Shown: positions 1-64,000 of the stretch, one piece after another | Layout: the number at the start of each line of letters is the position of its first letter | Numbering within the stretch: position 1 is the stretch's first letter | Source of the DNA: Rebecca billardiae RCC1528 | Lineage: Eukaryota > Protista > Haptophyta | Length of the DNA stretch: 64,000 bases | NCBI GenBank assembly: GCA_965240325.2 | Contig: OZ251247.1 | Location: forward strand, 806,001-870,000 | Direction of reading: 5' to 3' | The notes under the pieces: generated by a model | Databases searched by the model: none | The model's input: only the letters and a program-made list of their open reading frames with translations | Told to the model about the DNA's origin: nothing | Program-made: the position numbers and the translations under genes

Positions 1-13
1 TTTTTTTCCATGC

Positions 14-1015
14 ATGACCGGACGAGCTCGGCAGTCGAGCAGCAGCAAGGCCGAGCGCGTGTGCAGACGGCTGCCTGCGATGGCGGCCCAGCACCCGCGG
101 GGGCGGCCTGCCCCCACCACGCGGCGCAGGCCGTCGAGCGCGGCACCGCGCACGGGGGCGGCGCTGACGCTGGTGCGGCTGGACGAGGTCCTCCGCCCGA
201 CGCGCACGCCCACGCCGCTCCGCCTCCCCTCGCCGCGCACGGGGGGCGGCGCCGAGTTCTCGATCGAACTGAAACTGCCTCGGTCGCGGCCGCACTCGGC
301 CGGCGTGGCGCGGCCGGCGCGCGGCGCGGGCGGCGCGGGCGCGCAGCTGGCCGCACACGGGCAGCAGGCGCAGCACGCGCGCGAGGGCGTGCTCGAGCGC
401 CTCGAGCGCGCGCGTCGCCCCTCGCTCGTGCCGCCCTACCAGGCGGTCTCGGCCGTCGCGGCCGCGGCCGCCGCCGATCCGATCGCCGCGGCCGACGACG
501 GCGAGGGCGGCGGCGTGGGCGGCAGCCGGGCGCAGAGCCGGCGCGCGTCGTTCAGCCGCTCCGTCGGCGGCCGGCCCAGGCCGTCCACCGCGACCTCCGC
601 CCGCCGGCCGTCCGCCGGCGGCGCTAGCGGCAGCGCCGGCGGCGGCAGTTTCGCGACTGCGGCCGGCCACCGGCCCGCAGCCCAACCCTACCCCAACCCT
701 ACCCCCCACGGCGCGCAGGGCGGCAGCTTCGCGGCGTCGGCCGGCCGACGGCCGAGCTCGGCGGGGCGCGTCAGCGCCAGCGCGGCGAGTCCGGGCGCGC
801 TAGCACGCACAGAGTCCGGACGCGCCGTGTGGGCGGCCGGCGGCGCGGACGCGCCCGGCGGCGGCCGCGGCGGCTCGCGCGCGCCGAGCCCCGAGCGGGC
901 GCGCGCGCGCGCCGCGCTCGCCGCCGCGGCGGCGGCGGACGCGGCGAACAGGCCGCCGCCCGCGTTCTCGGAGTACCTCTTCGCCGAGCTCGCGGCGAAG
1001 GCGGAGCGCGGCGGC

Positions 1016-1081
<66 letters not shown>

Positions 1082-4000
1082 CGCGGGCGGGAGGGTGCGC
1101 CGAGCGGGCTCTCCGCGCTCGCCACCGCGGCGAATGACGCAGCGGGCGCGCTGCTCGAGCTGCCCGACGCGGCGCAGATGCTGGCCGCGGCGCGCGCCGA
1201 GCGCGCGAGCGCGCGCCGCCGACGTCTCTCAGTAGCAGCAGGCGGCGGCGGCGGCGGCGGCGCGGACGGTGGCGGCGGCGGCGGCGGCGTCGACGGCGCG
1301 CGGCGCGGGAGTGTGCTGCCGGGCGGCGGCGTGTCCATCGGTGGCGGCGCCCTGCTCACGCGCCCCGGCTCCGCGCCGCCCGCGCCGCACAGCGCCGCGG
1401 CGCTCGCGGCTGCGACAACGGGCGGGGTGGGCGGCGGCGCCGCCGCCGCGGCCGCCGACGCGGCGGCGGCGAGCGCGCTGCATGCGTCAAATAAGCTGAG
1501 CGCGGCGGAGACGGCGGCGCTCGGCGCGCACCTGGGCATCCTCGGCCTGGGCGCGGGCGGTGGCGCCGCCGCCGCGGGCGCGCCGCAGCCGCCGCCGCCG
1601 CCCGGCGGCGGCGGCGGCGGCGCGGCAGCGCTCACCACTGCCGCTGCCATGCGAATTCCGGCCGAGATTCGCGAGCGATTCTCCGCCGAGAACTTTGCGG
1701 CGGCGGAGGAGGCGCTGGCGGTGGGCCGCGCCGTCGTGCTCAGCGGCAGCGTCGCCGCCGCCGCCGCCGCCGTCGCCGCGGTCGGCGCCGCCGCCGCCAG
1801 CGCCGGCGGCGGCGGCGGCGGCGGCGCGGGCGCGGGCGCGGGCGCCCCTGCAGCGCGGCGCGCGCCGGCAACCCCCGGAGGCGGCGGCGGCGGCGGCGGC
1901 ACGCCGGGCCCGCCGCGCGCCGCGTGGGGGAGCGCGGCCGCCGCCGCTGCGGCGGTGGACGACGAGGACGACGACGACGACGACGGCGGAGCCGGCGCCG
2001 AGCGCGGCGGCGGCGGCGGCGGCGGCGGCGCGCGGCGCACCGCCGCGGCGCACGCACGGCCGCGCTCCGCCACTGGTGTCCAGATCCGGACTAAGATCAA
2101 GCACCTCCGGACGAATGGGCTCGCGCGCATGCAGTTTGAAGCCGAGGTCGCCGCGACGCTCGCCGCGCGGCGGCAGGCCGCGGAGGCGCTGCTCGGCGGC
2201 GTGAGCCTCGCCGAGCAGAACTCGGCGCGCGCGCTGCGGTGCGCGCAAGCGCGCGCGCGCTGGCGCCTGCTCGGCGCGGTGGCGGCGGCTGCTGCCGTGC
2301 GCGCGCGCTGCTGCTGCGGCTGCTGCTGCTGCTGCGTGCTAGCCCATGTGCCGGCAGCTCCATCCTGCAGTCGCCGTCCCTCCAACCACCCCTGCCCTTA
2401 CGCTTACCCCTACCCCGACACCCGCCCACCCCACACCCCCGCGCCCCCGCCCCCACCGCCGCCGCGCCGCGCCGCGCCGCGCCCACGCTAATTTCCAACC
2501 CTAACCCTTCCAACCCTAACCCGAACCCACCCAACCCTAACCACGCCAGCTTCCGCCCCGAGTCGCGGCGCGAGGACTTTGCGACCGCGGCGGCGGTGCG
2601 CGACGGGCGCATCGCAGCCGCGCAGGCGCGCGCGACCGCGCGGCTCGAGGTGCGTCTGCGCGCCGCCCGCCGCGCCGAGATTGCAATCTCGGCGCGCGAG
2701 CGCGCCGCGCCGAGATTGCGATCTCGCGGGCTCGGCGCGAGCTCGCCGCTGGGCCGTGCGGCTGCGCGCGGCCCCGCTGTCGCTGCGTGCCGGCCGGCCG
2801 CGCGATCGTACGCGCCGCGGGCTGACCGGCGCCCTACCTCCCCCCCTACGCCCCCCCCCCCCCCCTACCCACCCACCCACCCCCGGCGCGCCGCCTGTCG
2901 CCTGTCGCCGCCCCGCGCCCGCCCCCGCTCGCGCCCCGCGCGCCGCGCCCGCCCCCGCCTCGGCGCGCGCGCGCGCCGCTCGCAGACGCGCGCGGCGGCG
3001 ACGGAGGCGGTGGCGTTCGCGCGCGAGCGCGCCGCCGCCGCGCGCGAAGCCGCCGCGCGCACCGCCGCGGTGCGCGCGCGCGCGGCGGGCTGGGCCGTCG
3101 CCATCGCTGCCGCCGCGCGGCTGTGGCTCCTGGGCCGGCGGCTGGGTACAGAGCGGCGCATCAACGCACTCACTTGGGAGCAGACGCGCGCGGCGCGGCG
3201 CATCCAGGTGCGTGTGCGCGAGATTGCGCGAGATCGCGCGCGAGATTGGTCGCGAGATTGCGCGAGATTGCGCGCAGGGCACGTGCCGCCGACCTGCCGG
3301 CGGCGGCGGCGGCAGACCCGCCGCCCGCCTCTGTGCAATCCGCCGCCCTCGGCCGCCGCCGCGCCCCGCCCCTCCCACTACCTACGCACCCTAACCCTAC
3401 ACCCGAGCCAACCCTACCCTACCCCCTGGCAGCGGCTGCTCAAGCGGCGCATCCTCTCGAACCGAATCCGCTTCCTCGGCCGGTGCAAGCGCGCCTTCGA
3501 CCGCAACCTGTGGCGCGCGCCCACCGCCCTCCGAATCATCGGCAAGCGCAAGGCTTTGCAGCGACTGCGCGTGTTCCTAGCGGCCGCGCGCAAGGCGGGC
3601 GAGGTCCAGGCCGCGTGCCGCCGGCTGCGGCACCGAGTAACGGTGCGCCCGCGCCGCCGACGCCCGCCGTCAACGCCGCCACCGCTGCTGTGCGCCCGTG
3701 CTGCCGACGCCCGCCGCCAACGCCGCCCCCCCAGCGCCGCTGGCAGCGTGTCTCACGCGCGCGCGGGACCTCGCGCAATCTCGCGCAATCTCGCGCAATC
3801 TCGCGCAATCTCGCGCAATCTCGCGCAATCTCGCGGGGCAAGGGGCTCAGGCGGCGCTGACTGACCCTCGCGCCGCCGCCGCCGCCCTCGCCGCGCCGCG
3901 TGCGCTCGCTGCACGCCGCAGGCCATCCAGCGCTGCTGGCGCGCCTTTGCCCTCGCCAACGCGGCACAGGTGCGGGGCGCGAGATTGCGCGAGATTGCAC

Positions 4001-4753
4001 GCCCCGCGCGGGCGCGTGCGTGCGCGCGCGTGCGCCCGCCCGCGCGCTGGCTGTTGCATATGCACCGCCCCCAGCACGCGCTGGCTGACTGGTACTCACA
4101 TCTACCCGGCTGTTACTCACATCTACCCGCATGCCCACCCCCGTCTTATTTTTTGGGCTCCGCACCCGCGCGCGCAGGTGGGCGCGTGCGTGCGCGCCTA
4201 CTACCACCACGAGCTGCGGCAGTACTCACTTTTACCCGTATTGCTGCGCGAGGACGTGACGTCGGCGGTGACGCTGCAGGAGCGCGAGGAGGAGGAGCGC
4301 CGGCGGCGGCGGCGCGCGGGGCGCTCCCAGTCCGTGCTCGCCCACGCCGTGCCCGAGGGCCAGCTGGGGCTACTGCCAGTTGGCAGCCGCCGCCCTAACC
4401 CTAACCCTAACCCTAACTCGCCGCCGGGCGCGGCGGGCCGGCGCGGCGCCGGCGCGCGGCGCACGTCCGACGGCGGCGCACTCGACCTGCTGCGCCACGC
4501 TACCGGCGGCGGCCATGCTGCCTCGGGCACAGTGGCGGCTCTGCAGGCGCAGGCGGCGTGCGCGGCCGCGTGCGCCGCCGCCTCGGCCGCGGCCGCGGCC
4601 GAGGCGGGCTCGCGCTCGTCGTCGCCCGGCGGCGGCAGCGCGCACTCGCCGCCGCCGCCGTTCGCGCTCGCGCGCGTGCCCTCGATGGTCTCGCGCCAGG
4701 GCAGCTTTACGCAACAGCACGGGATGGCGCCGCCATCTGTTGGGCCGAGGCCA

Positions 4754-4786
<33 letters not shown>

Positions 4787-7505
4787 CGCCGCCCGTCGCT
4801 CGGCGGTGGTGGCGGCGGCGGCGGCGGGCGCCGGCCGTCGCTCGGCGGCGGTGGCGGCGGTGGCGTCGGCAGCCGGCGTGGCAGCTTCGCCAGCCAGTCC
4901 GGCGGCGGCGGCGGCGGCGGCGGCTCCGGTTCCATGCGCCGCAGCGGCAGCGGCGGCAGCCATGCTGGGAGCGGCGTGCTGGGCGGCCGGCTGCCATCGT
5001 GGCAAATCCGGTTGATCAAGATCGAGGTGGTCCGGGAGGACCTCCGGACTCGGCGCTCCGAGCACATCGAGGTGCGCGCGCGTGCGGCGCACGCCCGCGC
5101 CGGCGCGCTGCGTGCGCGCGCGCGCGCGCGCGCTCGCCGCCGGCTAGCGCACGCGGGCGGGGCGGCGGTGGCGGCGGCGCGCGCGGCGCGCGGCGTCGCG
5201 CGCGCGCGCCTGCGCGGCTGCGCAGTGCGCCGAGGCGGGTGGCAGCCATGCTGGGAGCCATGCTGGGTGGCGGCAGCCATGCTGGGTGGCGGGGTGGGCC
5301 GCCGCACGCGGGGGCGTGCGCGTGTGCGCGCGTGCAGCGCTGGGCACAGCCCTCGCGCGGCTGCGCCGCTGCACTACGCCGCTGCACCGGTGGCGCACGC
5401 CCCCTCCCCCCCCCTCCGCGCCGCCGGCCGCCGTCCGCGCCGCCGCCACCCGCCCGCGGGGCCGCCGGCGCGCGCGCGCCGACCGCGCGCCGCGCGCACG
5501 TCCAACCCTACCCCTTACCCTACCTCCCAACCCGACCGCGCTGCGCAGGAGATGAGCGCGTGGCGCGCCGTGAAGCAGGAGCTCGAGGACCGCGCGGCCA
5601 TCACACTCATGATCCTCCGGTGCGCGCCGCCCGCCGCGGCGCGCGCCCACGCCGGGCCGCGCGGGCCGCCGCGGCGCGCCAGCGCGGCCCGCCGCGCGCG
5701 CGCGCGCGCGCGGCTGCGCCCGCGCCCGGTACGCCACGCCTCACCTCACGCCGTGAGGCCCCCTCGTGCCCTGCCCACGCGGGCATGCCCCCGGAATCTT
5801 CCCCGGACCGTCCCCGGACCTTTTTTCCCGGACCATGCCCGGACTTTTCCCGGACTCCCGCAGCGACCACCTTACCACGACGGGCGTGCGGCCGGTGGCC
5901 GCGGCAGAGGCCGCCGCCAAGTCCGCCGCGCTCCGTGCGACGGCGTCCGCGGCCTTCGGCGGCGGCGGCGGCGGCGGTGCCAGCGCGCAAGCCGCGCCGC
6001 AGCCGCGCGGCGGCGCGCGCCGCGCGCGCCGCTCGTCGACGGCGCAGGCGCAGGTGCGGCGCGCGCGCGCCCGGACTTGCCCGGACTGCCTGCCCGGCAC
6101 GCGAATCCACCGGACTGCGCCGCCATCGCACTCGCGCGCAGCGCGTGCGGTGGCGGGGCGCACGGCCCTGGCCCCCGCCCGCCCGCGCGAGCGCGTCTCC
6201 CTCTCAGCTGCGCCGCGCGCTGACTGTCACTCACTGACTGACTGACTGACTGGCTGACTGGCTGACTGACTGGCTGGCTGACTGACTGGCTGGCTGGCTA
6301 ACTGGCGTGCGTACGCGCCGCCGTGCTGCGCTCCCCCCCCACCCAACCGCCCACCCGCCGCCTTTCGCCGGGCACGCACCACCCAGGTGGACGCGGAGGC
6401 GGCGCTCGAGATCGCAGCAACGCGCGTGCAGGCGGCGGCGCGCGGCCACTCGACGCGGCAGGCGCTTGCAAGGCGGCGCGCGGCGAGCGCGGGCGCGCTG
6501 CCAGCGTCCTCCGAGCCCGCCGCCGCCGCCGCGGTCGGTGCCAACGCCGGCGCTGCAAGCACGCCGGTGCGCGCCGCCTCCGCCGCCGCCGCGGCCGGCG
6601 GCAGCGCGGCCGCGCCCGCGGGCGGCGCGCGCCGCGGCCGCGGCTCTGCTGTTCGCAAGAGTGGCGGCGGCGGCGGCGGCCGTTACGCCGACCGTTACGG
6701 GAGCAAGGGCGGGAGCAAGGGCGGCGGCGGCGGCGGTGACAAGGGCGGCGCCGCCGCGAGTGGCGCCGCCGCCGCCTCGCCCGCCGGCGCGCGCGACGCC
6801 GCCGGCCGTTACGCCGACCGTTACGGCCGGCCGTTACACCCGAACGTGGTCCGAGCACTCGAGGGCTCGGACCGCCCGCCGCCGCGCCCGCGGCTGCGCG
6901 TGCTGCCGCGCGGGCCCGAGGCGATGGCGAGGCTGCAGACGCGCATGAAGGCGCGGGTGCGCGCGCGCGCACGCGCGCGCGCGCACGCATGCATGCCCGT
7001 GCACGTGCACGTGCGCCGGCGCCACGGCTGCGCGCAGCACAGCCGCCGCCGCCAGCGCGCCGGTCGGCCGGCGCGCTCGCTCACTCGCGCCACCATGCGC
7101 CCACCCGCGCGCGCGCGCGCGCGTGCGCGCGCGCGCGCGCCTCCGCCTCAGATCCGCGCGGCGACGCGCGCGCGCATGGCCGCGGAGGCGGAGGCCGCGG
7201 CGCGCGGCGGCGTTGGCTCCGACTCGTGGCGCGGCGTGCGCGCCGGCGGGGCCGCGTACTCGCCCGTTAGTGTGATCGCTGGCGCGCGCGCGGCGATGCG
7301 CGCCGCGGCCGGCCGTGACGCGGACGCGGAGGACTGGCAGCTGGCGCTCGCCGCGTGGGACGAGGAGGCGAGCCGGGAGGCGCGGCTGTACGGACCGAGC
7401 GTGTGGGGCGGCGGTGCCGGCGCGGCCGAGGCGGACGGCGATGACGCAGGCGGCGCTGAGGGCGGTGACGCGGTGGCCACCGTGGACGAGCGATCTGAGG
7501 CGTAG
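14..7505 (+). CDS. Large multi-exon low-complexity protein with several IQ (calmodulin-binding)-like motifs
   Basis: GT..AG introns that preserve frame at 2650-2985, 3208-3432, 3643-3921, 3970-4177, 5072-5548, 5620-5863, 6054-6386 and 6957-7151. A first intron lies at about 2297-2549, but its donor is not resolved. The spliced product contains AARRIQRLLKRR, VTAIQRCWRAF and AATRVQAAARGHSTR. Stop TAG at 7503-7505. The start codon is uncertain and may lie upstream. Confidence 0.6.
2496..2542 (+). repeat. Degenerate telomere-like (CCCTAA) tract at the 3' end of an intron
   Basis: ccaaccctaacccttccaaccctaacccgaacccacccaaccctaacc, ending a few nt before the AG acceptor at 2548-2549. Confidence 0.8.
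3219..3272 (+). repeat. 10-bp tandem repeat (GCGAGATTGC)n, intronic
   Basis: Read directly, within intron 3208-3432. Confidence 0.8.
3771..3833 (+). repeat. 10-bp tandem repeat (TCGCGCAATC) x6, intronic, inverted relative to 3219-3272 and 3979-3998
   Basis: Read directly; reverse complement of the GCGAGATTGC unit. Confidence 0.85.
6232..6305 (+). repeat. (CTGA/CTGG)n tetranucleotide microsatellite in an intron
   Basis: actgactgactgactgactggctgactggctgac...ggctaactggc, within intron 6054-6386. Confidence 0.85.
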
Positions 7506-8138
7506 CCGTGACGATCGACGTCGACTGGCGCGCGCCTAGGCGCCGCGGGTAGTCCTCAAGTAGCAGTAGTATAGCTATATATATATATATATATATAGTA
7601 GTATGATATATGGCGGCGATTCTTCGATCGCGCGGTCCGGGTCGCAGCCGGCCGGCGGGCGATGCATGCCTACTGCGGCGTCTAGTACATAGTAGTAAAG
7701 ACGACTCCGAGACCGCGCTCACCGGTGCGTGCGCCCGCTCGGACTTGGTCAATGGGCACTACGCGCCACTCATGTCGGCGCGGGTGCCCCGGGTCCGCGA
7801 GTGTAAGACGACCGTCCACTCGTCCTCAGCGCATCGGCGGGCCGCGTTCCAGCCGCGTGCCAAGCCGGCGCGTCACGGGCCGCCCTGACCCTGACTGGCA
7901 CGGTGCGTGCCGCTGCCAAGGCAGAGCTGTGCTTGCAGCCGTGATGCTCAAGCGCGGCGGCACGGACCGGCGGACTTACGGTCGCTGCCGTCTGTGCGGC
8001 GGTTTGGCACTCGGTACTGCTTCAGTTGGCTCACGGCGCGCCGATAGCGCGACTCACTGACACGCACTCCATGCTGGCAATGCGGCGGAGGGGCTGGCCG
8101 GTTGCTGCGTCCGCAGCCGCAAGACCGACGATTCACGC

Positions 8139-8216
8139 CTGGCTGGTACTAGTTCTCCACCATCGCACTCGCTCTGCACGCGGGTGCGATTGGCCGCCAT
8201 CGTCACTCGGCGGGCA
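8139..8216. mobile_element. Rearranged relic of the MITE family found intact at 36007-36086
   Basis: 8139-8170 matches the left end of that element (ctggctggtact..ctcc.ccatcgcactc). 8193-8216 is a 23/24 reverse-complement match to 36037-36060. Confidence 0.65.
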
Positions 8217-8252
8217 ATCGGCCAATCCCGGACGCCACAGCAGCAGGGGGCA

Positions 8253-9818
8253 ATGGCACCCACGACACGGCATCAGCGCGCAGAGCGGGCGCTCCGGCTG
8301 ACCCACCTGCCGCCCGACCTGCTCGGGCGCGTCCTCCGCCACCTGGACAGCGTGGCCGACCTCGCCGCCGCGAACGGGGCCTCGCGCCTCCTCGGCACAC
8401 CCGTCGAGCACGCGCTGCGCGAGCGCGCGAGCGCGCGCGGGCACGATCGCGCGCTGCCAGCGGCGCTGCCCTCGGGCGTGCGCACGTGGAAGGCGGAGCT
8501 TTTCGCGCGCGAGCGCGTGCTGCAGCTGGCGCGTGCGCACGCCTGCGTCGTCGCGGCCGCCGCAGGCACTTCAGAGGCACAAGTCTTCTTCAGCGCGTTT
8601 GTGGACGCGGAGGGCGCCGTGCACGCGTGTGGCGAGTGCTCGGAGGAGGATGTGCTCACGTGCCCGCTGGCCACCGGTCTTGCTGGTGCGTCCGGCGCGG
8701 AGCCGTCGGACGAGCAGGCCGTGCCCTCGCCGACGCGTGTGCCCTCGCTCTCGTCCGTGCGCGTGCGCTCCGTGTCCGCTGGCTCTGAGCATCTGCTCGC
8801 GCTGAGCGAGGCCGGCGACGTGTACGGCTGCGGCGACAACGAGTGCGGCCAGCTCGGGCTGGGGGACACGGCCACGCGGCGGGCGTTTGCGCATGTGAGA
8901 GGGCTCGCGGTCGAGCTCGGTGTATGTATTGCGGCTGCCATGCGCCAAAGCTTCGCGCTCACCGCTGCTGGCGCTGCGTACAGCTGGGGCAACAACGACC
9001 GCGGCCAGCTCGGCCACGGCGACACGGACGACCGGTGGGAGCCGACGCGCATCGAGGCGCTGGACGGCGTGCGCGTGGGCGGAGTGTCTGCGGGCGGGGC
9101 GCACACGCTGCTGCTCAGTGCACGTGGGGCTGTGTTCTCGTGCGGGTATGGCCGTGCTGCCCAGCTTGGCCACGGCGACCGGCAGGATCAGCACACGCCG
9201 AGGCGCATCGAGGCGCTTGCTGGTGTGCGCGCCGTGCACGTGAGCGCGGGCCATGCGCACAGCCTGGTGGTGGTCGCGACAGGCAAGGTGTACTCGTTCA
9301 ACATGATCCATACCGGTGACGTGTTTCATGCCATCACAATGCGGTCCACCGACGGCCGCCCTTCTCGCGCCCATCAGCTGCCCCCACCGCTGCCCCCACC
9401 AGTGGACGGCCTCACTGGCGTGCGTGCGTGCGCAGGCTCATTTGACAGCGCAGTCGTTGGTGCGGATGGCACCGTGCACACGTTTATGACCTACGGGCGT
9501 GGCCAAGACGGCTCTGGCGAGGACCCCCTGGCGGTGCACCCCGAGCGGGTGGTCGCACTCGAGCACGTGCGGGTGGTGAGCTGCGTATTCGGCAAGAGGC
9601 ACACGCTGTTCGTCACTGCGGACGGCAGCGTGTATTCGTGCGGCGCGCGCTCGGCAGCGCTCGGCCTGGGCGTCACGAGCGAGCCGGACGAGGACTCTGA
9701 CGACGAGGACTCCATCAGCGAGTACTCGTCGTCGTTGGACGATGACGATGATGCCAATTACTACACAGTCACTGAGCCGACGTTGGTGCCAGGCATTCTT
9801 CTGATGGCGGCGGAGTAG
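8253..9818 (+). CDS. F-box-like + RCC1-repeat beta-propeller protein, copy 1 (acidic tail)
   Basis: N-terminal LTHLPPDLLGRVLRHLDSVADLAAANGASR (F-box-like), then RCC1 repeats (AGxxHxLxL...VYxxGxNxxGQLGxG). Intronless. ATG 8253 is homologous to the paralog starts. Confidence 0.88.
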   Translation: MAPTTRHQRAERALRLTHLPPDLLGRVLRHLDSVADLAAANGASRLLGTPVEHALRERASARGHDRALPAALPSGVRTWKAELFARERVLQLARAHACVVAAAAGTSEAQVFFSAFVDAEGAVHACGECSEEDVLTCPLATGLAGASGAEPSDEQAVPSPTRVPSLSSVRVRSVSAGSEHLLALSEAGDVYGCGDNECGQLGLGDTATRRAFAHVRGLAVELGVCIAAAMRQSFALTAAGAAYSWGNNDRGQLGHGDTDDRWEPTRIEALDGVRVGGVSAGGAHTLLLSARGAVFSCGYGRAAQLGHGDRQDQHTPRRIEALAGVRAVHVSAGHAHSLVVVATGKVYSFNMIHTGDVFHAITMRSTDGRPSRAHQLPPPLPPPVDGLTGVRACAGSFDSAVVGADGTVHTFMTYGRGQDGSGEDPLAVHPERVVALEHVRVVSCVFGKRHTLFVTADGSVYSCGARSAALGLGVTSEPDEDSDDEDSISEYSSSLDDDDDANYYTVTEPTLVPGILLMAAE

Positions 9819-10058
9819 ACTCGTCGGACAGCGCCGATACCGTTGGTAGTACTACAGTAGTAGGAAGTAGCGCGTCGTAGACGTACAGTAGTACGCAGGG
9901 CACTGCTGATCACTGCCCTTGCACGAGTGCTGAGTGACGTGCATCGCACTGATGACGGGCGACGGCCTGAGGATATCGACCCAGCACAATATGGCGGGCC
10001 GTAATTTTGCGCGCAAGCGCACAGTCGCAGTGGCGCAGCGCGCGGGCACAGTGCGACG

Positions 10059-11600
10059 ATGGCACCGACGACACGGCATCAGCGCGCAGAGCGGGCGCTC
10101 CGGCTAACCCACCTGCCGCCCGACCTGCTCGGGCGCGTCCTCCGCCACCTGGACAGCGTGGCCGACCTCGCCGCCGCGAACGGAGCCTCGCGCCTCCTCG
10201 GCACTCCCGTCGAGCACGCGCTGCGCGAGCGCGCGAACGCGCGCGGGCACGCGCGCGCGCTGCCGGCGTCACTGCCCTCGGGCGCGCGCACGTGGAAGGG
10301 GGAGCTGTTTGCACGCGAGCGCGTGCTGCAGCTGGCGCGTGCGCACGCGTGCGTCGTCGCAGCCGGCGCCGGCTGCCCCGATGGGCCTTCCTTCAGCGCG
10401 TTTGTGGACGCGGACGGCGCCGTGCACGCCTGCGGCGAAGCTTCATTTGACGAACGAGAGCGGGGCATCCGGACGTGCCCGCTGGCAACTGGCCTCTGCG
10501 AGGCGCTCCACGCGGAGCCGTCGGGTGGGTCTGGCGTGCCCTCGCCGGCGCGTGTGCCCTCGCTCTCGTCCGTGCGCGTGCGCTCCGTGGCCGCAGGCGA
10601 TGAGCACCTGCTCGCGCTGAGCGATGCTGGGACGGTGTACGCGTGCGGCGCCAACCGCTACGGCCAGCTCGGGCTGGGGGACGAAGAAGGGGTCGACACG
10701 TTCGCGTTCGCGCCGGTACGCGGTCTGTCGAGTGAGGTCGTCGTCGGCATCGCCGCCAAGCTCGACCACAGCCTCGCCCTCACCGCCGCTGGGTGCGCGT
10801 ACAGCTGGGGCAACAACGGGCACGGCCAGCTCGGCCACGGCGACACGGAGAGGCGGTATGAGCCGACGCGCATCGAGGCGCTGGACGGCGTGCGCGTGGG
10901 CGGCGTGGCCGCGGGCGCTGACCACACGCTGCTGCTGACCGCGCGCGCCACCGTCTACTCGTGCGGCGCTGGCTCGGACGGCCAGCTCGGCCACGGCAAC
11001 TGTCAGCACCAGCTCACGCCGAGGCGCATCGAGGCGCTCGCGGGCGTGCGCGCCGTGCACGTGAGCGCGGGCGCTGAGCACAGCCTGGTGGTGGACGCGG
11101 CGGGCAAGGTGTACTCGTTCGGCGTCCCCCGTGCCAGGTCATGCCGGTCCAACCGCGGGCGTCCGCTGAAGCACCTGCTGGCGCCCAGACGAGTGGACGG
11201 CCTCGGGCGCGTGCGCGCGGTGCGCGTGTGCGCAGGCTCTTCCTGCAGCGCAGTCGTCGGCGCGGATGGCAGCGTGCACACGTTCGGGACCAACGACCTT
11301 GGCAGGCTGGGCCTGGGCACCAGCACAGAGCAGCGCCCAGACCCAACGCTTGTGGAGGCGCTGGGGCACGCGCGGGTGGTGAGCTGCGTATTCGGCGAGA
11401 CGCACACGCTGTTCGTCACTGCTGACGGCAGCGTGTATTCCTGTGGCGAGCGCTCGGCTGCGCTCGGCCTGGGTGTCACGAGCGCCGAGCCGGACGAGGA
11501 CTCCGGCGAGCTCTCGTCGTGGGACGATGACGATGACGACGAGGCAGTCCCTGAGCCGACGTTGGTGCCAGACATGCTGCTGCTGATGGTGGCGGATTAG
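10059..11600 (+). CDS. F-box-like + RCC1-repeat protein, copy 2
   Basis: Same architecture, intact 513-aa ORF. Confidence 0.9.
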   Translation: MAPTTRHQRAERALRLTHLPPDLLGRVLRHLDSVADLAAANGASRLLGTPVEHALRERANARGHARALPASLPSGARTWKGELFARERVLQLARAHACVVAAGAGCPDGPSFSAFVDADGAVHACGEASFDERERGIRTCPLATGLCEALHAEPSGGSGVPSPARVPSLSSVRVRSVAAGDEHLLALSDAGTVYACGANRYGQLGLGDEEGVDTFAFAPVRGLSSEVVVGIAAKLDHSLALTAAGCAYSWGNNGHGQLGHGDTERRYEPTRIEALDGVRVGGVAAGADHTLLLTARATVYSCGAGSDGQLGHGNCQHQLTPRRIEALAGVRAVHVSAGAEHSLVVDAAGKVYSFGVPRARSCRSNRGRPLKHLLAPRRVDGLGRVRAVRVCAGSSCSAVVGADGSVHTFGTNDLGRLGLGTSTEQRPDPTLVEALGHARVVSCVFGETHTLFVTADGSVYSCGERSAALGLGVTSAEPDEDSGELSSWDDDDDDEAVPEPTLVPDMLLLMVAD

Positions 11601-11812
11601 AGTCGTCGGGCAGCCCATCGTAGCCCTGTGCAGCAGCCCACCACAGCGACGACCAGTAGCGGCGCAGTAATTCCTCACTGATGTGATATGACACCATCAA
11701 GGGTGGTCGACTGGTCTGCTATTGTACTCTGCTTGATGCGCTACTGACGGCCGAGGACCCGCCAAGCATTTGCGCGCAGCACATCGCGCTGCGGCAGCGC
11801 ATGCGAAGTGCG

Positions 11813-13327
11813 ATGGCACCGACGACACGGCATCAGCGCGCAGAGCGGGCGCTCCGGCTGACACACCTGCCGCCCGACCTGCTCGGGCGCGTCCTCCGCC
11901 ACCTGGATGGCGTGGCCGACCTCGCCGCCGCGAACGGGGCCTCGCGCCTCCTCGACACTCCCGTCGAGCACGCGCTGCGCGAGCGCGCGAGAACGCGCGG
12001 GCACGCGCGCGCGCTGCCGGCGGCGCTGCCTTCCGGCACGCGCACGTGGAAGGGGGAGCTGTTTTCGCGCGAGCGCGTGCTGCAGCTGGCGCGTGCGCAC
12101 GCCTGCGTCGTCGCAGCTGGCGCAGGCTGCCCGGAGGCGCCTCCCTTCAGCGCGTTTGTGGACGCGGACGGCGCCGTGTACGCGTGCGGCGACGAACGAG
12201 ACTGGGGCGTTCTGACTTGCCCGCTGGCGACCGGCCTCCGCGAGGCGCTCGACGCGGAGCCGTCGGGCGGCTCGGGCGTGCCCTCGCCGGCGCGTGTGCC
12301 CTCGCTCTCGTCTGTGCGCGTGCGCTCCGTGGCCGCAGGCTCGGATCACCTGCTCGCGCTGAGCGAGGCTGGGACAGTGTACGCGTGCGGCAACAACGAC
12401 TTGGGCCAGCTCGGGCTGGGGGACGAAGAAGGGGTCGACAAGTTCGCGTTCGCGCCTGTACGAGGGCTGTCGAGTGAGGTCGTCGTCGGCATCGCCGCCA
12501 TGCTGGACCACAGCCTCGCGCTCACGGCCGCGGGCTGTGCGTACAGCTGGGGCCTCAACTGGTCCGGCCAGCTCGGCCACGGCGACACAGAGCAGCGGTG
12601 GGAGCCGACGTGCATCGAGGCGCTGGACGGCGTGCGCGTGGGCGGCGTGGCTGCGGGCGCCAGCCACACGCTGCTGCTGGCCGCGCGCGGCGCCGTCTAC
12701 TCGTGCGGCGCTGGCTCGGACGGCCAGCTCGGCCACCGCAACTGTCAGGATCAGCTCACGCCGAGGCGCATCGAGGCGCTCGCGGGTGTGCGCGCCGTGC
12801 ACGTGAGCGCCGGTGCTAAGCACAGCCTGGTGGTGGACGCGGCGGGCAAGGTGTACTCGTTCGGCGTCCCCCGTGCCAGGTCATGCCGGTCCAACCGCGG
12901 GCGTCCGTTGAAGCACCTGCTGGTGCCCAGACGAGTGGACGGCCTCGGGCGCGTGCACGCGGTGCGCGTGTGCGCAGGCTCATTCTGTAGCGCCGTCGTC
13001 GGCGCGGATGGCAGTGTGCACACGTTCGGGACCAACGACCTTGGTCGGCTGGGCCTGGGCACCAGCACAGCGCAGAACCCGGACCCAACGCTCGTGGAGG
13101 CGCTGGGGCACGCGCGGGTGCCGAGCTGCGTATTCGGCGAGACGCACACGCTGTTCGTCACTGCTGACGGCAGCGTGTATTCGTGCGGCGAGCGCTCGGC
13201 TGCGCTCGGCCTGGGCGTCACGAGCGCCGAGCCGGACGAGGACTCCGGCGAGCTCTCGTCGTGGGACGATGACGATGACGCCAAGGCAGTCCCTGAGCCG
13301 ACGTTGGTGCCAGACATGATCTGCTGA
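11813..13327 (+). CDS. F-box-like + RCC1-repeat protein, copy 3
   Basis: 3' half nearly identical to copy 2. A small indel in the last codons shortens the tail (PDMIC* vs PDMLLLMVAD*). Confidence 0.88.
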   Translation: MAPTTRHQRAERALRLTHLPPDLLGRVLRHLDGVADLAAANGASRLLDTPVEHALRERARTRGHARALPAALPSGTRTWKGELFSRERVLQLARAHACVVAAGAGCPEAPPFSAFVDADGAVYACGDERDWGVLTCPLATGLREALDAEPSGGSGVPSPARVPSLSSVRVRSVAAGSDHLLALSEAGTVYACGNNDLGQLGLGDEEGVDKFAFAPVRGLSSEVVVGIAAMLDHSLALTAAGCAYSWGLNWSGQLGHGDTEQRWEPTCIEALDGVRVGGVAAGASHTLLLAARGAVYSCGAGSDGQLGHRNCQDQLTPRRIEALAGVRAVHVSAGAKHSLVVDAAGKVYSFGVPRARSCRSNRGRPLKHLLVPRRVDGLGRVHAVRVCAGSFCSAVVGADGSVHTFGTNDLGRLGLGTSTAQNPDPTLVEALGHARVPSCVFGETHTLFVTADGSVYSCGERSAALGLGVTSAEPDEDSGELSSWDDDDDAKAVPEPTLVPDMIC

Positions 13328-13649
13328 TGGCGGCGGCGTTCTGGCGGCATCGTCCGCTGCTACATGATACATGTGGGGCGGTAGTCGCCCGGTAACAGTA
13401 AACAGTTCGTACGGCGTAGTTAGCACTACTCAGTCACGGCGGGACAGCAGCCCTGTGACAGCCTCAGCCACATCCATCTGGCGCAGTGACAAACAACTGA
13501 GGGCCGTGCAGTGAGTCCTGACCGGGCGGCCGAACCGGAAGAACCGCCGCGCGAGAAGGGCGAGGGACACGGGGCCAACGCGACAGCCACTCTGGAACTC
13601 GGCCAGCAGCGCTTGACGCGCAGCAGCGCAGATCGAATAAGTGCGAGCG

Positions 13650-15188
13650 ATGGCACCCACGACACGGCATCAGCGCGCAGAGCGGGCGCTCCGGCTGACC
13701 CACCTGCCGCCCGACTTGCTCGGGCGCGTCCTCCGCCACCTGGACAGCGTGGCCGACCTCGCCGCCGCGAACGGGGCCTCGCGCCTCCTCGGCACTCCCG
13801 TCGAGCACGCGCTGCGCGAGCGCGCGAGCGCGCGCGGGCACGATCGCGCGCTGCCGGCGGCGCTGCCCTCGGGCGTGCGCACGTGGAAGGCGGAGCTTTT
13901 CGCGCGCGAGCGCGTGCTGCAGCTGGCGCGAACGCACACATGCGTCGTCGCAGCCGCCGCAGGCAGCCCGGAGGCGGCTCCCTTCAGCGCGTTTGTGGAC
14001 GCGGACGGCGCCGTGCACGCGTGCGGCGAATCGTGCATTGAAGATCGGCTGATGGGCATCCGGAGGTGCCCGCTGGCGACCGGTCTCTGCGAGGGTCTCG
14101 ACCTGTTTGAAGGGCCGGCCGAGCCCTCGCCGACGCGCGTGCCCTCGCTCTCGTCCGTGCGCGTGCGCGCTGTGGCGGCAGGTTCGGAGCACCTGCTCGC
14201 GCTAGGCGAGGCAGGCGCCGTGTACGCCTGTGGCAAGAACGGTGACGGGCAGCTCGGGCTGGGGGACTCGAAGGAGCGGAGCTCGTTCGCTCCGGTGCGA
14301 GGGCTGGCGAGTGAAGTCGTCGTTGGCATCGCCGCCAAGTTTGACCACAGCCTGGCGCTCAGCGCCGCTGGCTGCGCGTACAGCTGGGGCCACAACGAGT
14401 GGGGCCAGCTCGGCCACGGCGACACGGAGCAGCGGTTGAAGCCGACGCGCATCGAGGCGCTGGACGGCGTGCGCGTGGGCGGCGTGGCCGCGGGCGCTGA
14501 CCACACGTTACTGCTCTCTGCGCATGGCGCCGTCTATTCGTGCGGCCACGGCTACTACGGCGCTCTCGGCAACAGCGACCAGCAGAATCAGCTCATGCCG
14601 AGGCGCATCAAGAGCCTTGCGCGCGTGCGCGCCGTGCACGTGAGCGCGGGTGTTGCGCTCAGCCTGGTGGTGGACGCGGCAGGCAGGGTATACGCGTTCG
14701 GCGGCTTCGATGGCGTTTACATAGCATCCCGGCTCTTCGGCGGGCGTGTTCGGCGCATCCAGCGTGTCCCCAGGCTGGTGGACTGCCTCTGCCGCGTGCG
14801 CGCGGTGCGCGTGTGGGCGGGCACGTCGACCTGCGCAGTCGTCGGGGCGGATGGCAGCGTGCACACGTTCGGGAGCAACGAGCATGGCCAGCTGGGCCTG
14901 GGCACCGCCACCGAGGAGACCCTGGGCCCAGAGCGCGTGGTGGCTCTGGGGCACGCGCGGGTGGTGAGCTGCGCGTTCGGCGAGGCGCACGCGCTGTTCG
15001 TCACTGCGGACGGCAGCGTGTATTCGTGCGGCGAGCGGTCGGCTGCGCTCGGCCTGGGCGTCACGAGCGCCGAGCCGGCCTTGCACGCATTCAATTATGA
15101 GGACGAGGACGCCAGCGAGCAGCCCGTGTTTGATGGCGGTGATGACTACGAGCCCGTCATCGTGCCAACGATGCGGTGCCCAGCGTGA
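13650..15188 (+). CDS. F-box-like + RCC1-repeat protein, copy 4
   Basis: N-terminus essentially identical to copy 1; RCC1 repeats; altered extreme C-terminus. Confidence 0.88.
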   Translation: MAPTTRHQRAERALRLTHLPPDLLGRVLRHLDSVADLAAANGASRLLGTPVEHALRERASARGHDRALPAALPSGVRTWKAELFARERVLQLARTHTCVVAAAAGSPEAAPFSAFVDADGAVHACGESCIEDRLMGIRRCPLATGLCEGLDLFEGPAEPSPTRVPSLSSVRVRAVAAGSEHLLALGEAGAVYACGKNGDGQLGLGDSKERSSFAPVRGLASEVVVGIAAKFDHSLALSAAGCAYSWGHNEWGQLGHGDTEQRLKPTRIEALDGVRVGGVAAGADHTLLLSAHGAVYSCGHGYYGALGNSDQQNQLMPRRIKSLARVRAVHVSAGVALSLVVDAAGRVYAFGGFDGVYIASRLFGGRVRRIQRVPRLVDCLCRVRAVRVWAGTSTCAVVGADGSVHTFGSNEHGQLGLGTATEETLGPERVVALGHARVVSCAFGEAHALFVTADGSVYSCGERSAALGLGVTSAEPALHAFNYEDEDASEQPVFDGGDDYEPVIVPTMRCPA

Positions 15189-15396
15189 CCTGCTGATTAC
15201 ATTTCCGCGCGCCCGGGTCGCAGGCGGATGACGACGATATGATGGCGCGATGATGATGACGACTGCTACGCGCGACGACGATCGTCGCTCGGCCTCGCGG
15301 CTCGCTCGCGCGCGTCGATCGTCGTGCCGCGATGATGTAGTGATGACATACTTGCATGTTGGCGCGGGGCGCTACCGGGGCGTGGCGCGGTACTAT

Positions 15397-15424
15397 ATCT
15401 CTCTCTCTCTCTCTCTCTCTCTCG
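15397..15424 (+). repeat. (CT)n microsatellite
   Basis: Read directly. Confidence 0.9.
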
Positions 15425-17477
15425 ACGGCAGCATTGTCAGTCTAATGTCACAGTCCGCTATGAGTATGAGACATGAGTCTCATCAGCATCGTCATGGCAT
15501 CGTCGTAGTCCGACTGCTGATCCGCGACTACTGCTAACATATATAGTCTAATAAGCCGCGCAGCGCAGGTGGATCGCGCTCCAGCAGCTCAAGGCCGCGC
15601 TGCTCAAGCCATTCGATCACGGTTCAGGCTATGCTCTGCCACCAGCGCCGACTTCGTGTCGACCGGATCGGGTACTGCCCGGACGACGTGAATCAGGAGA
15701 CCTGCGCCGTCCTACCTGTGTCGTTAAATCATATATATAGCAGAATGTATATGGCGGGCCGTAGGTCCGCCCCTTGTAGTGCCCGGGAAAAGGATAAGAA
15801 AAAGAAAAGGAAAAAAGAAAATCGCCTCGCAGAGAAAAGAAAATCGCTTCGCTCACTACCGGGCGCCCTCGCAGCTCCCACTGGGGACGCTCGGCCGAAA
15901 ACAACAGACGCATGGCGCGGAGCGCATGGGCCGCGCGCGCCAAATCCAACGCCGGCGCGGACATCGCGCGAGGATTTCCTAGACGGGTTTTCGCCCGATT
16001 CGCGATTGCTGCCGTCGTCGTCTCGCGTGCAGGTCGAACGAGGGCCAAAGTCGACGCGTTTGGAGGTACGCTCGGCGCGTCGACACGATCGTGCGACCTG
16101 GGGCGGTCCTCGCCCGACTTGCACGTTGAGCGCTCGCACCAGCCATAGTAGCAAGCGCTGCGCACGATGGCCGCCTCGCGCGATTCACCGCCGCGCGTCG
16201 GGCTCGGTGCGGAAAGGCCCTCATCACGAGGTGTCTCGCGGGCGGGAAGCGCCATCGCACGCGACGCAAGATTTGGCGCGGCCTTCCGAACTCGATCGCC
16301 GGAATCCGCGCACCGGACAGTCCGGACTGTCTGTCGCGGTCCCTCAGCCGAAGCCCACGTCCGGCCTGCATGGCGTCGACGGTGACCAATGCGACGGAAG
16401 CGCAGCGCCAACGGCGTACGACGCGCAGCGGACGCACCTCCCGGGTCTGTCGCCGTGGCAGCAACCGCGTCATCGCGAGTTGGCGACCCTCGCCGCAGCG
16501 CGACACAGACAAGCCCGTGATGCCATCCGCAGAGAGATGAAACGTCGAGCATGCAACATCGCCGCGCCATGGCCTCGTCCATGGCGCAGGCGCTGCGGGA
16601 CGAGGCGGAAGTCGTCACGCCGGTGACGGATGCGCTGCGATTCGTGTGCTCGCGTGAGCAGCGCTTGCCCACTCTCGATCGCGAGTGGCACACGCTGTCG
16701 CTGTGCGCGCGCGCGCGCACAACCAACAGCTCCTCGTGCCGCCGAGCACGGGAGCGCCAGACCTGTCGAAGATGCGAAGAGCGACGACCGCGTGAACGTC
16801 AACGCGCTCGTGCTCAGCGTGGTGGCCGTGTACGACGTCAACGCGACCTGCGCCGAGCCCATCATGCCTGGAGCCGACATCGACAAGCATCCTCGCGACG
16901 ACCGCTCTCGGCTGGCGGCATTAGGAGGACATGCACATGATCTACTCTGGCGGCTTCGTCGGCGGCGAGGCGCTCGATTACGCCATCGCGGTCGAGATGC
17001 GGCACATACAGCGCGTACCCGCGCTCGCGCGGAGCAACGGGCTACCCGCCCCGCCCCGCGTGCTGCACATTCCCTCGTGGAGGTGGGCCTCGCTGATGCG
17101 CATATACAATACTCTAAGAGTACAGATGACCGTGAATAAACGTGAGTGTACATCACGTCGGGGAGCCAACTTCACGTGTCACTGGTCCTTGCACTCGACT
17201 GTCCGTCACCCACGGCCACGAGCGAATGTGGAAAGACGCGAACCCGCAAAGGATACATTGCGACAGCACTGGCACGGCCCGCCGACCCCCCCGCCCGCCA
17301 GGGCACAGTGACAGTTTATATATGACGAGTATATATATCACAGTGCCGGATTGGAATTTTCCATGACGCTTCGGACGGTCCGCAGCTCGAGTCAGCGAAT
17401 CCGGTCTCCGGGCCGGACAGTGGAACTCGATCGGGTGGAAGCGGCGACGACTTTGCGGCGGACGGGACGGGTCAAAC

Positions 17478-18601
17478 CAAGGGTGTCCAGCGACAGGGTC
17501 CGCAACAGCCAGTGCGCAGCGCGGCAGAGGCTGTGACATCGCGAGGTCGCCGCTCGCCAGTCCGAGTGGGACTCGCCCGCCCGCCGCCGTGCACGGCGGC
17601 GGAGCCGCTCGCGCCGTGCGCTCCTGCGGCCGTCGGATCGGGCTGCGTAGGCGGCGCGCGGCTTGGGCCGTCGCTGAGCCACCCAGCGCCCCTCGCTGCG
17701 CCGCGCGCCTTCCTCGTCCTCGCCTCCTCCGCGCCTTGAAGCAGCACGCACACGCGCGGCGCCGCCACAAAAGCAGCGCAGGCGCTCGCGTGCAAGCGCG
17801 CGCGCGCAGCGCGCGACGGGCTCGACTCAGGGCTCGCGCCGCTGCGGGGGCATGCAGCACCATCACATGCGCGCGCGACGCCACCTCGAACTTGCGCATC
17901 GCTGTGACCGTTACGCGCCAAATGCTCACACGTCCTCGTGTTGAAGTAGGCCCAATCTGACCAGAACCTGCCATGCGTCAGGACGACTTCTTAGGCAAGA
18001 CACGATGACAGCTACGTACGCGGCGCTTCTCAGCAAGCGTGGAGACCACAAGAGAAGCGCACGCAAGCATGACCGTCCCCGCATCGATCGCGTCGACGTA
18101 CTCAAGGCCCGTTGTGGAAGCTTCCGTCGCACGTGTGTTGATGCCAAGTCAGACCATTTTGTAACGTGCATCAGCGTGCACTGACGGTCAAACGCGCAGG
18201 CTCGAGGTGGCGTCGCGCGCGCATGTGATAGCACTGCATGTCCCCGCAGAGGCTCGAACACCGAGTCGAGTCCGTCGTGCGCTGCGCGCGCGCGCTTGCA
18301 CGCGAGCGCCTGCGCTGCTTTTGTGGCGGCGCCGCGCGTGTGCGTGCTGCTTCAAGGCGCGGAGGAGGCGAGGACGAGGAAGGCGCGCGGCGCAGCGAGG
18401 GGCGCTGGGTGGCTCAGCGACGGCCCAAGCCGCGCGCCGCCTACGCAGCCCGATCCGACGGCCGCAGGAGCGCACGGCGCGAGCGGCTCCGCCGCCGTGC
18501 ACGGCGGCGGGCGGGCGAGTCCCACTGGCGAGCGGCGACCTGCCTCTTCCCCAGCCTCTGCCGCGCTGCGCACTGGCTGTTGCGGACCCTGGACACCCTT
18601 G
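17478..18601. mobile_element. Non-autonomous foldback DNA transposon with ~420-bp inverted arms (P/Galileo-like)
   Basis: Arms ~17478-17897 and ~18194-18601 are near-perfect reverse complements. Termini CAAGGGTGTCC...GGACACCCTTG. The 7-bp direct repeat GTCAAAC flanks both ends (17471-17477, 18602-18608). No transposase. Confidence 0.8.
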
Positions 18602-19585
18602 GTCAAACGAGCGGCTGCCTCGGCTCGCGGCGCGATCTACTCGGCCAAGGCCGACGAGGCTGCTCGCGGGCCCGACTATGCGTCGACGCGGGCTGGGGTC
18701 GTCTTCCGCGTGGCGCTGGGCAAGTTCCTCGCCGCCCTGACGGGTGCTCTCCTTTCGCCCTCACTGCGCGCGCGGTGCGAGCGCGCCGCGGCCCGCATGC
18801 GCCGCGCGCGGTTGCGCCCGAGCCTGATGATGCTTCAGTCGACACGGCAGGTGGCTCGCGCAGGGTGGGATTGTGCGCGGGTGCCGCTGGCAGTGCGTCT
18901 CTCCCTCCTGGGTTTGCAGGAGAGGCGGCTAGTTTGCACCGTGTACACTGAACTGCGCCCGCCGGCGCGACCCGCGATTGCTCCGCGTCGCGCAGTTGAC
19001 TGGCGACCTCGAGCGAGCCTGGGGCGTGGAGGCGACCGACGGCGGGGTGCGACTTGCCCACCGACCCGGGCCGCATCACCCAGCGCAGCCTCGCCCGCGA
19101 CGACGCTTCGCCTGGCTGCCACTGCTCAGCCGCGTGCCCGGCGGGCCGGGCGACGTCTTAGTCCGATAGTGCCGAGCGCGGCTGCAGCGCAGCACGCGAG
19201 AGGCTGGAGCGCCATGACGCGGATGGCGGAGCGGGCTTTGGGCTGGCTGGCATGAGCCGCCAGGCTGTACCGTCCGCGCAGATCGCGCTCGGCCCGGCCG
19301 CAGCCCTCCTGAGCGCGCGCCTCAGAGCTGAGACTGATCCGACGGACAGGCGGGCGCACGCACAGCACAACCTAGTTTATTTCCGGCAAGCTGCGACCTA
19401 TATCGTATATACGGTATATATACGCAATAATAATAATTCATCGCGTCATATCATCAGCAGCAGCGCAGCAGTATATATATATATATATATATGCTGTATA
19501 TATATATACCAGTCAGTCGTCATGCGCACATGACCATGAGTCCCGTAGCAGTCGTCAGTCTAAGCAGTCGTAGTGATCTAGCTCA

Positions 19586-20507
19586 GGCCTGTTTTATTTC
19601 TACGAGAGCCCAACGGCGACATTCGCCAAAACGCGGTACAATGGCGGCTTGCCCGCTTGTGGTGGGTACCGGCGTGATTGCGGAGTAGTGATGGCACGTC
19701 GTTGGCGCATGTTTGTACTAGGGCGCTGAGCTGTAGCGAAAGATCGATCATGCCAAGGCTTGCTGCTAAGCCTTGCCATGGTGCTTCGCCATGACACAGA
19801 GGTCACTCGCAGCGCACGGCAGTGTGACGATCGCCGCGCCGCGGCGGCAAACCGCGGTTGCGGGCGCGCTGCAAGCTGCAAGCACTCTGCCTTGGCTGCG
19901 TCGCGCCCGTGTCAGTTGGTGAACCAGGATTGTTGAACGGCAGATGGACCGTGCAAACGATACCAGCTCTACTCGCTCCGCCACCACTTCCTTGTCGAGC
20001 GTGAGATGTTTCCGTTGCGTGCGCTCGCATGCAGCTTGCCGCCTGCATTTGAACGTGGTCACGGCAGGTTGGTGGGCCGGTTGTTCAGGCCTCCTCGGCG
20101 TAGATGACGACAAGGTGCGTGCCGCGCGCACCCATGGCGCGCGGAAAGGCGTGCACACGCGTCATCGCGCATCTGGCAGGCTGCAGTCTTGGCCAAGATG
20201 ATGAGAACATAAGCCGACTGCCAGTGCCTCACCACGCGGGCGCGAGCGCGCAGAGAGATCTGGCTAGTCTGACCCGTGCTCTTCAGTGTACCTCGTGTGC
20301 GACGACAACGAGGCGGACGAGCGCCGCAACTGGATTCGTGCACTCACCGGTCACCGAGGAGTGCACGAATCGCATTCCTCACGCACGTGGGGGCCGCCAT
20401 CGGCCGTGAGAGGTACACTGAACGGGGCGTGACACCGATTCCCACTGGCGGGCACGGGTTTGTCGCCGTGACATAGTAAATGGAATCTGGTAGAAATAAA
20501 ACAGGCC
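19586..20507. mobile_element. Non-autonomous TIR element, PIF/Harbinger (Tourist)-like
   Basis: Perfect 18-bp TIR GGCCTGTTTTATTTCTAC (19586-19603; reverse complement at 20490-20507), flanked by (C)TCA on both sides. Interior is lower in GC with no credible ORF. Confidence 0.78.
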
Positions 20508-20601
20508 CTCATCAATACGGACGTGTGCTGCTCGTCGGGCCTATGGCATGCACGAGTAGGATGACGACGATGATGACGCACGCACGATACGATGCCGCAC
20601 G

Positions 20602-21437
20602 TCACACTCGCTGCTCTGGCGGCGCCATCTCTGCCGCGCCGCTCGCCGCGGCGCGCGGCGGCGAGGGCGGACCGGGCGCGGCGCCCGCGTCGTCGCCCGC
20701 GGCGCCGCCCGCCTCCGCCGCGTCCTCCGCCTCCTCCTCGTACTCAGTCTCGTCATACTCGTCGTACTCGGCTTCGTCGTCCTCCTGCGCCAGCGCCGCA
20801 GCCACCGTCACCTCCGCCGCGGCGCGCGCGGCGCGCGCGACCGCGGCGGCGAACGGCGGCGGCGGGCCTCCGAGCAGCGCGAGCGCGTCGGCGGCTGCGG
20901 CGGCGGCGGCTGGGTGCGCGTGCGCGAACGCGGCGTCTGCGGAGTGGTCGCCCGCGCCCGCCGCGGCGCGCACCGCGGCGCGCACGCGCGGCAGCAGCTC
21001 GCGCACGCACTCGTTGACCGCCCGGACACCGGCCGCCTCGACGAGCGCGATCAGCCGCGCCCGGACCAGCATGGCGCCCGCCGCGTCCGCCGCGCCCTCC
21101 GCAAAAAACGTCGACGGGCGGAACGGCGCGGTCGTGCCCCGGACTGCCAGCATGGCGCCCGCCGCCGCCGCGTCCGCCGCGCCGGCGGACGCGTGGACGC
21201 CAACGCCGCCGCACGCCGCCGCGGCCGCCGCGGCCGCCGCGCCGCCGGCCGGTGGCGCCGGTAGCTGCAGCGGCCGCGGCGGCGAGGGCAGCGGCGGCGG
21301 CGTGCCCGGCGCGGCGGGCGGCGGCGGCGGGGACGGCGGCGGCGCGCGCGCGTTCGGGTTGGGCCAGCTGAGCTCCGCTGACGACCACATCACGTGGAAC
21401 GCGTCGACCGCGGCGATGAGAGACTGCCCGGACGCGC

Positions 21438-21468
<31 letters not shown>

Positions 21469-22427
21469 GGCAGCCGCGCCGCCGCCCCACCCGCCGAAGC
21501 CGCCGCCGCCGCGCTCGCGCGGCGACGGCAGCGGCGGCGGGGGGGACGGCGTCCGCGAGCGCGACGCGCGCGAGGTGGGGCGCCGCCCGGAGGTGGCGGC
21601 GCCGCCCGCGCACGCGCCCGCGCACGCGCCGCCGGCGCCAACACCCGGACCGGACCCACCGCCAACGCCGCCAGCCGGACTGGGGAGCACAAAGGCGCAC
21701 GGCAGCGCAAACTCGCCGCCGCCCGCCGGCCCGCCGCCGCCGGGCGCCGCGCAGCCGAGCGGCGCCGACGACGCGCCGGCGCCGGCGGCGGGAACACCGG
21801 CGGTAACGGCGGCGGCGCCGCCGCCGTCCGCGGCACTCGAGCCGCGCGCCGCCTCGCCGCCACCCGCCGACGCGCGCGCCGCCTCGCCGCCGCCCGCCGA
21901 CGCGGACGCGCGCGACGCGAGCGACGCCGCGGACCCTCGTGAGGAGGAGGCGCGGTGGAACCTTCCGGGAAAGTTCAGCGGGTTGAGGTTCTGCGCGAGG
22001 GCGGCGGCGAGGGACGGGCGACGTGGCGCCTCCGAGATTGCAATCTCGGCCGCCCGGCGTGGCGCGTGGTGCGGCAGCGCGGCGGCGGCGCCACCACCGC
22101 CGCCGCCGCTCGCGCCGGGCGGCGGCGGCGGCGGCTCGGCGGCGGCGGCGGCCGGCGGCGCGGCCGCGGGCCATGCTGCCGCGCCGCCGCCCGCGCCAGC
22201 GGTCGAGATTGCAATCTCGCCGCGGCGGCCGCCGAGCGGCGCCGGCGATTCGGGTCGGCTGCCGCCGCTGCACCGAGCGACGGGCGGCGACTCGGGCTGG
22301 CTGCCGCTGCCGCCAGCGCCGCCGCCGCCATGCTGGCTGCTGCCGCGCTCACAGCTGCCGCCGCTGCCGCGCTCGGCGCTGCTCCCGCCGAGATTGCAAT
22401 CTCGGCCGCCGCTGCCGCGCCCGCCGC

Positions 22428-22458
<31 letters not shown>

Positions 22459-24466
22459 GCTGGTCAGAGTCTGGCTGCTGCTGCGGCTGCCCTGGCTGCC
22501 CTGCCGCGTGCGCCGCGCGCGCCGCCGGCCGCCGCCGTCCGCGCCGCCGCCCCACGCGCCGCCGCCGCCGCCCGCCCCCGCGCCAGCCGGCCCGGACCCC
22601 CCGGACTCTGTAACGAGCGGCAGGACCGTTACTTCCCAGGCGTAACCGCCAGTCGCCCGCCACGCCGCGAGCATGCATGCGGTTTCGAGGCAGTCGAGCG
22701 CCGCGGGGCCGAGCAGCCAGAGCAGCCGGCGGCACAGGCACAGCACCGCCGGCAGCTGCGCCACCGCCTCGCCCTGCGCCGGGGCGGGTGAGTCCGTTTT
22801 TTGTTTTTTTTGTTTTTTGGTTTTTTTTTTTTCGCGGGGGTCCGGAGGTGTCGTCAGCGGCGCGGCGCGGCGCGGCGCGCGTGGCGCAGGGCGGCGGCGC
22901 GCGGTGTGTGCGGCGGCGTGTGTGTGCGCGCGCGCATGCGTGTGTGTGCGGCGTGTGTGCGTGTGCGGCGGCGGCGGTGTGCGCGCGGCGCGGCACGCGC
23001 GGGGGTGCGCGGCTTGGCGCGGCTTGGCGCGGCTTGGCGCGGCTTGGCGCGCGCGCGGCGCAGCGCGCACCGGTGTGAGCGAGGGGTCGGCGCACGCCTC
23101 CGCGAGCCACACGGTGGGCGGGGCGCCCATCGCGCCCTCCCAGTGCGCCGAGAAGGTTCTCAAAGCCTCCACCTTGAGGTGATTGTAAGCCGCGTCCGCC
23201 GCGGAGTGCAGCACGAAAAAATCCACGCGCGGCCGCGGCGGCGCGGGCGGCAGCCGCAGCAGCGCGGCCGCGGCGCCGTCCGGCGCTAAGGCGGCGGCAC
23301 CGGCGGCGGCGGCGGCGGCGGCGGCGGTTGCGGGCGGCTGCAGCGGCGTCGGCGCGGCGGCGGCAGCCTCCGCCGCGCCCGCCGCGCCCAGCGCCGCCGG
23401 CGGCAGCGAGTGCGGCGGCGTGCCCTCACCGCCGCGCGCGGGCATGCTGCACCGCCGCCGCGCAGCCGCCGCCGCCGCCGCCGCCGCCGCCGAGCCGCCA
23501 GCCGCGCCCGCGCCCGCGCCCACAGGCAGTGAGCCGCGCCGCCGCGCGCCCGCGCGCCGGCCCGCCGCCGGCCCGCCGCCGCCCTGGCTGGGGCGCAGGC
23601 GCGGGCTCGGTCCGGCCGAGGCGTGCCCCGAGTCCGGGCGCGACGAGTCCGGGCGCGACGGGCGGCGCGAGCCGGGCTGCGACGGGCGTCGCGACTCGCG
23701 CGAGGACGCGGCGGTTGAGACAGGGAGGCCGAGCTGCTGCTGCAGCGCGGCGCACGCCTCCGCCTCGGCGGTGGGCGACTCGACGAGCGCGGCGAATGTG
23801 GGCGGGTAGGGCGAGGGGTAGGGTTGGGGGTAGGGTTGGGGGTAGGGTTGGGGGTAGGGTTGGGAGGGGTAGGGTTGGGCGGCGCCGCCGCCCTCTGCGC
23901 CGTCGGCGGCCGCCGCCGCCGCCGCGCCGGAGCCGCCGAGCCCGCCGCCGTCGCCCGCGCCCGCGCCCTGCTGCGCGCGCGCCGCGGCCCACGGCGCGCA
24001 CGGGTGCCCACCGCCGCCGCCGCCGCCGCCGCCGCCGCACGTCGAGAGCGACGACGCGCGCGACGCCGAGCAGACGGACGAAGTCCGGGAGTCCGGGAGT
24101 CCGGTCCGGCCGTCCGGCCGCTCGCAGATGGACGAAGTCCGGGAGTCCGGCGCGGAGCGCGGCGGCGAGGGCCCGCCGCCGCCGAAGCGGGCGGGCGGCG
24201 TGGGCGGGCGCGAGCCGGACCCACCCGGACCGCCCAGTCCGGACGAAAAGTCCGGCTCGGCGAGCACGCGCAGCACGCGGCCGAGCTGCTCCGGGTGGCG
24301 CGGGCCGGACGCGGCGGCGGACGAGGCGAATGACGAAACCGAGACCGCCGGTCCGGACGCGGCGGACGCGCCCGACGCGGCGGTGGCGGCGGAGGCGACG
24401 GAGGTGGTGGACGAGCGGCGCGAGCGCGCGCCACCGCCACCGCCGGCACCGCCGCCGGCACCGCTC

Positions 24467-24516
<50 letters not shown>

Positions 24517-24517
24517 T

Positions 24518-24551
<34 letters not shown>

Positions 24552-27500
24552 TCCCGCCGCTCCCGCCGCCATGCTGATGCTCCCGGAGCAGCAGCGAGCT
24601 GAGGGCGTGCGCCCAGCTGCCGCCGCCGGTGCCAGCATGGCCGCCAGCATGGCCGCCAGCATGGCCGCCGCCGCCGCCGCCGGCTGCGGGCGCGCCGTCC
24701 GCCCCCGCCGCGGCGCCGCCGGAGCCGGCGCCGGCGCCGCGGCGCGCGGGCGACGGCGCGGCCGGTGGCGTGAGCCGCGCGGACGCCGTGCGCGAGCGCT
24801 GGAAGCGCGCGCCGCGCGCGGCGGCGCCGGCGCCGCCCTCCGACCAGCGCGTCGCCGCCACCGCCGGCGGCGGCTGCGGCGCGCCGGCCGCACCGTCGGC
24901 GCCGCCCGCGGCTGCGCCGCCGCCGGCCGCCGCGCCGCCGCCGCCGCTCGCGCCCACGCCGCGCGCCGCCGCCTCAGTCGGCGGGAGGCGGAGGCTGCCG
25001 AGCGCGCCCACCCCCGAGCCGATGCGTACGGTACGCGCCGCCGCGGCCGCCGATGACTGCGCCACTGCCGCCGCGTGGCCCGGGCCAGGGGCGGCGACGG
25101 TGTGGCGGCGCGGCGGCGGCGGCTGGCCGGCGCCGCCGGTGCCAGCATGGCTGCCGTCAGCATGGCCGCCGCCCTCAGCATGGCCGCCGTCAGCATGGCC
25201 GCCGTCAGCATGGCCGCCGTCAGCATGGCCGCCGTCAGCATGGCCGCCGTCAGCATGGCCGCCACCGCCCGTCTCGTCGTCCGCACGCACAGGCGACGCG
25301 GGCACGCGGCGCAGCGGCGACGGCTGCTGCTGCGGCTGCTGCCAGCGCGGCGGCGCGGCGGCGCCGCCGCCGCGCCGGCGCGCGGGCGAGCCGCCGGCGC
25401 TCCAGAGTCCGGAGCCCGCGCGTCCGGGGCCGGCGAGTCCGGCGCCCCAGAGTCCGGCGCTCGGCGTCGGCGACTCGGCCGAGCCCCCGGACTCGTCGAG
25501 CGCGGCGGAGCAGCTCGACTGCTCGCCCGACGCGCGCGACCCGCCACCGCCGCCGCCGCCGCCGCCGCCAGCGTCACACGAGCACCACCCGCCGGTGTCG
25601 CCAGCGGCGGCCGCGGCGGCGGCGGCGGCCGCGGCCGGACTCGCGGGCCCCGGACTCGCGGGCCCCGGACTCTGGAGCGCCACGGAGACTCGGAACGACG
25701 CGGGCTCGGAGGCGGAGGCGGAGGCGGAGGCGGAGGAGGACGGCGGCGAGAGCTGCGGCGGGCGGCGGATGGCGAGGCGCGACGCGCCCGCGCCCGGCGC
25801 ACCGCCGCCCGCCGCCGCCACCGTGCCTGCTGCCACGGGCGGCGGCGGCGCGCCGCCCGCGCCCGCCGGCGGCCATGCTGCCGGCGGCCATGCTGCCGGC
25901 GGCCATGCTGACGGCAGCCATGCTGGCAGCAGCCGCTCGCGCGAGAACGTGTCCAGCGGCGCGGGCGAGAGGAGGCGCTCCGCCTCCGCCACGACGCTGC
26001 GGGCGGGCGGGCGCAGCGCGCGGGGAGGGTTAGGGTTAGGGTTAGGGTTAGGGTTAGGGTAGGGTTAGGGCGGGGCGCGTCAACGGCGGCTGCGCGCGAG
26101 CGGCTGCTGCCAGCATGGCTGCCGTCAACGGCGGCAGCAGCCGCACGCGCGTCCGGACCCGACGTCCTAACCGAACCCTACCCCTGACCCGACGTCCGGA
26201 CGCCCGGCGCCCCGCGCTCGCCGCTCGGGCGCGCCCGCGGCGGCGCAGCGCGAGGCGCGCGGCGCGGCGCGGCGGCGCGGCGCGGCGCGGCGGCGCGCGG
26301 CGCGCAAAGACACGCGACGGCGACGCGCGGTGCGCGGCGCGCGGCGCGCGCGCACCGCGCCGCGACCGCGCCGACGTCGGCCAGGTCGAGCGCGCCACCC
26401 CCGTGCGACCAGAGCCCCGCGGCCCACGCCGCGGCGGCGCCCGCGCCCGCGCCGCCTGCCCAGGCTGCGCCGCCGTCCGCCGCGCCATAGCCGCCGGCCG
26501 CGGGCGTCACGGCGGGCGTAACGGTATTCGTAACGGTCGGCAGCGCGTCGTACGCGCCGAGGAGCGCCGCCAGCGCGCCAATGGACGGCGGCGGCTCGGC
26601 GTGGGCGTCGGCAACGCTCAGCGGTGAGTAGTCCGGCGAGCCGCCCCCGCCGCCGCCGCCGCCGCCGCCGCCGGGCGGCGCGGCGGGCTGCGGCGCGGCC
26701 GCGCCGCCGCCGCCGCCGCGGCCGCTCCCGCCGGCGTAACCGCCGGCGTAACCGCCGCGCTGGCTGGAGCGGCGCGAGGACGCGCCGGAGCGCGCGGCGC
26801 GGCTGCTCCCGCCGCTCCCGCCCACCGCGCCGCCGCCCGCCGCCGACGGCGTGAGCGAGCCGCGCGGCGTCAGCATGGCCGCCGCGCCGCCGCCGGCGCA
26901 AGACAGCATGGCCGCCGCGCCGTGCGGAATCAGCATGGCCGCCGGGCCGCCGAGAGAGCCGCGCGGCGAGAGCATGGCTGAGGAGCGCGAGGCGTCGGAG
27001 GGCGGCCATGCTGAATCAGCATGGCCGCCGCGCCGTGCAGAACCGGCATGGCCGCCGGCGTGCGAGACGTCGTCGAGCCGCGCCGCCGCCGACGACGCGT
27101 CCCCTAACACCACCCAGCGCGCGGCGGGCGCGCAGCAGCAGCAGGCGGCGCGCAGCGCCGCGGCCGCGGCCGCGCGCGCGCCGCCGCTCGGCGCCGCGGC
27201 GGCGGCGCCGAAGGCGCGCGCGTGCGCGCGCACCGCGGCGTAGCGCACGCGCGGCGCGGCACAGACGAGGCCGGCGCCGCCGAGGGCGAGCGCCTCGAGC
27301 AGTCGCGCGACCGTCACGCCCACGAGCGCGCCCTGGTCGCCGCCTTCGCCGCCGTCGCCTTCGCCGCGGCCGCGCCGCGCGGCCGCGGCGGCGGCGGCGC
27401 CGAGCGCGGCGGCGGCGGCGCACGCCAATGCTTGCGCGCACGCCCACGCGCCGAACGCGCGCCACAGCGGCGGCGCGGCGGCGGCGGAGGCGAGCGCGGG

Positions 27501-27609
27501 GCGCCACGACGCGCCGCGCCCGATGCCGCCGCCGCCGCCGCTGCTGCCACGCCGCGACGCCGGCACCGACGCCACCAGCCCGCCGCCGCCGCCGCCGCCG
27601 CCGCCGAGC

Positions 27610-27645
<36 letters not shown>

Positions 27646-28894
27646 ATTCCGCCGCCGCCGCCGAGCGAGCTTCGGCGCGAGGCGAGGCTGCTCGCGCGCG
27701 AGGGCGCGGCGGAGGCGGCGGCGCTGCCTCGCGAGCCGCGGCGCACGGCGGCGAGCGCCGCGGCCACGCTCGTCGCGACCGCGCCACCGCCCTCGCCGCC
27801 GCCGCCGTCCGCGCCGCCGCCGCTCCCACGCCGCCGCGCCCATGGCGCGCCGCCGCCGCCGCCGCGGCCGCGGCGGCGCGGCCGCGCGCGCGTCGCGACG
27901 AGGGCGAGGGCGAGGGCGAGCGGCAGCGCGGCGCGGAGGGCGGCGAGGCCCCACGCCGCGGCGCACAGCGCGCTCAGCCGCTCGGCGCCGCCGCCACCGC
28001 CGTCACCGCCGCTGCCGCCGCCGCCGCCCGGCGCCACCGCCGCCGGCGGCGGCGCGCCGGCGGCGGTGGCGCCTGCGGCGTGCGCGTCGGCGCCGGCCGC
28101 GCCGACCGCGCCGTCGCCGCCGCCGCCGTCGGCGGCGGCGGCGGATGCCGGCGCGGCGGCGAGCGCGAGCGCGCCGCTAAGCAGCTGGCACGCGGCGCAC
28201 AGCGCGCACGCCGCGAGCGCCGCCGCGGCGGCGCGCGGCCGCGGCTGCGTCGCGGCGGCGACGACGGCGGCGGCGGCGGCGGCGGCGGCGAGCGCGCCGC
28301 CGAGCGCCGCCAGCGCGGCCGCTGCCACGGCCGCCGCGGCCGCGTGCGGCAGCAGCAGCGCGCCGACGGCCGCGTGCGCACGCACGCCCGCGAGCGCGCC
28401 CGCCGCCGCGTGCGCCGCCGCCGCGAGCGCCGCCGAGCCCAGCGCCGCTGTCAACACCGGCACCGCAACGCGCGCGCGCTGCCGCTGCGCGCGCGTGAGC
28501 GCTAGTGCGCATAGCGCGGCCGCGTCGCGGCCGTGGCGCGCGCTCACCGCCTGCTCCTGCAGTGAGCGCCGCCGCGGGGCGCTGCCGCCGCCGCCGATGC
28601 TGCCGCCGCCCAGCGCCGCCGCGCCGCCGCGGCCGCAGCTGCTGCCGCCGCCGACGGCGCCGAGCCCGCCGCCATCGGCGGCGCCGGCCGCCGCCGAGGC
28701 CGCGGCCGCCGCCGCGCCGGCGTCCGCGGCGGCGCGCGCGGCCTCGCCGCCGCCGCCGCCACCGTCCGCGTCCGCGGCCGCGGCAACGCCGGCGGGCGGC
28801 GGCGTCAATGCGGGGCCACCGCCGCCACCGCCCGCCGCCGCCGCAGACGCCACCGCCGGGAGGAGCGGCTCTTCCGAAGAGCCGCGCCGCGTGC

Positions 28895-28948
<54 letters not shown>

Positions 28949-31900
28949 ACAGCGCAAGCGGCTGCCGCCGCGCGAGCGCCGCCAGCTGCGCGTCGGCCGC
29001 GCGCGCGCCCGCCGCGGCGCGCGGCAGTGGCGCCGCGCCGCCCTGCTCGGCGGGTGCGCCGCCGGCGCTCGCGGCGGCCAGCGGCGGCGCGCGCCGCGCG
29101 CGCGCTGGCGGCGTGGCGCCGCCCGCCGCCAGCCGCCACGGCGCGCGCGCGCCGCCGCACGCGCCGCCGCCGCCGCCCTCGCCGTCCGCGGCCGCGGCCG
29201 CGGCGGCGGTGGCAGCCGCCGCCCGCGCCGCGCCGCCGCCCGCCGCCGCGCCTCCAAAGCTTCCGCCGAAGCTTCCGCCGACGCTTCCGCTCGCGCCGCT
29301 CGCGCCGCCGAAGCTCCCGCGCGCACCGCCGCCATCCCCGCCACCACCGCCGCCGCCCCACGCCGCACCAGCCGACGCCGCCTCCGCCCTCGCCGCCTCC
29401 TCCGCGCACAGCGTCGCATGCGTCGCCAGAGCAACCTCGTTGTAAATCTCGCGCAGGAGCGCGAGCACCGCGGCGGCGTCGACGGCGTGCTCGGGCTCAA
29501 TAAAAAGACGCGCAGCGGCGTGCGGCAAGTCTGAGAGCGGGCGCGCCGAGTCGAAGCGGCGCGCGTGCGGAGGAGGGCGCGGCTCCGAGGGTGGCGGCGC
29601 GCCGTCGGCACCGCCACCGCCGCCGGCACCACCGCCGTCGGCGCCGGCAGCCGCGCCACCGCCGCCGTCGGCCGCCGCCGCCGCCGCTTCGAGCGCCTCC
29701 GGCGGCGGCAGCGGCAGCAGCGGCGTTTCCGCCTCGGCGCCGGCGGCCGGAAAGTGCATGCGCGTGACCGGCAGTGCCGCCATCAGCGTCACCACTGCGC
29801 GGGGGCGGGGAGGCGGGCGGCAGCCGGCAGCAGGGGGGGCGGGGAGGGTTGGGGGCGGGGCGTCAGGGCGCGCGCGTTTTCTCGGCGTCAGCGCGTGCGG
29901 GCTGGGCGGGCGAGACGCCGCGCGATGTGACGCGCCGGCGCGCGCGCGGCACGGGCGCAGCAGCGGCGAGGCGGTCGGTCGCAACCTCCGCCGAGGGAGA
30001 TTGCAATCTCCCTCGGCGGGAGATGGCGGCCGCCTCCCACCACGCAGCACGGTCGCACCAAGCCACCCCCCGCGGGGAGATTGCAATCTCCCCGCAGGCG
30101 GCAGGGGGGGTGCGCGCACCGTCGTAGGGCTTGACATAGCCGTTGAGGTGCGCGACTATGTCCGCCTCTGGCCCGAGTCTTGCCAGCCCGCGCGCGTCGA
30201 ACTCGGCCGCGTCCACGCCGCAGAAGGTCTGCGCCGTTGGGGTGAGGGTGAGGGTGAGGGTTAGGGGTAGGGCAGGTGCAGCCGGCGGAGGGCGCGAGCG
30301 CACGCACGGCGCACGGCCGCACGCCAGCGCGCGCATGCACCCTCGCGCGCAGCCGCGCGCGTCCTACTACGCGTGCGTAACCGGCGTGTAACGGGCGTGC
30401 AACGGGCGCGTAACGGGCGTGCGCAGCCGCGCGCGCGCGCATACCCCAAAGTACCACCGCTTGGTGCAGCGCGCGGGCAGCTCGCCCCTGCACAGCTTGT
30501 TCCACAAACCCTCCAGGCCGAGGAACTGCGCGTTGGCCAGGTAGCGCAGCACGGGGCAGTGCGTTCGCTCTGCAAAGGAGCGAGCGAGCTGCGCGCGCCG
30601 GTGAGGGGGGGAGGGGGGGTGGGGGGCGGTGAGTGCGGCTGGCTGCGCGGGCGGCGGGGCGCACACACGGCGCGCGCATGCGCCCGCACCGCGCGCGCAT
30701 GCGCAGCACACGCTGCACGCATCGCACGCAGACACGCAGACACTGCGCGCGCAGCGGACGCGCGGTGTACACAGCCCCACAGGCACGCAGACACGCACGC
30801 AGAGTGCACGCACTACAGACGCGCGTAGTGCGCACGTTACACGCCCGTTACACGCCCGGTACAACCCCCGTCCCACCCCGCGCGGCGGCGCACCTGCATC
30901 GGCAGCAGCGGCACCGCGTTGCGCGACACGACGACCAGCGGCACGCGCCTGCGCACGGCAAAGGAGTAGACAGCGGTGGCGGCGGCCGCGTCAAACTGGT
31001 TGTTGACGGAGGTGTCCGCGAACCAGCGCCCGCCGCCCGGGCTGGCGGCCACCGGCACCGCGCCGGGCGGCGGCGAGGGCGGCGGCTCCGCAGCGCCGCC
31101 GCCGGCGGCGGCCTCGGCGGGTGGCGGGGGGGCGGCGGGGGCAGGGGCTACATGCAGCAGCCCGCCCATGATAGTTAGGCAGCGCAGCTGCGCGCCGCGG
31201 GGTGGGTGGGTAGGGTTGGGGGTAGAGTTGGGGCTCAGCGAGGGCAGTGGGGACGGGGCGGGCGCAGCGCGGCTCGCCGCGACCCGCCGCTGGGGGTAGG
31301 GTTGGGGGTAGGGCTGGGGGGTAGGGCTGGGGGGTAGGGTAGGGTAGGGCGCCGCGCGCGCACCTTGCGAGCTAGCAGCGCCTCCCCCCCCGGCTCGGCG
31401 ATGCAGTCCGCCACGTCGCGCAGGCTCGAGATGCACACCAGGTCGAGCGATCTCGCGCGCGCCTCGTGCAGCGTGCGCCGCAGCAGCGCCGCGCCTGGGG
31501 TTCGACGACCCGGCAAAAGCAATTCATCACAAATAAGTCGAGCGCAATAAAGATGGACCCGAGTGTGCAAGCGAGCGAGCGCGTGCAAGCGCGAGCGCGT
31601 GGGGGGCGGGGGCGCAGGTGGGGATGGTGCGGGGAGCGGGTTGGTTGGGGTGCGCAGGTGGGGCCAGACGGCGCGGGGAGGCTCATGCGCGTGGGCTCCA
31701 CGGCGCGTGCACGGACGGGCGGGGGGGAGGGCGGCCGCGCGCCGCGCCAGCCACGCGCCCCCCCCCTCCCTGCAATGGCCGCCGTTGGGTCGAGCGCACG
31801 CCCGACCGCCGCGCACCGAGCACACGCGCGCACGCGCACGCGCGCGCACGCACGGCGTAGGAGCGCGCGCGCGCGCTGACGCGGCGGAGCCGCCGCGCGC

Positions 31901-32107
31901 GCCGCCCGCACCGTTGTGTAACCGCCGCGCGTCAATCGTCTCGTAACCGCCTATGCGGAATTCGTGCGGTAACGGCGCCGAGTACTTACCCGGCGTGCCG
32001 ACGCCAACCGGCACGGTGTCCGGGGGCGGGGGCGGCGGCTGGCGCGCGGAGCCGGCGGCGGAGCCCCCCGCCGCCGCGCCGCCGCCGCCGCGTCCCTTGG
32101 ACGACGA

Positions 32108-32138
<31 letters not shown>

Positions 32139-33372
32139 CGCGTGCCGTGGCCGGCGCCAGCGCCGCCGCAGTCGCCCATCGCAGCCTCCACGTCCGCCGC
32201 CGCCGCTCCCGCCGCGGCGGCCCCCGCCGAGCCCGCCCCGCCCGCGTCGTCCCCACCCCCGCCCGCCGCTCCGAACCCAGCGCCGTCCGCCGCCGCCGCC
32301 GGCAGCCCCCCCCCCACCGGCCCCATCCCGACCAGGTCCAGGACACGGCGCGCGAGCCGCGCGCGCTGCGCGGGCGCGCCGCCGCCGTTGCACACGACCG
32401 CGCGCAGCCGGAGGTAGCCCCTGCCGTGCAGCACGGCGGCAATCAGGAGCGCCTGCGCCGCGGGCGAGGCGGGGCCGTCGGGGGGAGCCGCCACGTGAGG
32501 CAAGCGCGGAGCGAGGCGCCCGGCCGGCGCGCGGGCGGCGCGCTTGGACGCAGCGGCGGCGGCGGCGCGGGGCGGCGGCGCGCGTGGGCGCGGCGGCGGC
32601 GCACCTTCACGTCATCCGGGTCCGGGCCTGTTGCGCGTGCGGGGCGCGCGCACCGGACGGGCGGCCAGAGCGCGCGCAGCGGCGGCGGCGGGGGCGGCGG
32701 GGGCGGCGGGGCGGGGCGACACGCGCACGGCTCAGCAGCGGAAGGCGCGCGCAGGCGCCGCGGTAACACACCGCGCGCGCACGCACGCGCACGGCGAGGC
32801 GGCGAGCGCGCAGCCGCGCGCGCGCGCGCACCCGGGTCCGTGATCAGCACGATGTCCGGCCGATGGCCGCGCGTCGAGAGCGGCGCGGCCAGGGTCCGGT
32901 CCGCCACCGAGCGCGCGGCGGCGCCGATGGCGGCGGCCGCGGCGGCCGCGGCGGCCTGTGGCCGCGCCGAGTCGGCGGAGGCGCGGCGGCTTGTGCGGGC
33001 GCTGCCCGAGCCGCCACCCTGCGGCGCGGCGCGGCCCGCGCCGCGTCGCCACCCCAGCGCCGAGCCGCCGCTCCCGCTCCCGCCGCCGCCGCCGCCGCCG
33101 CCGCGGCCGATTGACGGCAGCAGCCGCGTGCGGCCCTGCCGCCGCGTGCCGAGCTCGGGGGAGGCGGTGGAGTGGCTGCTCGCCGGGCTCACGGTGTCAC
33201 GCCCTGAACGCCGCGCGAGCTCGCCCACCGCGCCCGCGCCCGCCGGCGCGGGCCGCGCGGGCGCATCCGCGCCCGCCCGGTTGTCAAGGCTGCCGCTGCG
33301 GCCGCCGCCGCCGGCCGCGCCGCCGGCCCCCGGCGGCGCACCCGGCGGCACGATGGCGACGAGCTCGGCCAT
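20602..33372 (-). CDS. ~3439-aa multidomain protein: XopQ/HopQ1-like nucleoside-hydrolase domain + multi-pass TM block + degenerate TIR-like domain
   Basis: Ten exons joined by GT-AG introns with consistent phases: 33372-32832, 32627-32605, 32452-31912, 31494-31364, 31187-30894, 30588-30445, 30228-30120, 29794-26356, 25996-23071, 22773-20602 (total 10320 nt, divisible by 3). Hydrolase motifs: IVLITDPGPDPDDVKAL, LVCISSLRD, IMGG, DTSVNNQFD, KPYDVVTL. About 6-7 hydrophobic segments at 27250-28470. TIR-like motifs: RVDFFVLHSAAD..KVEAL..PTVWLAEACADP..LPAVLCLCRRLLWLLGP. Confidence 0.75.
25143..25260. repeat. 15-bp coding minisatellite (CAGCATGGCCGCCGT)n encoding GGHAD repeats
   Basis: Read directly; the same core recurs at many sites in the window. 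Confidence 0.85.
26027..26069 (-). repeat. Interstitial telomeric repeat (TTAGGG)n near an intron 3' end (CCCTAA on the transcript strand)
   Basis: gggttagggttagggttagggttagggttagggtagggttaggg, about 30-70 nt upstream of the acceptor at 25997. Confidence 0.9.
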
Positions 33373-34674
33373 CGCGCGCGCGTGTCGCGGGTGGCGCGCG
33401 CCGCGTGCGCCGCCCCCGCTGCGCGGCTGCGCCGGTGCGCGGCTTGGCTGTGCCCCGCCTGCGCTTCTCGGCAGCGGGGCGCCTGCTGCACCTTTTGGCT
33501 GGGCGCGCCTGCCCTTATTGGCACCACGCGAACGTACCCAGTTTACTATGATGAAGTTATGAGAGCGCTCAGTTGCTTATCAATCATCCGTAGTGTGATG
33601 CGCCATGCTCTATGACGTCCGCCTATTTGCTCGATAAATAAAGCCAACGCCAGTGCCGATGAATACGCGGCCAAGGTCGCATCTCCGCACTGGCGGCCAC
33701 TGGGAACGTACCCGCTGCTCGGGTTTTTAGTGTTCGCTTTCAGATTCCCCGCCGCATCTTCGAGCTGGCAAGCCCCAATCTCAAGCCCGATCTTGATGAA
33801 ATCTGCCGAGCGGGCGGCGTTTCTTTTGCTTGGAACCACTCTACCGACGATTGCCGCCAATGGCGGGCGCGGAGTACGCCTCGGCCAAGCGATGGGCTGG
33901 CCGTGCGGGGACGAGAGTTGGCTGCGTAGCGGCGAAGAGCAGAGCCAGCGCTTTTGCAAGCAACTCGCCAACACCACTCAACTGGTGCACGCCCGGTGCG
34001 TAGTGTTAGGCCCGTTCTATCGACGAGCGGCTCACAGCCTCCCGGCGCAAGCCACCCGGCACGAGGCGACGCGCATCCGGGGCGCGCGGCGAAGCGCGTG
34101 TAGCGGCGTCCCACACATGCGGGGGGTACACACATGCGCCGCATGCGTACATGCCGTGCATGCACGCGGGCCGTACAGTACTCATCACTTGGCGCGGAAT
34201 TCGTCGCCCAAATCATCATCAGGGGCCACCCGTGGGCAGGCGCGGGGACGAGACCGCGAGAGCGAGCGACTCTGACTTCGGCGAGGCATCGGGCATGCCG
34301 CCTGCAACATGTCAAGGCAGCCATGGTCTCGCTCGTGCCGTGCGTGCGAGCGGGCCCATGGGCCGCACTTGACCAGCACGCCCAGCCCACACCGCACTCA
34401 CAGGTCACAAGGGGCGCTCTGCCTGCCACGGCGCTCTGAGCGGCAAGCGCGTGCAGCGAGGGCGCGTAGGAGGCCGGGGGTTGGGCACGCGCCGGGGGCA
34501 GCAGCGGGCATGTTACGACTCCACGGCCCGCCCTGGCGTGCGACGAGACGCGACGCCGTTGCCGCGCTCGCTCCCTACCGCAGGCGGCGGGGCAGCATGG
34601 CCGAACTGGTGTACCCAGAGATCGGGCCGAACTGGCGCCTCCGCCTTCCGCCATCGTCAGACGTCAGCAAAGCA

Positions 34675-36287
34675 ATGGCTCGGACGCGACAGCGCAGCTG
34701 CGCGACGGCTCGTGCGCGCGCCCTCTCGAGCTCGCCGTCACAACCGCCGCTGGCGAGCCTGCCCCTGGAGCCGGTTGAGCGCATCCTGCACCATCTCGAA
34801 GCCACGCGTGATCTCGCCGCCGCCAACGCCGCCTCGCGCCTCTTCCGCGGCGCGCCGGGCGGCCGCTCGCCGGTCGAGCACGCGCTGCGTGCGCGCGCGC
34901 GCGCGCGCGGGCACGAGCGCGCGCTGCCCGCCGAGCTGCCCGCGATGGTTTGCACGTGGACCGAGTAGCTCCTCGCTCGCGAGCGCGTGCTCGAGCGTGC
35001 GCGTGCTCACGAGAGCGTCGTGGCCGCAGGCGGATTGGACAAGGCTGGCTTCAGCGCGTTTGTGGACGCGGAGGGCGGGCTGCACACGTGCGGCGAGGAG
35101 CAGGTGCGGGACGAGGACACTGGGGTGCGGACGGAGGAGTACCGCGCGCACGCGGCGCTGGGCCACCCTGGCGCCAATCCGGTGCGCCTTCCGACGCGCG
35201 TCGCCTCGCTCGGTGCGGTGCGCGTGGTCGCGGTGGCCGCTGGCACCCACCACCTGCTCGCGCTGAGCGATGCTGGGACGGTGTACGCGTGCGGCGGCAG
35301 GTGGAGCGGCCAGCCCGGGCACGGTGGCATGGCCATGCGACGGGTGTTCGAACCAGTGCGGCGTCTCGGGGCCCAGGCCGTCGTTGTAGGCATCGCCGCA
35401 GGCGGTTGGCACAGCCTCGCGCTCACCGCCGCCGGCTGTGCTTACAGCTGGGGCAACAACTGTTACGGCCAGCTCGGCCACGGCCACGGGAAGGACCGGT
35501 GGGATCCGACGCGCATCGAGGCGCTGGGCGGCGTGCGCGTGGCCGGGGTGGCCGCGGGCAGCGGGTTCACTCTGCTGCTGTCTGCGCGTGGCGCCGTGTT
35601 CTCATGCGGCCACGGCTTATTCGGCCAGCTCGGCCACGGCGGCACGCAGGATCAGCACACGCCGAGGCGCATCGAGGCGCTCGCGGGCGTGCGCGCGGTG
35701 CACGTGAGCGCGGGCGCTGCTCACAGCCTGGTGGTGGTCGCAGACGGCAGCGTGCACTCCTTCGGCTATGGCGAGCGAGGCGGCCTCGGCCATGGTGACG
35801 CTGCCAACGAGTGCATGCCCAGGCGGATCGAGGCACTTGCAGGCATGCGCGCCGTGCACGCCAGCGCTGGCTGCAACTGCAGCGCCGTGCTGGGCGCGGA
35901 CGGCAGCGTGCACACCTTCGGGGACCAGCGCAACGGCCAGCTGGGGCTCGAGGTGCCTGCAGCGAGCGCTGTGCAGCCCACGCGTGTGGCTGCCCTTGCG
36001 CAGGTGCTGGCTGGTACTCTCCGCCATCGCACTCTGTGCCCGCCGAGTAACGATGGCGGCGCAGTCCGGAGGAGAGTACCAGACAGGCGCAGGTGCGTGC
36101 AGTGGGCTGCGCCCTCAGCCTCCACCACGCGCTGTACGCCACCGCAGACGGTGGCGTGCACTCGTGCGGCAGGAAGTCGGCTGCGCTGGGCCTCGGGCTG
36201 AGCGCCGCTGCTGACGATGGCGACGCCGAGGCTGAGCACGTCGTCCGCTCGCTCACGCGCATCGCGCACCTGCCGCGCGTGCACTAG
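34675..36287 (+). pseudogene. F-box-like + RCC1-repeat pseudogene, copy 5
   Basis: In-frame GAG->TAG at 34966-34968, where copy 8 reads WTEELF. An 89-bp frameshifting MITE+TSD insertion sits at 36007-36095; removing it restores AQVRAVGCALSLHHALYATADG. Confidence 0.88.
36007..36086. mobile_element. 80-bp MITE with 16-bp TIRs and a 9-bp target-site duplication
   Basis: TIRs CTGGCTGGTACTCTCC / GGAGAGTACCAGACAG (15/16 complementary). TSD GCGCAGGTG at 35998-36006 and 36087-36095. Absent from all paralogs. Confidence 0.9.
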
Positions 36288-36628
36288 CCGCTAAGTTGGC
36301 GCGGCATCCGGTACGCTCTTGCTGATGACGAGACGAGGGCTCTGTAGGCGCCGTGGGCGCCATGCTCGGGCGCCTGGCCATACAGCAGCAGCCTGGACTA
36401 CTCCATGTAGCTACCTAGAGGCCACGCAGCGACACGGACGCGCGTACCATAGTGAACGGTCGTCACGCCTCGCCTATCGCCATTCGCCTCGCCAGGCGCC
36501 ATCCCGCGGCCGCTCCGAAGTGAAAGTGAAAGTCCGGCGAGGGCTGGAGAGCTGCGGATCCCGCTCAGTGTGCAGCCGTAGCTCCGTGCCGAGCCCGTGC
36601 CCTGTTGATCAGCAGCAGCAATTGAGCA

Positions 36629-38185
36629 ATGGGTGCTCGGACGCGACAGAGCAGCGGCGCGGCGCGTGCGCGCGCCCTCGCGACTAGCTCGCCGTCGCAG
36701 CCGCCAATCGCTGGCCTGCCCCCGGAGCTGGTTGAGCGCATCCTGCACCACATCGACGCCCCGCGTGATCTCGCCGCCGCCAACGCCGCCTCGCGCCTCT
36801 TCCGCGGCGCGCCGGGCGGCCGCTCGCCGGTCGAGCACGCGCTGCGCGAACGCGCGCGCCTACGCGGACACGCGCGCGCGCTGCCCACCGAGCTGCCCGC
36901 GGGCTCGCGCACGTGGTCTGCTGAGCTCTTCGCGCGCGAGTGCGTGGCTGCGTCCGCACGTGCGCACGCGGCCGTCGTCGCGTGCGGTGACAACTTCAGC
37001 GCGTTTGTGGACGCGGAGGGCGGGCTGCACACGTGCGGGGAGGAGGAGGAGGAGGACGAGATCACCGGGGAGCTAACGGGGGGGACCCGCTCGCCGGCGG
37101 CGCTCGGCTACCTGGACCTCTCGGCTCTGCGCCTACCGACGCGCGTGGCCTCGCTCTGCGCGGTGCGCGTGGTCGCGGTGGCCGCTAGCTACCACCACCT
37201 GCTCGCGCTGAGCGATGCTGGGACGGTGTACGCGTGCGGCGAGAACCACGACGGCCAGCTCGGGCTGGGGGACACGGCCACGCGGCGGGCGTTTGAGCAG
37301 GTGCGGGGGCTCGAGGCTGAGCCCGCCGTATGCATTGCCGCAGGCTCGGGGTATAGCCTCGCGCTCAGCGCCGCGGGCTGTGCGTACAGCTGGGGCCGCA
37401 ACGGCTGTGGCCAGCTCGGCCACGGCGACGCGAAGGAGCGGTGGGAGCCGACGCGCATCGAGGCGCTGGACGGCGTGCGCGTGGGCGGCGTTGCAGCTGG
37501 GGCTGGACACACGCTACTGCTCTCGGCGCAAGGCGCGGTCTACTCGTGCGGCTGGGGCTACAAGGGCCGTCTCGGCCACGGCGACGAGCAGGATCAGCAC
37601 ACGCCGAGGCGCATCGAGGCGCTCGCGGGCGTGCGCGCCGTGCACGTGAGCGCGGGCGAAGCTCACAGCCTGGTGGTGGACGCATCGGGCAGCGTGCACA
37701 CCTTCGGCGTGAGCTTAGGGGGCGCCGTCTGCCATGTCGCCGACGGCAACCACACCCAGTCCGTGCCCAGGCGCATAGTGGGGCTTGCAGGCGCGCGCGT
37801 CGTGCGCGCGTGCGCTGGCCTCGACAGGAGCGCGGTGCTGGGTGCAGACGGCAGCGTGCACACGTTCGGGGACAACGACCACGGCCAGCTCGGACCCGAC
37901 GGGGTGGCAGCGAGCTCGGAGGAGCCCGCGCATGTGACCGCTTTCGGTCAGACGGGCGTGGTGGACTGCGCGCTCGGTCAGGTCCACGCGCTGTACGTCA
38001 CGGCGGACGGTGGCGTGCACGCGTGTGGGACGCGGTGTGCGGCGCTCGGCCTCGGACTGAGCGGTGCTGCTGACACCGCTGGCGACCCCGAGGAGGAGCA
38101 ATTCCACCCGCTCACGCGCATCGCGCACCTGCCGCGCGTGAACTCATGCAGGATCGGCGAGATGGCGGTTCGCGCTTGCGGCTAG
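36629..38185 (+). CDS. F-box-like + RCC1-repeat protein, copy 6
   Basis: IAGLPPELVERILHHIDAPRDLAAANAASRLF F-box-like motif, seven RCC1 blades, intact ORF. Confidence 0.9.
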   Translation: MGARTRQSSGAARARALATSSPSQPPIAGLPPELVERILHHIDAPRDLAAANAASRLFRGAPGGRSPVEHALRERARLRGHARALPTELPAGSRTWSAELFARECVAASARAHAAVVACGDNFSAFVDAEGGLHTCGEEEEEDEITGELTGGTRSPAALGYLDLSALRLPTRVASLCAVRVVAVAASYHHLLALSDAGTVYACGENHDGQLGLGDTATRRAFEQVRGLEAEPAVCIAAGSGYSLALSAAGCAYSWGRNGCGQLGHGDAKERWEPTRIEALDGVRVGGVAAGAGHTLLLSAQGAVYSCGWGYKGRLGHGDEQDQHTPRRIEALAGVRAVHVSAGEAHSLVVDASGSVHTFGVSLGGAVCHVADGNHTQSVPRRIVGLAGARVVRACAGLDRSAVLGADGSVHTFGDNDHGQLGPDGVAASSEEPAHVTAFGQTGVVDCALGQVHALYVTADGGVHACGTRCAALGLGLSGAADTAGDPEEEQFHPLTRIAHLPRVNSCRIGEMAVRACG

Positions 38186-38461
38186 ACGCGCGCGCACAGC
38201 GAGGCCAGGCTACCGCCGAATTCGTCGGGGGCGGGGGCGGGGGCGGGGGGCGTTCCATCACTCATCGTCGGCGATGGCCGATGAGTGATAGATGACGATC
38301 GAATTTAGGCCGCCGCCCCGAATCTCATACGACATGATGACGATGAGCAGAGTACTTTCAACTTGGCTGCTGGAAAAGAGGAAAGCCCCGCCTCCGCCCG
38401 CCCGCCCAGTGCCCTGCCCATCATCCCCGCCTCGCGCCCGCCCATCATCGGCGGCACATCA

Positions 38462-39979
38462 ATGGTTGTTCGGACGCGACAGAGCAGCGGCGCGGCTCGT
38501 GCGCGCGCCCTCGCGACGAGCTCGCCGTCGCAGCCGCCAATCGCTGGCCTGCCCCCGGAGTTGATTGAGCGCATCCTGCACCACGTCGACGCCCCGCGTG
38601 ATCTTGCCGCCGCCAACGCCACCTCGCGCCTCTTCCGCGGCGCGCCGGGCGGCCGCTCGCCGGTCGAGCATGCGCTGCGCGCGCGCGCACATGCTCGCGG
38701 ACACGCGCGCGCACTGCCTGCCAAGCTGCCCGCGGGTGCGCGCACGTGGTCTGCTGAGCTCTTCGCGCGCGAATGCGTGGCCGCGTCCGCACGTGCTCAC
38801 TTGTTCGTCATCGCGTGCGGCGACAACTTCAGCGCGTTTGTGGACGCGGAGGGCGGGCTGCACACGTGCGGCGAGGAGCAGGTGGAGTGGGATGGGCTCG
38901 AGCCAACGGGGGCTTACCACGTGCACATGGCACTGGGCCATCCTGACGTCACGCCAGTGCTCATACCGACGCGCGTCGCCTCGCTCAGCGAAGTGCGCGT
39001 GGTCGCTGTGTCCGCTGGCTACCGCCACCTGCTCGCACTGAGCGAGGCTGGGACGGTGTACGCGTGCGGCAACAACAGCTGCGGGCAGCTCGGGCTCGGG
39101 GGCACGAAGGATCGGCGGGCGTTTGAGCAGCTGCAGGGGTTCGAGGCCGAGGTCATCGTGTGCATTGCCGCAGGCGGGTTCAACAGCCTCGCCCTCACCG
39201 CTGCTGGCAGTGCGTACAGCTGGGGCGCCAACGAGTGCGGCCAGCTCGGCCACGGCGACAGGAAGGAGCGGTGGAAGCCGACGCGCATCGAGGCGCTGGA
39301 TGGCGTGCGCATTGGCGGCGTGTCCACGGGAGAGGGCCACCCGCTGCTGCTCGCCGCATGCGGGGCTGTCTACTCGTGTGGCTATGGCAACCCTGGCCAG
39401 CTCGGCCACTGCGGCCAGCAGAATCAGCACATGCCCAGGCGCATCAAGGCGCTCGCGGGCGTGCGCGCCGTGCACGTGAGCGCGGGCGAGGCGCACAGCC
39501 TGGTGGTGGACGCAGCAGGCAGCGTGCACTCCTTCGGCTGGGGCGAAGGCGGCTCTCTCGGCCACGGCGACGAGGCCATCCAGCGCGTGCCCAAGCGCGT
39601 CGAGGCGCTGGCGGGCGTGCGTGCAGTGCGCGCGTGTGCTGGCTACTGGATCAGCGCGGTGCTGGGCGCGGACGGCAGCGTGCACACGTTCGGGGACAAC
39701 AACAACGGCCAGCTGGGGCTCGGCGAGGCGGTGGTAACTGTCGCTCAGCCCACGCGCGTCGCTGCCTTCGAGCAGACGCGTGTGCTGGACTGCGCGCTCG
39801 GTCAGGTCCACGCGCTGTACGCCACTGCGGACGGTGGCGTGTACTCGTGCGGCAGGCAGTCGGCTGCGCTCGGCCTCGGGCTGCGCGCCACTGCAGAGGA
39901 TCCGCGGGACGCCGATGCTGAGCGCGTCCACTCGCTTACGCGCATCGCGCGCCTGCCGTGTGTGTGGCGGCGGCCTTAA
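38462..39979 (+). CDS. F-box-like + RCC1-repeat protein, copy 7
   Basis: ATG 38462 (MVVRTRQSSG) matches paralog starts; seven RCC1 blades. Confidence 0.9.
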   Translation: MVVRTRQSSGAARARALATSSPSQPPIAGLPPELIERILHHVDAPRDLAAANATSRLFRGAPGGRSPVEHALRARAHARGHARALPAKLPAGARTWSAELFARECVAASARAHLFVIACGDNFSAFVDAEGGLHTCGEEQVEWDGLEPTGAYHVHMALGHPDVTPVLIPTRVASLSEVRVVAVSAGYRHLLALSEAGTVYACGNNSCGQLGLGGTKDRRAFEQLQGFEAEVIVCIAAGGFNSLALTAAGSAYSWGANECGQLGHGDRKERWKPTRIEALDGVRIGGVSTGEGHPLLLAACGAVYSCGYGNPGQLGHCGQQNQHMPRRIKALAGVRAVHVSAGEAHSLVVDAAGSVHSFGWGEGGSLGHGDEAIQRVPKRVEALAGVRAVRACAGYWISAVLGADGSVHTFGDNNNGQLGLGEAVVTVAQPTRVAAFEQTRVLDCALGQVHALYATADGGVYSCGRQSAALGLGLRATAEDPRDADAERVHSLTRIARLPCVWRRP

Positions 39980-40189
39980 GTTTCGGCGCGCGGCATATCC
40001 GCCGCGGACCGATGGCGATCCGCGTGACGGACTGCGATCGGACAGAGGTCATTATCATTATAATCCCGACTACTGTATTCTGACGACGCCTATCTGATGA
40101 GCGCTAGATATAGCGCGCAGCGTGGTACTTGACGCGCGGACAAGATCGAGTGATTAGATCACCGCGACAGCATCAAGTCGTGTATAGAC

Positions 40190-40193
40190 AAGA

Positions 40194-40233
<40 letters not shown>

Positions 40234-40365
40234 CGAGAGCTAGAGAGAGAGAGCAGAGAGTAGAGAGAGAGAGTGACGCCGAGAGTCAGAGAGAGAGAGT
40301 CCGAGAGACGATCGAGATGAGAGAGAGAGAGCTAACGGAGCTAACGGAGAGAGAGAGAGAGAGAG
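40190..40365 (+). repeat. Imperfect (GA)n microsatellite field
   Basis: Read directly. Confidence 0.9.
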
Positions 40366-41075
40366 CAAGCTCAGAGACTGACGGCGGCCAATAATAAGAG
40401 AGTATGTGGCGTATCCGATCGAGACGACGGTGAGCTAGCAGATCGACGACGAGCAGTAGTATAGCAGTATGTATATATCGGCATCGCGTCATCCAGACGA
40501 TGCGAGTATCTATAGCGAGTAATGACGATGACGATGATGATGGCGCAGATTGGCGTTAGTCCGAGACTCCGCGCAGCGACGCAGTGCACAGTGCAGTATC
40601 TGGTATCGCGCGTAGTCATCTAAGCAGCAGCCATCCGGTAGTCATCCGCCGAGCTCAGTGGCTCTGCGCCCCAGCCAAGCGCTGCACGGACAGCCGGTCA
40701 GCCAGCAGCTGAGTGCAGTCAGAGTCGCGGGTTCCCGAACCGATCGGCGTCTCGGACCTCCGCGCTGGATACAACGTGTGAGTCGTCTGCGACGATAGTA
40801 GATCAGTCGTGGTAGTCCGCGCCCTCTGCATCACTGCGGCGCGCGGCGGCAGCGGCATCGTAGTTGCACATGGGCCGTGCGCATCCGATATCAGTGCTCG
40901 GCCATCGAATAGCGCGCGCTGTACCGGTACGCTCTGCTGTGTCACATGGCAGCTTGCGGCTCCGAGCGCGCGGTGTGCCGGTACGCAGGGCTGAGTGATG
41001 GCTCAGGCAGCAGCGCTCAGCGCACCTCCGGGCGGCGGCCGCGTGGCGTGGAGCACCGCCGCACACACCAGTGGC

Positions 41076-42279
41076 TCACGGCGCCAGCAGCCCGCCCTTC
41101 AACTCGCACGTCTCCACGATGCCCTCGTCAGAGAGGCCGAAATCCAGCTTTTTCAGGGCGGCGAACTCTGCCAGGCTGAGCTTGCCGTCACCGTCCTTGT
41201 CACAGCTCGGGTAGAACATGCCCTCTGGCGGGTACCCGTCCTCGTCGAGGATTGGGCTCGCGGGCAGCTCCGAGCATTTGGGCGCGTACTCGTAGCCCTC
41301 GTCGCCCGGCTCTCCGTAATGGTGCACTGTGAACGCACAGAACTCCGCCTGCGTCCACGCGCCGTCGCCGTCCGCGTCAAAGCGAGCATGCAGAAACTTG
41401 TTCAACGGCGCGTGCACCTTGTCGTGCTCGCTACGAAACGCGTCGAGCTCGCTGCCGCTGAGCACGCCGTCGCCGTCGGCGTCGACTGCAGCGATCGCCT
41501 GCGCCATGAGCTCGGGTGTGATGGCCGGGTCACCGTAGTCATTGCTAGCGCACAGCTCCTGCGGCAGCAGAGGGGGAAGAGGGCGAGCGGGAGCGAAGGG
41601 TATGCCGATCCGTGCATCACACCGTACGCGGTAGCAAAGGGGTGCAGAGGGCGGGCGAGCAGAGGGTGCAGGGGGCGAGCGGGAGCGTGCGCTCAGACTC
41701 TGGCACGGAGGGGCAGCTCAGCTGGAGCAGGCCGAGCACGCGGGGCAGCGCACGGGCGCACCTCGCTCGTCAACTTGCCGTCTTCGTCCGCGTCCGCGTC
41801 TTCGATCCAGTACCGGTCTTTCATGGCATCCCAGTGGCCGATGATCGCGAGCCCCTGCCCACTCCCCTCGCTGGGGCTCAGCTTGCCGTCACCGTCGGTG
41901 TCGAGCTCCGCGATCTGTACGGCAGCCACTTCGATGGGCAAGCCTTCGTAGCCCGGCCGGCCCTTCAGGCGCGAGACGAAGGCCTGCAACGCAGCGTGGG
42001 GCCATCGACAGCCACACGCCACTCAGGCCGCAGTGCAAGCGGGCGCGGGCGCACCGCCGCCGTGCGGCGCATGCGCCTGGGGGGGCGCGCGCACACCTCG
42101 GGGCTCAGCGCCTGGGTCTCGCCGGGGAAGAGGTCGTCGTACATGTAGTCGGTCAAAGAGATCCACTTGTTGGCGCGGCTACCGCCGTCGAGAATGGCGA
42201 GGCACACGAGCGTGAGGAGCGCGGCCAGCGCCGCCGACGCGGCGCAGCCGAGAACGTGCGTTCGCTTAATGACCGCCAT
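41076..42279 (-). CDS. Signal-anchored multi-EF-hand calcium-binding protein (~295 aa)
   Basis: Exons 42279-42097, 41983-41762 and 41558-41076 (GT-AG, phase 0). N-terminal hydrophobic AALAALLTLVCLAIL. EF-hand loops DTDGDGKLSPSE, DADEDGKLTSEE (completed across a splice junction), DADGDGVLSGSE, DADGDGAWTQAE, DKDGDGKLSLAE. Confidence 0.85.
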
Positions 42280-42475
42280 GACCGTCTGGTTCTGCGACGG
42301 GCGACGGCCGGCCGGGCCGCGGGGGGGCTTTCCCTTCCAGTTCGGCTCAACTCCCGCGCGCCCAGGCCGGCCACTCCGGACCAACCGGCAAGGAGGAGCC
42401 ACCGGACCGGGCGGGGAGGGCTCCGGACAGCCGGAGCGCAAAGGGCCCGCCTTCCCCGTTCGATCAGCGCCAGCA

Positions 42476-43996
42476 ATGGTTCGGACTACACGACAGAGCG
42501 GCGGTGAGGCTCGTGCGCGCGCCTTCGCGTGCTCTCCGTCGCAGCCGCCACTGGCCGGCCTGCCACCGGAGCTGATCGAGCGCACCCTGCACCACATCGA
42601 TGCCATGCGTGATCTCGCCGCCGCCAACGCCGCCTCGCGCCTCTTCCGCGGCGCGCCGGGCGGCCGCTCGCCGGTCGAGCACGCGCTGCGTGCGCGCGCG
42701 CGCGCGCGTGGGCACGAGCGCGCGCTGCCCACCGAGCTGCCCGCAGGCGTGCGCACGTGGACCGAGGAGCTCTTCGCGCGCGAGCGCGTGGCCGCCTCCG
42801 CGCGTGCTCACTCCACCGTTGTCGCGTGCGGCGACAGCTCCAGCGCGTTTGTGGACGCGGAGGGCGGGCTGCACACGTGCGGCGAGGAGGCGGTGCGAGA
42901 CGAGCACACTGGGCAGCCGACGGGCGATTACCGCTCGCACGTGGCACTCGGTCACTCCGGCGACGATCCGGTGCTCCTCCCGACGCGCGTGGCCTCGCTC
43001 AGCGCGGTGCGTATCCGCGCGGTGGCTGCGGTTACCCAGCACCTGCTCGCGCTGAGCGAGGCTGGGACGGTGTACGCGTGCGGCGACAACAGCTGCGGCC
43101 AGCTCGGGCTAGGGGACGCAGCCGCGCGGCGGGTGTTCGAGCAGGTGCGTGGGCTCGGCGCTCAGCTGATCGTCGGCATCGCCGCCGGCGTTGGGCACAG
43201 CCTCGCGCTCAGCGCCGCTGGGTGCGCGTACAGCTGGGGTGCCAACAACTGCGGCCAGCTCGGCCACGGTGACACGGAGGAGCGGCGGGAGCCGACGCGC
43301 ATCGAGGCGCTGGACGGCGTGCGCGTTGGCGGCGCGGGCGCAGGTGTGATGCACACGCTGCTGCTCTCCACCACTGGCTCCGTCTACTCCTGTGGCCATG
43401 GCGGTTGCGGCCAGCTCGGCCACGGCGACGGGCAGGCTCAGCACACGCCGAGGCGCATCGAGGCGCTCGCGGGCGTGCGCGCCGTGCACGTGAGCGCGGG
43501 CGGGTGGCACAACCTGGTGGTCGACGCGGCGGGTGGCGTGCACTCGTTCGGCTCCGGTGGGCGCGGCTGCCTCGCGCATGGCGGCACGGCCGCCCACTCT
43601 GCCCCCCGGCGCGTCGACGCGCTCGCTGGCGTGCACGCCGTGCGCGCCAGCGCCAGCAGTCTGCTCAGCAGCGCGGTGCTGGGCGCGGACGGCAGCGCGC
43701 ACGCGTTCGGGAACAATGTTGACAACCTGCTGGGCCTGGGGCTCGGCGTGGCGGCGACGAGAGTCGTCCAGCCCACGCGGTTGGTCGTCAGCGGGCAGGC
43801 GCGCGTGGTGGACTGCTCGGTCGGCGGTGACCACGCGCTGTACGTCACAGCGGACGGCAGCGTGCACTCGTGCGGCGAGCGGTCGGCCGCGCTCGGCCGC
43901 GGGACGACGACGGCAGCCGGTGGATGGAGGGGCGGCGCAGAGTGCCATCCACTCGCTCACGCGCATCGCGCGCCTGCCGCGCGTGCGGCCACTTAG
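42476..43996 (+). CDS. F-box-like + RCC1-repeat protein, copy 8 (C-terminal frameshift)
   Basis: ATG 42476 (MVRTTRQSGG). The conserved tail HSLTRIARLPRV lies in another frame (ending 44039), which implies an indel near 43900-43940. Confidence 0.82.
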   Translation: MVRTTRQSGGEARARAFACSPSQPPLAGLPPELIERTLHHIDAMRDLAAANAASRLFRGAPGGRSPVEHALRARARARGHERALPTELPAGVRTWTEELFARERVAASARAHSTVVACGDSSSAFVDAEGGLHTCGEEAVRDEHTGQPTGDYRSHVALGHSGDDPVLLPTRVASLSAVRIRAVAAVTQHLLALSEAGTVYACGDNSCGQLGLGDAAARRVFEQVRGLGAQLIVGIAAGVGHSLALSAAGCAYSWGANNCGQLGHGDTEERREPTRIEALDGVRVGGAGAGVMHTLLLSTTGSVYSCGHGGCGQLGHGDGQAQHTPRRIEALAGVRAVHVSAGGWHNLVVDAAGGVHSFGSGGRGCLAHGGTAAHSAPRRVDALAGVHAVRASASSLLSSAVLGADGSAHAFGNNVDNLLGLGLGVAATRVVQPTRLVVSGQARVVDCSVGGDHALYVTADGSVHSCGERSAALGRGTTTAAGGWRGGAECHPLAHAHRAPAARAAT

Positions 43997-44572
43997 CAAC
44001 GGAGAGCGGGACTTGGGCTTTTTGGATCGACGTAACTAGAGGCTCGGCGCGTCGGCCCGGCTCGGACACGATAACGACCCCCGGGCTGTCGGACTGTCCG
44101 AATCGGACTGTCAATCGGACTGTCCGATCCAGCACGCTGCCGTGCCCCATCAAGTGGCGCACGGCGGTTATATACCGTTCGGCTGATGATATAGACTGCT
44201 GGCATCTGATGACAGTCTGACTCGCTGACGTACACGGCCCGAGCCGACGCTACTACAGAGTACAGCTAGACGAGCAGTAGTTCGTTCAATATATATATAA
44301 TATATTCGTTCGCGCGTATCGTTGTCACGGCCCGGGGCCCGCGACAGACGGGCGGCGCGACGGCCCGCGGCGGAGCCGCGCGCCGGACCAGCGGCCGGGC
44401 GGCGGCTCGGACTTGCGCGACGGGTCGATCTGCAGGCGCCGGCGAAGAGGGCTCGCGTCGAATCGCGCCGATGAGTGCGCCTACATACAGTGTTGTGAGG
44501 CGCGCGTCCGTCGTCCGGCACTGTCCGCGCTGTCAACGAACCGCCGGCGGTCACTGAACCATCGTAACTGAG

Positions 44573-45472
44573 CTACCCGTAGCAGTTGCAGATCTTGCTT
44601 CCGCTCAAGCACGGCTCGCCCAGGTCGGCGAAATGGCCGTTGGCGACGACGCACTGCGTCGCGTGCGGGAAGCACTCGCCCTCGCACGCCGGCGCGGTGC
44701 CGGAGATGAACGACTGCCCGCGACGGCCCGCGCTGCGGCAGAAGCGCTCGCACGTCAGCCGCCCCCCGTGCACTGCCGGCGTCCCCTCGGGCCGGTGGCG
44801 CGCGCAGCAGCAGAGCTTGGGCAGAGCATTCTCGCACTCGTCGCCAAAGTCGCGCAGCCCGTACCGGTTACGCCCGTGGGCGTCATTGTTGGCTTCCGAG
44901 CACGCGCCGCCGTGCGGCAGGCCGCCGTGGCAGTCCTCGTGGCACGTGGGCTTGCAGAAGGGAGCGGTGCCGAGCACGACGCCGCGCCCGCGGCCGCCCG
45001 CGCCGCACCACTCGTCGCAGCTCAGCGGCGTCGGCAGCGCCGGGGCGGGCTCGGCGGATCCACCGGGCGCGGTGGCGCAGCAGCAGATACCCGCGCCCGC
45101 CTCCGGGTTGGACTTGGCCATCGCGACCGCGACGTGGTGCGACGCGCACCGGTCGGCATAGTCGTCCTGCCACTGGCCCGGCCACGTGCGGAAGGGGAAG
45201 TAGTCGACGTAGCCGGTGACGCCGCCGTGCTCGAGGCACCAGCCGGCGCAACCATCCTCGCTGACCCGGGTGTATTGCCGCCCGACCGCCGCACGGAGAG
45301 CCTGGTCGCCGGCCGCCGCCGCCGCGTCGGAGGGCGCGTCGGCCTGTGCGCGCTGCGCGGCCGGAGGGTCGGCGAGGCGCGCGCGGAGCGCGACGCCGGC
45401 GAGGAGGAGGGCTGCAAGGCCGCCCGCCGACGCCGCGGCGCCTGTGAGCAGGCGCTTGGTCGTCAGGGGCAT
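44573..45472 (-). CDS. Signal-anchored/secreted cysteine-rich protein with three Cys-repeat modules
   Basis: 299-aa intronless ORF with a hydrophobic N-terminus (GGLAALLLAGVAL). Modules start CxxW/FC and end CCC/CNC; two contain GTAP(F/A)C and D(F/L)GxxC..K(L/I)C. Confidence 0.78.
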   Translation of the reverse strand: MPLTTKRLLTGAAASAGGLAALLLAGVALRARLADPPAAQRAQADAPSDAAAAAGDQALRAAVGRQYTRVSEDGCAGWCLEHGGVTGYVDYFPFRTWPGQWQDDYADRCASHHVAVAMAKSNPEAGAGICCCATAPGGSAEPAPALPTPLSCDEWCGAGGRGRGVVLGTAPFCKPTCHEDCHGGLPHGGACSEANNDAHGRNRYGLRDFGDECENALPKLCCCARHRPEGTPAVHGGRLTCERFCRSAGRRGQSFISGTAPACEGECFPHATQCVVANGHFADLGEPCLSGSKICNCYG

Positions 45473-45651
45473 GCCAGCTCCTTACGGCGTAGCCGCCAAG
45501 CTGCGCGTCGTCGACGAACGCGCGCGTCCCGCGCCCATTCACTTCTGCCGCCACCGAGCCGAGCGGCCGTGCCCCGGCCCCCGGCCGCCGAGCGGCGTGC
45601 CTGCGGCTGTGGAGCCTGGCGGTGGGGTTGGTCCGCCGCAAGCAACCCAAT

Positions 45652-47106
45652 ATGGCTCGGACGCGCGCCCTCGCGAGCTCGCCGTCGCAGCCGCCGCTGG
45701 CGGGCCTGCCCCCGGAGCTGATCGAGCGCATACTGCACCACCTCGACGCCCCGGGTGATCTCGCCGCCGCCAACGCCACCTCGCGCCTCTTCCGCGGCGC
45801 GCCGGGCGGCCGCTCGCCGGTCGAGCACGCGCTGCGCGCTCGCGTGAGCGCGCGAGGGCTCGAGCGCGCCATCCCGACGGCCCTCCCGCCGGCGGCGTGC
45901 ACGTGGACGGCGGCACTGATGGTAGCGCTGTCGCGCACGCACGAGCTGGCGCGTGCTCACTCGGCTGTCGTCGCGTGCGCGTACAGCTTCAGCGCGTTTG
46001 TGGACGCGGAGGGCGGGCTGCACACGTGCGGCGAGGAGCAGGTGCGGGGAGGGTACCGCTCGCCGGCGGCGCTCGGAAACCCGTGCGTCTCGCCGGTGCT
46101 CCTACCGACACGCGTCGCCTCGCTCGGTGCGGTGCGCGTGGTGGCGGTGGCCGCTGGCACCCAGCACCTGCTCGCGCTGAGCGATGCTGGGACGGTGTAC
46201 GCGTGCGGCGGCAACGTCTGCGGCCAGCTCGGGCTGGAGGACACTGTCATGCAGCGGGCTTTCGAGCAGGTGCGGGGGGTCGTGGGCGAGCTCGTCGTAT
46301 GCATTGCTGCAGGCGCCTACCACAGCCTCGCGCTCACCGCCGCGGGCTGTGCGTACAGCTGGGGCGACAACCGCCACGGCCAGCTCGGCCACGGTGACAC
46401 GGAGGAGCGGCGGGAGCCGACGCGCATCGAGGCGCTGGACGGCGTGCGCGTGGGCGGGGTATCGACAGGGTTCGAGCACGCGCTGCTTCTCTCGACCAGT
46501 GGTGATGTCTACTCCTGTGGCTCTGGCCGCTCAGGCGCGCTCGGCCACGGCGACCGGCAGCATCAGCACACGCCGAGGCGCATCGAGGCGCTCGCCGGCG
46601 TGCGCGCCGTGCACGTGAGCGCGGGCAGGCTGCACAGCCTGGTGGTGGACGCGGATGGCGGCGTGCACTCCTGGGGCTTGAACGGACGAGGCTGCCTCGG
46701 ACACGGCGCCGAGGCCATGCAGCGCGTGCCCAAGCGCATCAGCGCGCTGGCGGGCGTGCACGCCGTGCGCGCGTGCGCTGGTTGCTACAGCAGCGCGGTG
46801 CTGGGCGCAGCCGGCAGCGTGCACACGTTTGGGGACAACAAGTGCGGCCAGCTGGGGCTCGAGGGGACGGCGTCGAGCGTCGCCCAGCCCACGCGCTTGG
46901 TTGGACATGGGCAGGCGCGCGTGGTGGACTGCGCGCTCGGCGGTGACCACGCGCTGTACGTCACGGCGGACGGTGCCGCGCACTCGTGCGGCGAGCGGTC
47001 GGCAGCGCTCGGCCTCGGCGTGAGCGCCGCCGATGGCGCAGGGCGGGGGCGCGTCCACTCACGCACGCGCATCGCGCAGCTGCCGCGCGTGGAGGCCCGC
47101 CTGTGA
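45652..47106 (+). CDS. F-box-like + RCC1-repeat protein, copy 9
   Basis: ATG 45652 (MARTRALASSPSQPPLAGLPPELIERILHHL); seven RCC1 blades; intact. Confidence 0.9.
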   Translation: MARTRALASSPSQPPLAGLPPELIERILHHLDAPGDLAAANATSRLFRGAPGGRSPVEHALRARVSARGLERAIPTALPPAACTWTAALMVALSRTHELARAHSAVVACAYSFSAFVDAEGGLHTCGEEQVRGGYRSPAALGNPCVSPVLLPTRVASLGAVRVVAVAAGTQHLLALSDAGTVYACGGNVCGQLGLEDTVMQRAFEQVRGVVGELVVCIAAGAYHSLALTAAGCAYSWGDNRHGQLGHGDTEERREPTRIEALDGVRVGGVSTGFEHALLLSTSGDVYSCGSGRSGALGHGDRQHQHTPRRIEALAGVRAVHVSAGRLHSLVVDADGGVHSWGLNGRGCLGHGAEAMQRVPKRISALAGVHAVRACAGCYSSAVLGAAGSVHTFGDNKCGQLGLEGTASSVAQPTRLVGHGQARVVDCALGGDHALYVTADGAAHSCGERSAALGLGVSAADGAGRGRVHSRTRIAQLPRVEARL

Positions 47107-48305
47107 GCGGCCGGTGCGTGGTGACTGCTGCCGTGGGCGGGTGGGCGTGCTCGGCAGAGCATCGACCCACGCGACTGAAGCTACCCGCGCGCCGCTGCGG
47201 CCAGTGCACTTGCTGTCTTGCAGCAGCAGCAACGACGACGCGCGACTACAATCGTCATCGTCAGCAGCGCAATGCATCATATGCATATGACTACGCGGTA
47301 CTTATAGTAACTGCTGCTGCTGCTGCTGCTGGCTGACTATAGCAGCAGTATTGATATATAGTAGTAGTACGGATGCGCTGAGTCCGCGTGATAGCCGTTA
47401 GCTGCTAGTGGCGCATCACGGTGGCCGGCATCGGCGATCTATGACCCGTTGCACGCGTGAGCGCCGAAAAAACGACACTTTGGCAGTGATAGTCATCACC
47501 GTCGCCGCATCGTGGGCATGCCGCTGCCGCCGCCGGCGGCGGCAGCGGGAGCGTAGCAGCAGATCTACCACCTTCCGCGTTACGCGCTGCGTCGTGCGCG
47601 CCAGGTGGCAGGTTTCCCAGGTCCGCCGCGCGGAAGGCAGCGTGAGCGGTCGGCGAGCGCACGGAGGTGAGAAGTAAGCGCGCATCGTGAGAGCTTCAGC
47701 AGCTTGCCCACGCGCTTCACGAAGGCGGTGCGGTTGCGTGCGCACGCCTTCTGTACCCGTACACGCGATCAAAGCGTGAGCCACTCCCTAGGTCTTGCCT
47801 GCGCATCGCGGGCCGCGCCTCGTCTCCTGAATCCTCGTTTACGAGGACAGCACGTGTATCTGTGTACGCGCTCGCGGCCGATGGCGGCTCCCCGCGTCGA
47901 GAGCCGTTTGGCTGGAGCCGCATCCAAGGGCATATATCGTCACGGCCCCACCCGATGCTGACGCTGAGGTGGCGTGCTTGCCGAAGGTAGCCGCATTGGC
48001 TGATCTCTCTGCCTTTGGGCAACCCTTTGCAACCGCGCCGGCTCACGCTGCCAGCGCGCGCGCGGCGTGGCTTCGTGGTGGACACCTGCCCTGGGTTTTG
48101 TCGTTCGTTCTCAGCGACGGTTGGGTCGATTGACATGCGGATTGGATTGGTGCATTGCGAATCGGCTTCGCAATGCACCATTGCGCTCGGATCGGCGCGG
48201 ACGTCAGCCATGCGGCAGCGCGAGCGACAAAACCGCGAGATTTCATACGCTTGTCGTTTTTTCATACGCTCACGGTTACTCACCCGTGCAACGGGTCCTA
48301 TACAT

Positions 48306-51165
48306 AGTGGGGTCAGAGCTCCGACGACTACCGTTACACTCTCGGGTGCCACAATCTGAGCTCGTCCCGAAATCTCTTAGCATGAACTATCACACGGGCA
48401 TTATTTATTACTTGGACGAACTAGTTAGTAGGCGTTAAGGCTTAATTTCAGGGTGTAGAATCCGCCTGTGCCAATTTCAGACTGCCAAAATGTGATCTAG
48501 ACGGTGCGATTCTGGTGCAAATAGCGAGATGATCACCTTGTCGAGATCGTGTATCTCCCCTACTAATGTTGCCGAGATCGCGTCGAGCCATTGAGGTCGT
48601 ATATCTCCAGTATGTGACATTTTTTCGCAAAACTTGTCAGCGTGACCCCAGCTCATTTCAGGCGGCGAATATTGGCATCTAGGGGGTCCATGACAGCAGC
48701 CCATTGATTTGTGATTTTCTTCAACCATGCGATTTAGGTGTCTGACGAGCGTGGCGCTTGCGGAGTCACTTACAAATATGTCCCAGAGCCCAGCCCAGCC
48801 GTTGGAAGCACTCAAAACCGACTCCGCGCGCCGTCGCGCGGTCGTGCGCGCACGCCAGCTGCGCCACTGTGTCACATACAGATTCAGCCAAACGTCAAGG
48901 ACTTGTTATGGCGGCTAAATGACGGTATGCCGTCGGACTTACTTATTCATAACCGTTGCAACCCGCCCCAACAAAATTAAGGTGGAATTGCTAAATTTTA
49001 GTAGGCATGATGAGTGCGCGTAGCGGTCGGTGAAAAACTACTCCAAGATCGAGCATTTTACCCATTCAATTAGAGATCCCCTACCCACACATACGCATAG
49101 ACTTACCCGTTTATATATAATACGGGTGCACTCTCCTATATATATTCATATTGGTGCCTATATGTGGGTACCGTGTTCAATATTGAGACTGGGTCATCCG
49201 AATAGGCGGCCGCCGCCGCGGAGCAGTCACTGCGGCTGCTCATGCCACTCGAACAGTGCCGCAGCAGGCCCGCACGGGCCTGATGCGGGCGGCGGGCTGC
49301 GTGCCGAGGCACACTAGCAAGACCACCTCTGAGCATGCCACCATCCCAACACTCGCAGGAGAGCCCTCCGGCTCCGCCGTCGAGGCTTGCGTGCGCAGAC
49401 TGGCAGTCGATTGCCGCCGCCAAGCTTGCCGCGGTCCGTTCGGCGACTTCCAAGCCCGTACTCTGTGTCACCGGCATCGTCGCCGTTCGTCGTACCCCGG
49501 CCCACGCGAGGCTGCCACCGGCTCACCACTACTGCGACGGACTGCGCGCGCTTCGCCACGCGCTCGCCCCGAAGCTCCGCCGCTCTCCTCTCGCGCTTGA
49601 GCTCGGCGCCGTCGGCAGCCATGGCCGCCCGCTCGGCCGCAGCGCGATCTGTGCCACAGCACGCGCTGCGCTCGGCTTCGTCGGCGCGCAAGCTGGCGCG
49701 CGCAGCGTCGGCGACGGCGCGCGCGGTCGCCTTGCGCGACGAGTCCAGCTCCACCTGCTGCTCCGAGATGATCGCGTGCTCAGCAGGAGTCACGCGCTGC
49801 TCGTGCAGCGGCACCGTCACGCGGCCTGATGCGGAAATGCGCGGCGCGTCAGCGTCGGGGTGCGAGTCGAGGTCGCGGAAGGGGCAGCTGACGTGGGCGG
49901 CGCCCAGCAACTGGTCGTCGGTGTCCAGCTCCGCCAACCTCTCCGCCGCCGACGCGCCCAGCTTCCGGCTCAGGATGCGCTCCACGTCCTGGCGCTTGCC
50001 CTTCGACCACCTGTGCACGGTCATCAGCCAGTTGCCGATCATCTCGAGCCGCGGCGAGTCGTGGCGCGCCGAGATGCCGTGCACGTCCGCGCAGGCGTGC
50101 GCGACCTTCTTGGGCTTCCTCATCCCACCGTCGCCCGCGGTCTGGGCGTACGCCGCGGTGAACACTCTGACCAACTGCTTGCGCTTCCTCAAGTTCTTCT
50201 CGAGCATGAGGTCCACGAGCGTGCGGAGGAGGTCGAGGAGCACGAAGTTGAGCACCGATGCGTACCGCGGGTGCGTGCCGGCCACGAAGTGGCAGCCAAA
50301 AGTGTGCATCACGTGAATGGCGCGCGCCGCCGCCGCCGTCTCCTCAACCTACTCCACGCGGACGTTGATGTCTGGCGGCAGCTCGAGCCTTGACTGCTGC
50401 ACGCCATCGTGGCCGTCCGCGGAGGAGGTGAGCCCCTCTGCGGTGCTGGCGGGGACCTCGGGCGGGTCGCACATGTCCATGGACACGCGCACATCATCAT
50501 CCGCCACGCCCTGGACCTCGTCATGCCCGGCGCGGCGGCCCGCAAGTTGGTCGGCGTCGAGCGCTCCTTGCGGCCGAGGCGTCGGGGGAGAGTCTGAGCA
50601 CGAGAGCGCGGTGTCGGGTGAGCGAGAAGGCTGCGTCGAGTCGTTGTCGATGTCCACCCCACCGCGTAGGTCATGTTCGTCTCCGCGTAGGTCGCCAGCA
50701 CGTGCTGCTAGGACTCGCTCCTTGGTCGCGAGCAGCACACGTTGAGCACGCAGATGCAAATTATGAAGCACGAGCTTCGGTTGAACCACGACTCCCAGCG
50801 AGAGCCCGGTCCGCACGAGTCATGGCTACCCGTCCGCAGCCGCCCAGCCGCTTGACGAGGCGCCTGCACCGAGGTGGGTGCGCCCAATGGCGAGCGGACG
50901 GCCGTCGATGAGGGCCATCAGCCTCGCCGACCCCGTTCAGAGCTCCGCTCCCGCGCCGGGGCCAGCCGAGCGCGGATTTGGAATCTGCCGATCGCGAAAA
51001 CCCGCCGAACAAGTTCTGAATGGAAAAGAAAAGAAAATCAAAACTCAATTTAATCTGATGGACCCCCTATGGCATCCCAAAGTTTGAGAGCCTCATTTCA
51101 AGACGACAGGAATAAGTTGGATTTTGGGCACACGCACCCCCCAGTGGGGCTCTGACCGCCCCTCT
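48306..51165. mobile_element. Probable decayed TIR DNA transposon, superfamily unresolved
   Basis: Low-GC ends. Inverted similarity of 48680-48722 (tagggggtccat...attga.tt.tgattttctt) to ~51030-51069, and of 48306-48375 (ggtcagagc...gtgcc..aatc...tcgtc..gaaat) to ~51095-51165. Encloses a broken ORF. No clear TSD. Confidence 0.5.
49314..50816 (-). pseudogene. Disrupted ORF of unknown function inside the putative transposon
   Basis: ORFs 50816-50349 and 50312-49314 share a frame and are separated by a single TAG (..INVRVE*VEETAAAARAIHVMHTFGCHF..). Composition is non-repetitive and protein-like. Confidence 0.5.
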
Positions 51166-51874
51166 AATCTATACATACGTACCCGGTACTTAGTCGTGCC
51201 GGCGGTCACTTTAGTCAGTGACGACAGAATGTCGTCGCACTGCTATACTACGATTTCGGGACCCGGAGGCGGCCGTCCGCGTCAGCCTGCGCCCGAGCCC
51301 GTCGTGACTTAGTAGTAATATTAGACGCGGCCATTGTCAGTTACAGGGTCGATCTGACGTATACGGTAGCAGCGCGAGTATTAATAGCTAGCCGAGTCGT
51401 CCGGCGCGCGCCGGGCTCGGCCTCGTCACGGCGCCGGCGCCGGCGGCCGGGGCCGCGTCCGCGAGCCGGGCGCGGGCGGTATTACGTGGCGGTAGTGATG
51501 ATGGGCAGTAGAGTACTACTACTAGTAGAGTGGCCGCGCCGGCATTGGTGCTGATGTACATCGTCGGTCGCAATTGAGGCGGCGCAGCAGCAGCTGAGCG
51601 CGGGCGAGGGCAACGCCCGCGGCCACGCGGCCGCCTCGGCGCCAGCGTGACATGCGCGAGTGACTCGTGCCGCCCAGAGGCCGGCCGCAGCGCGCGCGTG
51701 TGCCGCGCGCCCGCGCCAGCGCGCCGCTGCCCGACCGCAGCGCGCCGCGCGGGCGGCGCGTGCGCCAGCGTGATCTATAACCCGCCGGGCGTCAGCACCC
51801 AGCGGCGGCGGTGGCCCGGCGCCCTTATTCCAGCCAAAAGTCCGGCGGTGCCCGCACCAAAGACCGTGGCCAGC

Positions 51875-55430
<3,556 letters not shown>

Positions 55431-58199
55431 GGCGACGGGTGCGGAAGGGAGGGCGGCGGTGATGAAGGCGGTGCGACGGCGCCAGGCGACCGCGTGGCGG
55501 GCGCTGGCGGATTCCCTGGCGTCCGGCTCGATTTTGGCCGCCCACGCTGGACGAGGGAATTCAAGAACTCCACACGGCTCGAAAATCGCCATGCAGGCAT
55601 GCAGCTCGGTTTTTCGCGCGAGTGCGGCTTCTGCGAGTTGATTATTTGTTTTCATCGGCGGTTCGGCTTCGAGCGTATGCGCGATTCCACCGTGATGAAC
55701 ATATGATTGGTCGATCACCCACGTGCCTAACGACAATCAGTGTGGTATCGAACTGCGTTGATTGAGCGCTCGGAACCGCAATTCCAGTCCAGGACTTTGA
55801 CGATTCCAGACGATTGCAAGTGCGAGTAGTGTGAGTACTGCACTCATGCTGCACCCGTACCCGCATATAGTTGCTCCCGAGTAACGAGTACTATGATAGC
55901 TAGAACTCACGAGTACTACGATAGCTAGAACAACTAGCGCGTTGGAAGCCGGCCACGCCTCGGCCACGCCGGGTGGCTGGCCTGCCACCTCCCCGAAGAT
56001 CGTCCACGCCGCCACGCTAACTCGCACACCAGCGCGCGCCGTACGCGCGCGGCGCCACAGCCCCGCGCCGAGCGACGCGGTGCGAGCAACACACCGGCCG
56101 CGGCCTTCGGGACTCGCCGGCGGCCGCACGCGGCACGGCCTAACCGGGACGCGCCGGGCCGCACGGCACGGCCGTAACACCCCTGGTGTTGCGGCGGTGC
56201 CTGACCTTGCTGTTCGGGCGGGATGCGCCCGGGTGTGCACACCCACACACGGCCAGCCTCGCTGCTGCCCGCGCCGCCGGCACATCGACTCCCGGTTAAG
56301 GCCTGCCTTGGGGTTTTGGGCGGCGGACAATACGGTTCGGACCGTCTGGACTGACGAGTAGCCTCGCCGCGAGCTGATGGCCCCGCTCGCGCGCGTGTTC
56401 GGCGCGTCAGAGAAGGCCGCTCAGGTGGCAGTGGGCGCACCCGCGCGCCTGGCCCCAGCGCTCGCGCCGCGCGCCGCCGTCGGCCGTCAGGCGCGCGCGG
56501 CGCCCCTCCCGCGCTCCTCCGCCCCCGCGACCCGCGGCCCGCCGCTCACCCCGCTGCATGCGATTGCGAGGGCGCAGCGGAGAGCCAGGGCGCGAATCTG
56601 ACTCGTTCGCACTTACGCGCGCGGGGCGTGGCGCGCCGGGCCAGCGCATGTGTACTGCCGCCCTGTGCCGCCACGCTTCACCTCATCTCACTCCATGCCG
56701 GCGCGATTGAGCCCATCACGGCACCCAGCGCAGGCGCCGTGGCGCGGCCGACACCGCCGGCGCCGCCCCCGGGCGGGACCCGGCTCAGAGCTCAGCGCCC
56801 CCCACTGGCGCGCATCGTTTGCGCGCGTGCTGCACGGCTTCTCTGCGCGCGCGGCGACCTGCCCCGACGCGTCTGTGCATCGCGCCGTTGGCTCTGCGAC
56901 ACGGCTGTAATGTTTGAATGGCGCGCCGAGTGAGTCGGGCGCGCATGCCGACTAGTCACTCCGGACCGGGCCTGCTGATGGGCCGTGTCCGATGGCCCCC
57001 TCTCGCGCGCGAGCAGTGCGCGTCTTCGGGCGGCGGGCATGCGCGCAAGCGAGGGAGGGGTCTCCAAGGGACCGCCCGATGCCGACGAGCATTGGTCGGC
57101 CACGGTCTTCAGGCGGGCGCACCGCGCACGTGCGCGGGACTACTCACCGTCCGACGGCGCCGGTCCGCGGGTCGCCCGACGCACTGCGGTCTGAGGCCTC
57201 GCAGCGCGCGCGCCCTGCTCGCCATGGCGAAGGGAGGCAAGGAAGGAGCGGCCGCCGACGCGTAGAGGGGGCTCATCCTTGCCCCCGGGCGACGACCGGG
57301 CTCGTCGCCTTCGTCCGCGCCGACGCCGAGCAGTGCAGAGGCGCCGTCGCGTGAGTCGCGAGCTTTGCGCGAGCGCGGGTCAGTCCGACGGCGGTTTGCG
57401 CTTTCGCGCCAGGTACGCGGCTTAAAAGGGCGAGGCCTTTTTCGACGCTTCGAGGCCAGGCGTGGGTAACGCTGAATTTTTCGGCCGTCGAAAGCGCGCG
57501 CGCCTTCTTGGGCGGCGAAAAGGCGCAAAGGCCCTCTGCTCCTAGGCGCTTCTAAAAATGGCGCTCCTAGGCGCTTTTGAAAATCCGTATGATGTGCGCG
57601 AGTATTGTCCACGCGCCTCCTAGTCGGGACTGGGCGCGCGTTTACCCGGCTCTGCGGCGCCGCACGGCGAACTTCGATGTGGCTCCCGCATTTCCTTCGC
57701 TTTCTTTCGACGGGCTGCCGCGCGGCGCTTTCAACTTCGATCACCTTCCGCGGAGTTAAAACCGGTTGAGCCGATTACAATCGGTCACAGAATTAGTCTG
57801 GCTCGCCGACCAACCGGTGGCGCACTGGGCGAAACTGGCTCGTGTTTCCCCCCGCAGCTTCGGGCAGCTTCGACTCACGCGCTGATTGGCTGCGCCCGAT
57901 TCAGCGCCCCGAGGTCCCACCTCTCGGCCTCTAATTGAACTGCGCCCGAGTTGGAAGGCGATCGATGATGGGCCCGGAAGGCGCGAGAGCGCATTGCCTT
58001 GGGCGGCCCCACGCCACACGCCCCTGGCAGCCAACACAGCACTGGCGGCGCTCCTCCTCACCGCCTGGGGGGGACCACCGACCTTCGGCGCGCGCGCACG
58101 CACGCGCGCAGCCACACGCGCACCGGCGCGGGCGACGCACGGCCGGCGGGGCTCCTGGTGGACCCCTCCGCCGCGCGCGCACCGCTGCGCACGGCCAGC

Positions 58200-58416
58200 A
58201 TGGCCGACAACCAGAACCTCGAGCTGCTCGAGCGCGTGGCGTCTGCCGAGCGGCTGCTCGGCGTCGCCGCGGCCGCGGCGGCGCGCGGCGGCGGCGGGAG
58301 CGTACGCACCGCCGCCCGTGCGGAGGCGGAGCATGTAGACGCCGCCGCGCACGACCCGCGCGCCGGCTGGGCCGAGCGCGCCGCCGCGCCCACGCACGAC
58401 CCGCGCGCCGCCGAGC

Positions 58417-58459
<43 letters not shown>

Positions 58460-58573
58460 GGCCGAGTGGCACGGCGGCACGCCGGCGTTGCGCCCGCCGC
58501 CGTCGCCGCTCGCAAACGGCACCGTCGGGCCCTACCCCGCCGCGTCCGCGCCGGCGTGCGCGCCGCCGCCGCA

Positions 58574-58611
<38 letters not shown>

Positions 58612-61600
58612 ACAACAACAATGGTCGCGGCCTCGACCCAGCAGACATGGCGCTGCGGCGCACGATGCTTCAGATGACGTGCGGGCTGATGCAGGAGCGG
58701 ATCCCGCCGTTCCTCACGAAGCTCTTCCAGATGGTCTCCGCGCCGTCCACCGACGGCTGCATCCGATGGGGGCCCACGGGCGCCTCCTTTGCCATTATCG
58801 ACGTGCGTGCGTGCGCGCCGCCCGGTGGCGCCGACCGCGCCGCGCCGCCTGCCGCCTGCTGCGCGCCGCCTGCCCCCTGCCGCGCGCCGCGCGCCGCTCG
58901 CCGCGTGCCGCGGCGCGGTGTCGCGGGCCCCTGGCGCCGGCTCGGCGGCAGCCCGCGCACGCCGGCCCTCACCGCCCTGCGTCCCCTTCCCCGCGCCACC
59001 GCGCGCGCCACCGCCGCGCCGCAGGTGGAGGCGTTCGCGGCCACTTTACCCACCTACTTCAAGCACAACAACGTGCGGTCCTTTGTGCGGCAGCTCAATA
59101 CGTATGGGTTTCGGAAGCTGACGAATATCTCGGCGCTGGACGAGGCGATGGAGTTCGCGCACGAGCACTTCCGCAAGGACGACTTCTCCGCGCTCGTGCA
59201 CATCCGCCGCTCGCACGCCGCCTCCACCTCGACGGCGGCGGCGAGCGCGGGCGCGAGCGCGGGCGCGGCGGGCGGCGGCGCGGCCGCCGAGCGCGGCGGC
59301 GGTGGCGGGTGTGGCAGTGGCGGCGGCGGCGCCGAGCGCGGCGCGCCGGCGAGCAGCTCGGCGGCGGGCGGCTCGCGCTCGCGCTCGCCCAACCCGCTCA
59401 GATCGCGCTCGCCCACCAACGGCCTCGGGAGATCGCGATCTCCCACGGGCTCGTGCGCACACTCAGGCGCCACGTGGGGCGGGCAGCCGCAGCCGGCGGG
59501 CGGCGGCGGGAGCGGCGGCCGAGATTGCAATCTCGGCGGCGGGAGCGGTGGCGGCGGCGGTGGCGGCGGGGGCGGTGGCGGGAGCGGCGGCGGCTCGCAG
59601 CCCAAGTCGGCGAGCGGCGCGCGGCGCGGTGCTCGGCGCTCGTCGCCCAAGCGGCCGCAGCCGCAGCCGCAGCCGCAGCCGCAGCAGCAGCAGCAGCCGC
59701 CGCAGCCCCAGCAGCCGCAGCAGCAGCAGCAGCAGCCGCCTGCCGCGGACGTGTCCGCGAGCGCTGGCGGCGGCGCAGACGCGGGCGCGTGGCGGCCGCT
59801 CTCGCTGCTCGCGCGTGCCGCCGCCGAGCCGGCACACTGGAGCGGCGGCGGCGCGGCGCGGTTGCAGCCGCAGCCGCAGCCGCAGCCGCAGCCGCTGCCG
59901 GCGGCGCCCGCCTCAGGCGGGCCTAGCGCCAGCGGCGGCGGCGGCGGCGGGCATGGCGGCACGCCGCTCGGCGCCGCGCGCGCGCAGCAGGGCGTCGCGT
60001 GCGCGCCGCACTCCGCGTGCCCGCCGCCCGTCGCCGGCTGCCCTAGCGTCTATCTGGCCGCGGCGGCGGCGGGCGGCGGCCGCTCCGGCGGCGGCGGCCG
60101 CTCCGGCGGCGGCGGCGCCGCGGGGCCGCGCGGCGGCGGCGAGGCGGAGGCGGAGGCTGCGGCGCTGACGGCGGAGATTGGGAACGCCGCGACGGCGCGG
60201 CAGTGCGCGTACTACGCCGAGCAGTCCGCGCTCGTCGCGCCGATCAAGCTCGAGCTCGACGCGCTCTTCGAGCGCGTGCATGCGCTGCAGTCTACTCACG
60301 CCCTCACCGCCTACAAGTGCGTGCAGCGCGGCGCAGCCTGCGCGCGCGTGTGCGCGCGCGTGTGCGTGTGCGTGTGCGCGTGTGTGTGCGTGCGGGTGCG
60401 TGCGTGCGCGTGTGTGCGTGCGTGCGTGTGTGCGGGTGGGCGTGGGCCCAGCGCCCGCGCCGCGTGCTGACCCACACTCCCACACTCCCACGCCCCGCCC
60501 CCGCGCCGCGCAGCTTCGACTCCATGTTGAAGCAGCTGCTCGCCATCGCGCGCGACCCGACGTCCGCGCACGCGCGCGCCGCGGCCGCGCACGTGCGCGC
60601 GGCGATGGAGCGCGACTTTCTGGGCGTGGAGGGCGCGGTGGGCGCGGTGGGCGGCGCGGTCGGCGCCAACTGCTGCGCCGCCGCCGCGCCGCCGCCGGTG
60701 GACGCGGCTGCCAGCGCGGCCGCCCGCATCGCGCACGCGGCGCCGTGCTCGGCGGCGGTGGCGGCGCCGAGCGCCGGCGGCGCGGCGGCGGCCATGCTGG
60801 CGTGCGGTCCGGGGGCCGAGACCGGCGGCGGGCTCGCGCTGCTCGCGCAGGGCTGCATCCCGCAGCTCGCCGTGTCGCCGCCCGCGCAGTGGGCGCTGCC
60901 GCCGGCCTCGCTCGCGCCGCCGCACGCACAACCGTGGGCGCAGCAGCAGCCGCAGCACTCGGCCGGCGGCGGCCATGCTGGCGGCGGCCATGCTGGCGGC
61001 GGCCATGCTGGCGGCAGCCATGCTGAGGGCGGCGGCGCGCTGGGCGCGGCGCAGCACGGCGCGGGCGCGCACGGCGGCTGCGCGCCGTCCAGCCCGCCCT
61101 ACTCGCCCGCGCTCGCCTCGCAGCCGCAGCGCCACGCCGCCGGCAGCATGGCCGCCGGCAGCATGGCCGCCGGCAGCATGGCCGCCGGCAGCATGGCCGC
61201 CGGCAGCATGGCCGCCGGCAGCATGGCCGCCGGCAGCATGGCCGCCGCGTGCGTGAAGGCGGAGGAGGGCGCGGCCGAGTATGGCGCTGCGCAGCCGCGG
61301 GCGCAGCAGCAGCCGCAGTACTACCCGCACTCGCCGCAGCAGCAGCCGCAGCCGCAGCAGTCGCCGCAGCAGCAGCCGCAGCCGCAGCCCGCCGCCAGCG
61401 GCGCGCCCGCCGCGGCGGCCGCGGCGGCGGCGGCCGGCGGCGGCGGCGGGCGTCAGACGGTCGAGTCCTTGCGCGCGGCGTACGCGTCCGAGCTCGCGGC
61501 GCTGCAGGCGCAGATCGACGACCTTCGCGCGCTCTCGGTGCAGCGGGCGAACGCGCACGCGGCCGCGCTCGCCGAGGCCGAGGCGGCGGACCGGGCGGTT

Positions 61601-61649
61601 ATGGCGCGCGGCGCCGAGGCGGGCGCAGACGCGGCCGCCGGCGCGCGCA

Positions 61650-61700
<51 letters not shown>

Positions 61701-63544
61701 TACAGCAGGTGCGTGCCGCGCCGCGCGCATCCCGCGCGCCCGCCCGCCTCCGCTCGCGCTCACCGCGCCACCGCGCCCGCCCCGCGCGGCCCCCACCCCG
61801 GCTGGCGCTCAAAACTATTTTTTTTTAATTTTTCGCGCAGGCAATGCGCACGCAGGGCGTGCTGCAGGTACCGGCGGCGGCGGCGGCCGCGCGCGGCGGC
61901 GGTGGCGGTGGCAGCGGTGGTGGCAGCGCGATGCGCGCGGGCACGCCGCCGCGCGCGCAGCCGCACCCGCCGAGCGCCGCGCTGCCGCCGCACTCGCTGC
62001 CGCCCGCCGCCGCGCAGGCGGGGCCGCATCACGGTTACGGCGGCGGCGGTTACGCCGGTGGCGGTTACGGCGGCGGCGGGTACGCCGGCGGGTACGCGGG
62101 TGGCGCGTACGCGGGCGGCGGCGGGTACGCGTGCGGGGACGCCTCGGGCTTCCAGCCGCAGGTCCTGACGGGCTGGGGCGCGCCGCCGCACGCGGCGCAG
62201 CAGCAGCAGCAGCAGCAGCAGCGCGCAGCCGGCGCGCCGCCGCCCGCGCCGCAGCCGCAGCCGCAGCCGCTCAGCGGCGCGGCAGCCGGCGGCGGCCGCG
62301 CCGCGCCGCCGCCGCCGTCGCAGCAGCAGCAGGCCTGCGCGCTCGGCGGCGGCGGCGGCGCCGCGTACGCCGGCGCCGCGGCGACGAGTGCCTATGGCGC
62401 CACCACCGCGCGCATTGTCAACGCCATGGCGCGCGGCGGCGAGCTGACACGCCTTGCCGACGCGCCGCCGCCGGCCGCGCGCGCGGACGGCGGCGCCGAC
62501 GAGCAAGGCGGTGGATGCGGGGGCGCGGGCGGGCCCGCGCCGATGGCGGTCGACTCGGAGCAGATGCCGCCGCCCGGCGGCGCGGCCGCCGCCGCGGCGT
62601 CGCCGGCCGGCGGCGCGCAGCAGCCGCCGCTCGCGACCGGCGTGAGCTGCGTCGCGCTCGGCGGCGGCGGCGGCGGCGTCGGCGGCGGCGCCGGGGCGGC
62701 GGGCCCTGGCCGGCCTGCGCCGCCCGCGCGGCAGCCCTCGCCGCCTGGCGCCGACGGCGGCTCGCCGCCGCCGCGGCCGGGGCTGACGCCGCCGCAGCCG
62801 CGCTCGCTCGCGCAGCAGCGCTCGGGCGCGGGCGCGAGCGGCGGTGCCCTCGCGCAAGCGTCGCCGCCGCTCGGCGCGCGCGCGGCGCGCGAGGGCGGCG
62901 CCGTCGCGCCGCCGCCGCCCGCCGGCGGCGCAGCGGCCAACGGCTACGCGTCGAACGGCGGCGAGGGCGGCAGCTCCGCCGGCGGGTACGCGACGAACGG
63001 CGGTTACGCGACGAACGGCGGTTACGCGACGAACGGCGGTTACGCCGGCGGTTACAGCGGCGGTTACGCGTCCTCCGCGCACACGGGCGGCGGCAACGGC
63101 CACTCGGCCGCCGCGGCGGCGGCGCAGCAGCAGCAGCCGACGCACGGCGGTGCGCAGCACGCGACGCACGCGGGCGGCCACGGCAACGGCCACTCGGGCG
63201 GCTACTCGGGCTACGTGAGTAACGGCCAGAGTAACGGCCAGAGTAACGGCCACGGCTCGAGCGCAAACAACGGCGGCGGCGGCGGCGCGCGCGGCGGCGG
63301 CGGCGGCGCTGGGCCCGGCGGCGGCGGCACCGCCCACCGCGGCGGCGGCGGCGGCGGCGGCAGCCCGGCGTACTACCAGTCGCTCAACCAGGGCTCGAAC
63401 TCGAACAACGGCGCCCACGGTGGCGGCACGGGCGGCACGCACGGCTCGACGGCCAATAACGGCGGCACCGCCGGCACCGCCAACGGCCAGAGTAACGGCC
63501 AGAGTAACGGCCACGGCCAGGGCTCGAACGGGCACCACCACCAC

Positions 63545-63575
<31 letters not shown>

Positions 63576-63919
63576 CGCGCGGCGACACGGGCGGCGCGCG
63601 CGGCGACCTCTTGTCCCACGCCACCGCCGGCGCCAACGGCGGTGCGTCGGGCCACTCGCGGCGCGCGGGCGGGCGCGGCGGCACGGGCGGCGGCGCGGGC
63701 TTCGCCGCGGGCGAGTCGAACGGGAACGGCCGGCCGCGGCGCTCGCCGCTGCGCGGCGGCGGCTCGGGCGCGGACGGCGGCTCGGGCGGCGCCGCCGAGC
63801 GCGATCGCGACGCGAGCGGCGCCGCCGGCGGCGGAGACGGCTGCGGCGGCGGCGCGGCCGGCGGCGGCTGCGTACACTCGGCGCGCGCGCCCGCGTGTTA
63901 TTGCTCGGCGTCGTGCACG
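58200..63919 (+). CDS. HSF: Heat-shock-factor (HSF DNA-binding domain) transcription factor with long low-complexity regions; 3'-incomplete
   Basis: IPPFLTKLFQMVS..IRWGPTGASFAIID|VEAFAATLPTYFKHNNVRSFVRQLNTYGFRK..EFAHEHFRK. Introns 58803-59024, 60317-60513 and 61709-61840, then a donor at 63920 whose intron runs off the window. Confidence 0.85.
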
Positions 63920-64000
63920 GTGCGCGCCGCGCCGCGCCGCGCCGCGCGTGCGCGCGCCGCCGCGCGTGCGTGCGTGCGTGCGCCGCTGCCGCCGCCGCGC

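Follow-up and report, generated by a model that had tools for sequence, protein, structure and literature searches.

A Haptophyte Gene Linking a HopQ1-like Hydrolase to a TIR-type Domain through Predicted Membrane Helices: A Candidate Eraser of TIR-made Cyclic ADPR

Introduction

The bacterial effector XopQ converts 2'cADPR into ADPR by hydrolysis, in a reaction that requires D120 and D399 and whose turnover is near diffusion-limited, while 2',3'-cAMP/cGMP and 3'cADPR are not substrates (10.64898/2026.06.15.732069). According to the same preprint, which makes no mention of eukaryotic homologues, XopQ blocks type VI Thoeris without being part of it. An open and an ADPR-bound closed conformation of XopQ are known, its active site is plugged by plant Roq1, and further substrates have been reported for HopQ1/XopQ. 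The proteins of this clan (HopQ1-like proteins, HLPs) carry the non-canonical calcium motif DxxxDxDD (PMC11685791).

On the side of the TIR domains, a haptophyte TIR study describes multi-TM TIR genes that respond to virus infection, and states that microalgae have so far no described TIR-based antiviral system (PMC12489294). An algal TIR from a clade said to include haptophyte TIRs makes 3'cADPR (eukaryotic TIR tree, 10.64898/2026.04.20.719644). The gene described here, a fusion of both domain types, bears on the question of how unicellular eukaryotes make, read and switch off TIR signals.

Gene Structure and Coding Evidence

The gene occupies positions 20602..33372, on the minus strand, of the window, i.e., the whole 64-kb stretch of contig OZ251247.1 of Rebecca billardiae RCC1528 that was analysed. 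Its protein of 3439 aa comprises a HopQ1-like hydrolase, six predicted membrane helices, a TIR-type domain and long low-complexity inserts. In the splice model of the window sequence, ten exons join to 10320 nt (3439 codons and a stop) with no internal stop; all nine introns have GT–AG borders, and eight of them start with GTGCG. Codon position 3 is the A/T minimum in all 11 segments of the gene model (p<0.05 in 10), and the same periodicity test is flat in 9/9 introns (p 0.27–0.99). Profiles built from homologues only match the model colinearly, with 377 bits for the hydrolase and 103.5 bits for the TIR-like domain, whereas the reversed model and 200 shuffles all score below 0 bits. The exon-limited codon bias and the stop-free spliced frame thus indicate, at the level of sequence, that a gene with both domains is real, and together with the colinear profile matches they bear out the original prediction of a single spliced gene with nine GT–AG introns and about 3439 aa, whose quoted motifs are all present in the protein. 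No second copy of the hydrolase or the TIR domain was found in the 64-kb window. Sequence beyond the conserved blocks takes up 2642 of the 3439 aa (about 77%) and is 78% A, G, P, S and R in composition.

The hydrolase is spread over eight exons. Exon 1 (32832..33372, aa 1–180) encodes a low-complexity N-terminus and the beginning of hydrolase strand 1 with Asp179, and the 23 nt of exon 2 (32605..32627) finish the calcium motif (D179, D183, D185, D186). Exon 3 (31912..32452) carries a Gly/Ala-rich insert at aa about 237–333; an earlier donor in this exon, GGTAAGT at about 31990, was discarded because the 26 codons that follow it match the family profile. Hydrolase sequence continues through exon 4 (31364..31494), exon 5 (30894..31187, motifs DTSVNNQFD and SR), exon 6 (30445..30588), which holds the lid region with L538, W539 and W555 and whose translation is 74–85% identical to 25 database proteins, and exon 7 (30120..30228) with F560, Y593 and D594. 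Exon 8 (26356..29794) contains the end of the hydrolase (to about 29418) and the membrane block between two linkers. Exon 9 (23071..25996) encodes a juxtamembrane helix (VVAEAERLLSP), a low-complexity insert of about 900 aa and, from 23226 onward, the initial half of the TIR core, whose second half (to 22603) is found in exon 10 (20602..22773) together with Met2750 (22674–22672), distal TIR blocks (21432–21373 and 21072–20962) and an acidic tail. Intron 9 (22774..23070, 297 nt) is in frame and without stops, and the TIR profile match becomes continuous by its removal.

Hydrolase Domain

The sequence DPGPDPDD at aa 179–186 is the DxxxDxDD motif of HopQ1-like proteins. Among solved structures, XopQ is the best relative in sequence searches (E 7.6e-23 versus 0.2; profile 2.6e-26 versus 6.8e-7) as well as in fold comparisons (Z 35.9, rmsd 3.2, 321 aligned; Foldseek E 1.7e-14 versus 3.2e-7), ordinary nucleoside hydrolases reaching a Z of at most 27.9. 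A quick tree of 82 rows, in which the canonical enzymes are E. coli RihA/B/C only, splits these from all HopQ1-like rows (100/100). Sequence, profile, fold and tree therefore agree with the earlier assignment to the XopQ/HopQ1 type rather than to the housekeeping enzymes, even if the identity to HopQ1/XopQ is only 28–29% (19–23% to housekeeping nucleoside hydrolases). Homologues score on PF01156; a Pfam scan of 12 pieces of the window gave nothing significant, nor did single-exon queries against PDB sequences.

With XopQ residue numbers transferred through the 7JLU alignment (inferred offset 13), the counterparts of D120, D399, L345, W361, F366 and Y398 are D183, D594, L538, W555, F560 and Y593. 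The XopQ phosphate contact Y311 falls in a gap of the alignment of homologue P0006, whose local motif the window protein shares. As judged from these residues, the hydrolase site is intact, with the catalytic aspartates and most ADPR contacts kept, a pattern no less compatible with binding than with catalysis.

The original prediction also considered an integrated effector-like decoy. Nine spliceosomal introns, a membrane block and eukaryotic relatives set the gene apart from type III effectors, which are bacterial, intronless, soluble and secreted. The hydrolase belongs to an algal HopQ1-like clade that had been described before and is not a recent effector capture. In the same tree, the bacterial XopQ/HopQ1 pair groups with tandem algal hydrolases (94/84) and not with the window subfamily. 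Nothing favours a decoy: no NB-ARC/NACHT or LRR Pfam matches occur on the 12 window pieces or on the scanned homologues.

Membrane Block and TIR-Type Domain

Six Ala-rich hydrophobic segments (27249..28475, aa 1035–1443) are predicted membrane helices. Their hydrophobicity sums are comparable to those of the six helices of homologue P0031 (KAJ1636960.1), and against the family profile the segments fall in colinear order, with a score that is not significant. The whole-chain model of P0031 (935 aa, pLDDT 84.5, pTM 0.82) places six long helices between the domains. The multi-pass block of the original prediction is retained as a predicted feature, and its count of six to seven helices narrows to a likely six. 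Given this even number, predicted on P0031, the hydrolase and the TIR domain would lie on the same, presumably cytoplasmic, side. The block is the least conserved part of the family (16% median identity among homologues), and a comparison of the membrane block with the Atlas gave no named family and, with TM under 0.4 by query, nothing of the channel or receptor type.

The TIR-like domain runs from 23226 to 20962, interrupted by long low-complexity inserts; it had been located correctly, and its bounds (23230–20990) are slightly refined. In the model of the C-terminal domain of P0006 (pLDDT 81), the family domain is predicted to take the TIR fold with its five-stranded parallel sheet, as had been proposed: Foldseek finds the RUN1 TIR (E 7.9e-5), 36 of the 37 matches listed are TIR-bearing, the top VIA rows are also TIRs, and the RPP1 TIR superposes with Z 9.9 (rmsd 3.6, 137 aligned). 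The fold is carried over to the window protein by the 103.5-bit profile match. Pfam TIR models score neither on the window nor on any of six family TIR domains, and word-based searches with the TIR region returned 1 and 4 proteins only.

The catalytic Glu of helix C is kept in 20/30 family TIRs; in the window protein, Met2750 stands in this column of an ungapped alignment. Because of this replacement, the window TIR is unlikely to act as an NAD+-cleaving enzyme, and the signal-making role first suggested for it loses ground. Another Glu (E2746) is located four residues before Met2750. The motif of P0061 (SHSW, WIDK, DQ) is, furthermore, no longer complete in the family TIRs. Repeated loss of the Glu would match 7 changes of its status on the tree (6–8 in bootstraps), but one origin alone is not rejected either (p-AU 0.24).

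Homologue Family

Both domains are present in 25 of 45 long homologue clusters, complete transcript ORFs among them, and in two domain orders, since P0061 and P0076 have the TIR before the hydrolase. The other 20 clusters, which comprise tandem hydrolases, fusions to WD40 and truncated forms, have no TIR match, so that a hydrolase of this type must also serve without an attached TIR. Single HopQ1-like domains are known as well, as are tandems and combinations with WD40, lectin or sulfotransferase domains. The Asp at the XopQ D399 column is kept in 28/31 rows, the W361 and F366 columns in all 31, and the catalytic aspartates in 17 of the 20 rows that cover them. Median identity among homologues is 49% for the hydrolase versus 30% for the TIR, a difference inflated by the gathering of homologues through hydrolase similarity. 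With at least nine matches of Diacronema lutheri paralogues to the exon 6 query, the window gene belongs, by sequence, to an expanded family of haptophyte-type proteins.

The hydrolase profile gave 26 pattern matches in viral contigs, none of them confirmed, and 28 in GTDB genomes, likewise none confirmed, the patterns of the latter search being too specific for relatives at 28% identity. The metagenome search with this profile returned 2 loci.

Proposed Function and Alternatives

With moderate confidence, we propose that the window protein is a membrane-anchored eraser of TIR-made cyclic ADPR, acting as an off-switch of algal TIR signalling. Its XopQ-type hydrolase would destroy 2'cADPR, or an isomer close to it, that TIR domains have produced; XopQ itself cleaves 2'cADPR and not the 2',3'-cyclic nucleotides that had first been suggested (10.64898/2026.06.15.732069). 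The N-terminal hydrolase and the C-terminal TIR of a six-pass protein would face the same side of the membrane. In Glu-bearing paralogues, one chain could both write and erase the signal, and such writer-plus-eraser receptors may set a threshold or a timer. The GGDEF–EAL and RelA/SpoT fusions combine writer and eraser in this way for other messengers. The window copy, whose hydrolase site is intact but whose TIR lacks the glutamate, would represent a form that erases without writing, anchored in the membrane and probably recruited to active TIR assemblies via TIR–TIR contacts. We infer the substrate, the direction of regulation, this recruitment and the immune role. Points against the proposal include the absence of a counterpart of XopQ Y311 in a hydrolase of such low identity to HopQ1/XopQ, the 20 long clusters in which the hydrolase lacks a TIR, the membrane block without a significant profile score, and the one algal TIR tested in the literature consulted, whose product 3'cADPR is not cleaved by XopQ.

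Conservation of the site could also mean that the hydrolase is the receiver of the signal, a reading that we consider rather improbable. Binding of cyclic ADPR or ADPR would close the lid and switch the membrane bundle or the TIR, and hydrolysis would only reset the sensor, in a eukaryotic counterpart of the Thoeris membrane effectors ThsG or Macro-TM ThsA. The open and ADPR-bound closed states of XopQ are in line with it, as are the pTM of 0.82 for the 935-aa three-domain model, which suggests a fixed domain arrangement, and the type VI Thoeris effector that is activated by 2'cADPR and sometimes has membrane helices. Moreover, the TIR Glu is dispensable in 10/30 members, while ligand-contact residues are nearly invariant. 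However, catalytic aspartates in 17/20 covering rows and the near diffusion-limited turnover of XopQ suit removal better than stable sensing. The membrane block also counts against this reading, being the least conserved part (16%) and, at TM under 0.4 by query, without resemblance to channels or receptors in the Atlas.

A role outside immunity is less probable still. Here the substrate of the hydrolase would be some other metabolite, either ADPR-like or a nucleotide, and the TIR would be a degenerating scaffold derived from the large haptophyte TM-TIR family, as might be read from the family TIRs without parts of the P0061 motif, a third of them without the Glu, from the HopQ1-like domains that occur alone, in tandem or beside WD40, lectin and sulfotransferase domains, and from the other substrates reported for HopQ1/XopQ. 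Against this, two domain orders couple the same partners, of which, in plants and bacteria, one writes and the other erases a single class of molecule, and the many paralogues per genome and the fast divergence of the membrane block would be typical of conflict genes.

The co-occurrence of writer and eraser in one chain, in 20/30 members by Glu status, would likewise suit a self-guarding tripwire, in which the TIR signals constantly, the fused hydrolase removes the signal, and defence is triggered by release of the signal when a pathogen protein or molecule, or a decoy interaction, blocks the hydrolase. Since Roq1 plugs the XopQ active site, a cleft of this type can be blocked by a protein loop. 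In cis, this is impossible for the window copy with its Glu-less TIR; no viral hydrolase homologue was found (26 pattern matches in viral contigs, 0 confirmed) and no inhibitor is known, which makes the tripwire quite unlikely.

The integrity of the gene hinges on intron 8 (25997..26355, GTGCGC...CCGCAG), which contains a (CCCTAA)7.7 repeat and shows no codon periodicity. Its donor at 26355 is the sole GTGCGC donor in 26800–26000, the exon-9 frame runs for 873 codons without an ATG, and the family juxtamembrane motif has its single best match, a weak one (E 0.04–0.05), at aa 1739–1768, spanning the junction. Two genes or a decaying paralogue, with a TIR half that is non-functional or expressed separately, might account for a protein three times the homologue length, whose TIR is broken up by two inserts (about 390 and 100 aa), whose membrane helices have drifted into poly-Ala and whose Glu is lost, but are very improbable given 10.3 kb without stop or frameshift, a codon bias that is present before and after intron 8, the lack of an ATG across those 873 downstream codons, conserved blocks that are colinear from first to last and an intact hydrolase site.

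Returning to the eraser, the recurrent joining of TIR and XopQ-class hydrolase represents a Rosetta-stone link, which predicts a haptophyte TIR messenger and a host enzyme that removes it. More tentatively than for the single protein, it is conceivable that haptophytes run their own cyclic-ADPR immune signalling through six-pass chains of writer and XopQ-class eraser, with active and pseudo-TIR paralogues tuning each other, so that an enzyme class wielded as a weapon by plant pathogens would also be a host-side regulator of TIR signalling in eukaryotes. Hydrolases of novel specificity for cyclic ADPR may be present in the family, and the finding bears on the origin of XopQ.

Comparison with Known Systems

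Each of the two parts, the HopQ1-like protein and the membrane TIR, is known from algae; a literature search gave no description of their fusion in a hydrolase–TM–TIR protein, in agreement with the original view of an undescribed architecture. The HopQ1-like proteins of algae, fungi and mosses, Emiliania being among the algal members, share the clan and the motif; the modelled algal examples are double-domain hydrolases, and the TM-TIR fusion is absent from the description, whose main text uses neither the word TIR nor transmembrane (PMC6019455). The haptophyte multi-TM TIR proteins of Gephyrocapsa huxleyi likewise have membrane helices followed by a cytoplasmic TIR, but, in the accessible text of the study, they keep the Glu and no hydrolase domain is named, unlike the window copy with its hydrolase and without the Glu (PMC12489294). 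The Atlas look-alikes at 0.94–0.95 are haptophyte TIR clusters.

Type VI Thoeris (TIR and ThsG) resembles the present case in pairing 2'cADPR from a TIR with a partner that sometimes has membrane helices; it differs in that it consists of two bacterial genes and that ThsG is a signal-activated DUF6650 protein without the nucleoside-hydrolase fold. The housekeeping IU-nucleoside hydrolases (RihA/B/C, plant NRH, protist IU-NH; PF01156) share the superfamily fold and a calcium site, but theirs reads DxDxxxDD and they are soluble, single-domain enzymes. The XopQ/HopQ1 effectors (PDB 4P5F, 4KL0, 7JLU) have in common with the window hydrolase the fold (Z 35.9), the DxxxDxDD motif, the catalytic Asp pair and the base and phosphate contacts except Y311, whereas the window hydrolase is host-encoded, intron-bearing and part of a chain with a membrane bundle and a TIR domain.

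Gene Model

The gene lies on the minus strand at 20602–33372 and is read as ten exons (33372–32832, 32627–32605, 32452–31912, 31494–31364, 31187–30894, 30588–30445, 30228–30120, 29794–26356, 25996–23071, and 22773–20602), which join into 3439 codons plus a stop with GT-AG borders in nine of nine introns. The window sequence is eukaryotic and GC-rich and contains 113 ORFs of at least 100 aa; at 80–85% GC open frames carry little weight, and independent checks of the model were therefore applied. A/T is at its minimum at codon position 3 in all 11 model segments (p<0.05 in 10), and codon periodicity is absent from all nine introns and from the 900 flanking bases on each side. Profiles built solely from homologues match the model colinearly, beginning at the first strand of the hydrolase and ending at the final TIR helix; the hydrolase scores 377 bits and the C-terminal domain 103.5 bits, while the reversed model and 200 shuffles score below 0 bits. 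At the 26356/25996 junction, the sole GTGCGC donor within 26800–26000 is found at 26355, the downstream frame is free of ATG for 873 codons, and the single best match to the family juxtamembrane motif spans the junction (aa 1739–1768), albeit weakly (E 0.04–0.05). A gene split here, or one in decay, is thus very improbable, and codon bias, colinear profiles, and junction checks bear out the single spliced gene of the original prediction, with its nine GT-AG introns and 3439-aa frame. We infer splicing from sequence, since no RNA run is listed for the locus.

Intron 9 (22774–23070) is stop-free and in frame; its retention would add 99 aa to the TIR core, and it may escape gene finders. Telomere-like CCCTAA and related CCCTAC/CCCTCA repeats occur close to intron 3′ ends (26026–26070; introns 4 and 6), where they possibly act as branch-point tracts.

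Family and Architectures

An exon 6 query retrieved 25 proteins at 74–85% identity, including at least nine annotated from Diacronema lutheri and one from Pavlovales sp. CCMP2436. Among the matches listed, all named family members are from Pavlovales, and the look-alikes of the TIR in the Atlas are haptophyte clusters; a haptophyte source of the window is therefore likely. The hydrolase profile recovered 1435 clusters at a threshold of E 0.001, and 249 when this was tightened to 1e-30. Among the best 150 of the 1435, 45 reach at least 750 aa; 25 of these 45 carry a TIR-like domain (≥40 bits), each with two to six hydrophobic segments in a crude scan, and the remaining 20 comprise tandem hydrolases, fusions to WD40 or other domains, and truncated proteins. 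The homologue P0006, a complete 995-aa ORF from a transcript, contains hydrolase, membrane block, and TIR, and P0046 likewise derives from a transcript; the fusion is therefore no artefact of the window's gene model. Homologues are typically 900–1300 aa long; the window copy is enlarged by low-complexity inserts, and 2642 of its 3439 aa fall outside the conserved blocks.

In two homologues, P0061 and P0076, the domain order is reversed, with the TIR ahead of the hydrolase. Their layout runs from membrane helices to TIR to hydrolase, and the pair groups together at 98/94; the P0061 TIR has a fuller motif set including the helix-C catalytic glutamate, and a faint TIR_2 match (E 0.13). Four further proteins (P0079, P0103, P0122, and P0112) fuse WD40 repeats to a HopQ1-like hydrolase, with hydrophobic segments farther along in three; this combination is a second receptor-like layout.

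Hydrolase Domain

The closest solved protein is XopQ by sequence (E 7.6e-23 vs 0.2 for an IU-nucleoside hydrolase), by hydrolase profile against solved structures (2.6e-26 vs 6.8e-7), and by fold of the homologue P0031 (Z 35.9, rmsd 3.2, 321 aligned; next 27.9). The window sequence DPGPDPDD corresponds to the DxxxDxDD motif, described in PMC11685791 as the defining mark of HopQ1-like proteins, and its hydrolase is 29% identical to HopQ1, 28% to a XopQ, and 19–23% to RihA/B/C. In a 39-row tree and an 82-row quick tree, both with RihA/B/C as canonical enzymes and no eukaryotic housekeeping enzyme among the rows, all HopQ1-like rows separate from RihA/B/C at 100/100. Within this comparison, the predicted resemblance to XopQ/HopQ1 holds in sequence, fold, and phylogeny. 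Nothing points to recent effector capture, because the bacterial pair is nearer to tandem algal hydrolases (94/84) than to the window's subfamily.

Predicted Membrane Block and TIR-Type Domain

The whole-chain model of P0031 (KAJ1636960.1; 32-row alignment; pLDDT 84.5, pTM 0.82) has six long helices at residues 405–630, and this even count would place hydrolase and TIR on the same membrane side. In the window, six Ala-rich segments follow the same order; their landmarks can be recognised and their hydrophobicity sums are similar, but the profile score is not significant. Median identity over 18 full-length members, picked by hydrolase similarity, is lowest in the membrane block (16%, vs 49% for the hydrolase and 30% for the TIR), and no named family matched the block in the Atlas.

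Pfam does not detect the TIR-type domain, and a six-sequence profile finds four weak matches in the PDB (E 0.08–0.9), all Toll-like-receptor TIRs. The AlphaFold model of the P0006 domain (pLDDT 81, pTM 0.80; best of five, the other four at 39–56) matches the RUN1 TIR in Foldseek (E 7.9e-5), with TIR-bearing rows making up 36 of 37 among the matches listed, and the RPP1 TIR in VIA (Z 9.9, rmsd 3.6, 137 aligned). The domain is also predicted at high confidence within the P0031 model. With the 103.5-bit match to the window, this predicted fold upholds the proposed TIR-like C-terminal module.

The helix-C glutamate aligns with the TLR "WC..E" position and is retained in 20 of 30 non-redundant family rows. 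In the window, the ungapped alignment places Met2750 in this column, a replacement overlooked in the original prediction, which speaks against a nucleotide-processing TIR in this copy. The catalytic residue is missing from both the window and P0026, yet each has a glutamate four residues upstream, one helical turn off (E2746, 22684–22686 in the window). The loss may have been repeated: the tree requires seven changes, and a single origin is not rejected (p-AU 0.24). The hydrolase aspartates are lost in P0084, P0095, and P0114; P0095 retains the TIR glutamate but P0084 and P0114 do not, so all four active/dead combinations exist in the family.

Proposed Function

The observation of a fused hydrolase, predicted membrane block, and TIR-type domain was confirmed; its interpretation is only partly supported. 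According to 10.64898/2026.06.15.732069, XopQ cleaves TIR-made 2′cADPR to ADPR, for which two aspartates are required (D120 and D399 in named mutants), and does not cleave 3′cADPR or 2′,3′-cNMP. The latter contradicts an earlier report cited in PMC9963460 and speaks against the 2′,3′-cyclic nucleotide lead. Mapped through the 7JLU alignment, window D183 and D594 are the counterparts of these aspartates, and L538, W555, F560, and Y593 those of L345, W361, F366, and Y398, which are among the ADPR contacts given in 10.1101/2020.08.13.246413; XopQ Y311 has no counterpart in this alignment. We infer the enzymology from this 28%-identical bacterial relative. Where an XopQ-class enzyme and a TIR share one chain and would share one membrane face, and do so in either domain order, the simplest reading is a coupling between making and removing a cyclic ADPR signal. 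Glu-bearing paralogues would be writer plus eraser, and the window copy eraser only, its pseudo-TIR likely docking onto active TIRs. The chances of such an eraser role are evenly balanced; a ligand-gated sensor is unlikely, a non-immune metabolic role improbable, and a self-guarding tripwire slightly more so.

The chief doubt on the eraser reading is the identity of the messenger. The product of a green-algal TIR is 3′cADPR, and the clade of this TIR is said to contain haptophyte TIRs too (10.64898/2026.04.20.719644); a shift in the specificity of the algal hydrolases may therefore have occurred.

On either side of the gene lies a plus-strand run of long RCC1-repeat genes, each gene a single ORF, nine in total: 8061–15185 (8061–9815, 10005–11597, 11687–13324, and 13641–15185) and 34969–47103 (34969–36198, 36626–38182, 38309–39976, 42149–43993, and 45493–47103). 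Two of the nine have a weak F-box-like match, and tandem F-box adaptor arrays are frequently fast-evolving conflict genes. An EF-hand protein ORF (41079–41717, minus strand) lies within the second run. The nine flanking RCC1-repeat ORFs loosely suggest an immune setting.

Comparison with Known Systems

Algal HopQ1-like proteins were reported previously, without TIR or membrane parts in the searched passages of PMC6019455 and its two supplements. Among the literature matches listed (top 7–20 rows per search), in which subscription papers are thinly covered, none describes the fusion of a HopQ1-like hydrolase with a membrane TIR protein, in line with the original prediction, and no paper combined all five terms of the narrowest query; nor does the fusion appear in the available parts of PMC7075850, PMC9503650, 10.64898/2026.10.11.758280, and 10.64898/2025.12.03.692087, and "eukaryot" and "alga" are absent from the text of the XopQ preprint 10.64898/2026.06.15.732069. 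Supplementary tables of TIR surveys and PMC12489294 may list such proteins. As PMC12489294 describes, multi-TM TIR genes of Gephyrocapsa huxleyi respond to virus, which suggests an immune setting for the putative eraser. The hydrolase, membrane, and TIR parts are each already known; their fusion represents TIR signalling hardware that is found family-wide and open to testing.
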